Of a stretch of 56,618 nucleotides of DNA, positions 1 through 56,618 are shown one piece after another; position 1 is the first letter of the stretch, and every line of letters begins with the position of its first letter. Below the pieces are notes generated by a model that did no database searches, was not told where the DNA came from, and saw nothing but the letters and a program-made list of their open reading frames with translations. The stretch is from a virus. Lineage: Duplodnaviria > Caudoviricetes. Where the stretch lies: the IMG/VR virus record IMGVR_UViG_3300043353_000072, positions 1-56,618 of that record. The stretch is one strand, 5' to 3'. The translations under genes were made by a program, and so were the position numbers.

Positions 1-127
1 TGTAGCGCCGGTTCTGGCTTTCCGACGCGCGAATCCCCATGACGCTGAAAAGGTCTTTGCCCTCCGGCGTGGGATATACCTGCTTCGAAATGATGCGGGT
101 GATGTCCATGGCGTCGATATGCGTGGC
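1..127. repeat. 127-bp direct terminal repeat (second copy 56492-56618); circular assembly overlap
   Basis: Exact identity of the first and last 127 nt. A reading frame runs continuously through the junction. Confidence 0.95.
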
Positions 128-511
128 GATGGACGGCGGTTGCCGCACCCATTGGTCTGGTTGCAACTGCGGATCGAAAACCCACCAGTACGGATCGCGC
201 CGGTTGAACACGTTGACGATGGGCTGGTTGGCGACACACCAGCGGAAATTGACCTCCGGCCGCGCGGCCGTCCGCTCCGCGTATTCGAACGTCCCCGGGA
301 GCATGATTTCCTCGTCCCGCATGGAGACGTTGACGGGCAGCCGGCCGGTGGCCCGCGCCGCCATGATGGCCAGTTCCAGCACCACGCCGCTGTCTTTGCC
401 CGCGGAGAACGCGACCACCATGGTGTGGCCGTCCGCGTACAGTGCCGTCAGCCGGTCCAGTGCTTCCTCGAAGACGTCCCGCCCGGTGCGCGCACGGATT
501 TTGACGCTCAT
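1..511 (-). CDS. PAPS-reductase-family (IbrA/YbdN-like) protein, 5' part; continues across the junction to 55836 (388 aa total)
   Basis: Manual translation from ATG 511: MSVKIRARTGRDVFEEALDRL...VVAFSAGKDSGVVLEL (PP-loop), DEE, YWWVFD. In frame with ORF 55836..56600. Missed by the ORF track because of the contig edge. Confidence 0.85.
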   Translation of the reverse strand, partial: MSVKIRARTGRDVFEEALDRLTALYADGHTMVVAFSAGKDSGVVLELAIMAARATGRLPVNVSMRDEEIMLPGTFEYAERTAARPEVNFRWCVANQPIVNVFNRRDPYWWVFDPQLQPDQWVRQPPSIATHIDAMDITRIISKQVYPTPEGKDLFSVMGIRASESQNRRY

Positions 512-687
512 GACCGCACCTGCTCGCGCAGCACGACTTCCAGTGGCAGCAGGGGACCGTCGAAGACGCCAATGCTGCCATCGGCGAATTGCACGCGGAA
601 ACGGCCGCCACCATCGGGTGCGATCAACCGGACATGTTGCGCGATGAAACAGTGGTCCGGTGTCCAGTCTTCCACGGGCTCCGTCAT
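508..687 (-). CDS. small hypothetical protein (59 aa)
   Basis: MTEPVEDWTPDHCFIAQHVRL...; ATGA overlaps with both neighbours. Confidence 0.6.
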   Translation of the reverse strand: MTEPVEDWTPDHCFIAQHVRLIAPDGGGRFRVQFADGSIGVFDGPLLPLEVVLREQVRS

Positions 688-890
688 GGCGGCCGGACGT
701 CCTGCCAGAGCCCGCGCAGCCGCTCCGCGCGTTCCAGCATGCGTTCGCGGATGGCCGACTTCTTACGGCGCAGCAGCGCCTCCGCTTCCAGGTCCAGGGC
801 GCCGGTCAGCAGCAGGTCCGCGACCATGTGGCGGTCCTCGGCCGGGATCGTCAGCGTGGCCGGCCGAGGTGGCAGGAATGCGAGGCCCAT
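684..890 (-). CDS. hypothetical protein
   Basis: GGAGG upstream; packed within the operon. Confidence 0.55.
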   Translation of the reverse strand: MGLAFLPPRPATLTIPAEDRHMVADLLLTGALDLEAEALLRRKKSAIRERMLERAERLRGLWQDVRPP

Positions 891-911
891 GTCATGCCTC
901 CATCCGCGTGG

Positions 912-1394
912 TCATATTTGTTCCAGGATTGGCTTGTCGGGGTTCGGGCAAGATTTAAGCAACTTGGTGATTTCGGCCACCCGATCACGGATGGCCTTGC
1001 CCTGTGATCTCAAGGTGACCAGCACGGCCTTTCTGACCTGACGCGGTGTGAGGGAGCCGAGTTTATACCGTTGCCCGTCCACATCGAACGTCTCGTTCAG
1101 CAGATCCATTTGCCCCTGCGTGGCGTTCTCGCTGGATAGTTTTGGCAGCAGGTACTTGTCCTGGGCACCGACAAAAATCCCCGCCGCCGACATGGCGGAT
1201 GCGTATGCTCCGTCAACATCATCCTCCCCGTCCGCGGGCTTCTTAACTCCCCATATCTCGTTGACGGTCTCAGTGATCGCCTTTTGTTTCAGGTCCCGCG
1301 TCATAACCGTGGCGTCACCGAACAACTCGCGAATTTTCTTACGCCATGGTTCCAGGTGCTCCCCGCGGGTGGGCTTCTCAGTTGTCTGACTCAT
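912..1394 (-). CDS. hypothetical protein
   Basis: 160-aa ORF with GAGGGAGG RBS and ATGA overlap with the upstream gene. Confidence 0.7.
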   Translation of the reverse strand: MSQTTEKPTRGEHLEPWRKKIRELFGDATVMTRDLKQKAITETVNEIWGVKKPADGEDDVDGAYASAMSAAGIFVGAQDKYLLPKLSSENATQGQMDLLNETFDVDGQRYKLGSLTPRQVRKAVLVTLRSQGKAIRDRVAEITKLLKSCPNPDKPILEQI

Positions 1395-2446
1395 GGCGTT
1401 GTTCCTCCCTCGATATAATCCCTAAGATCAGCCAGGAAGCCTGTCGTGGTCTCGATCGCGTCAAGCGCCGGCGCCGCGGTGTCCCCGTCGAAGTAGCTTT
1501 TCAGCCCGTCCAGTTCCGCCAGGGATTTAAGGGTCACGGCCATCACGCGCTCGACCTTGCGCAGCGCGTTGATCGCGTCTCGATGAGGTTTCCGTTGAAC
1601 GGCGGGCGGTATTTCCCCGGCGTCGTCGTCGTCCTCATCGTCGACCGCCATATCGCCCAACAGCGGCAGGAGCGGAGAAACGTCTATTTTGTAGGCCGGC
1701 CTTTTACCCTGCCCCGGCCTTGATACTTGTGACTTTGGATCAGGCGCCACGGCCTCCCGTTTCTCAATCACGGGCGCGGCCGGCGGGTCGGGCTTTTCAC
1801 CGGTCTTGCCACCCGTGGCACTTTCGGTAATTCGGGACAGGACATCTGAAACCGTCTGCTGTCCGATCTTCAGCGCCTTCCCGATGGCCTCCTGGCTGCG
1901 GCCGGCCGCGTGCATCTCCGCGATGCGCTGGTTTCGTTCCGCACGCTTTTGGTTCCGTGTTGGCAGCGATAGTTCCGTTGCCAACTGACGACTGCACCCA
2001 AGGATGGAGCGGACCTCATCGACCACTCTTTTTAGCGGGATTGACCGCAACAGGTCCCGGTCCACCATCATGCCGTAGGCCTTGCGGTAGTCAGCCTCAC
2101 GCAGCCGCTTCCCATGCACATGGTTGGCCTGAAGCGCGTACCGGATCGCGTCATCCATGCTGCCAGGCCTTATCTCGGCCAGCACCTCCGCCTTGCGTCC
2201 CTTGACCTTCAACGCGGCCAGCGCGGCGGCATCAACGCGATGGTAGCCGTCTGCCAGATAGCGGTCGCCCGACTCGTCTTCGAACACCACGACCGGCGGA
2301 AACGTCGTCCCTTCGATCATCGCGATGGCGTATTCCGCGATCAGCTTTTGGTCCGCCTGTTCACGAACCTGCGTTTCCGGATGCCGGGTTAAATCATCCG
2401 TGCGCAGCTTCATGATGCGCGGAACGAGCACGGTCATTTCGTTCAC
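1391..2446 (-). CDS. ParB/Srx-like N-terminal domain protein with HTH
   Basis: FPPVVVF...YLADGYHRVDA ParB/Srx motif; HTH GRSQEAIGKALKIGQQTVSDVL. Confidence 0.8.
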   Translation of the reverse strand: MNEMTVLVPRIMKLRTDDLTRHPETQVREQADQKLIAEYAIAMIEGTTFPPVVVFEDESGDRYLADGYHRVDAAALAALKVKGRKAEVLAEIRPGSMDDAIRYALQANHVHGKRLREADYRKAYGMMVDRDLLRSIPLKRVVDEVRSILGCSRQLATELSLPTRNQKRAERNQRIAEMHAAGRSQEAIGKALKIGQQTVSDVLSRITESATGGKTGEKPDPPAAPVIEKREAVAPDPKSQVSRPGQGKRPAYKIDVSPLLPLLGDMAVDDEDDDDAGEIPPAVQRKPHRDAINALRKVERVMAVTLKSLAELDGLKSYFDGDTAAPALDAIETTTGFLADLRDYIEGGTTP

Positions 2447-2622
2447 GACTGCGCCTCCGGCTGGTGCACGACATGCCGCACGCGGCCGTCAGGCAGCGTC
2501 ACGTTAAACGGCGGCGGTCCCATGGGTTTGAGGCCCGGCCCCTTGGGCAGCCTGATCCAGCCTTCCTCGGGGTGGATGTAGCCCCAGGGCAGGCCGTCAT
2601 CGGTTTCCGAATCGTCGCTCAT
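2443..2622 (-). CDS. small hypothetical protein
   Basis: MSDDSETDDGLPWGYIHP...; 4-nt overlaps on both sides. Confidence 0.55.
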   Translation of the reverse strand: MSDDSETDDGLPWGYIHPEEGWIRLPKGPGLKPMGPPPFNVTLPDGRVRHVVHQPEAQS

Positions 2623-3320
2623 GCGCGTGCTCCTTCCACGATCAGATACCGGCCCAGCCCAGGCAGAACCCGCGCCACCAGCGGCTCGGCGGCCATCAGC
2701 GGCCAGGGCAGCAGGGAGAACGCGGACACGCGCGTGACCTGGAAGCCGGCCAGCGTCAGGCGCCCCCGGGCCTGCCACGGGCACCACGCGGCCGGCGCGG
2801 TGTTGAGGTGGACGGCGCCCTCCTGGCGGACGTGCCCCGCGTACCAGCGCGGCGCGTTGACCATCAGCAGCACCCGGCCACCACGCGGCAGGACGCGCCG
2901 GAGATTGCTCAATGCCGTCACGGGCGCCGTCACGTAGGACAGCGCGCAATACAGCGACACCACGGCCGCCAGCCGCGGCAGGTCCTCGGGCAGCGGCTCG
3001 CAGACGTCGCCCTGGCGGAAGTCCGCGCGGGGGAAATTGCGCCGCGCCACGTCCAGCATGCCGGCCGACACGTCCAGCCCCGTGTAATCCTCCACGGGCC
3101 AGTCAGTCAGGCGGAGGAAATTGCCGGTCCCGCAGCCCACGTCGAGCACCGTCCCGGGTCCGACGCCACGCAGGAAGCGCCGCAGGTGGCGCGCCAGCAG
3201 CCGGTCCTCGGCCCGGCCCACGGCGTTGTCGAACATTTTGTCATAGCCGGGCGCCAGCCCGTCATAGGCGAACGCCACCGGCGGCGGCGGGCCGGCCTCA
3301 ATCCTCCGCACGTTCTGCAT
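2619..3320 (-). CDS. class I SAM-dependent methyltransferase
   Basis: VLDVGCGTG motif I, TGLDVSAGML motif II, QGD, RVLPRGG. Confidence 0.85.
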   Translation of the reverse strand: MQNVRRIEAGPPPPVAFAYDGLAPGYDKMFDNAVGRAEDRLLARHLRRFLRGVGPGTVLDVGCGTGNFLRLTDWPVEDYTGLDVSAGMLDVARRNFPRADFRQGDVCEPLPEDLPRLAAVVSLYCALSYVTAPVTALSNLRRVLPRGGRVLLMVNAPRWYAGHVRQEGAVHLNTAPAAWCPWQARGRLTLAGFQVTRVSAFSLLPWPLMAAEPLVARVLPGLGRYLIVEGARA

Positions 3321-3768
3321 AAATCCCCTCCACCCGTTCCAGTGCGTCGATGAACGCCGTCTGCGCGGCATAGGTCGTGGTGGCGCGCCGCCTGCCGATC
3401 ACGCGCCACGACAGGTCCAGGACGATGACGGCTTCCAGCAGCGCCATCTCGGGCCCGAGCACCTGGGCGACGCGGCGGAGCCGTTCCTGGGCATCCAGCA
3501 GGTCATCGGGTGGCGTCCGCGCGCCCGGCGTGACGCCGGACATGACGCCGCCGAAGGCCGGTGGCGGCAGGCCCGCCACGCGCTCGAAATCGTTTCTGAA
3601 ACGACCGGCCGCCGCGTAAATCTTCTGTGAAATCCTGGCGTTTTCGAACAGGCGGTCCAGTCGCGTGAGGACGGTCCAGCCGGTGCGACGCGCCTGTCGG
3701 TCTACCCGCGGTTCAAGGACCGCATGGTGTCGGATGAACTCAGCCGTGGGACGGGCTGATTGGCGCAT
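3298..3768 (-). CDS. putative late-transcription regulator (DUF6456-like, C-terminal HTH)
   Basis: LDRLFENARIS..YAAAGRF pattern and LLEAVIVLDLSWRVIG; Q-like position upstream of late genes (inference). Confidence 0.45.
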   Translation of the reverse strand: MRQSARPTAEFIRHHAVLEPRVDRQARRTGWTVLTRLDRLFENARISQKIYAAAGRFRNDFERVAGLPPPAFGGVMSGVTPGARTPPDDLLDAQERLRRVAQVLGPEMALLEAVIVLDLSWRVIGRRRATTTYAAQTAFIDALERVEGIYAERAED

Positions 3769-4067
3769 AAGGCTGATCTATCACCGCCGGTATCGTCCCC
3801 GTCAACGCGCGGGCTCCGCCAGCCGGCCGGCAATGGCATGGATTCGAGGCGTCGGAACGCTTCGTCATCGTCCGCCGGCGTGCGCGTAAGAGGTTCCGCC
3901 AGAAAAACGATCCACTCAGCCACGGCGGACGGTACGCGGTCCCGGCCGCTCAGAAAACGATGCGCCCGTCTCGGGTTTATCGACAACCTGCGGGCCAGGG
4001 CCTCCGCTGACCATCCCAGCAGGCGCAGCGCGTTGTGCAGTTGGTCCAGTGTCGGCGTCAGGCTCAT
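3702..4067 (-). CDS. HTH DNA-binding protein
   Basis: LRLLGWSAEALARRLSINPRRAHRFLSG, XRE-like. Confidence 0.65.
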   Translation of the reverse strand: MSLTPTLDQLHNALRLLGWSAEALARRLSINPRRAHRFLSGRDRVPSAVAEWIVFLAEPLTRTPADDDEAFRRLESMPLPAGWRSPRVDGDDTGGDRSALCANQPVPRLSSSDTMRSLNRG

Positions 4068-4428
4068 GTGACACGTTATGGTCGATCAACGGCCGGAGCG
4101 CCATCAGGGCGTGATGGGACCGTCCGAGTTGCAGCGCGCGGGCCGCCACCTGGGCCTCCACCATGTCGGACACGTCGCCAAGCGCGTCCAGTGCGACCAC
4201 CAGCCGGGCGGCGTAGGATGACACCGGCGCGAGGTGGAGTTGCTGCACGGCGAGGTACGCGGCCAGCACCGGGCCGGCGTCCGCCTCCGCCGCTGCCACG
4301 ATGTCACGCTCGCGGAGGAACCGCGCCGAGTGCGGGAGCATGACCCGCGCCTGGGTTTCGAACAGCAGCATGCGGCCTTCGAAGAACAGCGTCTCGCCGG
4401 CGCGCACGGTGATGACCGGACCGTCCAT
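3916..4428 (-). CDS. flbT: FlbT-like flagellin post-transcriptional regulator
   Basis: VRAGETLFFEG, FLRERDI, P...YLAVQ, ALMALRPLI match the FlbT pattern in order and spacing (by eye). Confidence 0.65.
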   Translation of the reverse strand: MDGPVITVRAGETLFFEGRMLLFETQARVMLPHSARFLRERDIVAAAEADAGPVLAAYLAVQQLHLAPVSSYAARLVVALDALGDVSDMVEAQVAARALQLGRSHHALMALRPLIDHNVSHEPDADTGPTAQRAAPAGMVSGGPGPQVVDKPETGASFSERPGPRTVRRG

Positions 4429-5007
4429 TCATAATCCCGTGGGCCGCCTGCCCGGCCATGTCGAGCCCTGGTCGGCGGTGCCGGCGGTGGCCTTCTCCGC
4501 CCATTCCCCGGTGACGTTCATGCTGGGCGGGATCAGCACCAGCCCGGCGCGGCTGTCCCAGCGCACGACCGCCATCACGCCATGCTCGCGCGCCAGCCGG
4601 TCCAGCCACGCCCGAAGTTTGGGCTCGCGGTGGGCGTTCCGGAACGCGGGATCGACCCAGATTTGCACCACGGGCATCGAGCGGTTGGCCTCCGCGATGA
4701 ACACGTAATCCGGCATCATGTCGATGACGTAGTGGCAGCGGTCCGGGCGCGGCAGGCCCGCCGTGTCGGGATCGACCAGCCAGCGGCAGTTCCACTCGTG
4801 ACATTCGCGTGAAACGGCGTTCAGCCGGGCATAGACCATGCACCCGAGGCCGTGGCGTTGGTGCTGGCATCGTCGGCCGGCGGGCTTGTCCAGGCTCCGC
4901 ACGGGCAGCAGCTTGCAGCACAACTGGCAATCGCCGCACTGACGGCCGCCCACCTTCTCGATCAACGTGATTTCCAGGTGGTGGTCGTTGGCCGGTTCGT
5001 CGCTCAC
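4429..5007 (-). CDS. YkgJ-like CxxCxxCC cysteine-cluster protein
   Basis: CGDCQLCCK...C.H...GC.VY...C..W.C.WL; GTG start. Confidence 0.75.
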   Translation of the reverse strand: MSDEPANDHHLEITLIEKVGGRQCGDCQLCCKLLPVRSLDKPAGRRCQHQRHGLGCMVYARLNAVSRECHEWNCRWLVDPDTAGLPRPDRCHYVIDMMPDYVFIAEANRSMPVVQIWVDPAFRNAHREPKLRAWLDRLAREHGVMAVVRWDSRAGLVLIPPSMNVTGEWAEKATAGTADQGSTWPGRRPTGL

Positions 5008-5216
5008 GCGTGCCCCGCCAGAGTGTGGTCCTCGATCCACTGGACAAAGCCCGGCGCGCAGAATTCCAGGTTTTCCCGGTGCACGGTCGTGAGATCCTCG
5101 GGCGTGTAGCCCTGGCCCGTCAGCACGAGATACGAGCGCAGCGCCCGCTCCGGCGTCACGGGATTGCCGCGCTCGGAAACGTCCTGACCGCAGCAAAGGC
5201 ATTTGAATGTCGGCAT
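5004..5216 (-). CDS. hypothetical protein
   Basis: Packed ORF, 70 aa. Confidence 0.55.
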   Translation of the reverse strand: MPTFKCLCCGQDVSERGNPVTPERALRSYLVLTGQGYTPEDLTTVHRENLEFCAPGFVQWIEDHTLAGHA

Positions 5217-5232
5217 AAGGTTTTCCCCAGTC

Positions 5233-5427
5233 TTATCGTCGGCCTCGTGTCACGCCACGGTAATCCAACCAAAGCCGCAGCCGCTCGTTTTCCAGTATGT
5301 CCCGCTGCATCCTCGTTTGCTCCATTTGCCAAAGCTTCTGGTCGATATCCCGATAGACACAGGCCGGTGTGACCAGGGGGAGGATCATGACCGGCAGGGT
5401 GCGAAGGCGCGTCGCGAATGTCGGCAT
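5233..5427 (-). CDS. small hypothetical protein
   Basis: MPTFATRL... with a short hydrophobic stretch. Confidence 0.45.
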   Translation of the reverse strand: MPTFATRLRTLPVMILPLVTPACVYRDIDQKLWQMEQTRMQRDILENERLRLWLDYRGVTRGRR

Positions 5428-5453
5428 CGGTTTTCCCCCTTCACAATCAAGCG

Positions 5454-5690
5454 TTAGTTCGGCCCCGCCCACGCCACGGCGCAGGGCACACAGAGTTTCA
5501 TGGGTCGTTTCGGAATGTAGGGCCGGTATCTGATTCCCACGCCGCAGCCGGCGCAAACGTCCAGCACGTCATCGGGGAAATGCACCGGAGCGCCCTGGCG
5601 CACGCAGACCACGATGTCCGCCGTCGCGGCCACGTCATCGGGGACCACATCCACCAGCGGCCCGCCCGGTCCGAGGCGAATGCGCCTCAC
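5454..5690 (-). CDS. small Cys-containing (Zn-ribbon-like) protein
   Basis: CAGC...CVPC; GTGA overlap. Confidence 0.5.
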   Translation of the reverse strand: MRRIRLGPGGPLVDVVPDDVAATADIVVCVRQGAPVHFPDDVLDVCAGCGVGIRYRPYIPKRPMKLCVPCAVAWAGPN

Positions 5691-6196
5691 GCGTTGCCCC
5701 GGGTGGGCAGCGCCATCATCACCAGCATGGCCTCGGCGGCGGTCCGCGCCGCCTTGTCCGGTGGCGCCTCCGGGAACAGCCGCGACAGTTCGCCGGCCAG
5801 CGTCGGCCCGCCGTGCCGCGTCTTTTCCTCCCCGAGCCCGCGCACCCGGCCCTTCTCGTCCCGGCGTATCTGGCGGGACCACGCCGCCGTCTGGTCCTGC
5901 GTCACCAGGATCACGCAGAGCAGGTCGTCCTCACGCGGTGGGTCGTCGCCGCCGTCCTCCGCCACGGGCACCATGGCGCCCTCGGACATCATGACCACGC
6001 TCTCCGCGCCCAGCGCGATGACCGCCAGTTTCACGCAGTCGTAGGTGGCCTGACGGCCTCCGTTGCCCGGGATCATGGCCGCGCGGCCGTCCTCCGCGCT
6101 GACCAGGAACGTGGGGACCACGACGCCATGGGTCAGCAGGGTGTTGGTCGCCAGCGCCTGGCCGACCTCGAAATGGTGTTGAAGCGTATCTTTCAT
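5687..6196 (-). CDS. hypothetical protein
   Basis: Start MKDTLQ with GAGGA RBS and ATGA overlap. Confidence 0.6.
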   Translation of the reverse strand: MKDTLQHHFEVGQALATNTLLTHGVVVPTFLVSAEDGRAAMIPGNGGRQATYDCVKLAVIALGAESVVMMSEGAMVPVAEDGGDDPPREDDLLCVILVTQDQTAAWSRQIRRDEKGRVRGLGEEKTRHGGPTLAGELSRLFPEAPPDKAARTAAEAMLVMMALPTRGNA

Positions 6197-7065
6197 CCCG
6201 TTTCCTCCGGTTGCAGCGCATGGAGTCTTGAGCGGGCATAGTCCCGCGCCGTCTGGTCCCGCTCCGGATCGTCCGCGATGGCCCGCCACATGGCGATCAG
6301 CGTTGCGTTCGGCACGGCGGCCGGCGCCGGCGGGGGTGGCGCGACGGGCACCACGGGCGCCACGGGCTCCGGCTTGAGGGCCGCGCGCATGACCGCCAGC
6401 CGCGGCCGAATGGCGGCGTGGAGGATCATGGCCTCCGGGTCGGCCAGCTTGGCCTCGTAGGCCCGGGCCAGTTCCACCGGCGAGTCCATGGCGTCCTCGA
6501 AAATGGGCAGGGCGTCGGGGCGATGGCGCGCCAGCAGGCTGACGTACGTCTGGATCAGCACATGCCGCATGGGGTGGCCCTGGAAGGTCAACGCCGTCAC
6601 CCGCACCGTCTCGTCGGTGATTTCCGCCGTCCGGTCCGCCCGGACCTCGGTGGCGATCTGGCGCGCCAGCCTGGGCGCGTATGTCTCGATGAGGCTGCGG
6701 GCCAGCTTCTCGCCGGTCCTGCCGCGGTGCTTCTCCCAGTAGCCGGCCCAGGCCTGCTCGGTGACATTCCCGGCCACCACGGTGGACGGCGCGGCCGACG
6801 CGGCGGGTGGCGCGTGCTCCCGCAGCCAGGCGGCGAGGGCGTCCCGCAAGCCGTAGTACGTCGGCCAGACGGTGGACTGGGCCGCCAGCGCCTCCGCCAC
6901 CGCCGGCGCCGTGGCGTCGATGAACAGCGTAACGGGGAACTCCGCCAGCAGGCCGGTCGCTTGCGCCATGATGGTGCCGTCCGAGGGAGGCTCGGCCAGT
7001 TCCATCAGCCGGGCCACCCGGCGCAGCCAGATTTCAATTCCCAGGCTGGCGTCGTCATCCGACAC
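6193..7065 (-). CDS. hypothetical protein, possible replication accessory/helicase loader
   Basis: Directly follows the O-like initiator; function inferred from position only. Confidence 0.5.
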   Translation of the reverse strand: MSDDDASLGIEIWLRRVARLMELAEPPSDGTIMAQATGLLAEFPVTLFIDATAPAVAEALAAQSTVWPTYYGLRDALAAWLREHAPPAASAAPSTVVAGNVTEQAWAGYWEKHRGRTGEKLARSLIETYAPRLARQIATEVRADRTAEITDETVRVTALTFQGHPMRHVLIQTYVSLLARHRPDALPIFEDAMDSPVELARAYEAKLADPEAMILHAAIRPRLAVMRAALKPEPVAPVVPVAPPPPAPAAVPNATLIAMWRAIADDPERDQTARDYARSRLHALQPEETG

Positions 7066-8221
7066 GGCGCGCCTGGGAGAAGGTGTCCGACACCACGGCG
7101 CGAGCGATCAGCACCTCCCGGCCCATGGGCGAGCCCTCGCACAAGGTCAGCGGGTTGAGCGTCTGCTTGCCGTCCAGCCAGTTGCGATCTTTCAGCCACC
7201 AGTGCGCCGCCTTGGGACGTTTCGGGTCATGCTTCCAGCGGAACAGCCCCAACATTAGGTCCGCGTGGGTGGCGATCCCGCTGGCGATGACGCGGGCGTA
7301 CTCCATTTCGGCCTGGTGCCTGTCCTGGTGGACCGGGTAGGCGAGCCAGAAGCCTTCGAAACTTACCGGATATTTATATTCTTTCCGGTGTGGTGTGGCC
7401 GGCGGTGGGTCCGCGCCCGCACCCGCGGCATTCACACTCCCCACTAGAAGGGATTCTTCACTTCCAGAATCAGACTCACACACACTATCAAGAGTCCGCA
7501 CTGGGTTATTCAATGATTTCAATGGGTCGCGGGCAGTAATTATTTGGGAATTGCCCTCTATCTCCGGACAATTCGAATTAATTGCCGAGGAACTCGAATT
7601 CGGCGCCGGGGAATTACCCGAATCTGTCAATGATTCCAGTGGTGCGGCAATTCCCGTGCAATTATCGGCGGCGGGTAATTCCGGGGAATTAGCCCCTAAT
7701 TCAGATGAACTCCCAGTAATTACGGCGCCGTCGCGACCGCCCGCCATGGGCAGCAGCATGGACGTCTGGCCGAGCGGGCCGCGCCGGCTGCCAGGCTTCG
7801 GTCCGGGCTTGCGCCGGCCCTCCATCCTGCGGCCGTCCGGTGACTGCAGGACCACGGGCATGCCCAGGTCGTCGGACTCGGTGTAGGCGATCATGTCCCC
7901 CGGCATGGGGTGTTGACGCATCGCCCGGCGCGGCCGGTTCCATCGTCGGAAATGGCGGACCGCCCCATACTCCCGGCCGTCCCAGGCGGTGTATCGGCGC
8001 ACGAGGTCCAGCGTCTCCATCTCGTCCAGCATGGGCGTGACGTCGATGCCGTCCCCGGGCATGCACCGCAGGCCGATGGATCTGGGCTTCCACTCGAAAG
8101 CCCCGGCGTCGTCGGTGCAATGGACCTGGATCAGCACCAGCAGCAGGCGCGCGGTGACGGACAGGTAGGAAATCATGTCATCGGTGGTGAACCCCGGATG
8201 CACCATGCGCATGCGGCTCAT
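7055..8221 (-). CDS. phage replication initiator (O-like replisome organiser)
   Basis: N-terminal MSRMRMVHPGF...ARLLL...DDAGAFEW; low-complexity middle; C-terminal FEGFWLAYP...WL...W. Confidence 0.75.
   Translation of the reverse strand: MSRMRMVHPGFTTDDMISYLSVTARLLLVLIQVHCTDDAGAFEWKPRSIGLRCMPGDGIDVTPMLDEMETLDLVRRYTAWDGREYGAVRHFRRWNRPRRAMRQHPMPGDMIAYTESDDLGMPVVLQSPDGRRMEGRRKPGPKPGSRRGPLGQTSMLLPMAGGRDGAVITGSSSELGANSPELPAADNCTGIAAPLESLTDSGNSPAPNSSSSAINSNCPEIEGNSQIITARDPLKSLNNPVRTLDSVCESDSGSEESLLVGSVNAAGAGADPPPATPHRKEYKYPVSFEGFWLAYPVHQDRHQAEMEYARVIASGIATHADLMLGLFRWKHDPKRPKAAHWWLKDRNWLDGKQTLNPLTLCEGSPMGREVLIARAVVSDTFSQARRVG
7530..7725. other. putative lytic origin (AT-rich iterons inside the initiator gene)
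   Basis: Dense AATT cluster with quasi-palindromes such as GGCAATTcccgtgcAATTATC and GGTAATTccggggAATTAGCC. Confidence 0.6.
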
Positions 8222-8298
8222 GACGATGCTCCCCCGTGCCATGAAACTATGATGGATTGATGTCTTGCAATCATCCGGCGGCGTGCCGAATATGGAAC

Positions 8299-8452
8299 GG
8301 GCAGCCCGGGCAGCGGGTTGTCTGAGTCGCCCCGGACGTTCCTGACGTCCCCGGTGCGGGTGAAAACCGGATGTCGCATTGTCATGGTCCTTTTGTGATG
8401 GTCCGGGTCCCGCGTGGGAATCAGCCCCGCACGCGGGATTTCACCGGCCCCG
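8299..8452 (+). ncRNA. candidate structured antisense RNA
   Basis: Upstream TTGCAA-17-GAATAT; consecutive hairpins whose G-U pairs favour the + strand. Confidence 0.4.
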
Positions 8453-8506
8453 GTTAAGGGTCGTCTTGAGGGAAAGTCGGAGTATTGCTTGGCTGCATCG
8501 TGCCCA

Positions 8507-9043
8507 TCAGGCGGCCCGCCGAGCGTGCCGTTGCTCCGCCATCAGGCCGAGATAGAGGACGATTGCGTCCGCGATGTTGTCGTCCGCCACGGGCAGCCCG
8601 AGGCTCCGGACGTGCTCCACCACGATGTCTTTGATGCCCACCACGGGACCGCGGCCGAACAGGTCAACGGCGGTCCCGGTTGGCGCGCGGATGGAGCGGG
8701 TGCGGCCGATGATCCGCCGGCGCACCTCGTCCGCCGTGCGCTCGATGACGGGGACGCCGGCCTCGGCGCATTCGCCCTCCACGTACGCGGCGAGCCCGTA
8801 TTGCTGGCGGGCGGCGGCGGCGGACGTCTGGGCGGGGAGCGCCAACGGGGACTCCATGCACACACGGGCCGGCCGCCACTCGTCCAGGTGGTCCCATAAT
8901 GCGGTCCGGAACGCATACAGCCGCAGGCCTCGATTGCCGCGGAGGGTCCAGAGCCCGAACCGCTCCGGGACCGGGCCCGAGCCGTAGGCCCAGCCGACGT
9001 TGCCGGACAGGTCCAGACACAGCGTTCCCCCAGGCCCGGACAT
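8507..9043 (-). CDS. RuvC-like Holliday junction resolvase
   Basis: LCLDLSGNVGWA, ESP and DNIADA acidic motifs. Confidence 0.75.
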   Translation of the reverse strand: MSGPGGTLCLDLSGNVGWAYGSGPVPERFGLWTLRGNRGLRLYAFRTALWDHLDEWRPARVCMESPLALPAQTSAAAARQQYGLAAYVEGECAEAGVPVIERTADEVRRRIIGRTRSIRAPTGTAVDLFGRGPVVGIKDIVVEHVRSLGLPVADDNIADAIVLYLGLMAEQRHARRAA

Positions 9044-9654
9044 CAGGCGGCGGGGTGGGCTTCGGCTCCGTTCACGCCGCCGCGTCGTCCACGTCCACGC
9101 CCGCCGCGCGAGCGCCCGACCGGGCTGGTTTCATCCGGTCCCATTTCCCCGGCGATGGCGGCCTGCCCGGCGTGCCATCGCTTGCACCAGATTTGATTGA
9201 GCGGGGAGCCCGCGACATGCGGGCAGTTGTCGATGGGCACGCCGCCCTTGCCGGCCGCGTAGCCGGCCTCGCCCGCTTCCCATTCCCGTTGCTCGATGGC
9301 GGCGGAATCTTTAACATCCGTATCGACGCCGGCATCCCCGAACATGTCGGTCTGCGTCGCGTAGGCGGCGCCCGTGATTGTCCCGTAACGAAACACGTCC
9401 CGGTAGTGCCGCGTGACTTCGTCTTGGTCGAGCGCGTGATTGGAAATGACCTCGGACATTGCCTTGACGTTGACGCCCTCGGATTTGGCGCGTTTGACCA
9501 CGGCGCGGTGGCGGCCTTGCGCCTCCGCTATCTCGCGCCGGGCGCCGGCCAGTTCCCGTCGAAACGACAGGATAACCTCCGGTGGCACGTTCGACGGGTT
9601 TTCGCCTTTGCTCCCGCTGTCGCGGGTGGACCTGGATGTTGATGCACGCGCCAC
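9043..9654 (-). CDS. GapR/DUF2312-like N-terminus fused to an RMF-like C-terminal domain
   Basis: KRAKSEGVNVKAM helix; AGYAAGKGG...CPH...W...W..G; GTG start with GGGGAG RBS. Confidence 0.5.
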   Translation of the reverse strand: MARASTSRSTRDSGSKGENPSNVPPEVILSFRRELAGARREIAEAQGRHRAVVKRAKSEGVNVKAMSEVISNHALDQDEVTRHYRDVFRYGTITGAAYATQTDMFGDAGVDTDVKDSAAIEQREWEAGEAGYAAGKGGVPIDNCPHVAGSPLNQIWCKRWHAGQAAIAGEMGPDETSPVGRSRGGRGRGRRGGVNGAEAHPAA

Positions 9655-9936
9655 GTTCGATGCTCCCCTGGTTGCTCGCGTGGCGCCCGCTCGATCAGGA
9701 ATCCCGGAAATCAACGTGCGTCGGCTATGAGAAGGGGACCGCGAATGGACGTCACATCGGAACAGGGGGCTGATCCAGCCGTCAAAGTATCGCGCCCGTC
9801 AAGGCCGGCGCACGGGGGGACCTGTCCGGCTGTCAGCCGGAAGCCTGTCACGGGAGGGTCATTGATAAGAGAAACCGCAGTCCGAGACACAGAAAATGAT
9901 ATTGATCTGACGTTCACGACCGACAGCGGGGAGCGG

Positions 9937-10656
9937 ATGGCGGTGCAGGCCAAGCGGTTCCGAACGAAACTAACCGTCCGGCGCACCACGCCGCGCGCCG
10001 ACGCGGATAACCTGGCGCGGACATTCGCCACGCCGGGGGAACGGTTGCGCGCGGTGCGCCTGTTGCGCGGTCTGTTCACCGCGGCCGATGCCGCCCACGC
10101 GCTAAAGGTCCCGGCCGTCACATACCGCGCTCATGAGCGAGGCATCCGAACGCTGGAACCAGAAGTCGCCAGACGGTACGCCAAATTTCTCGATGTGAAC
10201 CCGGATGTAATCCTTTATGGCGATGACGCGGTGGTGTTCCCCGACGCGGTGGGCCGGCGCGTTTTTTACAGCTTCGACGTGGCAGGCGTGGTCAACCGTT
10301 TCGGCCGCGTGGAAGCACTGACCGAAGGCGTGGTCGTGCCGGATGTGAAAGCGGAACGGTTCATGCCGGATGATCGGTTGAGCATGGTGCTGGTGGACGC
10401 GGACGAACTCGCGCCGGCGTATCGACGCGGTGACATGGTGTTCCACGATCCGCTGTTGCGCATTGCCGATCTGCCGGACCTTGACAGATGCGACGCGGTG
10501 GTCCGGGTGAACACGTCGCGCGTGTTCCTGGCGTTCATAACGCGGGCGAAACGCGACTGGATCGTGGAAGTGCCCGGCCAGTCCGAGCCGCGTACCCTGC
10601 CAATATTCGCGGCCGGCCGCGTGCGTTGGGTGCGCCGGGGGATAAGTCCCGGGTGA
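9937..10656 (+). CDS. CI-like repressor (XRE HTH plus degenerate S24-like C-terminus)
   Basis: GERLRAVRLLRGLFTAADAAHALKVPAVTYRAHERG; LAPAYRRGD; divergent from the replication operon. Start uncertain. Confidence 0.75.
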   Translation: MAVQAKRFRTKLTVRRTTPRADADNLARTFATPGERLRAVRLLRGLFTAADAAHALKVPAVTYRAHERGIRTLEPEVARRYAKFLDVNPDVILYGDDAVVFPDAVGRRVFYSFDVAGVVNRFGRVEALTEGVVVPDVKAERFMPDDRLSMVLVDADELAPAYRRGDMVFHDPLLRIADLPDLDRCDAVVRVNTSRVFLAFITRAKRDWIVEVPGQSEPRTLPIFAAGRVRWVRRGISPG

Positions 10657-10675
10657 CGGGTACGACACCGGAAAC

Positions 10676-10703
10676 TTGACGGCCGCGATACTGGCTGCAT
10701 GAT
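10676..10703 (+). promoter_or_regulatory. sigma70-like promoter for the recombination operon
   Basis: TTGACG-16-CATGAT. Confidence 0.45.
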
Positions 10704-10795
10704 GACCGTTCACCCGGGGGATAACCCAGTGGGGGAGTCATCATGGCGAGGCATCATGTCCGGCCGCATGCTTTCCTGATTCACACCGCGCCAGC

Positions 10796-11140
10796 ATGAC
10801 GTGGGACCCAGACACGCCAGCCCGGCGCGTGGACCGGCCCGAGCCCGGACTGTATCGGATGCGCCTCGTGCGCCGCGGCCCCTGGACCGCCTGCCGCATC
10901 GACCATGAGGCTGGACTCTGGCGGGCCTTCTTCAATGACATCCCGCAGGGACCGCCGGCGGCGGAGCCCGAGCACGCCTGCAATGTGTTCCATATCTGGA
11001 CGTGGGGGGAGCGGATCGACGCGGGCGAATACGCGCACCTGATCCGGCTGCACCTCTGGGCCATCCACCATGCGCCGGCGCACCCGGCCGCGCGGCCCTC
11101 GGTGGCCTACGACCCGCGCACCGCCGCGCCGGTGTTTTGA
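10796..11140 (+). CDS. hypothetical phage protein
   Basis: Trp-rich ORF, TGATG-coupled to the next gene. Confidence 0.7.
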   Translation: MTWDPDTPARRVDRPEPGLYRMRLVRRGPWTACRIDHEAGLWRAFFNDIPQGPPAAEPEHACNVFHIWTWGERIDAGEYAHLIRLHLWAIHHAPAHPAARPSVAYDPRTAAPVF

Positions 11141-11442
11141 TGCGCGTGGTGCTCGAATCGTCGGACGAAACCGTGACGGCCCAGGGCCACGCGGTCCGCG
11201 TCTGGCGTGGCTACAGCCAGGGAGGGGTCCAGGTGCGCGCGTTCATTCTCGGCGTGGTGCTGGAAGCGGACCGGGACCCGAAACTCAGGGCCAGTGACCT
11301 CGCGGAACTGTCCCGGCTGAACGGTTTTCCGATGGAGGAAACGGACCATGAGCGACACGATGGAGAAGGAGTCCCCGGCGGGCCTGGGCCACAACCTGCC
11401 GCCCCAGCCCCTCGACGCCGCCGAGGTGCCGGACTGGCTTGA
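11140..11442 (+). CDS. hypothetical protein (similar to 26251..26532)
   Basis: MRVVLESSD...AVRVWRG...G..V.AFI. Confidence 0.55.
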   Translation: MRVVLESSDETVTAQGHAVRVWRGYSQGGVQVRAFILGVVLEADRDPKLRASDLAELSRLNGFPMEETDHERHDGEGVPGGPGPQPAAPAPRRRRGAGLA

Positions 11443-12106
11443 GATCCAGTTCACCGACCTGCGGACCCGCCGGGATGCCCTGGTGGCGGCCGTCGCCCGG
11501 TTCCGGACGAACCACGTCACGATTGACGACGACGAAACGCAGGGCCAGGCGGCGGAATTCATGCGCCAGTTGCGCGGGTTCCTGACCACCTGCGAGGGCC
11601 ACCGCGCCACCGTGGGCGCGCCATACCTGGATTGCACCGCCGCGCTCAATCGGTACTTCGCCGGGCTGACCACGCAGGTGGACGCCGGCCGGGTGCTGGT
11701 GAACAAAACGATGAAAGTCTACGCCGACGCCAAGAAGGCGCGGGTGAAAGCGCAACGGGACGCCCTGGCCCAGCAGCGCCGGGCGGCGGCCGACGCGGCG
11801 GAGCGGCGGGCCATGACGACCCAGGCGGAGCCCGACTGGAACCGCGCGGTGGAGACGGCGAAGGTCGCGGAGAAGGCGGACAAGGCCGCCGGCGCCGGCG
11901 TGGCTGATCTTTCCCGGGTGCGCGGCGAGCAGGGCGCCGTCGCCAGCCTCGCGGAGCACTGGACGTATGAGGAAGAAGACCTGTCGCTGGTGCCCAGGGA
12001 GTTCATGGTCATCGACCCGGCCCTGGTGCGCGCCGCCATCGCCGCCGGCGTGCGCGAAATCGCAGGCCTGCGCATCTTCAACGAGACGCGGATGGTGGCA
12101 CGATGA
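11348..12106 (+). CDS. Gam/Gp157-like coiled-coil recombination-module protein
   Basis: GHNLPP, long coiled coil, C-terminal VRAAIAAGVREIAGLRIF. Confidence 0.55.
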   Translation: MSDTMEKESPAGLGHNLPPQPLDAAEVPDWLEIQFTDLRTRRDALVAAVARFRTNHVTIDDDETQGQAAEFMRQLRGFLTTCEGHRATVGAPYLDCTAALNRYFAGLTTQVDAGRVLVNKTMKVYADAKKARVKAQRDALAQQRRAAADAAERRAMTTQAEPDWNRAVETAKVAEKADKAAGAGVADLSRVRGEQGAVASLAEHWTYEEEDLSLVPREFMVIDPALVRAAIAAGVREIAGLRIFNETRMVAR

Positions 12107-14004
12107 ACGTCCCCGTCCCCATGCCCACGCGGGCGGGCTCCCGCATGCTGGAAGCGGTGCCCATGGCATCCTTCGATCCGGACGTCTGGCACGTCATGGA
12201 AAAGCGCGACAACGCGCTGATCGAGGATGAGCTGCTGCACGGGTCCGTCACCCGGAAATTCGTCTACAGCTTTGACATAGGCGGCACGGTGGTGTCCGGC
12301 ATTTCCGTCATCGGCGCCCGCCACCTGGCGCACCACTACGGCGGGTTGAAGCATCGAATCGTCGCCTCCGTGCGGAAAATCGGCAAGCTGTTCACGTTCA
12401 CCAGCTATCCCAGCCCGGGCATGCCGATGTCGGTCCAGGTCAGTGCCCTGCCGGAACTTGAGGAAGAACCGGACAGCTACAGCGCCATCATCGAGATCGG
12501 GGACATCAAGACCGGGAACGCGGTGCAGATGGAGAGCCAGGAGGCCCGTTGGGAACGGCGTCGCGACGGGTCGCTGTTCGAGCGCCCGCAATACGCCAAG
12601 ATCGCCCAGGCCAAGGCCTACCGGAACGCGGTGCTCGCGCTGATCCCGCAGGACGTGCAACTCGTGTGGAAAGCCCGCGCCCTGGAAGCCGGCGAGCGGG
12701 ACGTCATCACCCAGGACGTCATTGGGGAGAAGCGCGCCGGCGTGCTCCAGTACGCCACCCGGGCCGGCATCGCCGTCGACCGGCAGGCCATCGCGGCAAT
12801 CGGCTGGGATCAGATTTCCGGCCTGTCCGACGCCGCCCGGGACAGCCGGGAGGCCTTCACGGCCGCGCTGTACGCGCTGAACCTCGCGCCCGGGCAGGTG
12901 GCCGAGCGGGTGGAGGCGCCGGCCGCGCGCCGGTCCGCGCCACCGCCGGCGGGACAGCCCCAGGGACAGCAGCAGCAGCGCCCCAGGCAGCCCGAGCCGG
13001 CCCAGGGGGGACAGGCGGGTGGACAGCCCGCCGGCCAGCAGCCGGCCGGCCAGCAGCAGCCCGGGACACAACAGCCCGGGACACAACAGCAGACCACGCA
13101 ACAGCCGAGGCAACAGCAGGCGCCGGCCGCCACCAGAGTCCAAACGGGATTCGCCATGCCCCTGGTGGACGAGGTGGGCGAGTTCGACCCGCGCGGGGAT
13201 TTCACCGACCCGGGCTTGTGGGCGGAGGCGTTCCTGGCCATCGCGGATCGGTGCTTTCCGCCGGACCTGGCGACGCTGCGGGAGAACAATGAGAAGGCCC
13301 TGGTGCTGGCGGCCGGCTATCCGAATGTCGGGGACCTGCTACGCGGCCACCTGCCGGCCAATCCTCGCATGTCGCCCGTGCCGCTGGACCGGAACAAAGA
13401 CGGGGTGCCGCAACTGACGCGCTATGTGAACATGGTCCGGGTGGACCTCGCCCAGATGACGGCGGAGCGCATGGCGGAGTTCGCCGCGGTCAACCGGCCG
13501 GTGTGGGCAGGCCTGCCCTCCGACACCCGGACCGAATGCGAGCGCGCGGTGGCGCAGCGGTGCTCCGTCCTGGGCATCGTGGTTCCCTCGACCGACCCGG
13601 CGGTCGCCGCGGCCATGGCCCAGCCGGAGGCCGGCCAGGGCGTGTTCGTTTCTCCGACCTCGGATGAGGTGGCGAAAGTGGACACGCCGGCCCAGGTGGC
13701 GGAGCCCGCCGCCCAGGTCCCCGAGGCCGCCCAGCAGGCGGAGCCCGCCCAGGTGGGCGGCCCGACGCCGCCGCCAGCCCAGCCCGAGCCGCCGGCGGGA
13801 CAGCAGGCGCCGGACCGCGACGCTGAAATGGTTGAACTGATGATAATCGACATCGAGGCGCAGCCCTCGAAGGATGACCTGGAACAGCACATCGCGCAGA
13901 GCGGATGGCAGGGCACGGCGATCCGGCTGGCGAAGGAACGGCCGGACCTGCACGAGCGGTTGCTGCGCACGCTGGCGGCCATGCGCATGGGCTTCTCGCA
14001 ATGA
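12103..14004 (+). CDS. putative single-strand annealing/recombination protein with Q/P-rich linkers
   Basis: N-terminal globular domain ending IAQAKAYRNAV; poly-Q/P linkers; recombination context. Confidence 0.45.
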   Translation: MNVPVPMPTRAGSRMLEAVPMASFDPDVWHVMEKRDNALIEDELLHGSVTRKFVYSFDIGGTVVSGISVIGARHLAHHYGGLKHRIVASVRKIGKLFTFTSYPSPGMPMSVQVSALPELEEEPDSYSAIIEIGDIKTGNAVQMESQEARWERRRDGSLFERPQYAKIAQAKAYRNAVLALIPQDVQLVWKARALEAGERDVITQDVIGEKRAGVLQYATRAGIAVDRQAIAAIGWDQISGLSDAARDSREAFTAALYALNLAPGQVAERVEAPAARRSAPPPAGQPQGQQQQRPRQPEPAQGGQAGGQPAGQQPAGQQQPGTQQPGTQQQTTQQPRQQQAPAATRVQTGFAMPLVDEVGEFDPRGDFTDPGLWAEAFLAIADRCFPPDLATLRENNEKALVLAAGYPNVGDLLRGHLPANPRMSPVPLDRNKDGVPQLTRYVNMVRVDLAQMTAERMAEFAAVNRPVWAGLPSDTRTECERAVAQRCSVLGIVVPSTDPAVAAAMAQPEAGQGVFVSPTSDEVAKVDTPAQVAEPAAQVPEAAQQAEPAQVGGPTPPPAQPEPPAGQQAPDRDAEMVELMIIDIEAQPSKDDLEQHIAQSGWQGTAIRLAKERPDLHERLLRTLAAMRMGFSQ

Positions 14005-14258
14005 GTGACTTCAACGCCCTGGCGCGTGGCGCGGACGTGCCGATACGGGACCAGATCGCTGAACTGGTGGAGGAACAGGAATGGCGCCGCGGTCGCTACC
14101 GGGACCTCGTCCGGTCCGGCCGCATGCGCCAGGAGAACGCCACCATGCGACTGGCCCGCATCGGCGCCGCCATCGAGACATTGCGCCAGGTCCAGCGGAC
14201 CATCGAGACATTGCGCCAGGTGCAGCGGATCGCCGGCGATGCGCCGCGTGCTCGATAA
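14001..14258 (+). CDS. hypothetical protein
   Basis: ATGA overlap; contains duplicated IETLRQVQR. Confidence 0.65.
   Translation: MSDFNALARGADVPIRDQIAELVEEQEWRRGRYRDLVRSGRMRQENATMRLARIGAAIETLRQVQRTIETLRQVQRIAGDAPRAR
14170..14229. repeat. 30-bp tandem duplication
   Basis: ccatcgagacattgcgccaggt(c/g)cagcgga x2. Confidence 0.9.
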
Positions 14259-14748
14259 TCCCGCGATACCGATGGACCTGCCGGAAGCGGCGCGCGATGC
14301 TGCGACGTTGATGGTCCTGCCACCGCAATCGCGCATTCAGCGGCGCGGACACTATGGACGTCCGGGCGACGGCCCCAAAGGCGAGACGTGTGGAACCTGT
14401 GTGCATTACGTTTCGATTCAGGGCGGAGTTAAGAAGCATCCTAAGTGCTGGTTGAGGCGTAAGACGTGGACGGGCGGACCGGGAAGCGACATCAGAAAAC
14501 GGGACCCGTCGTGTGCATCATGGGAGGGAAGCATGGAAGCGATCGTCAAGGTGCAACTGGCCCAGGTGCCCCCGGAGGCGCCGGCCCTCATTTACGACCA
14601 GGAACGCCAGCACATGGAGTATCGTCGCCTCGCCAAGCGGGACGTCGCCGTGATGCGCGGCGCCCAGAAGGTGTTTCGGCAGGCGGAATGGAACGGCCGC
14701 GCGCAGAAGTGGACCCTGGGCGCGGTGGTCGATCAACAGACGTGGTGA
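14239..14748 (+). CDS. hypothetical protein, Cys-rich N-half (possibly two fused genes)
   Basis: CGTC...KC...C; internal GGAGGGA-ATG at 14533. Confidence 0.55.
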   Translation: MRRVLDNPAIPMDLPEAARDAATLMVLPPQSRIQRRGHYGRPGDGPKGETCGTCVHYVSIQGGVKKHPKCWLRRKTWTGGPGSDIRKRDPSCASWEGSMEAIVKVQLAQVPPEAPALIYDQERQHMEYRRLAKRDVAVMRGAQKVFRQAEWNGRAQKWTLGAVVDQQTW

Positions 14749-14757
14749 ATCTCGGGA

Positions 14758-14960
14758 TGCTGACAGCACCTCCCACCGTCTCAGGTGCGCAGTTCAGCAC
14801 GCGGCAGGTCGGAAGGCCTGCCGCATTAAAGCGGGTTCGGACGGCGCCGGCGATGGCAAGTAAAGCCGCTGGCGCCGCCGGCCCGGCCGGACAGTAGAGG
14901 CAAGCATACGCTCCGCGTGGAGCGTTCGGCGCCGATGCTCCACTGGCCGGTATTTGCTTT
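14758..14960 (+). ncRNA. candidate multi-hairpin structured RNA
   Basis: Four consecutive stems, including GCGGCAGGTC-GGAA-GGCCTGCCGC, followed by a U-rich tail. Confidence 0.5.
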
Positions 14961-14989
14961 GACTTTCAAAAAATGCCGCAGAAGGTGAT

Positions 14990-15301
14990 TTATGTTAATT
15001 CGCGGCCGTCCGGGGTCATGGGCGGGTACTCCGGCCGGCCGGCCATCGGGACCTCGGCCGCCGCCTCCAAGGCCAGCAAATTCGCCGGGGTCAGCTTCAA
15101 CGCCACCCAGTCAGCGGGCGGCTGGGTGGCCCAGCCCTCGTCAACCCCGGTCACGAAGCCGCGGGCGATCAGCCGCCGCGCCGCCTTCGCCCAGCGTGGC
15201 GCGGGAAGATAGGCCCGGCCCTGTTGCGCCGCCGCCGCGGTGTCCTGGATCAGCCGCAGTTCCGTGATCGACAGGTCAAGGATGCACAGATGGAACCTCA
15301 T
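14990..15301 (-). CDS. hypothetical protein
   Basis: Last gene of the leftward early block. Confidence 0.55.
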   Translation of the reverse strand: MRFHLCILDLSITELRLIQDTAAAAQQGRAYLPAPRWAKAARRLIARGFVTGVDEGWATQPPADWVALKLTPANLLALEAAAEVPMAGRPEYPPMTPDGRELT

Positions 15302-15304
15302 GGC

Positions 15305-15562
15305 TCACTCCCGGGTCGGCGGCACGTAGGACGCCGGCGGCCGGTCCGGTTCCACCCCCGACTCCCGCGCCGCCACGTCATGCGCGAAACACATGAGCCG
15401 CGCGGTATCTTCCTCCGTCACCATGACGACCCGCGTCAGGTTTGGCAGTTCCCGGATGACGGCCGCGCGCACGGCGGCGGCGTTGCCGGCGGTGCTGACA
15501 TCATGGCGGATCAGCACCAGGTCGTCGGTCTCGATCAGCACCATCACGGCGATGGATGCCAT
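15305..15562 (-). CDS. hypothetical protein
   Basis: Strong GAGGGGAGG RBS. Confidence 0.65.
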   Translation of the reverse strand: MASIAVMVLIETDDLVLIRHDVSTAGNAAAVRAAVIRELPNLTRVVMVTEEDTARLMCFAHDVAARESGVEPDRPPASYVPPTRE

Positions 15563-15574
15563 GGTCCCCTCCCC

Positions 15575-15733
15575 TCACAGATACCCGGCCACCAGCAGGA
15601 TCAGCAGCACCAGCAGCGCGAGGCCCAGCCCGCCGGACGGGTAATAACCCCAGCCGGTGGAGTAGGGCCAGGCGGGCAGCGCCGCCACCACGACCAGGAT
15701 CAGCAAGAGCAGCAGCGCGAATCGTTGGGTCAT
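15575..15733 (-). CDS. DUF3309-family small membrane protein
   Basis: ALPAWPYSTGWGYYPSGGLGL signature. Confidence 0.85.
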   Translation of the reverse strand: MTQRFALLLLLILVVVAALPAWPYSTGWGYYPSGGLGLALLVLLILLVAGYL

Positions 15734-15747
15734 CGACGCGTCTCCTT

Positions 15748-16071
15748 TCAGTTGGGTCGGGACGTCTTGTGGATGTCGCCCCATAGCAGGTTCATCGCGA
15801 GGTTGCCGGCCTGCAGTCGCGCCAGTTCCGGCGCCGCCTCCGCCATGGTGGCGAATCGGGTGCGCCGCACCTCGTAGCGCCAGGTGGCGCGGTTGGCGTT
15901 ACAGATGGCGCACCACGGGTTGATGGCGCCCGACGCCAGCATGCCCACGACGTCCCGGCGCAACGGCTGGCGGACCTCCCGCTCCGCCTCCGCCTCGGTT
16001 TCCACCTCGCCAGTCGCGGCCACGATGCAATGGCGGGACGGGCACAGGCACTGAGCGATCCAGAGGGCCAT
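15748..16071 (-). CDS. Cys-containing hypothetical protein
   Basis: CLCPSRHC...NPWCAIC. Confidence 0.65.
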   Translation of the reverse strand: MALWIAQCLCPSRHCIVAATGEVETEAEAEREVRQPLRRDVVGMLASGAINPWCAICNANRATWRYEVRRTRFATMAEAAPELARLQAGNLAMNLLWGDIHKTSRPN

Positions 16072-16539
16072 GGTCAGTGTCCTATCTTCTCGCGGTCAAT
16101 GACGTTGCGCGGTCCGCCGCCGGCCTCCGCCTCCCAGCGCGCCGCCTGCTCGTCCATGCGTCGGGCGGCCTCCGCGCGGGTGATGAATGTGCCGGTGCCA
16201 GCCGCGGCCATTGGCACGGGCGGCCAGTCCATGGCGGCCTCGGCCCGCAGGTCCCGGGCCAGTTCGCGGCAGGTGCGGCCCATCTGGGCGGGGTTGAGCG
16301 GGTACTTGGTCCGCTGGGCGCCACGGGAAGAGTCCCGGCCCGGGCTCACAGGTCCAGGCTCCGGGCCGCCTCGCGCCGCAGCCGGTCCCGGCAGTCCGGG
16401 CATACGGTGGCGCCGTGGGAACTGAACCAGTGCTCGCACGCCCGGCAGTAGCGTTTCTCGGTGCCGGGCGGCGACCACCAGTTGGGCATGCGTTTGGGAT
16501 CGTCAGGCGGGTCAACATCATGGCGTCGACCCTGGCGGG

Positions 16540-16788
16540 TCATCCGGGCCGGGTGCCCCGTTCACGGTCCCGCTCCGCCAGCGCGCGTTCGTTCCAGCCC
16601 AAGGTCCAGGACAGCCGGGCGGCCGTGAACGTCAGCCCCTCCCCGTGCGGGTCCTGGTGCGGGTTCTGGTGGAAGCCGAGGCCCTCCCGGTGCGCCAGGA
16701 TGCCGTCCGCGAAGGCGTCCAGGTCCAGGTCCCGGAGGGTGGCGCCGCCCCGCAGCAGGCGCTCATAGCGCGGGTCGGCGGTGCTCAT
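16540..16788 (-). CDS. RMF/CrpP-fold-like small protein
   Basis: AFADG..A...G.....NPH......W..GW pattern. Confidence 0.45.
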   Translation of the reverse strand: MSTADPRYERLLRGGATLRDLDLDAFADGILAHREGLGFHQNPHQDPHGEGLTFTAARLSWTLGWNERALAERDRERGTRPG

Positions 16789-16912
16789 ATCAGGCCCAGC
16801 TTGTGCAGCAGCGCGGCGACGATGAACATCCCGATCAGCAGCAGCGGACCGCCCGGCCTGGGCCGGCGGCGCCGGTTGACCACCCGGTAGATCATCATCC
16901 GTCCGAAGGCGT

Positions 16913-17230
16913 TCATGCCACGGGCTCCGGGACGCGGGCCCGAACCCGCCTGGGCGCGGGCTCCGGTTCTGGCTCCGGTCGGAACCGCGCGTCCCCGGGA
17001 CCCATCACGCCGGTTTCGTGCATGAGGTTCAGCATGCGTTCCAGCCAGAACGGCGCCGGGCTGGTGCCGTTGAGCCAGTGCCGCATGGTCCGCTCGGGCA
17101 CGCCCACCCAGGTGGCGAACGTCGCCTGGGTGAAGGCCAGCGCCACCAGGGCGTCCCGCATGTCCGCGTTGCTCATGAAGCGCCGAGGGGCGCGGACTCC
17201 CGTCCGCGCCTTGGTTGGTTGTTTCGTCAT
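16913..17230 (-). CDS. XRE-like HTH protein
   Basis: FTQATFATWVGVPERTMRHWLNG. Confidence 0.75.
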   Translation of the reverse strand: MTKQPTKARTGVRAPRRFMSNADMRDALVALAFTQATFATWVGVPERTMRHWLNGTSPAPFWLERMLNLMHETGVMGPGDARFRPEPEPEPAPRRVRARVPEPVA

Positions 17231-17472
17231 GGCCGCACGGACTCCGACAGGTCCAGCCGCCGCTCGATCCGGTCCAGCCGCGCCTCGATCCGATCCAGCC
17301 GCCGGGACTGGTTGGCGAAGTCACCGTGCAGGCCGGCGACCTGGGCTTCCAGGGAGGTCATGCGGGTTTTGAGGTCGGCCATGTCCTCCCGCAGCCGGTC
17401 CAGGCCGGTGTGGACCCGCGCGAACTGTTCGCGCAGGTAATCCAGCACCTCGGCGTTCGGGTTGTCGCTCAC
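17227..17472 (-). CDS. coiled-coil hypothetical protein
   Basis: Heptads RLDRIEARLDRIERRLDL; GTG start. Confidence 0.7.
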   Translation of the reverse strand: MSDNPNAEVLDYLREQFARVHTGLDRLREDMADLKTRMTSLEAQVAGLHGDFANQSRRLDRIEARLDRIERRLDLSESVRP

Positions 17473-17681
17473 TGGGCGGCCTCCCGCACCTGCTGGAACG
17501 TCCACACGCGGCCCGTGCCGCGGTCGTCCACCTTGTAGGCGGTGGTGGCGTCCAGGAAGCCCAGGACCGGGCTCGGGATCGACGTCAGGCCCAGCACCCG
17601 GATGCCGCGCCGGGTCAGCACCCGCATGGCGGTGTCGCCAAAGTGGCGGACCGCGATTTGTTGGGAAACGGAAGCACTCAT
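17469..17681 (-). CDS. hypothetical protein, first gene after cassette 1
   Basis: GGAG RBS immediately after the leader hairpin. Confidence 0.6.
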   Translation of the reverse strand: MSASVSQQIAVRHFGDTAMRVLTRRGIRVLGLTSIPSPVLGFLDATTAYKVDDRGTGRVWTFQQVREAAQ

Positions 17682-17699
17682 CGAAGGAAACTCCAACCG

Positions 17700-17759
17700 G
17701 CCCGGGCTGTATTGCCCGCGGCACGCCCTCTAATTAGGCCACCGTTGCCGCTCGGTCAA
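17700..17759 (-). promoter_or_regulatory. early promoter-hairpin cassette, copy 1
   Basis: TTGACC-17-TAATTA then GCCGCGGGCAATACAGCCCGGGC. Confidence 0.8.
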
Positions 17760-17776
17760 TCCATTTCCTGCTACTA

Positions 17777-17816
17777 TTCCATCACTCCATCAATCCATCA
17801 TTCCATCAAACTGTCA
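17777..17816. repeat. 8-bp period NTCCATCA array
   Basis: ttccatca ctccatca atccatca ttccatca aactgtca. Confidence 0.8.
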
Positions 17817-18098
17817 TTCATCCCTGGCCCGGTTGAGGATGCGGGACTGCCGGATGTCGTGCGTCATGACCCAGTATTTCCAGCCGTCCCCGAGGCGCAG
17901 ATAGCGGTAGGTGGTCCGCCCGTATGGCGCGTCATCGCCCCGCTCCCGGATGGCGGTGAACAGGGCCGCGTAGACGTTCTCGTTGTGCGGACCGCGCACG
18001 ATGTAAAAGTGCGGGTTCTCCGGCATGGTCTTGGCGAACACCCAGTTGAGCGGCTCAACGGCCAGCCGCAGTTCCTCGTTGGTCATCGGCATGGACAA
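17814..18098 (-). CDS. hypothetical protein
   Basis: WVFAKTMPENPHFY...YRYL...GWKYWVM. Confidence 0.7.
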   Translation of the reverse strand: MSMPMTNEELRLAVEPLNWVFAKTMPENPHFYIVRGPHNENVYAALFTAIRERGDDAPYGRTTYRYLRLGDGWKYWVMTHDIRQSRILNRARDE

Positions 18099-18163
18099 TC
18101 TCCTGAAAGCACGAGCGGCACGCCGGTATAGCGTGCCGTCCGCGTGGGGTCAGCGATTGCGGG

Positions 18164-18346
18164 TCAGTCGTGCTGGCGGACCTTTATGGTGTCCCCGATG
18201 GACAGGTGGCCGGCCTCGCGGATCATTTCCAGCGCGGCCTCCGTGATGCCGGCCTCCAGGTCATCGCCCTCGTGGCCGCGAACCAGCCGGTGGTCCAGTT
18301 CGCCGCCCTCGTTGCAGAAGGATACTCTCGCCCAGGTGGTGCTCAT
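18164..18346 (-). CDS. hypothetical protein
   Basis: GGAG RBS. Confidence 0.55.
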   Translation of the reverse strand: MSTTWARVSFCNEGGELDHRLVRGHEGDDLEAGITEAALEMIREAGHLSIGDTIKVRQHD

Positions 18347-18373
18347 GGTGGTGCTCCGTGTTGATGGTGGTGG

Positions 18374-18715
18374 TCAGTGCAGCAGGTCCCCGAGGCCCAG
18401 GGCCACGAAAGCGGCCTTGAGATCCTCGGAGAAGCCGGGATCAATCCCCGGCCGGCGGCCGTCCCGTTCCTCATACCAGGCGAAGGTTTCCCGGACGTAG
18501 GCCACGAACTCCGCGTCGGTGTCGCAGCGGATCAGCGTGGTGTCCCCCTCCGTGTAGGAGAACCAGATGCGCTTGGTCGGGTTGATCCAGTTGCCGAAGT
18601 ATTCGGCGTCCTGCCGGCTGTCGAACTGGGCGAAGCCGTTGCCGGTGGAGCACGCCCCAAAGTCGTAGAGGTAGCGGCTGGCCGGCGCGAACTCGTCGGT
18701 GCGGTGCACGGCCAT
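18374..18715 (-). CDS. hypothetical protein
   Basis: Aromatic-rich ORF (RYLYDF...DAEYFGNW...YTEGD). Confidence 0.7.
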   Translation of the reverse strand: MAVHRTDEFAPASRYLYDFGACSTGNGFAQFDSRQDAEYFGNWINPTKRIWFSYTEGDTTLIRCDTDAEFVAYVRETFAWYEERDGRRPGIDPGFSEDLKAAFVALGLGDLLH

Positions 18716-18717
18716 GG

Positions 18718-18960
18718 TCAGGCCCTCACCTTGTCGGCGCCGATGATGGCGCACATGGAATAGGACCCGTGCGGTTTGAATTGCTCCACGCCCTCGTAGA
18801 CGTACAGGCGCCGGAGGCGACTGGCGCCGTTTACCTGGATCGTCACCGTCTGTTCGGTGCGGCCCAGGATTTCGAAGGCGTGGATGGAGTCGTGGTCCAC
18901 GATGGAGCGGGTCCAGTAGGTCTTGCCGACTTCGAATTTGGTGGTCATGGCGGGCCTCAC
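18718..18960 (-). CDS. hypothetical protein
   Basis: KFEVGKTYWTRS; packed in the operon. Confidence 0.65.
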   Translation of the reverse strand: MRPAMTTKFEVGKTYWTRSIVDHDSIHAFEILGRTEQTVTIQVNGASRLRRLYVYEGVEQFKPHGSYSMCAIIGADKVRA

Positions 18961-19173
18961 GAGTTGTCGTTGCGGGACATGGTGCGGGCGTACGCCTCGC
19001 TGACCGGTTCGGTGAGCCGGACCTGGGCCGGCCGGACGGAGAAGATCACGGCGATGGGACCGTGCACCGCGCGGACCTTGGCGGCCGGGTCCCCGTCGTC
19101 GGAGATAAGCATGCGGCCCGGGCCGCCCTCCGCCGCGTAGCCGCGCGGCCAGAATTCAACGATCCTCATGGGG

Positions 19174-19353
19174 TCAGCCCTCCGCCGAAAGCGCGGTGTA
19201 GAACCGCTCGCCGCGGGCCATGCCGGCCGCCGCGCGGTCAATCGCCGCCAGCCGCGCCTTGTAGGTTTCCTCGGTCATTTCCGAGGTCATGTAGCGCCGG
19301 TCCAGCGCGTCCGTCTGGCGCGCGGTCCATGCTTCGATTTGTTGTTCAGTCAT
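19174..19353 (-). CDS. small hypothetical protein, first gene after cassette 2
   Basis: MTEQQIEAWTARQTDALDRRYM... (59 aa, below the ORF-track cutoff). Confidence 0.6.
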   Translation of the reverse strand: MTEQQIEAWTARQTDALDRRYMTSEMTEETYKARLAAIDRAAAGMARGERFYTALSAEG

Positions 19354-19372
19354 GTGGGTTCGGCCTTGTCTC

Positions 19373-19433
19373 GCCCGGGCTGCATTGCCCGCGGCGCGGC
19401 TCAGTAATTAGGCCACCATTGCCGCATCGTCAA
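19373..19433 (-). promoter_or_regulatory. early promoter-hairpin cassette, copy 2
   Basis: TTGACG-17-TAATTA then GCCGCGGGCAATGCAGCCCGGGC. Confidence 0.8.
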
Positions 19434-19442
19434 CGGGAAATG

Positions 19443-19482
19443 TGATGCCAACGTATGATTACATCAACATACGTTGGCATCA
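19443..19482. repeat. perfect 15-bp inverted repeat, 10-nt spacer
   Basis: tgatgccaacgtatg-N10-catacgttggcatca. Confidence 0.9.
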
Positions 19483-19495
19483 TGATGTCATGCCG

Positions 19496-20449
19496 TCAGC
19501 CCACCTGATAGTGGCTCCGTTTGGCCAGGAAGTCGGCCCGCGCCTCCGGCAGCACGTTGACCAGGGTGTCGCGGATGAACGACCGGGCGCCGTCCGCGTA
19601 GTGGCGGAAATGACCGCGCCGGATATGCGGGACCGGGCTCGCGTGGTGCCCGTCCCCGGCGGCCTGCCGAGGCCCGCCGTGGCGCGCCCGCAGGGCCGTG
19701 ACGTACGGCCCGGAGTCGATGGTGGTGTAGGGCGGGATCGTCGGCTTGCCGGAGCGCCTCCGCGCCCGGTTCAGCTTGTCCGAGGCGGCTACCACGCGCC
19801 GGTCCAGCCCGTTGGTGTTCAGCAGCATGAGGGCCGCCATCAGCGGGTCCAGGACGTTGCCGGCGGCGGCGTTCTCCGGCGACCCGCCGTTGTTGATTAC
19901 CTCCATGCCGCGCTCGTAGCGCCAGGCCGAGGGCGCCACCGAACAGTTGTACTTCGCGTCGAACGGCATGCCCGGGTCCGGCCCGAACAGCAGCGCGCGG
20001 TCCCCGATGGTCAGCAGGCGCCGGCCGCCGATGCTGGCGGGTTGCAGTTCCACCACCTCGCAGTCATCGCCCACCGGATTGACCAGATAGGCGGCCGTCT
20101 CGTTGAGATCCTCGCCGGGCCGCAGGCCTCCCCAGGTGTGCACGAACAGCCAAGGGTCGCGGAACGGCTGCGGCAGGGCGCCGGCGTAGAACATCTTGGC
20201 GCCACGGTTGCCGCAGTCCATCAGCAGGTCGTTGTCCAGCCGGCCCAGGTCGAAGACGCGGCCCGCCTGGACCGCCTCCACGGCCATCTCACAGGTGACT
20301 TCGACCTCATGCTGGGTGGGCATGTGCTGCGGCGGTCCGGCCTCCGGGAAGGCCTGCGTCACCAGGAAGTCCAGCACCGCCTCGCGGATGCCCGGGACGG
20401 TGGCGTGCCACGGCAGGAAGTCATCGACGGGGTGAGCATAAGTGTTCAT
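19496..20449 (-). CDS. hypothetical phage protein
   Basis: C-terminal SPVPHIRRGHFRH motif. Confidence 0.75.
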   Translation of the reverse strand: MNTYAHPVDDFLPWHATVPGIREAVLDFLVTQAFPEAGPPQHMPTQHEVEVTCEMAVEAVQAGRVFDLGRLDNDLLMDCGNRGAKMFYAGALPQPFRDPWLFVHTWGGLRPGEDLNETAAYLVNPVGDDCEVVELQPASIGGRRLLTIGDRALLFGPDPGMPFDAKYNCSVAPSAWRYERGMEVINNGGSPENAAAGNVLDPLMAALMLLNTNGLDRRVVAASDKLNRARRRSGKPTIPPYTTIDSGPYVTALRARHGGPRQAAGDGHHASPVPHIRRGHFRHYADGARSFIRDTLVNVLPEARADFLAKRSHYQVG

Positions 20450-20678
20450 GGCCGGCCTCCGTGACAGGTGCTGTAGGTGTTGCCGAACGGGTCGGTGCGC
20501 GAGGTGCACGAGGTGCGCGGACCGCCACGCTCCCCGAATGTCTCATGGGTATATCCCAGCGGATCGGTCCGCTCGGACCGGGCCAGGGACCGCTCGGGCG
20601 GCGCGCGGCGGACGGGCTCCGCCACGCAGGCGCCGGCCGCCAGCCCGAAGGCGGCGGCCAGCAGCGTGAGGCGCGGGC

Positions 20679-20975
20679 TCACGGGCGCCCCGTCAGGGAC
20701 GGATGGCGCACGCAGCGGTCGACCAGGGCTTGCCACCGATAGCTGCCAATCGGGCAGCCGCGGGTTTCCAGTTCCCGCGCGATGATGCGGTAGGGCCGGC
20801 CGGCCAGGGCCTCGGCCCGACGCCGGGCCAGGCGCATGCGCTGGACCTCACCGCGCGACACCTGGGTATGGCACTCGCTCGGCGCGTGCCACGCATCGAC
20901 GTCCGCGTGAAGGTCTATCTCGACGGCCTCGCATTTCGCCAGGATGGTGGCCACCCGGCCCAGGTGGCGGATCAT
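20679..20975 (-). CDS. hypothetical protein
   Basis: ATGA overlap with the upstream gene. Confidence 0.5.
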   Translation of the reverse strand: MIRHLGRVATILAKCEAVEIDLHADVDAWHAPSECHTQVSRGEVQRMRLARRRAEALAGRPYRIIARELETRGCPIGSYRWQALVDRCVRHPSLTGRP

Positions 20976-21196
20976 CGGCCGGCCTCCGCCACGTGATACA
21001 GGTCGCCGTCCTGGCGCAACTGTCCGGCGCGCACGAGCCCGCCCATGATTTGCTGGTACTGGTGGAGGGTGCAGCCCTGGCCCATCAGGGCGGCGTAAAT
21101 CACGCCACCCGGCGCCCCGGTCGGGCCAGCGGCCCGGACCGAGTCAATGATGGCGGATGCGACCATGCGCAGCAGGCGGATTTGTTCCTGGGTCAT
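20972..21196 (-). CDS. small wHTH-like hypothetical protein
   Basis: GAPGGVIYAALM...GLVRAG. Confidence 0.6.
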   Translation of the reverse strand: MTQEQIRLLRMVASAIIDSVRAAGPTGAPGGVIYAALMGQGCTLHQYQQIMGGLVRAGQLRQDGDLYHVAEAGR

Positions 21197-21531
21197 CGGC
21201 CGCCTCCGGTCGTCACGCGAAGCTGGAAGGTGCCCACGGCGTTCTCCCCGGTCAGCCGGGTCCAGCCGCAGCGGTCGCAGTAGAAGGAGTCGCCGCCGTC
21301 GATGGCCACCACGTCCGACATGGACATGGAAGCGAAGCGGAAGCCCTCCGGATGGTCCACGTTGAAGACGCGGAACAGTTCTTCCAGGGCGGCCTCAGCC
21401 GGCATGTCCGGCAGGTCGTCGGCCCAGATCATTTCGTAACGGCTGTAGTCGACGTGGCCAATGGCATCCAGCGAACGGTAGTTGAATTCACGCTGGAACT
21501 CGTCGCGAAGGCGCAGGAAACGGTATCTCAT
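21193..21531 (-). CDS. YodL-like domain protein
   Basis: LEELFRVFNVDHPEGF...SMSMSDVV...FYCD..GW. Confidence 0.75.
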   Translation of the reverse strand: MRYRFLRLRDEFQREFNYRSLDAIGHVDYSRYEMIWADDLPDMPAEAALEELFRVFNVDHPEGFRFASMSMSDVVAIDGGDSFYCDRCGWTRLTGENAVGTFQLRVTTGGGR

Positions 21532-21546
21532 GGTGTGGTCCTCTGT

Positions 21547-21605
21547 GCCCGGGCTGCATTGCCCGCGGCTGAACGTATTTAGGCCAAGGTTGCCGGTAGT
21601 GTCAA
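21547..21605 (-). promoter_or_regulatory. early promoter-hairpin cassette, copy 3
   Basis: TTGACA-18-TAAATA then GCCGCGGGCAATGCAGCCCGGGC. Confidence 0.8.
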
Positions 21606-21650
21606 TCCATCAATCCATCATGACAGCATGATGTCACGCGCGCCGGGCAC

Positions 21651-21678
21651 AAAAAAACGGCGCCCGCGAGAGCGCCGT
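21651..21678 (-). terminator. intrinsic terminator
   Basis: ACGGCGCTC-TCGC-GGGCGCCGT followed by a T run. Confidence 0.85.
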
Positions 21679-21736
21679 ATTGAGGGGGGTTTTGAAGTCA
21701 TCGGATACCGCCTGTACATGGCGGCGGGTCGATTCT

Positions 21737-21922
21737 CTAGTCTTCGTCGAGGGGTTCGTCCATTTCATAATGCGGGTCAGTGAGGACCTCCGGGCGGAAG
21801 CCCCTGGTGCGCTCCCGCTCGCATCGATGGCAGGCGAAGGTCAGGAAGATGCCGCGGGCGTCATGGACCGCCCGCGGGTAGTGGCCGCTCCCGCAGCGGC
21901 AGGGTTCGTTGACGATGCTCAT
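21737..21922 (-). CDS. small Cys-rich protein
   Basis: CRCGSG...DARGIF...CHRC. Confidence 0.6.
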   Translation of the reverse strand: MSIVNEPCRCGSGHYPRAVHDARGIFLTFACHRCERERTRGFRPEVLTDPHYEMDEPLDED

Positions 21923-22119
21923 GGCAGGCGCTCCGATCCGCGCACGTCGCAACCGGGCAGGTGGCCCGGGTCGATCAGCCATTGCACCGCGTCCCGCCAG
22001 TCGCGGATGACGCCCGGGCTGTTGCCCTCCGTCCTGGCACGAGCGCGGGCGGCCTTGATGACCGCCCGCTTGTCGAAGCACCGCACGTCGACGGTGATGG
22101 TCACGCAATCATCCGTCAT
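21919..22119 (-). CDS. hypothetical protein
   Basis: Packed ORF. Confidence 0.5.
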   Translation of the reverse strand: MTDDCVTITVDVRCFDKRAVIKAARARARTEGNSPGVIRDWRDAVQWLIDPGHLPGCDVRGSERLP

Positions 22120-22121
22120 GG

Positions 22122-22808
22122 TCAGCCCGCCGCATGCTGGACGGCCGCCACGCCGGCCGGCGTGAGGGACAGCTTCGACTTGGTCTTGGTCGCCATGGCG
22201 GTGACGATCAGGCCGCGCCGTTGCAGGGCGTTCAGCACGCCGGGGACCTGGCGCGGCGGCAGGGCGTGCGGCGTCGGGCTGTCATTGAGCGTCGGGTAGA
22301 GCACCCAGGCGTCCGCTTGGCCGGCGCAGTCGGGGTGGTCATACACGGCCACCAGCACCCGCAGGTGCGCGTCCGGCAGCAGCCCGGGCTCGGCCGCCGG
22401 CGCGGGCTTCGGCGCCACCACGGGAGCGGGGACGGGCTCCGCCACGGGAGCGGCCGGCGCCAGGCCGGTCAGCGCCTCGCAATGGGCCAGCACGGCGGCC
22501 GGGCGGAGGCCCAGCGGCGTCACGCCGGGCAGGGCAGGGACCTGCGGCGTGGGCTTCTTGCGGAGGAATGGCACCAGCACGTCATCCTCCGAGGCGCCGT
22601 TCAGCACGTCCCGGACCTGGGAGAGGAACACCAGGCCGCCCTGGGTGGGGGAGGCCTCGTTCGCGGCGGTGGCGCGGAGGCTGAAACCGCCCTCCACGGG
22701 TGCGACCTCCCAGGCGTCCGCGCGGAGTTCGCCGGCGGAAACGGCCTTCAAGAAATCGCGCTTGCAGTTGGATTTCTGCGTGTAAACCTTGGAAACGTTC
22801 ATGGTCAT
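22122..22808 (-). CDS. hypothetical protein with C-terminal wHTH-like region
   Basis: VLNALQRRGLI...LSLTPAG; first gene after cassette 4. Confidence 0.6.
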   Translation of the reverse strand: MTMNVSKVYTQKSNCKRDFLKAVSAGELRADAWEVAPVEGGFSLRATAANEASPTQGGLVFLSQVRDVLNGASEDDVLVPFLRKKPTPQVPALPGVTPLGLRPAAVLAHCEALTGLAPAAPVAEPVPAPVVAPKPAPAAEPGLLPDAHLRVLVAVYDHPDCAGQADAWVLYPTLNDSPTPHALPPRQVPGVLNALQRRGLIVTAMATKTKSKLSLTPAGVAAVQHAAG

Positions 22809-22818
22809 GGTCCTGGCT

Positions 22819-22881
22819 GCCCGGGCTTCATTGCCCGCGGCTGGATGTGTATTTAGGCCAAGGTTGCCGGTGAGTATAGAC
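22819..22881 (-). promoter_or_regulatory. early promoter-hairpin cassette, copy 4 (atypical -35)
   Basis: CCGGCAACCTTGGCC-TAAATA then GCCGCGGGCAATGAAGCCCGGGC. Confidence 0.75.
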
Positions 22882-22954
22882 CCAATCGTTACGCCTTGAG
22901 CGCATGCCCGGCATGTGATTGCAATCCATCATGACATGATGATACGTTGGCATC

Positions 22955-23596
22955 ATGATGCTAACCCTGGTCATGGCAAGTCAGAAAGGCGGCGTGGGCA
23001 AGACCATGCTCAGTTGCGCGCTCGCGGTGGAGGCGAGCCAGCGCGGGTTCTCGCGCGTGGCCCTGCTGGACCTGGACGAACAGAACGCCTCCACCCGCTG
23101 GGCCATGAAGCGCGAGGCCGCCGGCATGCCCGGCGTCACGATGGTGTCCGGCCGGCGGAGCGGCCACCTTCGCGCCACCGTCACGGGACTGGGCCGGGAC
23201 GGGTTCGACCTGCTGGTGATCGACACGCCGCCGGCGGTGTCCCGCGTGGCGGCCGACGCCATGGCGGTCGCGGACCTGGTGGTGGTCCCCGTCCAGCCGT
23301 CGCCCGATGACGTGGAAGCGGTGGGCGCGACCATCGAACTCGCGGAGCGGTCCGGCGCGCGGACGGTGTTCGTGCTGAACCGCGTCAAGCCCAGGGTCGC
23401 GCTGACCCGGGAGTCCATTATCGCCTTGTCCCAGGGCGGCCCGGTGTCCCCGGTTATGATCTGGGACCGGGTGGTGCACGCCGAGGCCCGCATAACCGGC
23501 CGGGTGGCCGGTGAGCTGCGCCCCGGTGGCAAGGCCGCCGAGGAAATGGCCGCTCTGTGGCTGTATTTGTCCGATCAGTTCAAAAGGAAACACTGA
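22955..23596 (+). CDS. parA: short (type Ib) ParA partition ATPase
   Basis: QKGGVGKT deviant Walker A, DLDEQ, IDTPP; no N-terminal HTH. Confidence 0.9.
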   Translation: MMLTLVMASQKGGVGKTMLSCALAVEASQRGFSRVALLDLDEQNASTRWAMKREAAGMPGVTMVSGRRSGHLRATVTGLGRDGFDLLVIDTPPAVSRVAADAMAVADLVVVPVQPSPDDVEAVGATIELAERSGARTVFVLNRVKPRVALTRESIIALSQGGPVSPVMIWDRVVHAEARITGRVAGELRPGGKAAEEMAALWLYLSDQFKRKH

Positions 23597-23805
23597 TGCC
23601 CGAGGCCGCGCGTTTCAGCCCCGTGAATGATACCGCGACGGAACGCGCGGCCAGGGAACCGGATCGCGCGAAGCTGGTGGTGACCACCGTCCGCCTGCCG
23701 CGCGAACTCCACAAGTGGCTGGCCATCCACGCGGCGACCGAGAACACCTCCATCCAGCAGATCATGCTGGACCTGCTGGGCGAGTACCGGCGCGACCACT
23801 CATAG
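23596..23805 (+). CDS. ribbon-helix-helix partition protein (ParG-like)
   Basis: TTVRLPRELHKWLAIHAA....SIQQIM; TGATG-coupled to parA. Confidence 0.8.
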   Translation: MPEAARFSPVNDTATERAAREPDRAKLVVTTVRLPRELHKWLAIHAATENTSIQQIMLDLLGEYRRDHS

Positions 23806-23840
23806 CGGATCGATGTTAGCACTCATAGCGGATCGATGTT
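23797..23840. repeat. 21-bp direct repeat at a convergent gene junction
   Basis: cactcatagcggatcgatgtt at 23797 and 23820. Confidence 0.9.
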
Positions 23841-24275
23841 CATTTCCTCGGCCCGGCGCAGCCAGCGGTCGATGTCGGCCCGGGTGGCGATTTCGTCCAC
23901 CGAGGTGCGCAGCACGTCCACCAGGGGACCGATCCACGGCCCGGCCACCCATTGCCGGAGGTAGGCCCGCATGGCGCCGATGTGCTCCGGCGTCATGGGC
24001 ATGTTTTCAAGATAGGCCTCCACCGCCGGCCGGAAGGCGCCGGACGTCTCGTGCATCCAGTAGCCGGGGGACGCCGTGACGGTGAATTCTGAGTTGTCGA
24101 TGACGGAGCGCCACGTCCCATCGTCCTGCATCAGCAGCGGCGCGCGGCCCACATGGCCGCCGATCATTCCCTCGAAATCGACCATGATGGAGCGGCCGTT
24201 GGCGGAGGCGAGCGTCACGACGCCGTGGCAGGTCCGGCCCGCGCCGGTGATGATGACCTGATCGCCCAGCTTCAT
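23823..24275 (-). CDS. hypothetical protein
   Basis: MKLGDQV...PGYWMHETSG; ATGA overlap. Confidence 0.65.
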   Translation of the reverse strand: MKLGDQVIITGAGRTCHGVVTLASANGRSIMVDFEGMIGGHVGRAPLLMQDDGTWRSVIDNSEFTVTASPGYWMHETSGAFRPAVEAYLENMPMTPEHIGAMRAYLRQWVAGPWIGPLVDVLRTSVDEIATRADIDRWLRRAEEMNIDPL

Positions 24276-24550
24276 GGCGCGTTCACCAGTTCCACCGTGT
24301 AGGCGGTCAGCGGCCGGTTGGGCTGCCCGTCCGGCCGCAGCGCCCGTTTCAGGCTCTTGGTGCGCCAGAATTCCAGCGCCTCCACGACCGTGGGGAAAAG
24401 CGCCGCCTGGGTGATGTCGTCGGTGGTGGGAATCCAACTCCGGCCGTCATGGCCGGCCACGTCGAACTGACACAGGTAGCGGCCGGACTCCGGGACGAGG
24501 ACCGTGCCATCCGGCATCTGGGCGCCGACCACCTTGATGGCCACGGTCAC
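24272..24550 (-). CDS. hypothetical protein
   Basis: RPDGQPNRPLTAYTV; GTGA overlap. Confidence 0.6.
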   Translation of the reverse strand: MTVAIKVVGAQMPDGTVLVPESGRYLCQFDVAGHDGRSWIPTTDDITQAALFPTVVEALEFWRTKSLKRALRPDGQPNRPLTAYTVELVNAP

Positions 24551-25236
24551 GCGACGGCCTCCACCAGCGCGGGCAGGTACAGGTCCGGCTCGGGCAGCAG
24601 CAGCCGCGCCACGCCCAGCAGCCGGTTTAGTTCCTTGACCGCCGCGGCGTCCTCCGCCTCCGCGATCATGCGTAGCTTCACGGCGCCGTTGGCGAACGCG
24701 TCGGCCGCCTCCCGGGGTGTCGCGCGCCGGCCCAGGGTCCACCACTGAACCGACCCGGTGGGCGCGTCGATTTCCAGCAGCGGCCCATTGTCCATCCGGA
24801 TGACGCGATAGTCCTCCGTTGGCCAGAGCAGCATGATCCCAGGGTTGCGGTCGTCGTGCATGCCCGCCGGGGGAATGATCTTGCCGCCGGGAACCTTGGC
24901 CTCGGGCACCCGACCCATGCGCGGATTGACGATGAACGGGCAGACCATGACGGCATAGGTGGCGCAGTCCAGGTGGCACGGCGGCTCGGACGTGATGCGG
25001 TTGATCGCGCACATCGGACCGATGCAGAACACCAGGGTGCGGCCCAGCGGCTCGCCGCAGACCCAGCAGCGACGGGACTGCCGGTAAACCGCGCGGCGCC
25101 ACTTTTGCGGATCGAACGCGGGGAACACGGGCTCCCCGTCCTTCCAGACCACGAACCAGGGGACAATCCAGCCGCGCTCGTCGCGTGGCAGCGCCGCCAT
25201 GTGCCGAGGGACAGGGGTGGACCTGCGATCACTCAT
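24547..25236 (-). CDS. Cys/His-rich phage protein
   Basis: VPWFV, CWVCG, EPPCHLDC, CPF. Confidence 0.75.
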   Translation of the reverse strand: MSDRRSTPVPRHMAALPRDERGWIVPWFVVWKDGEPVFPAFDPQKWRRAVYRQSRRCWVCGEPLGRTLVFCIGPMCAINRITSEPPCHLDCATYAVMVCPFIVNPRMGRVPEAKVPGGKIIPPAGMHDDRNPGIMLLWPTEDYRVIRMDNGPLLEIDAPTGSVQWWTLGRRATPREAADAFANGAVKLRMIAEAEDAAAVKELNRLLGVARLLLPEPDLYLPALVEAVA

Positions 25237-25345
25237 GCGTGGCCTCCGAGATCCGGAATCCCGCGACGCTACAGGCCGCCGCGGCGCCTGAGAAGCCCGT
25301 GGGCAGGTGTCCGATATTGGCGGACAGTTGGAATGGGGGAGGGGA

Positions 25346-25921
25346 TCAGGTCCGGGTGGCGGTCCTCCGGGCGGCCCAGGCCGCCAGCAGGCGCGCCTGG
25401 ATGCCGGCGTTCACGCGTTCCTGGGTGGCCTTGTCCGGCGTTTCCAGGCCCGCCGGAAGCCTGACTGCCAGGCTGGCCGAGGAACCGTTAAGGATAGGTT
25501 TTACTGGGAAAACAGGCTCGGGAACGGGTCCGGGGTTTTCCGCCGGCGTGCGCAGAACGTAGGCGTTGGAGGTCTGGCGGGCGCCGTGGGCGGTCCGGAC
25601 CATGCGACGTTGCCGGCCGAGCAGGCATAAACGCTCGAGCACGGGCAGCGCGCGGGCCACGGTGCGGGGATGGCAGCGGGCGCGGCGGGCAATGGACTCC
25701 ACTGACGGGTCCAGCCGGCCGTCCGGACCCAGGAAGTCGGGCAAGGCCTCCGCCACGTCCTGGTGGCAGGCGGACAGACTGCCGGCGGAGCGGTGGGCGC
25801 GGACAAGAAACAGGAAGCGGGCGCGTTGTTCCCGGGTGAGCGGCCGGCGGTCCCCGGGTCCATAGACGGAGTCCCGGCGCCAGCGGCGGCCGGGTCGTTG
25901 CGGGTGTTGGCATGTTTCCAC
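25346..25921 (-). CDS. plasmid-type winged-HTH replication initiator (Rep-like)
   Basis: DGRLDPSVESIARRARCHPRTVARAL..LE...L...RR...QTSNAY; GTG start with GGAG. Confidence 0.65.
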   Translation of the reverse strand: METCQHPQRPGRRWRRDSVYGPGDRRPLTREQRARFLFLVRAHRSAGSLSACHQDVAEALPDFLGPDGRLDPSVESIARRARCHPRTVARALPVLERLCLLGRQRRMVRTAHGARQTSNAYVLRTPAENPGPVPEPVFPVKPILNGSSASLAVRLPAGLETPDKATQERVNAGIQARLLAAWAARRTATRT

Positions 25922-26074
25922 GGTGCGAATCTCCGCGAAACCGGCCGCATTCGGGACGCGCGCCTCCACGCCCCAAAATGGGGCTTGTCAAAACGGGCTT
26001 TGATGGTGGAAGGTCCGGAAAGCATTTTGGACCTGGGACGGCCGGCGAAGCCGCTCCACAATCAGATAGTTTTG

Positions 26075-26107
26075 GAAGGCGGCCCTTGTGGCCGCTTTTC
26101 GCTTTCT
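26075..26107 (+). terminator. hairpin plus U-tract antisense to the rep leader (possible ctRNA end)
   Basis: gaaggcggcc-cttgt-ggccgctttt cgctttct. Confidence 0.5.
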
Positions 26108-26250
26108 GGGTGGTTGGGTATCCTTCCGAGACTCCGGCGCGGAGTCCGCCGGCGCGGAAACGCTAGGCCCGGAATCGCAATGATTGCAATGCGCTATTTG
26201 CCCGGGCTGGTATTTTCCCAGAACAGAAGCCCTGAACCGGAGGTAAAGCG

Positions 26251-26532
26251 GTGAAAATCACAGTCCATCCCACCGATCTGTTCTTCCATGCCGGCGACGA
26301 GGCGGTCCGCTTGTGGTCCGGCGTGGACGAGTCGGGCCAGCCGGTGCACGCGCTGATCGCCGTGGTCGTGACGCCCGACAGGCTGGCCCAGGCGCTCCGG
26401 CGCGTCCGGCCGCCCACGGCGCCCGAGTCGTACACCTGCCCACGCTGCGAATCTGTGAGCCACCATCCCGAGGACGTGAAACAGCGGTATTGTGCGCGGT
26501 GCCACCGATTCGAGGACGCCTGGGCGGTCTAG
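26251..26532 (+). CDS. hypothetical protein with C-terminal Zn ribbon
   Basis: CPRC...YCARCH; GGAGG RBS. Confidence 0.7.
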   Translation: MKITVHPTDLFFHAGDEAVRLWSGVDESGQPVHALIAVVVTPDRLAQALRRVRPPTAPESYTCPRCESVSHHPEDVKQRYCARCHRFEDAWAV

Positions 26533-26573
26533 TTTTGTTCCCTGTGGCGGGGGACGATTCGAGGGAGGAAAGA

Positions 26574-27176
26574 ATGGGGACATTGAGTTTGCCCGGGCAT
26601 CTGGTCCGGGAAGCGTTGGCGGCGCACCCGAAGCTGGCGAAACCGGAACCGGAGCCAGAGCCAATACCGGAGCCCGCACCCGATCCCGAGCCAATACCGG
26701 AGCCAGCGCCGGAACCAGAGCCGGAGCCCCAGGCGGCGTCGGTCGTGCCGGCCCAGGTGCCGTTCCGGAATTCAAGGCAGAGGTTCCGGGCCAGGAAACG
26801 CGCGGAACGGGCAATCGCGAGGCGGCAGGCGTGGCGGGAGCGGGTGCACGAATTGTCGGACCTGGAAGCCACCTTGCGCGCCACCTGGCCCGAGGCCTTC
26901 ACGCGACCGGGGAAGCCGCTGGTGGTGGGCGTGCATCGGAAGATCGCGACGGAACTGGAATGCGACGTGGAATTACTGTCGTTGTTCCTCGGGCGGTGGG
27001 TACGCTCCCCCGGCTATATGGCCGCGACGGCGGCCGGGCATCCGCGGATCAACCTGGATGGCAGCGTCGTTGAGGCGGAATCATTGGCGATTCGCGGGGA
27101 CCTGCGGGCAGGCGATTTGCCGCTCGATGAGGCCCCGCAGGTGGCCCAGTTCCCGCTCGTTGAGGTCGAGTCGTAG
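26574..27176 (+). CDS. ProQ/FinO-domain RNA chaperone with EP-repeat linker
   Basis: WPEAF...KPLVVGVH..I...LGRWVRSPGY...G.PRINLDG. Confidence 0.8.
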   Translation: MGTLSLPGHLVREALAAHPKLAKPEPEPEPIPEPAPDPEPIPEPAPEPEPEPQAASVVPAQVPFRNSRQRFRARKRAERAIARRQAWRERVHELSDLEATLRATWPEAFTRPGKPLVVGVHRKIATELECDVELLSLFLGRWVRSPGYMAATAAGHPRINLDGSVVEAESLAIRGDLRAGDLPLDEAPQVAQFPLVEVES

Positions 27177-27371
27177 CTGGATGGTGCGGCCCGGCATGAG
27201 GCCCGCCTTGGTGGTTTCCACGTCCACCCGCATGTTCTCCATCGACGCCGTGAGCGCGGCCAGGGTGTGGCTGTTCTGCCAGGCCAGCGTGACCAGCCCG
27301 CCCAGCGCCAAGGGGATCAACCCGAGGATGACCCGGGTCCAGTCCAGCCGCGGGCCTCCGGGTGCCTCCAT
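27081..27371 (-). CDS. small membrane/coiled-coil protein (holin-like?)
   Basis: One N-terminal TM segment; last gene of the late operon. Confidence 0.45.
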   Translation of the reverse strand: MEAPGGPRLDWTRVILGLIPLALGGLVTLAWQNSHTLAALTASMENMRVDVETTKAGLMPGRTIQLRLDLNERELGHLRGLIERQIACPQVPANRQ

Positions 27372-27377
27372 GGCGCG

Positions 27378-27608
27378 TCAGCAGGCCTGGGTGTCGGGGT
27401 GCGGGTCCGCGCCGTTGGCCTTGGCGGGGACCTCCGCCGCCGGCGCCGGTGCCGGCATGGCCGGCGCCTGCTCGGCCGCGCGGGCCTGGGCGCCGATTTC
27501 CGCGATAAGTGGCGCCGCCACCCGGTAGGCCACGTCGTGCAGGATGGTGACGATCTGGTTCCACTGTTGCGCCTGCAGTCGGATTGAAAAGCTGTCGGTC
27601 GGTTCCAT
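27378..27608 (-). CDS. small protein, possible fibre chaperone
   Basis: MEPTDSF...AYRVAAPLIAEI, following the fibre gene. Confidence 0.55.
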   Translation of the reverse strand: MEPTDSFSIRLQAQQWNQIVTILHDVAYRVAAPLIAEIGAQARAAEQAPAMPAPAPAAEVPAKANGADPHPDTQAC

Positions 27609-27619
27609 GACTTCCTCCG

Positions 27620-29002
27620 TTACACGCCCGCGACAGGCAGCCAGGACGTGCCGCCCTGGCCGATGTAAATCCGGGTGCCCACTCCGCCATCGTTGCGCAG
27701 ATAAACCGAGCCGGATGGCATGCTGGCGGTGGGCGCGCCCGCGCCGACGCTGAGGGACGGGCCGGTGACGGCGAATTGCAGCGCGCCCGCATCCGTGAGG
27801 CGCATCCGCTCGCTCACGAGTACGGATGGAGCCGAGCCGATCGGTGCGGTGTGGAAACTGATGTACGCGCCCTGCGCTGTGTCCGTGAAATTCTCGGCCG
27901 CGCTGAAAGCGATCCTCGCGCGCTCGTTGCCCGAGAAGCCCGCCGGGCTGGAACCGTAGGCGCGAAACGCCATGAACGTGTCGTTGAGCACCGAAGCCGT
28001 TCCGGGATAGAGGCCAGTCGCGCGCCGCCCGTCGAAAAAGACTGAACCGCCATAGGCGTCGTGCACCAGCCGCACATTGCCGCCATTGCCCGCGATATAC
28101 GTTACGGTCGCGTTGGGGAGCGTGGGAACTCCCGGCCAAGGATTGACCCCGTTCCGAGACAGCAACACGAGCGGCGCGGTCGTGTTGGTGGCGATCAGCG
28201 TCGGGAGAACCAGCCCACCCGTGCCGGATGCCGCGAGCGTCGCGGGATCGGCGGCGGTCAAGCCAGGGGTCAGCGACACCACGTTGCTGGTGCCCGTCAG
28301 GCCGACCCGGAGCACACCCGCGTCCGTGATCCGCGCCCGCTCGATGCCGCCCCCAATCGAACCAATGGGAGCCGTGGAGAATGCGATATAAGAACCCGCC
28401 GCCGTATCGGTGAATGTCTCCGCCGCATACAGGGCGAAATAGCCTCGCGCGTTCGCGAGGTAGCCAGTCGTGCCCCGCCCGTAAGCCTGGATGCCGGCCA
28501 ATACCTGATCCGCGAGAACCGGGGTCGGCGCGGCGGCGGTGCCCCCGGCTCGGCGGCCCGTGAAGAAAGGATTTCCGTTGATGGCGTCGATAACGGCCCG
28601 CGCGTTTCCGCCCGCCGTGCTGAACACGACGAAATTCGAGCCGCCGATATAGGATGCCGGGACAGCCCCCGCCGCGTTCGTGACAACCAGGGGATTCGTC
28701 CCGCCCGTCACCGCTATCGGGCCTGTCATCGTGCCGCCCGCGAGCGGCAGATACGCGCCCAGCCCCGCGTCGACGTACTGCTTGGTGGCCGCCTGTAGCG
28801 CCGAGATGGGATCGCCGGCCAGCCGGAGGGCGCCGGTCAGCGTGCCGCCCGTGAGAGGCAGGTATGGCGCGCCGCCGCCGGCCACCGCGTCCATGGCCGA
28901 CTGCAGCGCCTCGATCTCACTCTTGGCCGCGGCGAAGTTGTCCCGGACTGACTGGGTGGTGGGCTCGCCTTCAACGGGCTTGGTCGGATCAATGAACGAC
29001 AT
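27620..29002 (-). CDS. tail fibre/receptor-binding-like protein
   Basis: YLPL.GGT.TG repeats, AATKQYVD, two internal AAE.FTDTA.G.YI.F.TAPIGS..ER.R.TDAG repeats. Confidence 0.7.
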   Translation of the reverse strand: MSFIDPTKPVEGEPTTQSVRDNFAAAKSEIEALQSAMDAVAGGGAPYLPLTGGTLTGALRLAGDPISALQAATKQYVDAGLGAYLPLAGGTMTGPIAVTGGTNPLVVTNAAGAVPASYIGGSNFVVFSTAGGNARAVIDAINGNPFFTGRRAGGTAAAPTPVLADQVLAGIQAYGRGTTGYLANARGYFALYAAETFTDTAAGSYIAFSTAPIGSIGGGIERARITDAGVLRVGLTGTSNVVSLTPGLTAADPATLAASGTGGLVLPTLIATNTTAPLVLLSRNGVNPWPGVPTLPNATVTYIAGNGGNVRLVHDAYGGSVFFDGRRATGLYPGTASVLNDTFMAFRAYGSSPAGFSGNERARIAFSAAENFTDTAQGAYISFHTAPIGSAPSVLVSERMRLTDAGALQFAVTGPSLSVGAGAPTASMPSGSVYLRNDGGVGTRIYIGQGGTSWLPVAGV

Positions 29003-29014
29003 GGCGGCCTCCGA

Positions 29015-31213
29015 TCATACCCAGATGACGCGGCTGTTCGGCGTCTCGATGCCACTCAGCGCCAGCACGTTCCAGGCGGCGCCAATGAGGCAGGGGAACG
29101 TCTCGATGGGCTGAGTCGGGTCCCGTTTCAGCGTGTATTTGTAGGACCCGTCTGGCAGTTGTCCCCGGGCCATGGTCGCGATCAGCCCGTTGGCGCGTTT
29201 CGGATCGGCGTTGCGGAGCGCCAGGACCATGCCGAACGATCCTTCACACCACGGGCTCATGACGACGCCCGGGTAGCCGTCCTCGGGGATGAACGTGCAG
29301 AAGCCGGACAGGTGAACGTCGCTGTCGGTGACATAGTATTTCGCATAGGCGCGGGCGATGGCGGTGTCCCGGTCCGCCGGCCTGCCCCACTTTTCCAGAA
29401 GCACGCCGCCCCACGAATGCATATCAAGCGCGTGGCTCCCGTCATTGTCGGTGTCGACGGTGTGGCCTCCGCCCTGCCAGAATATCCCGTCCACCAGATC
29501 CCAGCCGTAGGACAGCAGCCCCGCCTTCACGCCGTCCGCGTACCAGCGCCAGTTGAAATCCACGGAGCCGTACAGCGTGTCCGCTAGGTCGAGACACCAC
29601 CAGCAGTCGATATTGTGTTCCGTGCTCCACCATGGGGTGGTGCCGCTCGGGTCGATGCCGCCCTTGAAAAGTCCAATGCTGTTCAGCGTGTTGTAGACGA
29701 TCCACTTCAACGCGTCGGTGGCGGCCGTGGTGGTGCGCGTGGTCCAGCGCCCACGGTAGGCCGGCTGATCCGCGATCAACAGCGCGTAGACCACCCATGC
29801 GATGGCGCCAGTGCGCAACAGCGAATAATCGTTGCCGCCCATAATGAACTGGTTCTTGGCGAAGGGGAACGATCCGCCATCGTTTTGGGTCAGCAGCAGC
29901 GCGTCGATGAGGGATTGCGCCGCCGCCCACTCGCCTTGTTGCAGCAGCGCGATGAGCATCACCGCCTGGTCGTACAGCGCGCATGCGTCCAGGAACGTGT
30001 CGTAATAAACGCCAGTGGTGGTCTGGCCGAAGTCGGACGCTGGCACGTTGTAGGACCGCGCGAGCCCGGTGCGCATGGAGTGCTCCCCGAGCACCTTGCG
30101 GGTGTTCATGTCCACGAGCCGGACCCTGCCCACGGTGTTCTGGGTGTGGGCCACTGACCAGGAAAGGTCACGTTTGGCCGCCTGCGTGCGCGTTGGAAAA
30201 CTCGGGATGGTCGTATCGATTGAGAAATACTCCACCCGCAGGTCCGGAAACGCGGAGGCGTCGGCCGCGTTGGCCTGGTTCCACGCCGGACCGATGGCGC
30301 GGATCGGCGCGTGGGACGTGTCACCGATCTCGATAAGGCGCAGCGTCAGCGTGCCGGTGAACGTCAGGTCGTGCGGCACCTCGAAGTGGTTGCCCACGAC
30401 ATCGGCCATCAGTTGCACATACTCAACGTCCTGTTCTTCCGTCAGGATCACGCGATAATGGCAGCCGGCCACGGGAGTCCACCGCGCCGGGTCCAGGTCG
30501 CCCGACAGCAGGTTGTGCGGTCCGGAGGGGACATTGGAGACGTTGAGGAACAGCGGCGCGGCCGGTGCCCAATAGCGGCCGTTCCAGTAGCGGCGGATGT
30601 CGCCGCCGTGGTCCGTCTGGTTCCAGGGGTTGCCGATCAGCCGGCGGTTGGTGTCCGCGGCGTCGTCGGCCTGGGTGTTATAGGTCGCCAGTTGGAATGA
30701 CCAGCCGGTGCCCGCCGGCGGAGCGGCCACCACGGCCGACCATGAGCGGTTGGCCGCCACCCGGGCGCGGAACTGGGTGGCGCCGCCGCGGGACCCGATG
30801 ACGTAGTACGTGCCCCAGTTGTTCGCCGTCTCGTTGCCATTGTAGGCGGAGGCCGGATCAATGCCGTTGGCCGGGTCGCCGCCGATGTATCTTATGCCGG
30901 CGAAGCCTTCCAGGGAGCCCCATGGCGCGTCCACCAGCCCGGTGAAGGTCACTTCCTGGCCGGCGATGATGGGAAACCAGACGGGACCCTGCAACATGAC
31001 CGGGGTGTCCAGCAGCCCGGCGTTGATGGTGTTGTCGGGCATGGTCCAGGTGCCCGCCCAGGTGCCGGCCGAGGGCCGCAGGAACGCGGGATCGTTCGGT
31101 GTAAGGGACGATGACGGGTAGACCGCGCGCGGCGTCTGCATGCCCTTGGCGAAGGCCAGGGAACGGTCCGCCGAGGCTTTGACCATGGCGGCCACGCTGG
31201 CGGCGGATGTCAT
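29015..31213 (-). CDS. large tail-region protein with C-terminal six-hairpin glycosidase-like domain
   Basis: YDQA, STEHNID, LDMHSWG and WCEGS motifs in a helical C-half. Confidence 0.55.
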   Translation of the reverse strand: MTSAASVAAMVKASADRSLAFAKGMQTPRAVYPSSSLTPNDPAFLRPSAGTWAGTWTMPDNTINAGLLDTPVMLQGPVWFPIIAGQEVTFTGLVDAPWGSLEGFAGIRYIGGDPANGIDPASAYNGNETANNWGTYYVIGSRGGATQFRARVAANRSWSAVVAAPPAGTGWSFQLATYNTQADDAADTNRRLIGNPWNQTDHGGDIRRYWNGRYWAPAAPLFLNVSNVPSGPHNLLSGDLDPARWTPVAGCHYRVILTEEQDVEYVQLMADVVGNHFEVPHDLTFTGTLTLRLIEIGDTSHAPIRAIGPAWNQANAADASAFPDLRVEYFSIDTTIPSFPTRTQAAKRDLSWSVAHTQNTVGRVRLVDMNTRKVLGEHSMRTGLARSYNVPASDFGQTTTGVYYDTFLDACALYDQAVMLIALLQQGEWAAAQSLIDALLLTQNDGGSFPFAKNQFIMGGNDYSLLRTGAIAWVVYALLIADQPAYRGRWTTRTTTAATDALKWIVYNTLNSIGLFKGGIDPSGTTPWWSTEHNIDCWWCLDLADTLYGSVDFNWRWYADGVKAGLLSYGWDLVDGIFWQGGGHTVDTDNDGSHALDMHSWGGVLLEKWGRPADRDTAIARAYAKYYVTDSDVHLSGFCTFIPEDGYPGVVMSPWCEGSFGMVLALRNADPKRANGLIATMARGQLPDGSYKYTLKRDPTQPIETFPCLIGAAWNVLALSGIETPNSRVIWV

Positions 31214-31629
31214 GCCGGGACGTTCTGGGCGGTCAGCCAGACCAGCACGCGGGACCCGTCCGCCCGCAGCTCATACACGTCCTTTCGTCCGGCGGCCGAG
31301 GTGGGCACGGGCGCGCCCGTCACCAGGGTCCAGGCTCCCCAGTTCACGGTCCGCGCGGTGCCGTCCGCGATCAGTTCCAGTTGCCGCGTGGTGACGCCGC
31401 CGGCCGGGACGCCGGCCAGGGACAGCGCCACGATGTTCGCGCTGAAATTCACGCGGAACACGCCGCCGGTGGTGACATCCAGCACGAGCGTCCCGGCGAC
31501 TATCCCGGGGGTGGCGATGGCCGGCGTCTGTAGCGCGCCAATCTCCGCCTTGGCCGCGGCGAAGTTGTCCCGCACGGATTGCGTGGTCGGGTCGCCTTCA
31601 ACGGGCTTGGTCGGGTCGATGTTGGACAT
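31210..31629 (-). CDS. short fibre-like protein
   Basis: N-terminus nearly identical to that of 27620..29002. Confidence 0.7.
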   Translation of the reverse strand: MSNIDPTKPVEGDPTTQSVRDNFAAAKAEIGALQTPAIATPGIVAGTLVLDVTTGGVFRVNFSANIVALSLAGVPAGGVTTRQLELIADGTARTVNWGAWTLVTGAPVPTSAAGRKDVYELRADGSRVLVWLTAQNVPA

Positions 31630-32219
31630 CAGGGTATCGTGATTTCCATGGACGGCCACGCCGGCGTCCCGCCGCCGTCCAGCACGAGGCCCTGGGCATC
31701 GAGCGTGGCGCGAACGTCGGCCTGGGCCAGATAGAGCGCCGTCACCTGCTCGGGCGTCAGATCGTGCCGCGTGCCGTCGATGTCGGCATAGGGCACCGTC
31801 GCCGCCGCGCTCCGCGCACCGCGCGTCGTGCCGGTCGGCGGCACCGTCGAGTCGGGCAGGCCGAGGCCGCTGGCCACGTCGCGGGCGTACGAGCCGAGCA
31901 GCGCGACGGCGGCATTGTCGAGCGGATAGGTGGCGCTCGCCGCTGGTGTCCCGGTCGAGGTCGCGATGAGGCCCTGTGCGATGCGGACCTGCTGTTCTTG
32001 CCAGCCGTTGAGCGGCGGCGGCGGCGGTGGCGCGAGTAGAGTCCAGACGCCGCCGGTATCCGTCGCCGTCCAGCCGACCTGGGCCGGCGGGTCCAGGTCC
32101 GTGACGTCCACCGTGGGGAACTGATCCTCGTTCCATTCCGGCAGTTGCGTGATGTCGAACAGCCAGGCCACCAGCCCGCCCGCGATGTGAGCATAGATAT
32201 GCCCGTCCACAGCTTGCAT
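31629..32219 (-). CDS. tail fibre assembly-like protein
   Basis: Follows the fibre gene; P.QVGW motif. Confidence 0.55.
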   Translation of the reverse strand: MQAVDGHIYAHIAGGLVAWLFDITQLPEWNEDQFPTVDVTDLDPPAQVGWTATDTGGVWTLLAPPPPPPLNGWQEQQVRIAQGLIATSTGTPAASATYPLDNAAVALLGSYARDVASGLGLPDSTVPPTGTTRGARSAAATVPYADIDGTRHDLTPEQVTALYLAQADVRATLDAQGLVLDGGGTPAWPSMEITIP

Positions 32220-32220
32220 C

Positions 32221-33084
32221 TTACCACTCCACCAGCAGAAAACCGTTGACGCCCGCGAGGCCGTTGGCGGGGTTCGGCGTCGTGCCCGATCCAAAGTTCG
32301 CGAAGCCGCCCCTGCCGCCGCCGCCTATGACGCCGAAGGCGGTCAGCCCCCCGGCCCCACCGTTGAAGCCGGAGTTCTGCATCTGCGGCAAAGTCGAGCC
32401 CTGCCCTTCCGTGCCGTTTTGACCACCGAAGGTGCCCACGGCCGGTGCGCCACCGTCGCCCCCACCGCCGGTAGAGCCGGTGCCGGGAATGGTGTTGCCA
32501 CCGCCGCCCCCCTGACCACCCGGCAGGGTCAGCAACGACCCGAAGCTGGTCGCCCCACCCGCGAGGCCCGGCCCCGCGTAGATCGAGCCTGACGTCGTGC
32601 CGCTCCCACCCGCACCGCCGAGCCCGACCGAGACCGGAATAACGGCACCGGGTGTGACGTTGACCAGCAGGTTGAGGCATGACGCCCCGGACCCGCCGCC
32701 ACCACCGGAGAACAGGTTGCCGCTGCCACTCGCGCTGCCGCCGCCACCGCCCGCACCGCCCGCCGCGCCGCTCAATCGAACCTTTGTCACCCACCCTGGG
32801 ACGGGAAATGAGCCGTTGGCGCCGAACACCTGACGGAAGCCGAGGCGCATGGTCCGCAGCGCCTCTAGCACCTGGGTAAAATTGGTCCCCGTGGTGTCCG
32901 GAGCGATGCCGGCCGCCGCCAGCAGGTTCATGAGTTCCTCTTGCATCATGTTCGCCCACCACGCCTTGACGATGGTGGGCAGCGCGATGCCGGGACTGCC
33001 GGGAGTGAAGAAGCCCACGGGACCGGACAGGGCAGGCGTCGATGGCAATGACGGAGAGGCGGTCGAGTCCTGGATGCGTTGCAT
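32221..33084 (-). CDS. glycine-rich tail fibre protein
   Basis: Mu-like N-terminus (WANMMQEEL...QVLEAL), F.VP.WVT, GGG repeats. Confidence 0.8.
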   Translation of the reverse strand: MQRIQDSTASPSLPSTPALSGPVGFFTPGSPGIALPTIVKAWWANMMQEELMNLLAAAGIAPDTTGTNFTQVLEALRTMRLGFRQVFGANGSFPVPGWVTKVRLSGAAGGAGGGGGSASGSGNLFSGGGGGSGASCLNLLVNVTPGAVIPVSVGLGGAGGSGTTSGSIYAGPGLAGGATSFGSLLTLPGGQGGGGGNTIPGTGSTGGGGDGGAPAVGTFGGQNGTEGQGSTLPQMQNSGFNGGAGGLTAFGVIGGGGRGGFANFGSGTTPNPANGLAGVNGFLLVEW

Positions 33085-33098
33085 GGCGTTTCCTTGCG

Positions 33099-33806
33099 TC
33101 AGTCCGCGCCGTCGTCCGGCGCCTGATCCCAGATGGAGGCGCCGGAATCCCAGATGCTGGCGCCGTTGTCCCAGTCCGACTCGTCCGCGATGTCCCAGAT
33201 GATTACCGTGTGCGCGGGCTTTAACTTCGCGAAAAGGCAGAGCAACTGGTCATGACTGTAGGCTTCCAGTGGTTCTTCGACCGTGCTCACGTCGACCCGG
33301 AAGTAGGTGATGTGCGGGCCGCCGGCGACGGTGATGCGCCATGCGAACATCCAGGACTCGTCGTAAAGCGGTTGCTCCACCGTGTTCGTTTCGACGCGGA
33401 AGGGTTCGAACGTCTCGATGGTGATGCTGTAGCCAAGCGCGGCGGCCAGTTCGATGAAGTATTGTTCGGAAGACCCGCCGGTGGCGGCCAGGGCGGCGCA
33501 GACGGCGATGCGCCGCTGTTGCAGGGTGGCAAGCGGTCCGGTGCACGGGTCCGGCAGGCCGCAGATGCGCTCCCAGTCCTCAATCGACTCAGTAGCGCCG
33601 CACGGGTAGGCCTCGGCCAGCAGGTCGCAGTTGCGATCCGTCCAGCGCGCCCATTCCTCCGCCAGCCCGCGCATGGCCAGCATGATGGTGGCGTCCGGGT
33701 CGCGCGGCCACGCCGCGCCGCGTGGCAGCAGGTCCGCGAGCACCCGGGCATAGTCGTCCCCGGTCAGTCCGCAGAGCGGCTGATTGTCCAGTGTGACGGC
33801 CGCCAT
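33099..33806 (-). CDS. baseplate protein, DUF2313/Mu gp48-like
   Basis: LLPRGAAW, WERICGLPD, KPAHT. Confidence 0.85.
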   Translation of the reverse strand: MAAVTLDNQPLCGLTGDDYARVLADLLPRGAAWPRDPDATIMLAMRGLAEEWARWTDRNCDLLAEAYPCGATESIEDWERICGLPDPCTGPLATLQQRRIAVCAALAATGGSSEQYFIELAAALGYSITIETFEPFRVETNTVEQPLYDESWMFAWRITVAGGPHITYFRVDVSTVEEPLEAYSHDQLLCLFAKLKPAHTVIIWDIADESDWDNGASIWDSGASIWDQAPDDGAD

Positions 33807-33809
33807 GGG

Positions 33810-34874
33810 TCAGGTGTAGGTGACGGTGCCGAGGGTCACGATATGGTTGGCGTCCGGCAGGACCGAGGCCGCCGGCGCCACCAGCCGGAACTTCTCCACC
33901 AGCGGCGCCGCGTTGATGGCACCGATGACCTGGGAAGGATAAATCTCGCCGCCGGGCATGGCCTCCCGCACCAGCATGTCCAGCAGTTCCGCGTTGATGT
34001 CGGTGCGCGTCGGCGGCGTGTCCTGGATCAGCCCGTTGATGGTGACGTCCATGGGTAGCGCCACGGGCGCCAGGACGAACAACTGGGCGGTGACCGGCTT
34101 CAACGCCTCGATGTATTCCTGCACCAGCGCCACGTCGCCGGCGGTGGGGATGCCCTGGGCGTCCGCCCGCACCACGTCCATCATGAAGCGGACCACGACC
34201 GTGCCGGGCCCGAACTCCGTGGGGAAGCACCAGGCCCGCGTCACGCCGGGGACCTCCATGGCCCACATGACATAATCGTCGGCCGTGCCGCCGTGCGGTG
34301 GCGCCTGAATGCGCGCCAGCAGCCGGGCGCGTAGTTGGTCGTCGGGCTCCACGTCCGCGCCGCCCACCAGCCCGTCCGGGATGACCACGGCGGTGGCGGA
34401 CACGCCGGGGACGGTGGTGTTCACGGTCAGTTCCGTGCCGGCGTCGGTGTCGGTGTCCGCGCCCGGGGTGGTGGCGACCACGGCGGTGTCGATGATCCCG
34501 CCGGCCTCGGAAACGCCCACGAGCACCTGGAACTGAACGCCGTCGCCCCGTTGCACGATGGTGCCGGCGGGGACCGAGGCGCCCGGGTTGGCGGCGAAGC
34601 GGACGGGTCCCGCGGCCGGTGTGGCCGGCCGCCGCTCCACGCCCCAGATGCCCGCCCAGCGGTCCAGGAACTCGCTCTCGGCGGTGTCCGGGAACAACTG
34701 ATCGAAGGACCATTGCAGCCGGCCGTAGAGCAGCCAGGCAATGCCCGCCTCCACGTCCGCGATGATCCGCAGGTTGGTGAACCGCAGCATGGCGTCGGTG
34801 CCCGGCAGGCGGCTCATGAGATCCTGCCGCACCCGCAGCCGCAGGGCGTCCAGGTCGGGCCGGTCAAACGGCAT
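33810..34874 (-). CDS. baseplate J / Mu gp47-like
   Basis: GGADVE.DD.LRAR, GG..DY..WA..VPGV.RAW. Confidence 0.9.
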   Translation of the reverse strand: MPFDRPDLDALRLRVRQDLMSRLPGTDAMLRFTNLRIIADVEAGIAWLLYGRLQWSFDQLFPDTAESEFLDRWAGIWGVERRPATPAAGPVRFAANPGASVPAGTIVQRGDGVQFQVLVGVSEAGGIIDTAVVATTPGADTDTDAGTELTVNTTVPGVSATAVVIPDGLVGGADVEPDDQLRARLLARIQAPPHGGTADDYVMWAMEVPGVTRAWCFPTEFGPGTVVVRFMMDVVRADAQGIPTAGDVALVQEYIEALKPVTAQLFVLAPVALPMDVTINGLIQDTPPTRTDINAELLDMLVREAMPGGEIYPSQVIGAINAAPLVEKFRLVAPAASVLPDANHIVTLGTVTYT

Positions 34875-34883
34875 GGCGTGTCC

Positions 34884-35351
34884 TCACGGTAGAAATTCCT
34901 GCGCCCAGGCCCAGCCGAAGATGCCCTGGAACACGCGGTCGCCGGCGCGCACGAGTTGCACGCCCATGTTGATCCGGCCCAGTTCGGCCATCTCGGCCGC
35001 CACCAGCACCTCGTCCGCCACGCCGTCCGCCGTGACCCAGGCGAGCGCCTCGCGGGCATAGTCCTCCGCCCGCAGCCGTACCTCGTTGGTCCATTTCTCG
35101 CGGGACAGCAGCCAGAGCCGGGAGCCGATGTTCTCCGGCGGATCGTTCGACGTATCGCCCCACCAGCCGCGGCGGTCCCCGGTGGTCGGGTCCGGCAGGC
35201 GGTCGTCGGGCAGCGCCAGCCGATCCGTGAACAGCGAAATGATGATGGCGGTCCGCAGGTCCGCGTCGCTCCCCAGGTCCGGCGGGTCGATGAACCAGTC
35301 CCCGTAGAGGTGGTTCGGGTCGGGGTTCCAGCGGTGCGCGACGTCCGTCAT
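34884..35351 (-). CDS. Mu gp46-like baseplate protein
   Basis: ISLFTDR, RGWWGD, GSRLWLL.REK. Confidence 0.9.
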   Translation of the reverse strand: MTDVAHRWNPDPNHLYGDWFIDPPDLGSDADLRTAIIISLFTDRLALPDDRLPDPTTGDRRGWWGDTSNDPPENIGSRLWLLSREKWTNEVRLRAEDYAREALAWVTADGVADEVLVAAEMAELGRINMGVQLVRAGDRVFQGIFGWAWAQEFLP

Positions 35352-35842
35352 GGCGTGGGCAGCGGCACACCCGATTGGCCGCCTCCGGGCTGGGTGTCTT
35401 TGTGCCGGTGATGCATCAGGCTGATCTTGGTGCCGTCGCAGTCCGCGATGACGTCCCCCGTCACCAGCACGCCACCCGGCGCCGTGATCTTCACCTGGGT
35501 GGTCTGAATCTCGATGCGCCGGCCGCGCTTGAGGATGATGGTATCGCCCTCGTCCGTGTAGATCGCCACCTCGCCGCCGGCGAGACCCCGCAGGCGGACG
35601 GTCCGATGGTCCACCGCGACGATCTTGCCGTTGTCCCGGGCGCCGCCGAAGAACATCATGATGGCCTCGGCGCCGGGCAGCGGGACCGAGGAAAACCCAT
35701 AGTTCTGGAATCGTTCCACGCCCGCCTTCGCCTCGTCGTGGAGCATGCTGACGTCATGCTGCTGGACGCCATGCGCGTCGTTGGTGGCCTCCACCACGGC
35801 ATGCACCATCATGTTCATGACGCGCTCGCGGGTGTCGCTCAA
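35348..35842 (-). CDS. baseplate spike, Mu gp45-like
   Basis: QNYGFSSVP, GEVAIY, C-terminal HRH. Confidence 0.85.
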   Translation of the reverse strand: MSDTRERVMNMMVHAVVEATNDAHGVQQHDVSMLHDEAKAGVERFQNYGFSSVPLPGAEAIMMFFGGARDNGKIVAVDHRTVRLRGLAGGEVAIYTDEGDTIILKRGRRIEIQTTQVKITAPGGVLVTGDVIADCDGTKISLMHHRHKDTQPGGGQSGVPLPTP

Positions 35843-37212
35843 TGGTGGCCCTCCGGTGGAGGCTGGACCGGCGGGTGCGCCGGGTCCGGCGTTTCAGTGG
35901 GCGGTGCGCCCGGGACAACCTTCACGAGGTCCTGCCAGGAGTTGCCGGGCGGCTTGACCGCTTTCCGGAAGTGGTCGGGCAGGAAGGCGTCGGGGAGCGT
36001 CAGTTCCATCCGGGTGTTCTGGCCCTCCGGCCCCATCGTGTAGGTGACCTCGGAAATCAGCATGTCGCGCTCGAGCGAGAGCCAGTCCACCTCGCAGGGC
36101 ACCATTTCATTGACGGTCCAGAGGCGGCGGTCCGCCTGCCGCCAGCCCACCACGGTGACGGTGGCCTTGTGCGCCTTGGCCACCCGCCGGCGCATTTCCC
36201 AGTCGGCCCGCTTGGCCGCGTCCGCCGGGCTGGCCTGGGTTTCCGCCACGATGACCTTCGGCCGGTAGCGGTGGATGCCCGGGTCCTTCACGGTGCCGGT
36301 GATCTGGGTCAGCACCTTGGCGCCCTTGCCGCCGCCGCCGGCCCTGGGCGCCGCCGCGCGACGCGCCCGCCATTCCAGCAGGACCGCCGACTCGCCCGGG
36401 ATGAACGGGACGGCGCGCGGTTCCTCGCCGCCTTCCCCCGGGTTCAGGTCCGAGGTTTTGTCCCCGGGCTTCTGGGCTTTGACCATGTAGTCGGAGAAGC
36501 GGTGCGCGTCATCGTAGACGGCCTCCGCCACGGCGACATTGACGCCTTGTTTGAGGGTGGAGGAACAGCGGTCATTGCCCGCCCGCGTGAGGATAAGACG
36601 CCCATCCGGGTCATCAGTGATGAGATACTCCTGCAAACGCGACAACCGCTCGATAAGGCCAAAGCACGTCTCCCCCTGTTGCAACTGGACCTCGGGAATG
36701 GGCTCGCCGGTGACTTTCGCGACGACCTCGATCTTGAACGGCTCGGCCAGCTTGCGGGCCAGGGCCTCCAAGGTCATGCCCTTGAACTGGGCCGCCGGGT
36801 CGACCACGGAACTGTCCACGAAGTCGCCGGTCTTGCTCCGGCCGGTGACGCGGACGTCATGGGACGTGGCGGTGAACTTCGGGCGGTAGCTATCCACCCA
36901 ACCGGTCAGCACGGTGTCCCCGTTAACCTTGAGCACGCAGGCCGCGCCGGGCCGGATGCGCCAGGGCTCCGGCGCCGGCTGGCTGATAGGCCAGCGTTCC
37001 GAGACCCCCAGGTCGAAGTCCGACGCCGCCCGCTCCATGCCGCGGGTGACGCGGATTTCCTTCCAGCCGGAGAATTCCTTGCCGTCCACCAGCAGGCTGA
37101 CGACCTCCGGGACCGCCAGCGTCGAAAGCGGGATCGGTGGGGGTTTTGGCGTGGCCGGCGCCGGCAGCGGAGCCGTCACGTCGAGCGTGGGCAGCACGAT
37201 GTCGTCGGTCAT
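35839..37212 (-). CDS. baseplate hub, Mu gp44/P-like
   Basis: GRSKTGDFVDSS, RFSDY.V, R.RP, GWRQ...W. Confidence 0.85.
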   Translation of the reverse strand: MTDDIVLPTLDVTAPLPAPATPKPPPIPLSTLAVPEVVSLLVDGKEFSGWKEIRVTRGMERAASDFDLGVSERWPISQPAPEPWRIRPGAACVLKVNGDTVLTGWVDSYRPKFTATSHDVRVTGRSKTGDFVDSSVVDPAAQFKGMTLEALARKLAEPFKIEVVAKVTGEPIPEVQLQQGETCFGLIERLSRLQEYLITDDPDGRLILTRAGNDRCSSTLKQGVNVAVAEAVYDDAHRFSDYMVKAQKPGDKTSDLNPGEGGEEPRAVPFIPGESAVLLEWRARRAAAPRAGGGGKGAKVLTQITGTVKDPGIHRYRPKVIVAETQASPADAAKRADWEMRRRVAKAHKATVTVVGWRQADRRLWTVNEMVPCEVDWLSLERDMLISEVTYTMGPEGQNTRMELTLPDAFLPDHFRKAVKPPGNSWQDLVKVVPGAPPTETPDPAHPPVQPPPEGHH

Positions 37213-38522
37213 GACGCCAGCACCAGCCCGGACGTGGGCAGGAACGCGGGATTGATGGCCGCGGTGCGGGCCACCACGTCATCGCCCCGGTTGGCGTCCT
37301 GATACATCCGCCACGCCAGGGTCAGCGCGTTGGTTGAGCGAGCGGTGTGGAAACTGGTGATCACCGGGAGTTGCAGCATGCGCCGGGTCAGGTCCGCGAT
37401 AACCGCGTTCTCCGTCTCCGCGAGGTTGACGTAGGTGTCGTCATTGCCGGCGGCGGCGGCGTCTTCCCGGGCCGCGTCGAACAGCGCGACGATCTGTTCC
37501 CGGGCCAGGGCCGCGTCCTGGGCGGACGTCAACGGCAGGTTCGGCGTGGCGTAGGCGACCTCCACCAGTGCCGCGCGCCGGACAAGGTTCTGGAAGGCGA
37601 AGGCGTTGGCCGCCTCCGTGAGCCGGCCCTGGGTGGCGGTGGCGCCCGTGGAGTCCGCTCGCGCGCCAACGTAGGGCAGGGACGGCGCCGCGCGGGTGGG
37701 CGGCCCGCCGGCGGCCGGGACGCCGGGGACGGTGTGGCTGGTGAAACTGGACCCGAGGGAGGCCATGGACCGCCAGGTGGTGGCGAAGCCGCCGTTCTCT
37801 CCGAACAACTGGGTGACTTTCTGCACACCGTCATTCAGCAGGCCGGGCGCGTAGACCAGGGCCTGGGCGCCGCCGGACATGACGTTGAGCGCGGTGGTCA
37901 GCCCCAGCTTGTCCGCGCCGGGGATCATGTTCGCGAGCGACGTCACCTGGGTGGTGAACGAGAGCACGTCGCCCACGGCGGAGGATGCCAGGAAGGTGTC
38001 CAGCCCCTTGCCGAAGTCGGCGGCGAAATCCAGGCCCAGGCTCTTGACCAGTTTGGAAGCGGCGCCCTCGATGCCGGCGACGGTGCTGGTGGCGGCCGAG
38101 GGTTCCAGCAGTTGGCCGGCCTCCGCGAACGCCAGGCGGAAGCCGGTGTAGTTGCCCTCATGGCGTTGCTCGGTGAACGAGCACTCCACGCAGACGGCCT
38201 GCATGGCGGCCATGGTCGGGTAGACCAGGGCGCCGGGTCCCTTGGCCCGGCAGGCGGCCAGCAGCAGGTCCCGTTTCAGCAGGTGGCCGGGTCCGATCAC
38301 GTAGGCGTCGAAGGTGAATGACCACGCCTTGCGCCCGAGATCCTCAACGTAGGGGACGTCGCGGCCGGGATACTCGTGCAGGGCCGCGCGCCGGCCGGTG
38401 GTGCCGCCGCTCGAATCGACATGGAAGCCGACGCCGCGGAACGAGGCCGGGCGGAGCGCCGCGATCCAGTTGCCCAGGCCCCGGGTGACGACGCTCTCGA
38501 TGGCGCCGAGGAAGCCGCTCAT
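37209..38522 (-). CDS. Mu gpN-like DNA circularisation/tail protein
   Basis: ASFRGVGF, HEYPGRD.PYVEDLG. Confidence 0.9.
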   Translation of the reverse strand: MSGFLGAIESVVTRGLGNWIAALRPASFRGVGFHVDSSGGTTGRRAALHEYPGRDVPYVEDLGRKAWSFTFDAYVIGPGHLLKRDLLLAACRAKGPGALVYPTMAAMQAVCVECSFTEQRHEGNYTGFRLAFAEAGQLLEPSAATSTVAGIEGAASKLVKSLGLDFAADFGKGLDTFLASSAVGDVLSFTTQVTSLANMIPGADKLGLTTALNVMSGGAQALVYAPGLLNDGVQKVTQLFGENGGFATTWRSMASLGSSFTSHTVPGVPAAGGPPTRAAPSLPYVGARADSTGATATQGRLTEAANAFAFQNLVRRAALVEVAYATPNLPLTSAQDAALAREQIVALFDAAREDAAAAGNDDTYVNLAETENAVIADLTRRMLQLPVITSFHTARSTNALTLAWRMYQDANRGDDVVARTAAINPAFLPTSGLVLAS

Positions 38523-40690
38523 GCGAGCAACGGCATGCTGTAGCCGACATTCGGCGCGATGGACTCGCCGCTGGTCCTGGCGCTCACGGTGGTGCCCGGC
38601 GGGACGTTGCCGCCGAGCATGACGGATACCTCCACCTTGCCGCCCATGCGCCCGAGGATGCCCGGGTCATATCCCGAGGTGCTGGGCAGGGGGAGCGGCA
38701 TCATGGGCGGACCCGTGGGCGTGCCACGGCCGCCACGGCCGGATCGGTTGATGCTGTCCATCAGCCAGGGCGGGACGGGATCGGTCAGCGGGTTGCTCGA
38801 TGGCGGGTAGGTTTCATCGCCCGGGACCACACCGGCCGGCGGCGTGACCCGCGGTCCGAGCGGGCCGGTGGCGCCGCCTCCGCCCATGGCCGGCGCGAAG
38901 GTGCCGCCGCCGAAGGACTCGGACAGTTTGAACAGCCAGTTGATGAAACGGTTGGCGGAGAAAATGTCGCTGATGTCATCCAGCACCGCCCGGAAATACC
39001 CCTTGAGGCTGTCCCAGCGCCGCTTGATGGCGTCGGGCAGGTCCAGCAGGCCGGACGGCCGCAGCAGGCCGGCGGCGGCCGTGAAGATGCGGCCCAGCCC
39101 CGCGAACATGCCGGCGAAGAAGTCGGGCAGGCCGGCCCAGAGGTCCTTGACGCCCTGCCAGGCTGCTTCGAACATGCGGGACAGGCCGCGCCAGTTGGCG
39201 ATGAGGGTATCGGGGATGATGTCCAGGCCGATGGCGCGGAGCCCGTCCGCCGCCGCCTTGAAGATGCCGGAAATCAGGCCCCACTGGAACGTGAAGTAAG
39301 CGGCCACGCCGCCCCAGGCGACCAGCAGCGGGCGCGGGACGTAGCCCTTGCTGAACTTGTCGAGGTCCGCCTGGGCCTTGTGGAACGAGGCGGTGGTGTC
39401 CTTCCAGAGCCCGGCGAAGAAGGCGGACACGCCATCCCAGTTCCGGTACAGCAGGTAGGCGGCGGCGGCGATGGCGGCCACGGCCAGGATGAACCAGCCC
39501 ACGGGGGTGGTGAACAGGGCGGCGGTCAGGCCGATCAGCGCCCGGGACAGCAGGGCCACGAATCGCACCGTCTGCACGCCGATGATCCAGCCCAGCTTGC
39601 CGAAGGTCACGCCCACCATCAGCAGGGACGAAATGAGCGTCCCGTTCATGTAGATCACCAGGAATATCAGGGCGTTTTTGAAACCGCCCACGCCATTGAC
39701 CAGATATTTGAGCCAGCCCCAGAAGGTCTTGAATCCCTCCACCACGTCCTTCGGTTTCACGTCATGGAGCGCGTGCGCCAGCCCCAGCAGCGCCTCCGAG
39801 AACGCTGTCACCAGTTCGGGCACCAGCGGCTTCATGAGCGCCCGGAAGTGCACCAGCAATTCGCTGAACGCCGGCAGGACCTTGCCAAACACCTGGTTGC
39901 GCATGCCGACGAAGACGGAGATCAGTTCCTTTTGCTTGTCGGAAAACTCCGAGGCGGCGGCGGCGTTCTCCGTCGTTATCTCGCCGTCTTCCTTGTTGGC
40001 GTGGGCATGTTCTTCCAGTGCCTTGCGGCCCCCGCGCAGCAGCGGGATCATCCACGCCAGGCCCTTGCCCACCAGCAGGTTGTTGAACGCGGCCAGCCCC
40101 GCCGCGCTGGTCTGTGCTTTGTAGGCGTCGGCCAGTTGAGGCAGCAGGTCCACGCCGGTGCGGGTCCCCTCCGCCACGCCCTTGAGGGAAATGCCCAGTT
40201 TGTTGAACGCCGCCGCCAGCTTCTCGTTGGTGCCCTGGGCCGCGCTGCGCACGTTCATGTTCAGCTTTTGCAGGCCCTTGTCGAATGATTCGATTTCGAT
40301 GTCCGCCATGTAGGCGGCGCGGTGGAGCCCGCCGAGATTCTCCACCGAGGTTCCCAGGACAACCGACAGCTTTTCCAGGCTCTCGCCCAGGGACACATAG
40401 CTTTCGATGCTTTTGACCAACGCGAAGCCGCCGGCGAGCCCGGCCAGTTCCAGCATGGGTTCCAGCAGTTCGCGGGCGCCGTGGCCGGCCTCCCGCAATC
40501 CCTCGTGCAGGTGCTTGACGTTGTGGTGCAGCCCGCCGAAGGCGCCGGCGTTCGCCATGTTGTGGAAGCCGTGGCCGACCGCGGCGGCCGTCTTGCCGAG
40601 CGCGGCCACGCTGCGGTTGATGGCCTCGATCGCCGGCGTGGCCGCGTCGTTGGCGCGGATGGTGGCGGTGACTTCGACGTGGTCGCTCAC
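38519..40690 (-). CDS. tape measure protein
   Basis: Long helical Ala-rich ORF with W/F periodic repeats, after the chaperone. Confidence 0.85.
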   Translation of the reverse strand: MSDHVEVTATIRANDAATPAIEAINRSVAALGKTAAAVGHGFHNMANAGAFGGLHHNVKHLHEGLREAGHGARELLEPMLELAGLAGGFALVKSIESYVSLGESLEKLSVVLGTSVENLGGLHRAAYMADIEIESFDKGLQKLNMNVRSAAQGTNEKLAAAFNKLGISLKGVAEGTRTGVDLLPQLADAYKAQTSAAGLAAFNNLLVGKGLAWMIPLLRGGRKALEEHAHANKEDGEITTENAAAASEFSDKQKELISVFVGMRNQVFGKVLPAFSELLVHFRALMKPLVPELVTAFSEALLGLAHALHDVKPKDVVEGFKTFWGWLKYLVNGVGGFKNALIFLVIYMNGTLISSLLMVGVTFGKLGWIIGVQTVRFVALLSRALIGLTAALFTTPVGWFILAVAAIAAAAYLLYRNWDGVSAFFAGLWKDTTASFHKAQADLDKFSKGYVPRPLLVAWGGVAAYFTFQWGLISGIFKAAADGLRAIGLDIIPDTLIANWRGLSRMFEAAWQGVKDLWAGLPDFFAGMFAGLGRIFTAAAGLLRPSGLLDLPDAIKRRWDSLKGYFRAVLDDISDIFSANRFINWLFKLSESFGGGTFAPAMGGGGATGPLGPRVTPPAGVVPGDETYPPSSNPLTDPVPPWLMDSINRSGRGGRGTPTGPPMMPLPLPSTSGYDPGILGRMGGKVEVSVMLGGNVPPGTTVSARTSGESIAPNVGYSMPLLA

Positions 40691-40876
40691 GTCCCGTCCC
40701 CGGCGCGGTCATTGGCCATGCGCTGTTCCTCGATCAGGCGCGCGGTCTGTTCCTCGTATGTCACGAGTTCGTCGAAGTCGAGAGGGAGGAAGTCGCCGGG
40801 GCGGGCTCGCCAGATCCAGGCAAGATTGAAGTACCGTTCAAGGATGTAGGCGCCGCCGCCGGCTGGAAAAAACCCA
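40687..40876 (-). CDS. frameshifted tail chaperone extension (gpE'/GT-like)
   Basis: -1 frame reached at GGGTTTTTT; LAWIWRARP...LDFDEL. Confidence 0.7.
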
Positions 40877-41144
40877 TGACGGCGCCCATGCACGCCTGCC
40901 AGTCCTCAAGGGGGAGCGCCCGGACGGTGGACAGCGGCACGCCGCCCAGGCGGGAAATATACTGGGCGATGGCGGCGGGCTGCGGCTCCACGCCGGCGTT
41001 CTCGCCGTCGCCATACAGCCGGACCGGGTAGCCGCAGGCGGCCACGTCATCGCCCCTGGGTGGCCGGATGGTTAGTTTCGTCACGGTCTCGCCGTGCGCC
41101 TGGACGGGTTCCGATAACGGAACGATTACGGATTCGCGCGCCAT
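40761..41144 (-). CDS. tail assembly chaperone (Mu gp41-like)
   Basis: LSEPV...LTIRPP..D...DW..C...V.GFF. Confidence 0.8.
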   Translation of the reverse strand: MARESVIVPLSEPVQAHGETVTKLTIRPPRGDDVAACGYPVRLYGDGENAGVEPQPAAIAQYISRLGGVPLSTVRALPLEDWQACMGAVMGFFQPAAAPTSLNGTSILPGSGEPAPATSSLSTSTNS

Positions 41145-41221
41145 GCTTCCTCGCGATGCTCGCGGGTGCCGACGATGCGCCGGCTGTAGGGTTTTACTGG
41201 ATGAAACGAAACGGCGCCGCC

Positions 41222-41599
41222 TCACGCGGGCATCACTTCCTCGCCCTTCATGCCTTCGAACTTCACGCTGACCTGCCCGTCCGAGACGTTCAGTTCCCGG
41301 GCGGTGGACGTCCAGGCGTTGCGCAGCAGGTAGGTTTTCCCGGTGGCCAGTTCCGCCGTGACGGTGGCGTTGCACACGGCGGACAGGTCATCGAGCGACA
41401 TGCCGGCGGTGTCGCTGAAATCGCCCTGGATGAACGGGACGCGCGGGGTTTCCTTGTAGCCGTGCACGCCGTCCATTCCGGCGATGCCCTCGCGTTCGAA
41501 GGCATCTATGGAAATGGTCAGCGCGCCCTTGAGGGCATACTGCACGCCATCGACACGGAGGAACGCCACGCCGGCGATCCGGTTGGGACACATTGCCAT
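41222..41599 (-). CDS. tail tube protein (Mu-like)
   Basis: GVHGYKETP, ELATGKTYLLRNAW. Confidence 0.85.
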   Translation of the reverse strand: MAMCPNRIAGVAFLRVDGVQYALKGALTISIDAFEREGIAGMDGVHGYKETPRVPFIQGDFSDTAGMSLDDLSAVCNATVTAELATGKTYLLRNAWTSTARELNVSDGQVSVKFEGMKGEEVMPA

Positions 41600-41638
41600 T
41601 GAAGTCTCCTGTCAGGGGCTCGGGGAAACGCGAACGGC

Positions 41639-43141
41639 CTAAGCGGCGAGCGCCGGGTATTGCAGGCGGAACTCCACCAGGGCGGCGAAGATGCGCAACT
41701 GGTTGATGAGGTCCGGCGGGAACAGCACGTTGATCCGGTTCGGGTCGTTAACGTCCCGCTCCACGATCAGATATGCCTTGAACGCCTGGATGTTCTCCAC
41801 CAGCCCCACCTCCATCATTTCGCTGTAGGCGGCGATCAGTTCGGCGCGGATCACGCTCGGCGTGACGACCGCCTGGCCCGGCCCGTAGCTGGTGCCATCG
41901 TCGGCCAGCTTGGAGCGGGGGAACTTCTGCGTGATGCGGTCCCGCAACTCGCGCACGATGCGGGTCAACGTCGCGAGCGTGTTGTAATCCAGGTAGGACG
42001 GGTCGGACTGGCCCCACTCGTTTTTCTGGTAGGTCGTGATGCAACGGCTGATGCGGACCATGCCGGAGGACTGATCCTCCGTGGCGATGCCGCTGTACAG
42101 CAACGAATTGTTCATGCTCAACGTGAAGCGGGACTGCGGCGGCGGCGGCAGGACGCCGATCAGCGGCAGGGTTTGCAGCGGCCGGGCCGGGTCGATCCGG
42201 ATCGACGCCGCGGCCTGGGCCGTGAGCGCCGCGGCACGCTGCCAGTACGGGGACGGGGAGGGCCCGAAGCCCAGCATCGTCATGTGCGGATCGTTCCGGG
42301 TGCGGCCGAACGTCACCAGCCCGGACCCGTCCGGGTCCTGTTTCGCCGTGAAGGCGTGCCCGTAAATCTGCCGCGACCACGCCCAGCGGCCGGTGATGTC
42401 GTTCATGAGCGTCTGGAATTCATCCAGCACGGTGTTGTCGTTGTAGGCCAGGCCGATGAAGTCATATTCCTCGTCGCCCATGTTGAGGATGGCGGTGTCC
42501 AGCAGCGCCTGCCCGGTCCCGCCGGTCATGGGCGTGGTGATGGCGCCGGTCATGCCGGCCGGGAACATTTCCCCGGCGGCCAGCCCCGCATAGTTGAATT
42601 GCAGGCCGATGGCGTCTCCGATCAGCCCGGGTTGCTTCGCGGTCAGGTCCACGGCGCCGGCGGCGGCCACGGCGGAAACGAGGCAGAAGGGTTGCGCGTT
42701 GATGGCGGCGGCGAGCGCGGAGGCGGCCACGGCGGGGGTGTTGCCCACCGCGACGGCCGCGACGATCTTCATGCCGCCCACGTAAAGGTTCAGGTTCCCG
42801 GCGCCGGAGGCGTTGTTCGTGATCGTGACCACGCCGGTGGCGGCCACGGCGCCCACGGCCGGCGCCAGGGGGATGCACCACAATTCCCCGAAACTGTCGT
42901 TCATCCGGTAGGTGTTCACCATGTCCGCGAGCACGCTGCCCACGCCGAACAGCGTGTAGGCCTGCGAGGGCGAGACGATCAGGACGGGGATGTTCGCCGC
43001 GGCGGTGCCGGTCGCCAGCATGGGACCGATCAAAAGCGCCTTCTGGTTCTCTTGCAGAAAGCCGGCCTGCCGGTTGGAGATTTCCGCGTAGAACATCGGC
43101 ACGCGGATGTTGGCGGGGATGTTGGCGAACGAGATTGCCAT
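41639..43141 (-). CDS. tail sheath protein (Mu gpL-like)
   Basis: IPANIRVPMFYAE, DPARPLQTL, KLADDG, PDLINQLR. Confidence 0.92.
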   Translation of the reverse strand: MAISFANIPANIRVPMFYAEISNRQAGFLQENQKALLIGPMLATGTAAANIPVLIVSPSQAYTLFGVGSVLADMVNTYRMNDSFGELWCIPLAPAVGAVAATGVVTITNNASGAGNLNLYVGGMKIVAAVAVGNTPAVAASALAAAINAQPFCLVSAVAAAGAVDLTAKQPGLIGDAIGLQFNYAGLAAGEMFPAGMTGAITTPMTGGTGQALLDTAILNMGDEEYDFIGLAYNDNTVLDEFQTLMNDITGRWAWSRQIYGHAFTAKQDPDGSGLVTFGRTRNDPHMTMLGFGPSPSPYWQRAAALTAQAAASIRIDPARPLQTLPLIGVLPPPPQSRFTLSMNNSLLYSGIATEDQSSGMVRISRCITTYQKNEWGQSDPSYLDYNTLATLTRIVRELRDRITQKFPRSKLADDGTSYGPGQAVVTPSVIRAELIAAYSEMMEVGLVENIQAFKAYLIVERDVNDPNRINVLFPPDLINQLRIFAALVEFRLQYPALAA

Positions 43142-43168
43142 GGCGGTTGATCCTTTTGCGGGCGCCGG

Positions 43169-43801
43169 TCAGGGCGGCGGTGGGTTGTCCAGGTTCGTGA
43201 TGGCGGCGCCGATCTCGATGCGGCCGTCCGGTCCCGGGTAGCCGCCCGGGTAGCCGTCCGGCGGATCGGTTGGGTGGCCGGTGGTGTTCGGATCGGCCGC
43301 CGGGTCGATGGCGTCGATCATGAGCAGCACGGTTTTCAACTGGTCCGGGATGGAGGTCGGCACGCCGGTGACGCCGTATTCGCTGTAACGGATCGTCATC
43401 GTGATGGTGGCCGTGGCGGTGCGCACCTCGCCTTCGACGTTGCTTTCGTAAACCGTTTCGATGCTGGGTATCAGTTCGGCGTTGCACATGAAATCGACAG
43501 ACGACAGCAGGGCCAGTTCCACCGCCTCGCAATACAGGTCCAGCAGGTCCGAGGCGGCCGGGTCCGCGTTGGCCTCCGAGACAACCTGGATTATCAGGTC
43601 CGCGTTGCCGATGTAGCCGGACACGTTGTTCATCGTGCTACGGCTGACCCGGTTGTCCCGCAGCGTGTAGATGCGCGCCGCCGGCAGCAGGTCCCGCCGC
43701 AGCGCCGGCATGCGGGAATTGAACACGTTACCGTTAAAGAACGAGAGCGCGGCCAGCACCTCCGTGGCGACCGTCCGCAGGTTAGCGAGATACAGGCCCA
43801 C
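43169..43801 (-). CDS. putative tail terminator/neck protein
   Basis: Position between head joining and sheath; LPA..IYT. Confidence 0.55.
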   Translation of the reverse strand: MGLYLANLRTVATEVLAALSFFNGNVFNSRMPALRRDLLPAARIYTLRDNRVSRSTMNNVSGYIGNADLIIQVVSEANADPAASDLLDLYCEAVELALLSSVDFMCNAELIPSIETVYESNVEGEVRTATATITMTIRYSEYGVTGVPTSIPDQLKTVLLMIDAIDPAADPNTTGHPTDPPDGYPGGYPGPDGRIEIGAAITNLDNPPPP

Positions 43802-44141
43802 GGTCGCCCGCCTTAATCAGCCGGTAGCCCAGTTCGCCCAGATCGTCGGTGTCGAGCAGGACGATTTCGTACCAGCCGCCCCGGACGAACAGCAGGTCAT
43901 GCTCCCCGGGCACGCGGCCCAGCGCCGCGTCCACCGCCCGGGTGTCGCAGTAGAACCACGTCTGCGTGGTGTTGAGGCCCTCCGGGACCACCGATCCCAG
44001 GGGAACCTCCATCGGGTCGATACGGAAGCGGCCGAAGATGGACGCCAGCACGCCGCTCCCGTCCGGAACAGCCCACCGCGCCGTCTCCCCGAAGGCCGTC
44101 GCCAGCGCGGGCAGCAGGCCGTCGAAGTCGGACAGCGGCAC
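43782..44141 (-). CDS. head-tail joining protein (gpFII-like)
   Basis: Size, position after MCP, FGE...GD pattern. Confidence 0.6.
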   Translation of the reverse strand: MPLSDFDGLLPALATAFGETARWAVPDGSGVLASIFGRFRIDPMEVPLGSVVPEGLNTTQTWFYCDTRAVDAALGRVPGEHDLLFVRGGWYEIVLLDTDDLGELGYRLIKAGDRGPVSR

Positions 44142-44144
44142 GGA

Positions 44145-45518
44145 TCAGCCCTTGGTGCGGCCCTGTCCGCCGCCGGCGCCGCCGGTGTCGTGCCCGTGGC
44201 CAGTCCCGTGGCCGCCAGCCGCGCCCGAGGTGGTGGTAGCCGTGGCGGGACGGGCAGCACCGCCCGACACGGTGGAGGAACGGCCGGCCCTGCTAGGACC
44301 GGCGCCGGGCACGTTAACGGCGGAGCCGTCAGCGGCATTCATGACGGTGTTCTCGGCGGTCGGGTCCTCGGTCTGGCCGAACACGTCCTGCGGCTCCGCC
44401 TCGCCCGTGCCGTCATCGGCCGGCCCCACCACGGCGGTGCCGGCGGCGAACGTCAGCGTGGTGGCGGTGGCGGTCGCTTCGAACAGCACCCGGGGGATGG
44501 TGCACACGGGGATGACGTTCATCTGGGATTCCAACTGGACGCCCCGGTCGAAGTCCATGACCTCCTGCTTGGCGTAGCGCGGCAGGGCCAGTGTGTTCAC
44601 CGTCTCAATGTAGTCCGCCGGCGCGTAGGCCTCCACGAACAGCCCGGGGACGCCGGTGGGGAAGAAATAGGCCTTGTTCGGCGCCACGAACTGAAGCGCG
44701 CCCACGCCGCCGATGTACTCCACGAAGGTGACGCCCTGGTAAGTGACCTGGGCGCCGTAGTTGTTCTCCCGCAGGGATGCGGCGGCCACCGTGTTGAGGT
44801 AGGTGGCGCGGACCTCCGGCGAGCCGGTGACGGCGTCGAAGAACTGGGAACCGCAGATCGCCATGATGTTGCCGAACATCGGCAGCCCGCCCAGTTCCGC
44901 CGCCATCATGCGGCGCAGCGAGGTGCAAAGGCTGGCGATGACGCCGGCCCAGGACTGGCTCTGCACGAACCCGGTCGCCGGCGGCAGGATGGGCCAGGTG
45001 AGGGTGGCCTGCTTGGTCACGCCGAACAGCGCGAACAGGTCCACGGTTTGCAGCGGCGCGCCGGTGTCCCGGTCCACCCGGGTGATGACCACGCCCTTGC
45101 AGCCGCCCAGGCGGAGCCATTCCAGGGTCACGTCCAGCTTGTCATTCATCCCCGACAGCCGTTGGTCCACCTTGTCGCTCCACGCCTCAAGCTGGTTGTC
45201 GGTACCGAAGGCCCGCACGCCCAGCAGTTCGTCCGCCAGGATGCTCGAATCGAGCGGGAAATGCGGCACGACAACGGGCACCAGGCTGCGCCGCTCGGGC
45301 AGGTCCACCGTCGCCGGCGCGCCCCTGGGCAGGGCCGGGACAAGCGCCAGCGTGTTGTTTCGCTGTTCGAACAGCGCCACCGTCTGGGACAGCGGCGATG
45401 GCGTGTACAGGTTCAACCGGCCGATCAGCCCGGGCTTGTAGGGCATCCGGTTGATGGCGCCGGTCAACGAGTAGACGTTGAACATCGCCTGCGTTTGGAA
45501 CGCGGACAGCATGGGCAT
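44145..45518 (-). CDS. major capsid protein (lambda gpE family) with low-complexity C-terminal extension
   Basis: LTGAIN..PY.P, TLEWLR.G..KG, APADYIETVNT..LP.YAK, ESQMN..P.CT.P. Confidence 0.9.
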   Translation of the reverse strand: MPMLSAFQTQAMFNVYSLTGAINRMPYKPGLIGRLNLYTPSPLSQTVALFEQRNNTLALVPALPRGAPATVDLPERRSLVPVVVPHFPLDSSILADELLGVRAFGTDNQLEAWSDKVDQRLSGMNDKLDVTLEWLRLGGCKGVVITRVDRDTGAPLQTVDLFALFGVTKQATLTWPILPPATGFVQSQSWAGVIASLCTSLRRMMAAELGGLPMFGNIMAICGSQFFDAVTGSPEVRATYLNTVAAASLRENNYGAQVTYQGVTFVEYIGGVGALQFVAPNKAYFFPTGVPGLFVEAYAPADYIETVNTLALPRYAKQEVMDFDRGVQLESQMNVIPVCTIPRVLFEATATATTLTFAAGTAVVGPADDGTGEAEPQDVFGQTEDPTAENTVMNAADGSAVNVPGAGPSRAGRSSTVSGGAARPATATTTSGAAGGHGTGHGHDTGGAGGGQGRTKG

Positions 45519-45649
45519 GACGAAAAACTCCTTTCACGCCGGAGCGTGCGGGGGTGGACGATCCGTTTGGGACGGCGGTTGCGACGGCGCGTTGGGAGGC
45601 GTGGGCGGAGGCGTGACGGGGAGCCCGGGCACGTCCTCCGCCGCTGTCA

Positions 45650-46111
45650 TCACGGAGGCGTGATCGACGTATTGCCGAGCGGTCCGTAGGGCGTGTTGGC
45701 AAGCGCCGGGTCGGTGGTGCGCGGGCCGCCGGCGTAGGTGCCGCCCGGGCCGTCCAGCACCGCCGGCCGGACCGCGATGCCCATGGTGAGCAACTGCGTC
45801 CTGACGGTGGCGGCCACCATGGTCTGGTAGATCAGCATCGACTCGTTGACCTCCGCGTCGCGCACGATGACCGAGGACTCCTGGGCCAGCGTGGTGGTGT
45901 CCACCGCGTAGAGCAGGATAGCGGTTATAAGCGCCTCGTCGGTGGGCACCCGGCAGGGCACGTACGCCGTCGGCGGCCCCTTGAGCGGCGTCCCGGGCGC
46001 CAGCACGCCATTGCCGGCGGCGATGGTGCCCCAGCCGCGGCTTCGGCTCCCGTTGGCCTCGCTGATGACGAAGCCCCCCATCACGGGGATTTGTTGCGGT
46101 GTCATCGCCAT
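45650..46111 (-). CDS. head decoration protein (gpD-like)
   Basis: FVISEANGSRSR, AILL..VD, RDAEVN. Confidence 0.8.
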   Translation of the reverse strand: MAMTPQQIPVMGGFVISEANGSRSRGWGTIAAGNGVLAPGTPLKGPPTAYVPCRVPTDEALITAILLYAVDTTTLAQESSVIVRDAEVNESMLIYQTMVAATVRTQLLTMGIAVRPAVLDGPGGTYAGGPRTTDPALANTPYGPLGNTSITPP

Positions 46112-46112
46112 G

Positions 46113-47516
46113 TCAGTGGCTCCCTGCTGGTGGTTGGTAGACCGTGCGGTGCTTCATCACCTCGCGGGAGAACCCGGGTGTGATGCCTGACGCCGCCGCG
46201 GTGGCCTCGGCGTTGGTGTCCACGGGCAGCGTCACGTTGGCGTCCGCCGCCCGGGTCTTGCGCGACTGCAGTTCGGTCCTGATCTGGTCCAGCGTCAGGC
46301 TCGACGCGATCATTTCCTTGGCGGTGGTCAGGCTGGCGCCGGCGAGCTCGCACGCCGCGAGGATCTCGGTGTCCATGCGCTGGCGGGCGCCGGTGACGGC
46401 CGCGACGTCCAGGTGGACCACGTTGCCCCCGGGGAGCGGGACGGCGGCGGCGTGGGCAGCCTGGGCGGGCTGCGCCGGCGGGTCCGGCTGCGGCTGCGGC
46501 GCGGGTGGCGCCGGCGGGTTGGGGTTCGCCGGCGGGTCCGGCTGCGGCTGCGGGTTGGGGTTCGGGTCCGACTGCAGGCGGACGGGTGCCGCCGGTGTGT
46601 GCTCGCTCATGCGTGGTGCTCCCATGCTGGAAGGATTGACGGCCTCGGCCAGCGCGCCGCGGGCGTCCGCCGGCGTGCCCAGTTCATCCGCGAGGCCGGC
46701 GGCCAGCGCGTTCGGTCCGTAGAAACAGCCGGCCTCGGTGTCGCGGACGGCCGCCGCCGTGATGCCGCGGTGGCCGGCGATGCCCTCGCACATCATCCCG
46801 TACAGCCGGTCCACCTCGGCCTGCGCCAGCCCGTGCGCTTCTTCCGAAAGCGGCTGGTGCGGGTTGAGGTCGACCTTGCGGGCGCCGGCGTGGATGTAGG
46901 TGAAACGCAGGCCTTCGGCGGCGTCCCGTTCGCTGCGGTCCGCGTGCAGCGCCATGACGCCGATGGAGCCCGCGCCGCCGGTATTGGTGACCCAAACCCG
47001 GGAAGCGGCGGAGGCGATGACGTAGGCGGCGGAAAAGGCGTCGTCGTTGGCGATGGCCCAGATTGTCTTGACGGCGCCGGCGGCGCGTATCTCGCGCGAC
47101 AGGTCAAGCACCGCGCCGGCCTCGCCCCCAGGGGAGTCCACGTCCAGCAGCACCGCCCGCACCTGCGGATCGTTCAGCGCGAAGGTGAGGCTGGCCTTGA
47201 TGCGGTCATAGCTTTGCAGCGGGGTGCTGTCCGGCGTCATTTGGCCGGGCTTGCGCACGAGCACGCCTTGCACGGGAAGGATGGCGACGCCGCCGCGGGC
47301 GACCTGATAGCCTGGGTTGCGTGGCGGGGGAGCCCCGCCCTCCGTCTCCATGCGCGCGGTGGCGCGTGCGAGCCGGTCCGGGTTGTGGCTTCCCCGTCGC
47401 GCTATGATGCCCGGCAGGCCTGGGAGCATGGCTTCCAGCTTCGCCGGCGCGATCATCAGCGGCGTGTTGAACACCCGCGCCATGAGGTGCGGTAGCAGCC
47501 TGGGCATCTCGTTCAT
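46113..47516 (-). CDS. S49 prohead protease with probable nested scaffold (from about 46610)
   Basis: DVDSPGG, SAAY.IASA, GSIGV; P/Q-rich C-terminus after an internal GGAG-ATG. Confidence 0.9.
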   Translation of the reverse strand: MNEMPRLLPHLMARVFNTPLMIAPAKLEAMLPGLPGIIARRGSHNPDRLARATARMETEGGAPPPRNPGYQVARGGVAILPVQGVLVRKPGQMTPDSTPLQSYDRIKASLTFALNDPQVRAVLLDVDSPGGEAGAVLDLSREIRAAGAVKTIWAIANDDAFSAAYVIASAASRVWVTNTGGAGSIGVMALHADRSERDAAEGLRFTYIHAGARKVDLNPHQPLSEEAHGLAQAEVDRLYGMMCEGIAGHRGITAAAVRDTEAGCFYGPNALAAGLADELGTPADARGALAEAVNPSSMGAPRMSEHTPAAPVRLQSDPNPNPQPQPDPPANPNPPAPPAPQPQPDPPAQPAQAAHAAAVPLPGGNVVHLDVAAVTGARQRMDTEILAACELAGASLTTAKEMIASSLTLDQIRTELQSRKTRAADANVTLPVDTNAEATAAASGITPGFSREVMKHRTVYQPPAGSH

Positions 47517-49240
47517 GCGGCCTGCCCCTGATTTTGGTCCGGGTTGTTCGCGTCCGGCGCCGCGTTCGGGTCGGCGTTCGGGTCCGCGTTGGGATCGACG
47601 GTTTCGGCCGGTGCGCCGGCCACCTTGGTGTTCGGCGTGAAGGACAGGCCCAGGCGTTTCTCCCGGGCACGGTCGGCGGCGATGCGCGCGTCCGTTTCCT
47701 CCGGGTCATAGCCCTCCGCCTCGATGACGTCGCTCCGTGCCTTGAACCCGTTCTGCACCGCCAGCGCCTCGGCCTGCCGGTCCTTGAGCGGATCGACCCA
47801 GGGCATGCGCGGAGTGATCGCCTTGAAGGCGCGATAGGTGGCCTTGTCCGCCACATACTCCGCCGCGGTAATGGGCAGGACGCCGGCGAGCACGGCCGCG
47901 TCCATCCAGGCGTTCCAGACGCCGCGAAGCAACTGGTAGACCAGGACCGCATGCTGGAAGGCCTCCACCTCGGTGCGGAAGGAGAGGATGCCGGCGCGTG
48001 ACGAGGCGTAGCTGGCCTTGGTCTGGTCCCCGGTCATTTCGTTGTAGGGGACGCCCAGGGCGGCGGCGATTTGCAGCAGGGTGCGGAACTGGAACGGTTC
48101 ATAATTGCCGCCCACGTCCGCCGGGTCCGAAAACTTGATGTCGGTGCCGTCATCCAGTTCCAGGAAGGCGCCCGGGCCGTAGTACGGCAGACCGCCGTAG
48201 CTGGGCACCACGGTGCCGCCGTCGACGGGCTCCCCCTCGGTGGTCTGCCCGGGCAGCGGCGTGAGGTTCTCCGGCGGTGGCCGCGTGACGAAGGCCGCGA
48301 AACGGGCCGCCTGCTTCTTTCGTTCCAGTTCCGCGTCGTCGTAAATGTCCATCTGGAACAGCTTGACGATGGCGGCGGCCATGCCGGTGAGGCCTCGGAT
48401 TTGCCCGCCCTCCACCGGATCGAAAACGTGGATGATTTCGGCCGCCGGGATGCGGGACAGCCGGCCGGCGTTCAGCGCCTGCGTCCAGGTCAGCGTCGCG
48501 TCCGCCGTGTTGGTCGAGTAGAACCAGTACGCCACCCGCTTGCCGATGGGGCTGAATTCGATGCCCAGGCGGATGGTGTTGCCGTTGGGCAGAACCTCTT
48601 GCTTCCACAACGGCAGTTGCTCCGTGGGGAGCATCTGCAACTGGATCGGCACGGAGAGCCCGTCCGAGGCCAGCCTGGGCCGCAGGCGGATGAACACCTC
48701 GCCGGCCAGGAAGGCCTCCCGGGAGGCGCGCCGCAACTGGCCGTAGAAATCCGTGATCCCCTCGGCGTCGGACTCGTCGGTCCAGGTCAGCCACGCCTTG
48801 GACACGGCGGCCTTGAGCGCCGGGTCCTCGATCAGCGGCGAGGGTTTGATGCCGGCGCCGACGGTGGCGGCGGACCACGCCCGCATGCCCTGCTTCGCAT
48901 AGCCGTTGTTCCGCACCAGCCAGCGCGCCCGCGCCACGGTGGTCAGCCCGGCGTTGCGGATCAGGTTGTTAACGTGATCCTGGGCGGTGTTGATCGAGGC
49001 CATGCGCCCCCGCCTGGACCCGCCCTCAAGTCCCGGCTGGGCGTTGGCCCATATGGCCGTGGGACCGGCGAGCGCGCCGGCGGCCGGGTCGCCTCCGAAA
49101 CCGGACATTCGCGGTTCCAGGCGTGGCGCGCTGGCGACCCGGCCAGGCTGGCGTCCGGGGAGGAAATTTGACCAGAACGCCAACGTCAGAGTCCCTTGAC
49201 CTGCGGGACGGTGTAGAGGCGCGCGGGTCCGCGTGGCCAC
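47513..49240 (-). CDS. lambda-family portal protein (start uncertain)
   Basis: RARWLVRNN, GQIRG, SYASSRAG, WVDPLKD. Confidence 0.92.
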   Translation of the reverse strand: MATRTRAPLHRPAGQGTLTLAFWSNFLPGRQPGRVASAPRLEPRMSGFGGDPAAGALAGPTAIWANAQPGLEGGSRRGRMASINTAQDHVNNLIRNAGLTTVARARWLVRNNGYAKQGMRAWSAATVGAGIKPSPLIEDPALKAAVSKAWLTWTDESDAEGITDFYGQLRRASREAFLAGEVFIRLRPRLASDGLSVPIQLQMLPTEQLPLWKQEVLPNGNTIRLGIEFSPIGKRVAYWFYSTNTADATLTWTQALNAGRLSRIPAAEIIHVFDPVEGGQIRGLTGMAAAIVKLFQMDIYDDAELERKKQAARFAAFVTRPPPENLTPLPGQTTEGEPVDGGTVVPSYGGLPYYGPGAFLELDDGTDIKFSDPADVGGNYEPFQFRTLLQIAAALGVPYNEMTGDQTKASYASSRAGILSFRTEVEAFQHAVLVYQLLRGVWNAWMDAAVLAGVLPITAAEYVADKATYRAFKAITPRMPWVDPLKDRQAEALAVQNGFKARSDVIEAEGYDPEETDARIAADRAREKRLGLSFTPNTKVAGAPAETVDPNADPNADPNAAPDANNPDQNQGQAA

Positions 49241-49488
49241 GCGCCGGTGGTGCAGTAGGCCACCTCGGCCTCAAGCCCCTTGATGGCCCGGACGAGGTCC
49301 GTCTGGTCGCGGTAAGTGACGGAGCGGCCCCGGTCGCCCACGGCCTGCACGCCGCCATAGAGGCGCGCCCGCAGGTCCGCGATCTGTTTCAGTTTGTCGG
49401 CCATGCCCTCCGGCGAACAGTCGAGATAGCCGGTCCCGGTGGATACCCAACCGGGCGGCAGGACGGGCAACTGAGCGGGTCCGGACAT
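49186..49488 (-). CDS. gpW-like head completion protein
   Basis: GVQAV...GRSVTYR...DL..AI..LEAE. Confidence 0.75.
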   Translation of the reverse strand: MSGPAQLPVLPPGWVSTGTGYLDCSPEGMADKLKQIADLRARLYGGVQAVGDRGRSVTYRDQTDLVRAIKGLEAEVAYCTTGAWPRGPARLYTVPQVKGL

Positions 49489-50066
49489 CAGTGGTGCACC
49501 GTCTTCGTCTTGGTGTGCTGGGAGCGCCGCACGGCCGACTGCAGTTGGCGCGCGAGGTTGCGGGGGAGCTGCTCGCGCAGCCGCGCCTCGATGCCCGTCC
49601 GCACGTCCGGCGTGAGGAAGGTCCCGTAAACCGTTGGCCCCCAGAGTTGCTGGATCGGCAGGCGGCCGGCGCCGGGCAGCCGGCGGTAGATGCCCCGGTG
49701 TCCGCTTTTCATGGTGGCGGCGAAGGCGGATTTGAGCACCTGGGCCTTGCCCCACGCCTTGGTCTGGATGCCCTCCCGCGTCTGGGTGAACGGGAAGGCG
49801 GCCAGCGGGACCGGCCGGCGCGAACAGCGGATGCGCGTCACGTAGGTGCCCACGGCCACGAAATCAGTGTGGATGAACTCCCGCACCACGCGGGACGGGA
49901 CCGACATGTGTTTGGCGATCATGCCGGTGGCCCGCACCTTGCCGTTGTTCGCCGTCTGCCGCAGCGCCACCGCTATCGCCTGGTCCGCCTTCGGCGGCTT
50001 GAGCGCGGCGATGGTGCCCAGGAAGTCCTCCGTCCTGAACTCCACGGTAATCATGGGAGCGGCCAT
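49488..50066 (-). CDS. gpZ-like minor tail/completion protein
   Basis: AFAATMKSGH.GIYRR...RLPI..L.GP.V. Confidence 0.7.
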   Translation of the reverse strand: MAAPMITVEFRTEDFLGTIAALKPPKADQAIAVALRQTANNGKVRATGMIAKHMSVPSRVVREFIHTDFVAVGTYVTRIRCSRRPVPLAAFPFTQTREGIQTKAWGKAQVLKSAFAATMKSGHRGIYRRLPGAGRLPIQQLWGPTVYGTFLTPDVRTGIEARLREQLPRNLARQLQSAVRRSQHTKTKTVHH

Positions 50067-50076
50067 GGCGAGACGC

Positions 50077-50736
50077 TCAGCCGCGCCGGCGTTTCCAACC
50101 GAGCCCCAGCAGGCCCGCGCCGAGGACCGCCATCGAGGTGGGTTCCGGGATATTGGCGGAGGCGTCCCCGGCCACGGAGGCGTTGAAATCCTGGATGGTC
50201 AGCCCCGAGGTGGTGCCCAGGGCGGCCACCACGTCCACCGCCGGCGCCACGTTGGTCAGCGCGAAGGACAGGGAGCGCGGCAGGTCCAGGGCCGTGATCA
50301 CGTCACTGTTGAACGTGGTGGACGGCGCGAACACGGCGATGGCGGTGGCGCCCTGGGCGGTCAGCGCCCCGTCGTTGAACGTGCCGGACAGGAAATTGAT
50401 GCCGGAGTTGTCCGCCAGCCGGTTGATGCTGAACGAGCCCGTGAAGTGCTCCACGATCAGGTTGGGCGGACCGACGATGAGGGTGGCGCCCGCCGCGGTG
50501 GAGGTCGCCGTCACGTCCAGGAAGGCCGCGATGGGCGTGGGGTTGATGGCGTCGATCTGGGTAATGGTGACGGGGATGTCCAGGCCGCCCCAGGTGGTGC
50601 CGCCGGCGTTGGCGGTGCCGCTGATGGTGTTGCCGCCGATGGCCTGGCCGAAGGCCACGATCAGGGTGGCGGAAGCGGGAATGACGGAGCCGAGCAAGGC
50701 AAGCGCGGCCAGCCCGGCGAGCAGGTGTTTACGCAT
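50077..50736 (-). CDS. PEP-CTERM sorting-domain surface protein
   Basis: Signal peptide ending ASA; Thr/Ala/Ser-rich body; IPEPTSMAVLGAGLLGLGWKRRRG. Confidence 0.9.
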   Translation of the reverse strand: MRKHLLAGLAALALLGSVIPASATLIVAFGQAIGGNTISGTANAGGTTWGGLDIPVTITQIDAINPTPIAAFLDVTATSTAAGATLIVGPPNLIVEHFTGSFSINRLADNSGINFLSGTFNDGALTAQGATAIAVFAPSTTFNSDVITALDLPRSLSFALTNVAPAVDVVAALGTTSGLTIQDFNASVAGDASANIPEPTSMAVLGAGLLGLGWKRRRG

Positions 50737-50771
50737 CGGATTTCCTTTCGGTTGAGAAAAGCGTGGGGCGG

Positions 50772-52790
50772 TTAGAGCCGTCCCAGGTTCATGAAGCGCC
50801 GGCGCAGCACCGGCCGCCGCACGGGCTGGGCCAGTACGCCCGCCTGCGGGGTGGAAGTCGTGGCCGCCGGGTTGACCGGAGGCTCCGCCGGCATCGGCGG
50901 CGGTGGTGGTTCAAGGCCCAGTTGCGTCTCAAGGTCCCGCCAGTGCACGTCGGTCCAGCGGTCCGCCCCGGCCATCCAGACGGCGGCCCGCGCGTAGACC
51001 CGCATGTCCAGGGCCTCGTTACGTGGCCGTAGCTGACGCCACTCGGTTTTGACCGCCCAGCCGCGCCGGCCGCGCACGATGACGCGCTGTTCGGCCACCA
51101 GTTGCTTGATCCACTCGTCATTGAGCGTTAGCGGCAGGTGGACGTAGCCGGCCGGGTAGCCATAGGTCGCCAGATCCGCATCGGTCGGCCGGTCCAGTTG
51201 CAGCAGCTTGTATGTCTCGCTTTTGAAAAACGAGACGCTCACGGTCCAAAGGCTCACGCCCCGCTTGATCCTCCGGCCGTTCTGCGCGACCTCCACGTAG
51301 ACCGGGCCCGACACGGGCACGGAGCGGTCGTATTGCGGGACGCCCTTGACCGCCAGCACCGTGAGCCGGGACTGCTTGCGCACCCAGGCATAGACCTGCT
51401 GGGTGAAGGCGCCGGTGTCGATCGCGAGCCGTTGCAGCACCAGACGCTTGCCCGAGGCGTGCCTCCATGTGGTCGACAACAGGTTGGTCAGGTGTTCCCA
51501 GGTGCCAGCCTCGCCCGGGTCCCCGTAAACGACCATGTGCTCCACCAGCCAGGACTCCAGCCCCCGGCCCCAGGCCCAGACGTCCAGTTCGATCCGGTCC
51601 GCCTGCACGTCCGCGCCGGCGGTCAGGAACAGCCCCCGCATCGGCACGCCACGGAACGGCCAGTCTTCCCGGCGCTCGTAGAGGCGTTGCCAGTCCGGGA
51701 CGATTTCCGCTTCTTCCTCGTACTCCTCGCCCAGCACCGTGTTGATGAAACTCTTGCGTTTCTCAACGTCGTTGATGGAGCCCTCATAGAACGCGACGAC
51801 CTCCGCCCATGACATCCAGCCGATGGGCGAATACAGCGCCGACAGGTGGTAGCCGCGCACCGAGCGGTCATTCGTTTCGGCCGTGGCGCGCCACTCCCCG
51901 CCGGCCAGCATGGCGGTCTTGTGGTGCTCCCGCATGGCGCCGTCGCAGCCCTCGCACTGATACGTGACGGTGCGCGGCTGCCCGGCCTCCCACTTCATGC
52001 GGTTGAAGTTGAGCACCTGCTTGAGACCACAATGCGGACACGGAACGAAGTAGAACCGCTTGTCCGTGGCATCGAATTCACGGGTTATGCGGGACGTGCC
52101 TTTTAGTTTCGGCGTCGATGCGAGCAGTATCTTGGACCGCACGCCGAAGGTGCGCGTGCGCGCCTCGGCCAGCGCCACCGGGTCGCCCTCGTCCTCGATG
52201 TCGCCCGGGTAGGCGTCAACCTCATCGAGCATCAGGTATCGCACTGGCATGGACCGCAGGCCGACAGCGGAGTTGGCGCCGGTGATGATCAGCACGCCGC
52301 CCACGAATTCCTTCATGAGCATGGTGTTCGTTGTGTCCCGCGAACGGTTGCGCGATACCTTGCCGCGCAACTGCGGGGAGTCGTCGATCAACGGTTGCAG
52401 CCGTTGCGTGGAAAAGCGTTTCGCGGTGTCAACGGTGGGCTGCACCATCATGACCGGCCCGGGGACCTGATCCATTATGTAGCCAATCCAGCAAACGCCC
52501 GCTTCGGAGGCGCCAATCTGCGCGCCTTTTTTGAACACCACGCGCCGCACGGGTGACAGCGCGCTCAAACTGTCCATTATTTCCTTGATGTATGGCGCGC
52601 GTGAGGTTCGATATCGACCGGCCTCCGCCGCGCCACGGGATGACAGGATGCGGTAGCGGTCCGCCCATTCCGAGACGGTCAGTTCCGGGTCCGGCGCCAG
52701 CCCCTCGTCCCAGGCCCGGGCCAGGATGTCGTCCGGGTGGAACGGTGGCGGGGTGAAAGGATACGCGGACGTGACGGATATGTCAGTCAC
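50772..52790 (-). CDS. terL: terminase large subunit, GpA family (start uncertain)
   Basis: KGAQIGASE, LRSMPVRYLMLDEVD, STP, CPHC/CEGC, GADVQ, RNEALD. Confidence 0.95.
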   Translation of the reverse strand: MTDISVTSAYPFTPPPFHPDDILARAWDEGLAPDPELTVSEWADRYRILSSRGAAEAGRYRTSRAPYIKEIMDSLSALSPVRRVVFKKGAQIGASEAGVCWIGYIMDQVPGPVMMVQPTVDTAKRFSTQRLQPLIDDSPQLRGKVSRNRSRDTTNTMLMKEFVGGVLIITGANSAVGLRSMPVRYLMLDEVDAYPGDIEDEGDPVALAEARTRTFGVRSKILLASTPKLKGTSRITREFDATDKRFYFVPCPHCGLKQVLNFNRMKWEAGQPRTVTYQCEGCDGAMREHHKTAMLAGGEWRATAETNDRSVRGYHLSALYSPIGWMSWAEVVAFYEGSINDVEKRKSFINTVLGEEYEEEAEIVPDWQRLYERREDWPFRGVPMRGLFLTAGADVQADRIELDVWAWGRGLESWLVEHMVVYGDPGEAGTWEHLTNLLSTTWRHASGKRLVLQRLAIDTGAFTQQVYAWVRKQSRLTVLAVKGVPQYDRSVPVSGPVYVEVAQNGRRIKRGVSLWTVSVSFFKSETYKLLQLDRPTDADLATYGYPAGYVHLPLTLNDEWIKQLVAEQRVIVRGRRGWAVKTEWRQLRPRNEALDMRVYARAAVWMAGADRWTDVHWRDLETQLGLEPPPPPMPAEPPVNPAATTSTPQAGVLAQPVRRPVLRRRFMNLGRL

Positions 52791-53259
52791 GGCATACGCC
52801 CGGGCGCGGGACGTGCCGCACTCCACGGTGTTCGAAGCCGTCCGCGCCGGGCTGATCCAGGCCCGGGACGGCCAGGTGAACGTGGAGGAAACCGACGCCG
52901 GCTGGTACGCCGATCATCTTGCCCGGAAGGACAGGGTGGTCAGCCTGGAAGAATTCCGGGTGCGCCAGCGCGGCGCCTCGGTGGTGGACAGCATGGCCCG
53001 GATAGCCGGGCTCAAGCGGCAGGTGGAACAGATACGCAAGACCACGGCCCTCCGCGGCGCCATAGAGCCGGCCGCGACGCGCCGTGCCAGCAGGCTCCGC
53101 GCCGCCCTCGGCGTCCTGCCCACGCTGCACGCCCTGGAAGCCCTGGAAGGCCTGCGGACCCAGCCCGACACCGCCCAGGCGGTGCTGGAACGGTTCGCCG
53201 CCCGGTTGGCGGCGGACCTGGGCGACCTGGACGTGCCCTACCGGGCGCCGGACGGATAA
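52780..53259 (+). CDS. terminase small subunit-like protein 1 (with HTH)
   Basis: MSVTAYARARDVPHSTVFEAVRAGLI...DG.V....D..W. Confidence 0.65.
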   Translation: MSVTAYARARDVPHSTVFEAVRAGLIQARDGQVNVEETDAGWYADHLARKDRVVSLEEFRVRQRGASVVDSMARIAGLKRQVEQIRKTTALRGAIEPAATRRASRLRAALGVLPTLHALEALEGLRTQPDTAQAVLERFAARLAADLGDLDVPYRAPDG

Positions 53260-53263
53260 CCCC

Positions 53264-53722
53264 ATGGCCGTCAGTCCCCAGGACGTTGCCCGCCTCCGCG
53301 CCGACGAGGCCATGCTACGCGCCCAGTACCATCGGCTGCGGGAACAGGTCCGCGCCGGGGAACTGGTGGCCCTGGAACCGTTCAACGCGCATTTGTTCCA
53401 GGAAGCCCGCCGGCTGCGGGATGCCATCCTGGCGGCCCCCGCGCGATACGCGGCGGAACTTGCCGCCGAATTCGACGTCCCGGAGTGGGACATGCTGGTG
53501 GTGCTCAACTCGGCCGCCCGCCGCCTGCTTACGTTGGCCGCCGGGTCGGGTCCGTTTCCCGGGCTCCCGGAGGCGCCAGAGCCAGCCCCGCCGGTTGCCG
53601 CTCCGGTTAAGCGGCGGAAGCGCGCCGCCGCCCAGAGCACCGCGCCGGCGCCGAGGAAGCGGCCGAAACCGAAGGCGCCCCGCAAACGGCGCCGGAAATC
53701 GCCCCGCATGGCCGCCGAGTGA
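53264..53722 (+). CDS. terminase small subunit-like protein 2 (no HTH, basic tail)
   Basis: GELV...F..ARRLRDAIL..PAR.AAELAAE; K/R-rich C-terminus. Confidence 0.65.
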   Translation: MAVSPQDVARLRADEAMLRAQYHRLREQVRAGELVALEPFNAHLFQEARRLRDAILAAPARYAAELAAEFDVPEWDMLVVLNSAARRLLTLAAGSGPFPGLPEAPEPAPPVAAPVKRRKRAAAQSTAPAPRKRPKPKAPRKRRRKSPRMAAE

Positions 53723-53774
53723 CGCCGGAGGCCGAACCAGAGCCGTGTCTGTCGGTTTTGGAATCGCTCAGCGA

Positions 53775-53831
53775 CTAGTGAAATCCCGGGCTGTCCGCCC
53801 CCGCATTGGCTCGAATCGCTCGGAAGGACCC
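53775..53831 (-). other. lambda-like cos site
   Basis: cosQ GGGTCCT, 23 nt, then GGGGCGGACAGC; same spacing as lambda GGGTCCT-N23-GGGCGGCGACCT. Confidence 0.75.
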
Positions 53832-53885
53832 GCGTGAGTTGCGAAGGCCTGAACCACAACCAATGCGTGTGCTGGCGCGAGGCCC

Positions 53886-54305
53886 TCAAACGACCTGCCC
53901 GGGCCGTCTGGCCCTGACCGGCGAGGCGCGCCGGACCGGGTGGCGGGCCATCTCGTAGGCCTCGGCCTCCGCGGCCTGCCGTGCCGTCCGAGCCATGGCC
54001 ACCATGGTCGACGCGGGCAGCCTGCCCAGCGTGGTGCCGGGCAGCAGCGTGAGGCTGTCACCGCACCGCACCAGCCACGCCATGGGACGCAGACCCAGGC
54101 TCGATACGTGCTCCGTATTGAGCCGATGGTCCGCGCGGTGGCGTGGGCTGGTTTGGGGGACAAGCGGGTGACAGAGCCCGGCCTGTGCATCCGTGACCAC
54201 GAACAGGCGTGAGCCAGCCGTGAGCACGTCTCCTGGGTGTACCGTAGGGGGGTCGCCCGCACCTGTGGCGAGCGTGACGAAATTGGTAGGGCCGGTGCGT
54301 TTCAT
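53886..54305 (-). CDS. hypothetical protein, possible PemK/MazF-like fold
   Basis: PGDV..FVV..PL...GL...VRC...LGRLP...M spacing. Confidence 0.4.
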   Translation of the reverse strand: MKRTGPTNFVTLATGAGDPPTVHPGDVLTAGSRLFVVTDAQAGLCHPLVPQTSPRHRADHRLNTEHVSSLGLRPMAWLVRCGDSLTLLPGTTLGRLPASTMVAMARTARQAAEAEAYEMARHPVRRASPVRARRPGQVV

Positions 54306-54330
54306 CCGTCAAGCCCCTTGATGCGCGTGG

Positions 54331-54879
54331 TCACGGCAGGAACGTCTCGGACTGCCGCCCCACTGGCCGGCGCGGGTTTATCTCGGACCTGATGGGCCGG
54401 TGCTGCACCAGGGAGGGGACGTGTAGCCAGTAACGTTCGCGCCTGTCCCCCAAAAAGTCCGCCACCATGAGGTCGAAGCCCGTGGGGTGCTCCACCGCGC
54501 GACGCCAGCCTGGGCGGTAGGCGTGGATGGCGGGCGCGTGGCCGGCCGGCAGGTAGAAGCATTGCGTCATGATGAACGAGCGGCCCGGCATTTCCCTGGA
54601 ACCGAGCCGCGCGTCCGACCGCTTGATGCTGAAAAACTGGATGACCTGCCCTGGGTTTTTGTCGATTTCCGCTTCCACCTTGGCGGTGAAATCCCGCGTC
54701 AGGATGATGTCGTCCTCAAGGTGCACCGTGGGATCGTTCTGGCTGGCCGTCATGGCGTAAAGGAACGTGGTCATGGCGTCGCGCGAGAAGTCCCGCATGA
54801 TTTCCAGGCCGGGAATCCCCGCCGTGAGATCCGGCAGGAAATGCTCACGCTCTCGCACCACGCGCACCAGATACCGCAT
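54331..54879 (-). CDS. GT-A glycosyltransferase (GT25-like)
   Basis: VHLEDD (DxD-type), TQCFYLP, PSLVQH. Confidence 0.7.
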   Translation of the reverse strand: MRYLVRVVREREHFLPDLTAGIPGLEIMRDFSRDAMTTFLYAMTASQNDPTVHLEDDIILTRDFTAKVEAEIDKNPGQVIQFFSIKRSDARLGSREMPGRSFIMTQCFYLPAGHAPAIHAYRPGWRRAVEHPTGFDLMVADFLGDRRERYWLHVPSLVQHRPIRSEINPRRPVGRQSETFLP

Positions 54880-55826
54880 CAGGCCGCCTCCGCCGTCTCC
54901 CGCTGGCAGATGGACAGCAGCCGTTCCGCCGGCCGATCCCCCAGCACCCGCTTGACGATTTCCGCTTCGCTGTCCGCGAACATGAGATTGATCCGGTAGA
55001 ACACGCGGTCCTTCCGTACCAGCTCACGTTCCTCGTCAGTGCGCGCGGCGGCCAGCTTTTGCTCGTGCTCCCGTTGCGCCTCCAAGGCTTGCATCGACAT
55101 GGCGGACGTTATGACGATGCTCCCGTTGTTCACGTCCGAGGCCACCACGGAGGCGCGGCCGTCCTGGTCGCTCCGCGCCTCCGGATTCCAGGCGGCGGTG
55201 TACTCGTCGCCGGCGAGCGCGTCCGGTGCCGGAATGTCCGCCAGCAGCTTCTCAATCTCGGCCTCACTGAGCATGAGACTGTCGGCGGCCCAGTCCAGGG
55301 CTCCGAGTTTCTCAAGGTCCCGCAGCACCTCGGCCGACAACTGGATGTCTTCCGATCCGCGCGCCCGGTTATGCCGCAGCGTGGCGATGCGCATTTGTTC
55401 CGCCGTCATGTCCACCAGCACCACGGGCAACGTCTCCATGCCCAGGGCCGCCGCGGCGCGCCAACGGTGCTCGCCATCGACAATGCGGTGTCCGTCCCGC
55501 TGCACGATGACCGGCTGGGTGAAACCGTCCTCCCGCATGGAGCGCAGCAGCAACTCGAAATCCTTCTCGCTCATGCGGTTGGGATTGTACTCGTTGGGGT
55601 GGATGTCGCTGACCGGCAGGTATTCGATATTGAGCCGTTCCAGCATGATGTTGGTCTTGATGGGCGGCGCGCGTTTGCGTCCCGCCATTCGTTGCGGTCG
55701 CGGTGGATCTGCTGATGGTGGAGCGTGCGCGCCATTGGTTTTCGCGGCGGCCTTGCGCGCCGGTGCCTTGGCTGGTGGTGGTGGTGGGCTCGCCGCTTTT
55801 TTGGCGGCCGTTTGCTTGCGAGGCAT
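54879..55826 (-). CDS. ParB/Srx-domain protein (IbrB/YbdM-like)
   Basis: PNEYNPN, DGFTQPVIV, IVDGEHRW, ATLRHNRARG. Confidence 0.88.
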   Translation of the reverse strand: MPRKQTAAKKAASPPPPPAKAPARKAAAKTNGAHAPPSADPPRPQRMAGRKRAPPIKTNIMLERLNIEYLPVSDIHPNEYNPNRMSEKDFELLLRSMREDGFTQPVIVQRDGHRIVDGEHRWRAAAALGMETLPVVLVDMTAEQMRIATLRHNRARGSEDIQLSAEVLRDLEKLGALDWAADSLMLSEAEIEKLLADIPAPDALAGDEYTAAWNPEARSDQDGRASVVASDVNNGSIVITSAMSMQALEAQREHEQKLAAARTDEERELVRKDRVFYRINLMFADSEAEIVKRVLGDRPAERLLSICQRETAEAA

Positions 55827-55835
55827 ATCGTTTTC

Positions 55836-56618
55836 CTATGTCCAGGTGGGCGCGAAGCCGCCCCATGTGCCCGATCCGGCGCGGAAGAAATCGGGCTCCA
55901 TCGCCCGGTTGCCACCAATGCCGAAGGTTTTGAGTGCGAAAGGGTCGCCATTGTAGAGGGCCAGCGTGAGGGATCGCCAACAGCCCAGGTTGCCGCTGCA
56001 CATATAGCAAGGCCGGCTCTCCGGCAGGTCCGTTGTCGCGTGGTGCGCATGGGTGTGGACAATGGCCTCGCTGACCTTGGCGGCACGCTCCGCCAGCCAC
56101 GCCGCCGGCGCCTCCGCGATGCACTCGCGCATGAACGTGTCGCGCCACGTTTCGCCCAGCCGACGATGCGGCAGGACGCTTTTCATGCCGAACTGGGAAA
56201 TGGTTTTGGCGCCGGGCAGGCGTGTCTCCACGCGGTCGAACCATCGCGGCCATGCCTTGCGCGCCATGGTCAACAGATACACCGAGGCGGAGTTGAGCGT
56301 GGGCGGTGCTATGCGCATGAACTTCATGGGCACGTCGAAACGAACCATGGCGTTGTAGGCCGTGTTGTAATCCCACTTCTGGTCCCGCACCGCGCGCCAG
56401 ACGTCCGCGTCCTGCCAGTCGTAGATGGGCCGGCAGTTGCGCGTCCCGATGACGTTTCGTTTCGTCATGTGACCGCCGGCGGAGAACACGCTGTAGCGCC
56501 GGTTCTGGCTTTCCGACGCGCGAATCCCCATGACGCTGAAAAGGTCTTTGCCCTCCGGCGTGGGATATACCTGCTTCGAAATGATGCGGGTGATGTCCAT
56601 GGCGTCGATATGCGTGGC
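55836..56618 (-). CDS. PAPS-reductase-family (IbrA/YbdN-like) protein, 3' part
   Basis: GIRASESQNR, PIYDWQDADVW, YN.AY, C-terminal CYMC. Confidence 0.85.
   Translation of the reverse strand, partial: ATHIDAMDITRIISKQVYPTPEGKDLFSVMGIRASESQNRRYSVFSAGGHMTKRNVIGTRNCRPIYDWQDADVWRAVRDQKWDYNTAYNAMVRFDVPMKFMRIAPPTLNSASVYLLTMARKAWPRWFDRVETRLPGAKTISQFGMKSVLPHRRLGETWRDTFMRECIAEAPAAWLAERAAKVSEAIVHTHAHHATTDLPESRPCYMCSGNLGCWRSLTLALYNGDPFALKTFGIGGNRAMEPDFFRAGSGTWGGFAPTWT

Follow-up and report, generated by a model that had tools for sequence, protein, structure and literature searches.

The closest described relatives of the locus studied here are the IbrA/IbrB pair of E. coli and its K-12 version YbdN/YbdM, for which a single phenotype, activation of prophage gene expression by IbrAB, has been reported. 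We found no mechanistic paper on IbrA/IbrB (YbdN/YbdM) in the literature, and the reaction of the pair is undefined. In the related field of DNA phosphorothioation, an extract of one paper places DndB in the ParB superfamily (PMC10853773), and extracts of the same and of a second paper give a cysteine dyad as the hallmark of DndC (PMC10853773, PMC12839542).

We analysed a 56,618-nt stretch of DNA (hereafter the window), an IMG/VR record of a soil phage classed there as having direct terminal repeats. A preliminary description of this DNA had proposed that a PAPS-reductase-family enzyme, two ParB proteins, a glycosyltransferase and a methyltransferase act together in a DNA modification that is neither Dnd nor Ssp. 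Here, we report that the core of this locus is a phage IbrA/IbrB module which, judged by sequence comparison, consists of a PP-loop ATP-pyrophosphatase of PAPS-reductase fold and a near-obligate ParB/Srx-HTH partner.

Results

Genome ends and position of the module

End-to-end comparison of the window revealed that bases 1-127 and 56492-56618 are 100% identical, and since both ends share these 127 nt the circle size is 56,491 bp. The 56618/1 junction is moreover read through by an independent contig of run X1, so that the gene cluster crosses the circular junction as first described. This X1 contig of 56,502 nt (56,491 + 11) begins at 53791 and stops at 53801. Runs X3 and X4 likewise yielded contigs that stop exactly at 53801, and the site 53791-53801 is spanned by a relative's contig in run X2. 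These data support, but do not prove, a physical terminus at 53791-53801, where 11 nt overlap (GCTGTCCGCCC, + strand), i.e. a probable cos, about 530 nt downstream of the last gene of the module, which encodes a 182-aa glycosyltransferase (GT)-like protein. The operon had been said to run into cos, and its position beside the site stands, given contig ends in three runs, with cos itself at the strength just given.

The module sits between replication genes and packaging/structural genes. The terminase large subunit (TerL, 50772-52826, - strand) shares 55.9% identity over 90% of its length with the TerL of Rhodobacter capsulatus phages. Two terminase-small-subunit-like ORFs (52780-53259 and 53264-53722, + strand) lie on the strand opposite to both TerL and the IbrA module; the second matches the TerS family phrog_57 (1.1e-10), and RcDormio TerS aligns to 53291-53530 (+) with 40% identity (2.5e-8). 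The additional ORF announced between the GT-like gene and cos is present (139 aa, 53886-54305, - strand) but doubtful, with no PHROG/family match, no homologue in related loci and a GC content by codon position (0.72/0.59/0.80) less gene-like than that of its neighbours.

Organization of the operon

Read leftward on the - strand of the circularised sequence, the genes encode a class-I SAM methyltransferase (MT), a ParB-HTH protein, small ORFs, the IbrA-type enzyme, an IbrB-type ParB (ParBa) and the 182-aa GT-like protein, forming a translationally coupled operon, the last one before cos. In the sequence, ATGA or GTGA stop/start overlaps join five gene pairs and a TGATG joins ParBa to the 182-aa ORF; gaps of 21 nt and 9 nt separate the 160-aa from the 68-aa ORF and the IbrA stop from the ParBa start. 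Both the tight leftward coupling and the domain calls of the preliminary description are confirmed, by the overlapping codons and by Pfam and PHROG matches. The three small ORFs it listed are all present: 160 aa (912-1394, -), ATGA-coupled to the ParB-HTH gene and without match in Pfam, PHROGs, NCBIfam or PADLOC; 68 aa (684-890, -); and 59 aa (508-687, -), ATGA-coupled to IbrA. A fourth of 59 aa (2443-2622, -), which shares an ATGA with the MT stop and a GTGA with the ParB-HTH start, had been missed.

The ParB-HTH protein (351 aa, 1391-2446, -) has a ParB/Srx-like N domain and an HTH (phrog_1033, 7.5e-17; HTH_23, 1.4e-3), and is matched by the ParBa HMM of the module at an E of 9.6e-4 only. 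Neither this protein nor the small ORFs have a counterpart in 83 related loci. They are a window-specific insertion between MT and IbrA, outside the conserved system, and the suggestion that a second ParB and the small ORFs are parts of it is abandoned.

The core pair belongs to the IbrA/IbrB family

The IbrA gene is cut by the window ends. Its N-terminal part (1-511, -, start codon at 511) contains SAGKDS and its C-terminal part (55836-56618, -) a GxRxxES motif and a DUF3440-like domain, with phrog_2302 matches of 2.1e-31 and 6.4e-25, respectively; the halves have 42 aa in common, and after circularisation the whole ORF is 388 aa long. FSAGKDS, GIRASES and CYMC, the motifs from which a PP-loop PAPS-reductase-family enzyme had been recognised, are all found, and the phrog_2302 matches agree with that call. 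Pfam PAPS_reduct gives 18.3 and 20.3 bits on the two halves of this cut gene (cut-off 22.5), and full-length relatives exceed the cut-off (L013, 56 bits; Hendrix gp158, 54.3 bits). DUF3440 (PF11922) is matched in IbrA relatives (4.1e-9 and 1.2e-7) and has nothing at E <= 1 in the window, where the C-terminal domain is too divergent for a direct match. Profile comparison aligns this C-terminal part with the phage IbrA profile A3 (hhalign 99.7%, E 1.2e-26, 220 columns), and A3 with residues 4-373 of E. coli YbdN (hhalign 100%, E 2.9e-42, 342 columns).

The S, G, K, D and S of the PP-loop are invariant across 37 IbrA-family sequences (SAGKDS in the window, SGGKDS in the family). The alignment of these 37 sequences contains no conserved Cys column: the best ones hold Cys in 23/37 and 13/37 sequences, the window having V and N there, and CYMC is not conserved. 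Among solved structures, FAD synthase (5e-7) and CysD (5.3e-6) come closest to IbrA. NCBIfam gave no CysH match on IbrA, and its CysD and LarE matches are far below cut-offs. Among PADLOC models, BrxP (6e-6, 22.7 bits, N-terminal 83 residues only) and DndC (7.8e-4) match the N-terminal part, and no Ssp model matched any of the 10 module and related proteins scanned. Aminotran_5 (PF00266) and DndE (PF08870) gave nothing in the window at E <= 0.1, with the PF00266 control matching 14/14 genomes. The earlier view that the system is neither Dnd nor Ssp is therefore upheld by the missing Cys column, the missing Aminotran_5 and DndE genes, and PADLOC similarities to DndC and BrxP that are weak and at PP-loop level only.

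ParBa (54879-55826, -) matches ParB_N (2.2e-14, 53.7 bits, cut-off 26.3) and phrog_2159 (9.3e-36). It comprises a Lys/Ala/Pro-rich tail, a ParB N domain with NPN, DGEHR and RHNRARG, and an HTH-like segment; NPN, DGxHR and RHNRARG are invariant in alignment A4. The A4 profile, which includes the window ParBa, aligns with E. coli YbdM (hhalign 100%, E 2.1e-50), in agreement with the first designation of this protein as an IbrB-like ParB. By these profile comparisons, the core pair is assigned to the YbdN/YbdM (IbrA/IbrB) family. The closest PDB entries of ParBa are the DNA-binding CTPases Noc and ParB, and its NCBIfam matches to ParB (5.3e-15) and Noc (5.2e-14) are better than those to SerK (1.5e-6) and SbnI (7.5e-3). 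The PADLOC MTase_II models, which describe ParB-MTase fusions, are hit in their N-terminal domain by ParBa and ParBb (2.9e-13 and 3.5e-19), and phrog_498, a family of phage ParB-DNA methyltransferase fusions, matches the ParB type of the module (1.3e-28). Assignment to chromosome/plasmid partition ParB was rejected, TIGR00180 giving 55.6 bits, below its cut-off of 58.45. Kinases of small molecules and of proteins, such as SerK and SbnI, have the ParB/Srx fold as well, a point against a DNA substrate.

Methyltransferase and GT-like protein

MT (2619-3371, -), the first conserved gene product of the module, matches Pfam Methyltransf_25 (6.2e-16), Methyltransf_11 (8.3e-14) and PADLOC mad2 (3.2e-16). 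In the PDB it is closest to a UbiE-related MTase (2.5e-8), followed by sugar N,N-dimethyltransferases of the NDP-aminosugar type (~1e-6), and it belongs with small-molecule or sugar MTases rather than with classical DNA MTases, which also speaks against DNA as the substrate.

The 182-aa protein (54331-54879, -), with 125 homologues, belongs to a virus-restricted family of ~180 aa (Atlas) in which E55-D56-D57 (DxD-like) and a PSLVQH motif with an invariant His are conserved, D57 and H160 being invariant. It is matched by phrog_854 (4.2e-4), and its Atlas model has a pTM of 0.90. Atlas neighbours of this model carry GT25 or GT2 in 12-44% of members; structural neighbours in the Atlas are fused to a sugar epimerase/dehydratase or lie in NTP_transf_3 clusters. 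The name 'GR25 family glycosyltransferase' (JGI, COG-based) is attached to 4 of the 120 GT-like homologues listed. GT25 membership itself was rejected: PF01755 scores 13.1 bits for the protein itself and 12.3 bits when all six frames are translated (cut-off 24), and all 41 family members tested fall below the cut-off, although 6 of the 41 match at E <= 1 (best 8.1e-4), centred on the DxD-like motif. From remote similarity, the DxD-like motif and fusion partners only, we consider the protein a putative GT-A/GT25-like glycosyltransferase, retaining the likeness of the original 'GT25-like' call and not membership in the family.

The GT-like domain also occurs in fusions: it is joined to ParB of ParBa type (P0153) and ParBb type (P0217), to an N6/N4-MTase-like domain (P0236, P0252), to U178 (P0159), to GNAT and to a second GT (Gly_transf_sug DXD domain). 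U178, the cupin-hydroxylase-like usual neighbour of the GT-like gene, resembles Asp/Arg-hydroxylase-type cupins. Such cupins belong to a protein-acting family, again a point against a DNA substrate. The U178 HMM detected nothing in the module region of the window at E <= 0.1; no hydroxylase of this type is thus seen there to make a sugar acceptor on DNA, which likewise counts against the DNA reading. The cluster of Microbacterium phage Hendrix also contains GNAT and a second GT, and Mycobacterium phage Gaia is another carrier of the module.

Recurrence of the linkage in other phages

The preliminary description had named a lack of conserved co-occurrence in other phages as grounds for giving up its proposal. 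IbrA was found in 40 of 47 GT-seeded viral loci, in 38 cases with both genes on one strand and <=2.4 kb apart, and in 23 of the 25 GT-seeded loci with >=4 kb on both sides. The module HMMs came from the very loci on which they were then counted, a point to be held against these tallies. GT-seeded loci further contain the MT family (26/49), U178 beside the GT-like gene (21/49) and an N6/N4-MTase-like gene beside ParBa (8/49), with a terminase downstream on the same strand in 29/49. In the reverse survey, we counted the best 80 of 361 IbrA-seeded loci, with a profile derived from GT-linked loci: whole loci contain ParB in 77, MT in 34, N6/N4-MTase-like genes beside ParBa in 13 and GT-like genes in 9. 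When only genes within 1.5 kb and on the same strand are counted, these best 80 of 361 include 77 loci with ParBa, 46 with a second type of ParB, 31 with MT, 11 with N6/N4-MTase-like genes and 7 with GT-like genes. The linkage is kept across at least four terminase types and dozens of unrelated viral contigs, and exceeds chance; the earlier proposal thus withstands the check that it had named. The GT therefore recurs as proposed, but as an accessory member (9 of the best 80 of 361 IbrA loci), MT being commoner (34/80). In the closest relatives (L059, L060), an N6/N4-MTase-like gene takes its place. In Streptococcus phage CHPC1148, IbrA and IbrB follow the lysis genes and precede cro rather than adjoining the terminase, and the timing of the action to packaging, raised as a possibility in the preliminary description, stays conjectural. 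In E. coli K-12, ybdNM is a chromosomal locus lacking phage context, which, like the reported IbrAB phenotype, also speaks against the DNA reading.

Discussion

The reading that we favour, although we give it somewhat less than an even chance, is that ParB targets a DNA modification which is driven by adenylation, takes place after replication and draws on interchangeable decorating enzymes. We infer DNA as the target from the proximity of ParBa to Noc/ParB, its HTH-like segment, the ParB-MTase fusions and the GT fusions to ParB and N6/N4-MTase-like domains, while adenylyl transfer is suggested by FAD synthase and CysD as nearest solved relatives of IbrA. The steps might run as follows. ParB would clamp on or bind newly replicated phage DNA and recruit the enzymes, and the ATP-using IbrA would then adenylate a DNA oxygen (base carbonyl or backbone phosphate), rendering the position reactive. 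The entering group would not be sulfur, because no enzyme thiol or Fe-S cluster would take part. A methyl would be added by the methyltransferase and a sugar by the glycosyltransferase, roles that GNAT, a cupin-type hydroxylase or an N6/N4-type DNA methylase would fill in other phages; the DNA may in this way be shielded from host nucleases, or marked, ahead of packaging. No thymidylate-synthase-like hydroxymethylase was found in the phage genome, hence the proposal that the module acts after replication. As IbrA has no conserved Cys and the phage no desulfurase, DndE or thymidylate-synthase homologue, the Dnd/Ssp, CysH-type and hydroxymethyl-pyrimidine routes are all unlikely.

The enzymes could instead act on a small molecule or on a protein, such as one of the virion or of the packaging machinery: a ParB/Srx kinase and a CysD/FMNAT-like IbrA would activate an intermediate, and GT, MT, GNAT and hydroxylase would decorate a protein or sugar. 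Several similarities fit, as FAD synthase and CysD adenylylate small phosphate/sulfate substrates, ParBa weakly matches the serine kinases SerK and SbnI, MT is like NDP-aminosugar N,N-dimethyltransferases and UbiE-type enzymes, U178 resembles Asp/Arg hydroxylases and is fused to the GT-like domain in P0159, and GNAT and a second GT occur in the Hendrix cluster. A hydroxylase with a GT25 enzyme is also the logic of collagen hydroxylysine glycosylation. We nevertheless hold this unlikely, since ParBa scores ParB and Noc above the kinases and keeps its HTH-like segment, fusions join the GT-like domain to one resembling N6/N4 DNA MTases, and the ParBa/ParBb domain type is also fused to DNA methylases. 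Decidedly unlikely, in our view, is that IbrA and IbrB are late-gene transcription co-activators doing no DNA chemistry, ParB loading on the DNA and remodelling or anti-silencing it, with an ATP step by IbrA, and GT and MT being unrelated passengers. Phage records label homologues 'co-activator of prophage gene expression IbrA/IbrB', as do SEED-based papers. In lambdoid phages, a late regulator lies between replication and packaging/structural genes, where our module lies too, and the 29/49 loci with a downstream terminase on the same strand agree with such a role. However, catalysis is favoured by the invariant PP-loop and by the enzyme-like set of residues that do not vary in either protein, the GT-like domain is not a passenger because it is fused to the same ParB type, the pair of CHPC1148 is not ahead of late genes, and activation could be a downstream effect of DNA modification.

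Functionally unrelated genes might also have collected at a variable hot spot that lies upstream of packaging, which would account for the varying accessory genes, including the N6/N4-MTase-like gene replacing GT in L059 and L060, and for the unrelated insertion between MT and IbrA in the window. The fusions of GT to ParB, U178, N6MT and GNAT, the overlapping stop/start codons through the operon and the persistence over at least four terminase types make this very improbable. The chance is slimmer still for a divergent phosphorothioation of Dnd/Ssp/BREX-type-4 kind borrowing a host cysteine desulfurase: DndC, SspD and BrxP have the PAPS-reductase fold of IbrA, and DndB is listed in the ParB superfamily in the extract cited above (PMC10853773), but the 37 IbrA sequences contain no conserved cysteine, CYMC included, the genome has no Aminotran_5 or DndE, and the PADLOC matches are limited to the PP-loop region and far too weak for membership. 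We give next to no credence to an auxiliary CysH boosting host sulfur assimilation, despite the Pfam family name. CysH requires a catalytic C-terminal Cys and IbrA has no conserved one, NCBIfam yields no CysH match and CysD-type scores far below cut-offs, and a near-obligate ParB partner (77 of the best 80 of 361 loci) would be senseless for sulfate assimilation. Viral PAPS reductases are nonetheless read in this way in extracts of the viromics literature (10.1101/2021.07.29.453957), and an extract of another study shows a CysH tree containing a DUF3440 clade (10.1101/2021.01.05.425418).

To return to the ParB-targeted DNA modification, a bolder form of it, possible although we would not bet on it, is that IbrA-ParB is the core of a new post-replicative class, a non-sulfur counterpart of DndC/SspD. 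A ParB clamp would deliver a cysteine-free PP-loop enzyme that adenylates DNA, and interchangeable decorators (GT-A glycosyltransferase, alone or together with cupin hydroxylase, class-I methyltransferase, GNAT) would add a glycosyl, methyl or acyl-sugar adduct in phages without hydroxymethyl-pyrimidines. If this is true, the 20-year-old IbrAB/YbdNM pair gets its reaction, and many of the auxiliary metabolic genes that are named 'PAPS reductase / CysH' in viruses carry a wrong assignment.

Comparison with known systems

DndC/DndB, SspD and type-4 BREX BrxP likewise associate a PAPS-reductase-fold PP-loop ATPase with a ParB-superfamily protein, DNA being the presumed substrate. The phage module differs in having no conserved cysteines/Fe-S ligands, desulfurase or DndE and only PP-loop-level similarity to DndC, SspD and BrxP, and in being phage-encoded and linked to glycosyl- and methyltransferases rather than a restriction component. 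In phage ParB-DNA methyltransferase fusions (phrog_498, PADLOC MTase_II), the same ParB N domain type partners a DNA-modifying enzyme, whereas in the window that domain is partnered by separately encoded polypeptides, a PP-loop ATPase and a GT-A-like protein. The hydroxylate-then-glycosylate logic of Base J (JBP hydroxylase and JGT) and of phage hydroxymethyl-base glucosylation is shared by the 21/49 loci with U178 and GT; unlike these systems, the window module region has no U178 and the phage no thymidylate-synthase-type hydroxymethylase, and U178 resembles Asp/Arg hydroxylases, not TET/JBP, a base as acceptor being unsupported. GT25 enzymes glycosylate LPS or hydroxylysine, a further point against a DNA acceptor. 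The LPS and collagen galactosyltransferases among them have in common with the GT-like family the DxD-like motif and weak PF01755 matches, but that family is of ~180 aa and virus-restricted, and its genes are linked to those of ParB and IbrA instead of envelope genes. The nearest system remains IbrA/IbrB of E. coli ECOR-9 and YbdN/YbdM of K-12 (PAPS_reduct and DUF3440 with a ParB-like protein), which have the same two-gene core in the same order, IbrA preceding the ParB, the same motifs (PP-loop and GxRxxES; NPN, DGxHR and RHNRARG) and full-length profile homology; unlike the E. coli pair, the phage pair is part of an operon next to cos that also includes genes for a methyltransferase and a GT-A-like protein.

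Organization of the operon across the circular junction

The preliminary description had proposed an operon running into cos as a candidate modification system, and every gene that it listed was found on the minus strand. Read across the junction, the unit comprises a class-I SAM methyltransferase (2619-3371; Methyltransf_25, 6.2e-16), a ParB-like protein with an HTH (1391-2446; phrog_1033, 7.5e-17; HTH_23, 1.4e-3), three small ORFs without family match (912-1394, 684-890 and 508-687), a PP-loop PAPS-reductase-family gene called here IbrA (start at 511, stop at 55836), an IbrB-type ParB, ParBa (54879-55826; ParB_N, 2.2e-14; phrog_2159, 9.3e-36), and a 182-aa ORF encoding a GT-A/GT25-like protein (GT-like; 54331-54879). 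The three small ORFs were those already described, while a fourth (2443-2622, minus strand), seen in the junction reading between the methyltransferase and the ParB-HTH gene, had been overlooked. The further ORF (53886-54305) is present but lacks supporting evidence, having no family match and no homologue in related loci. ATGA or GTGA overlaps were observed at five gene pairs, TGATG joins the ParB to the 182-aa ORF, and the remaining gaps measure 21 nt and 9 nt. Promoter and terminator scans gave no signal fixing the operon boundaries. The ParB-HTH gene and the small ORFs had no homologue among 83 related loci and are an insertion peculiar to this phage.

Self-comparison of the window showed that bases 56492-56618 exactly repeat bases 1-127. 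Because of this 127-base end repeat and of the assignment of the 56,618-base IMG/VR virus record to the direct-terminal-repeat class, the true circle is 56,491 bp. The two IbrA pieces on either side of the junction have 42 residues in common and match phrog_2302 at 2.1e-31 and 6.4e-25. Logan contigs from four runs (X1 to X4) were used as evidence, and all four runs holding the sequence (4/4) are soil metagenomes. An independent contig from X1 reads across 56618/1 and is identical to the window there; the junction, which by chance lies inside a gene, is an assembly overlap.

Conservation of the gene linkage

The IbrA/IbrB pair is present in E. coli K-12, and cultured phages carrying it infect Mycobacterium, Microbacterium, Streptococcus, Lactobacillus and Flavobacterium. 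IbrA relatives were found in at least 361 IMG/VR stretches. For the 182-aa protein, a word-indexed search returned 125 homologues and an exhaustive search 2,569 cluster representatives at E <= 1e-3, and a scan of bacterial genome contigs with a closer GT alignment found no relatives and pointed to no prophage or host among cultured bacteria.

We clustered all ORFs of 48 IMG/VR loci seeded with the GT-like protein, together with the window (49 loci). The GT-like family was found in 48/49, ParBa in 40/49, IbrA in 38/49, a second ParB type (ParBb) in 34/49, the methyltransferase family in 26/49, U178, which groups proteins of about 178 aa confined to viruses, in 21/49, and an N6/N4-MTase-like family in 8/49. 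With HMMs built from these same GT-seeded clusters, IbrA was detected in 40 of the 47 loci with a full GT match; in 38 of the 40 the two genes share a strand, and their distance never exceeds 2.4 kb. When at least 4 kb was available on both sides, IbrA and ParBa were each present in 23/25 loci. The picture was completed with loci seeded on IbrA, using the best 80 of the 361 relatives. ParBa occurred in 77/80 of them, in all 77 within 1.5 kb on the same strand; the corresponding values for the whole locus and for this short distance were 55/80 and 46/80 for ParBb, 34/80 and 31/80 for the methyltransferase, 13/80 and 11/80 for the N6/N4-MTase-like family, 9/80 and 7/80 for the GT-like family, and 3/80 and 3/80 for U178. 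From these tallies, IbrA and ParB therefore form a near-invariant core, with the methyltransferase as a frequent and the GT-like protein as an occasional partner. The eleven closest IbrA relatives of the window among these best 80 (L053-L063) all show the order methyltransferase-IbrA-ParBa, and in the nearest two loci, L059 and L060 (80-85% and 73-74% identity), an N6/N4-MTase-like gene replaces the GT. The linkage observed in the window is real and conserved.

A terminase lies within the fetched flank in 32/49 loci, downstream and on the same strand in 29/49, and these terminases fall into at least 4 sequence clusters, Terminase_6 and TerL_ATPase types among them. At its right end, Microbacterium phage Hendrix combines IbrA with a GT-like gene (35% identity, 2e-22), another GT, an MTase and a GNAT; TerL, accompanied by three ParBs and an HTH protein, lies at the left end. 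IbrA adjoins a ParB in Mycobacterium phage Gaia, which carries just these two members of the module. The terminase-side position is common and not universal, because in Streptococcus phage CHPC1148 the IbrA-IbrB pair follows the lysis genes, between these and cro.

The core pair belongs to the IbrA/IbrB family

A profile alignment of 27 phage IbrA-like proteins (A3) matched E. coli K-12 YbdN with an hhalign probability of 100% (E 2.9e-42, 342 columns), and an alignment of 27 adjacent ParBs including that of the window (A4) matched YbdM equally at 100% (E 2.1e-50). The C-terminal IbrA piece of the window aligned to A3 over 220 columns (99.7%). Pfam DUF3440 has no direct match in the window while it does match relatives. 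By these profile comparisons, the phage core pair is assigned to the IbrA/IbrB (YbdN/YbdM) family.

A PDB profile search returned no solved structure of any IbrA family member, and the best matches of the IbrA profile were FAD synthase (5e-7), CysD (5.3e-6), PAPS reductase (4.9e-4) and LarE. Among 37 IbrA sequences, the PP-loop S-G-K-D-S and a GxRxxES..R block are invariant, as are Asp, Trp, Tyr and Arg residues extending into the C-terminal domain, and no conserved cysteine column was found. The CYMC motif of the window's IbrA was considered as an Fe-S or catalytic site and rejected, being private to the window. A search for longer proteins containing IbrA gave one fusion (P0261, 736 aa), in which a RadC-like JAB domain (PF04002) accompanies an IbrA-type PAPS_reduct domain.

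The invariant motifs of ParBa are NxxNPN, DG(F/Y)TQP, DGxHR and T.RHNRARG, followed by an HTH-like ICxELGMxxEELxRLKH, and its closest solved proteins are Noc and ParB. The same search for longer proteins with ParBa returned intein-bearing forms only. In the ParBa homologues P0262-P0264 and L055 2729-4333, an insert of about 270 aa interrupts the invariant motif at DG(F/Y)|TQP; it is intein-like, with Cys directly after EDGF and His-Asn directly before TQPV.

Partners of the core pair

The GT-like family conserves E55-D56-D57 and a PSLVQH block. All 41 members tested against PF01755 (GT25) were under the cut-off, six of them reaching E <= 1 (best 8.1e-4), and the window scored 12.3 bits in a six-frame search. 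The JGI name "GR25 family glycosyltransferase" is attached to 4/120 homologues among the matches listed. An ESM Atlas model of the protein is confident, with a pTM of 0.90, and its structural neighbours in the Atlas include viral clusters with NTP_transf_3 as well as actinobacterial proteins in which a sugar epimerase/dehydratase is fused. The putative GT-A fold is assigned from the sequence motifs and the Atlas; a PDB profile search with the family found no relative (best E 1.5, a chance match).

The GT-like domain was also found fused to a ParBa-type ParB (P0153), a ParBb-type ParB (P0217), U178 (P0159), an N6/N4-MTase-like domain (P0236, P0252), a GNAT (P0187) and a Gly_transf_sug DXD domain (P0126, P0127). 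The window lacks U178, which in 21/49 loci separates the GT-like gene from IbrA, for example at 6994-7509 of L015 (in the set L004-L051). An H..HxD...H pattern is invariant in this family, which had no match in a PDB profile search; in its nearest named Atlas clusters, Asp_Arg_Hydrox is found in 25% of members (score 0.95), and U178 is probably a cupin-type hydroxylase. The methyltransferase resembles UbiE-type enzymes and NDP-aminosugar N,N-dimethyltransferases (PADLOC mad2, 3.2e-16), with no resemblance to classical DNA methylases. The fusions and linkages of GT with ParB, DNA-MTase-like, hydroxylase and GNAT domains suggest modification machinery that is modular and guided by ParB.

Possible function of the operon

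We tentatively favour a ParB-guided, post-replicative DNA modification. This reading is argued for by the DNA-binding ParB type, which is elsewhere fused to DNA methylases, by the fusion of the GT-like domain to the same ParB type and to a DNA-MTase-like domain, by the tight translational coupling of the operon and by the kinship of IbrA with adenylyl-transferring enzymes. In this scheme the ParB would guide modification of the phage DNA after its replication; an oxygen of the DNA would be adenylated by IbrA, and the final groups would come from the accessory enzymes. A hypermodified base made at the precursor level is unlikely because neither a hydroxymethylase nor a phage DNA polymerase was noticed.

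A protein or small-molecule target deserves some weight although we consider it rather improbable; it is supported by the kinases and adenylyltransferases among the relatives, by a methyltransferase of the sugar type and by the resemblance of U178 to protein hydroxylases. The name IbrAB implies a transcriptional co-activator, and "co-activator" naming is found in passages of PMC5874904, PMC4490671 and PMC8813620; such a role appears doubtful for the phage pair. Mere co-location of unrelated genes is very improbable. IbrA has no conserved cysteine, which makes both phosphorothioation of the Dnd/Ssp type and sulfite production of the CysH type unlikely. Phosphorothioation fed by host sulfur is hardly credible for this same reason. 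The genome encodes no class-V aminotransferase (desulfurase), DndE or thymidylate-synthase-like gene; the PADLOC matches to BrxP (6e-6) and DndC (7.8e-4) are both confined to the PP-loop region. Viral PAPS reductases are taken as sulfur auxiliary metabolic genes in two preprints (10.1101/2021.07.29.453957 and 10.1101/2021.01.05.425418), as is usual in viromics papers; this is likely a mis-annotation because of the missing cysteine and the near-obligate ParB partner, and we give this role practically no credence here.

The original IbrAB paper is reportedly that of Sandt and colleagues in 2002. A full-text literature search, covering article texts, found no paper giving a reaction for IbrA/IbrB, YbdN/YbdM or DUF3440 and no description of their linkage to glycosyltransferases. 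Sections of PMC12839542 and PMC10853773 treat DndC, BrxP and DndB, a portion of PMC9068703 concerns the repression of ybdNM by CitR, the pair being derepressed in an E. coli K-12 strain deleted for citR, and part of one preprint places PAPS reductase and ParBc genes within defence-like clusters. The core belongs to a known family, a widespread pair and an old puzzle, and the GT- and methyltransferase-extended phage form and its fusions appear undescribed. Should DNA be the substrate, phages would have in this operon a new way of hypermodifying their DNA, and its enzymes might also serve as new tools.

The probable cos site and comparison with RcDormio

The X1 contig is 56,502 nt long, that is the circle plus 11 nt, starting at window position 53791 and ending at 53801. 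Contigs from X3 (193 nt) and X4 (151 nt), with no differences, both stop exactly at 53801, and the site at 53791-53801 is spanned by an X2 contig of a slightly different relative. Because three runs share one coordinate and one contig equals the circle plus 11 nt, 53791-53801 is probably a cos with an 11-nt overhang, although contig ends carry less weight than raw reads. On the plus strand the 11 bases in common read GCTGTCCGCCC, and their complement starts with GGGCGG, like the lambda cohesive end. Some 530 nt separate the GT-like gene from the probable cos downstream of it, in support of an operon running into cos. Just next to the probable cos overlap is a 13-nt inverted repeat (53797-53809 / 53860-53872, 85% complementary) containing CCAATGCG, which may be a terminase-binding element.

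The window has a G+C content of 68% and no tRNA genes were found in it. Its early region holds a repressor-like gene (9727-10656, plus strand), a RuvC-like gene and a replication-initiator gene. In the small-gene region, a 41-nt direct repeat occurs three times (17689-17729, 21536-21576, 22808-22848) and a 48-nt repeat with a palindromic core twice (19440-19487, 22913-22960); both may be operator or regulatory sites. A 105-nt direct repeat of 82% identity (28898-29002 / 31525-31629, 2.6 kb apart) lies in or beside large minus-strand genes of the structural region.

TerL is 55.9% identical to that of Rhodobacter capsulatus phages such as RcDormio, a kinship which suggests an alphaproteobacterial host. 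At the left genome end of RcDormio (L134, 1-5000), the first gene encodes a ParB-like nuclease-domain protein and is followed by three reverse-strand genes, TerS and TerL; a tblastn search of the window at E <= 0.01 gave no match to this protein. Looking for an invertible TerS segment, we scanned 52300-54600 for inverted repeats and found just short imperfect pairs. TerS and TerL share a strand in RcDormio, whereas in the window TerL (50772-52826) is on the minus strand and the small-terminase-like ORFs (52780-53259 and 53264-53722) are on the plus strand, aimed at cos and away from TerL, an arrangement on which two independent assemblies concur. RcDormio has a single TerS of 209 aa, in contrast to the two ORFs of 159 and 152 aa in the window.
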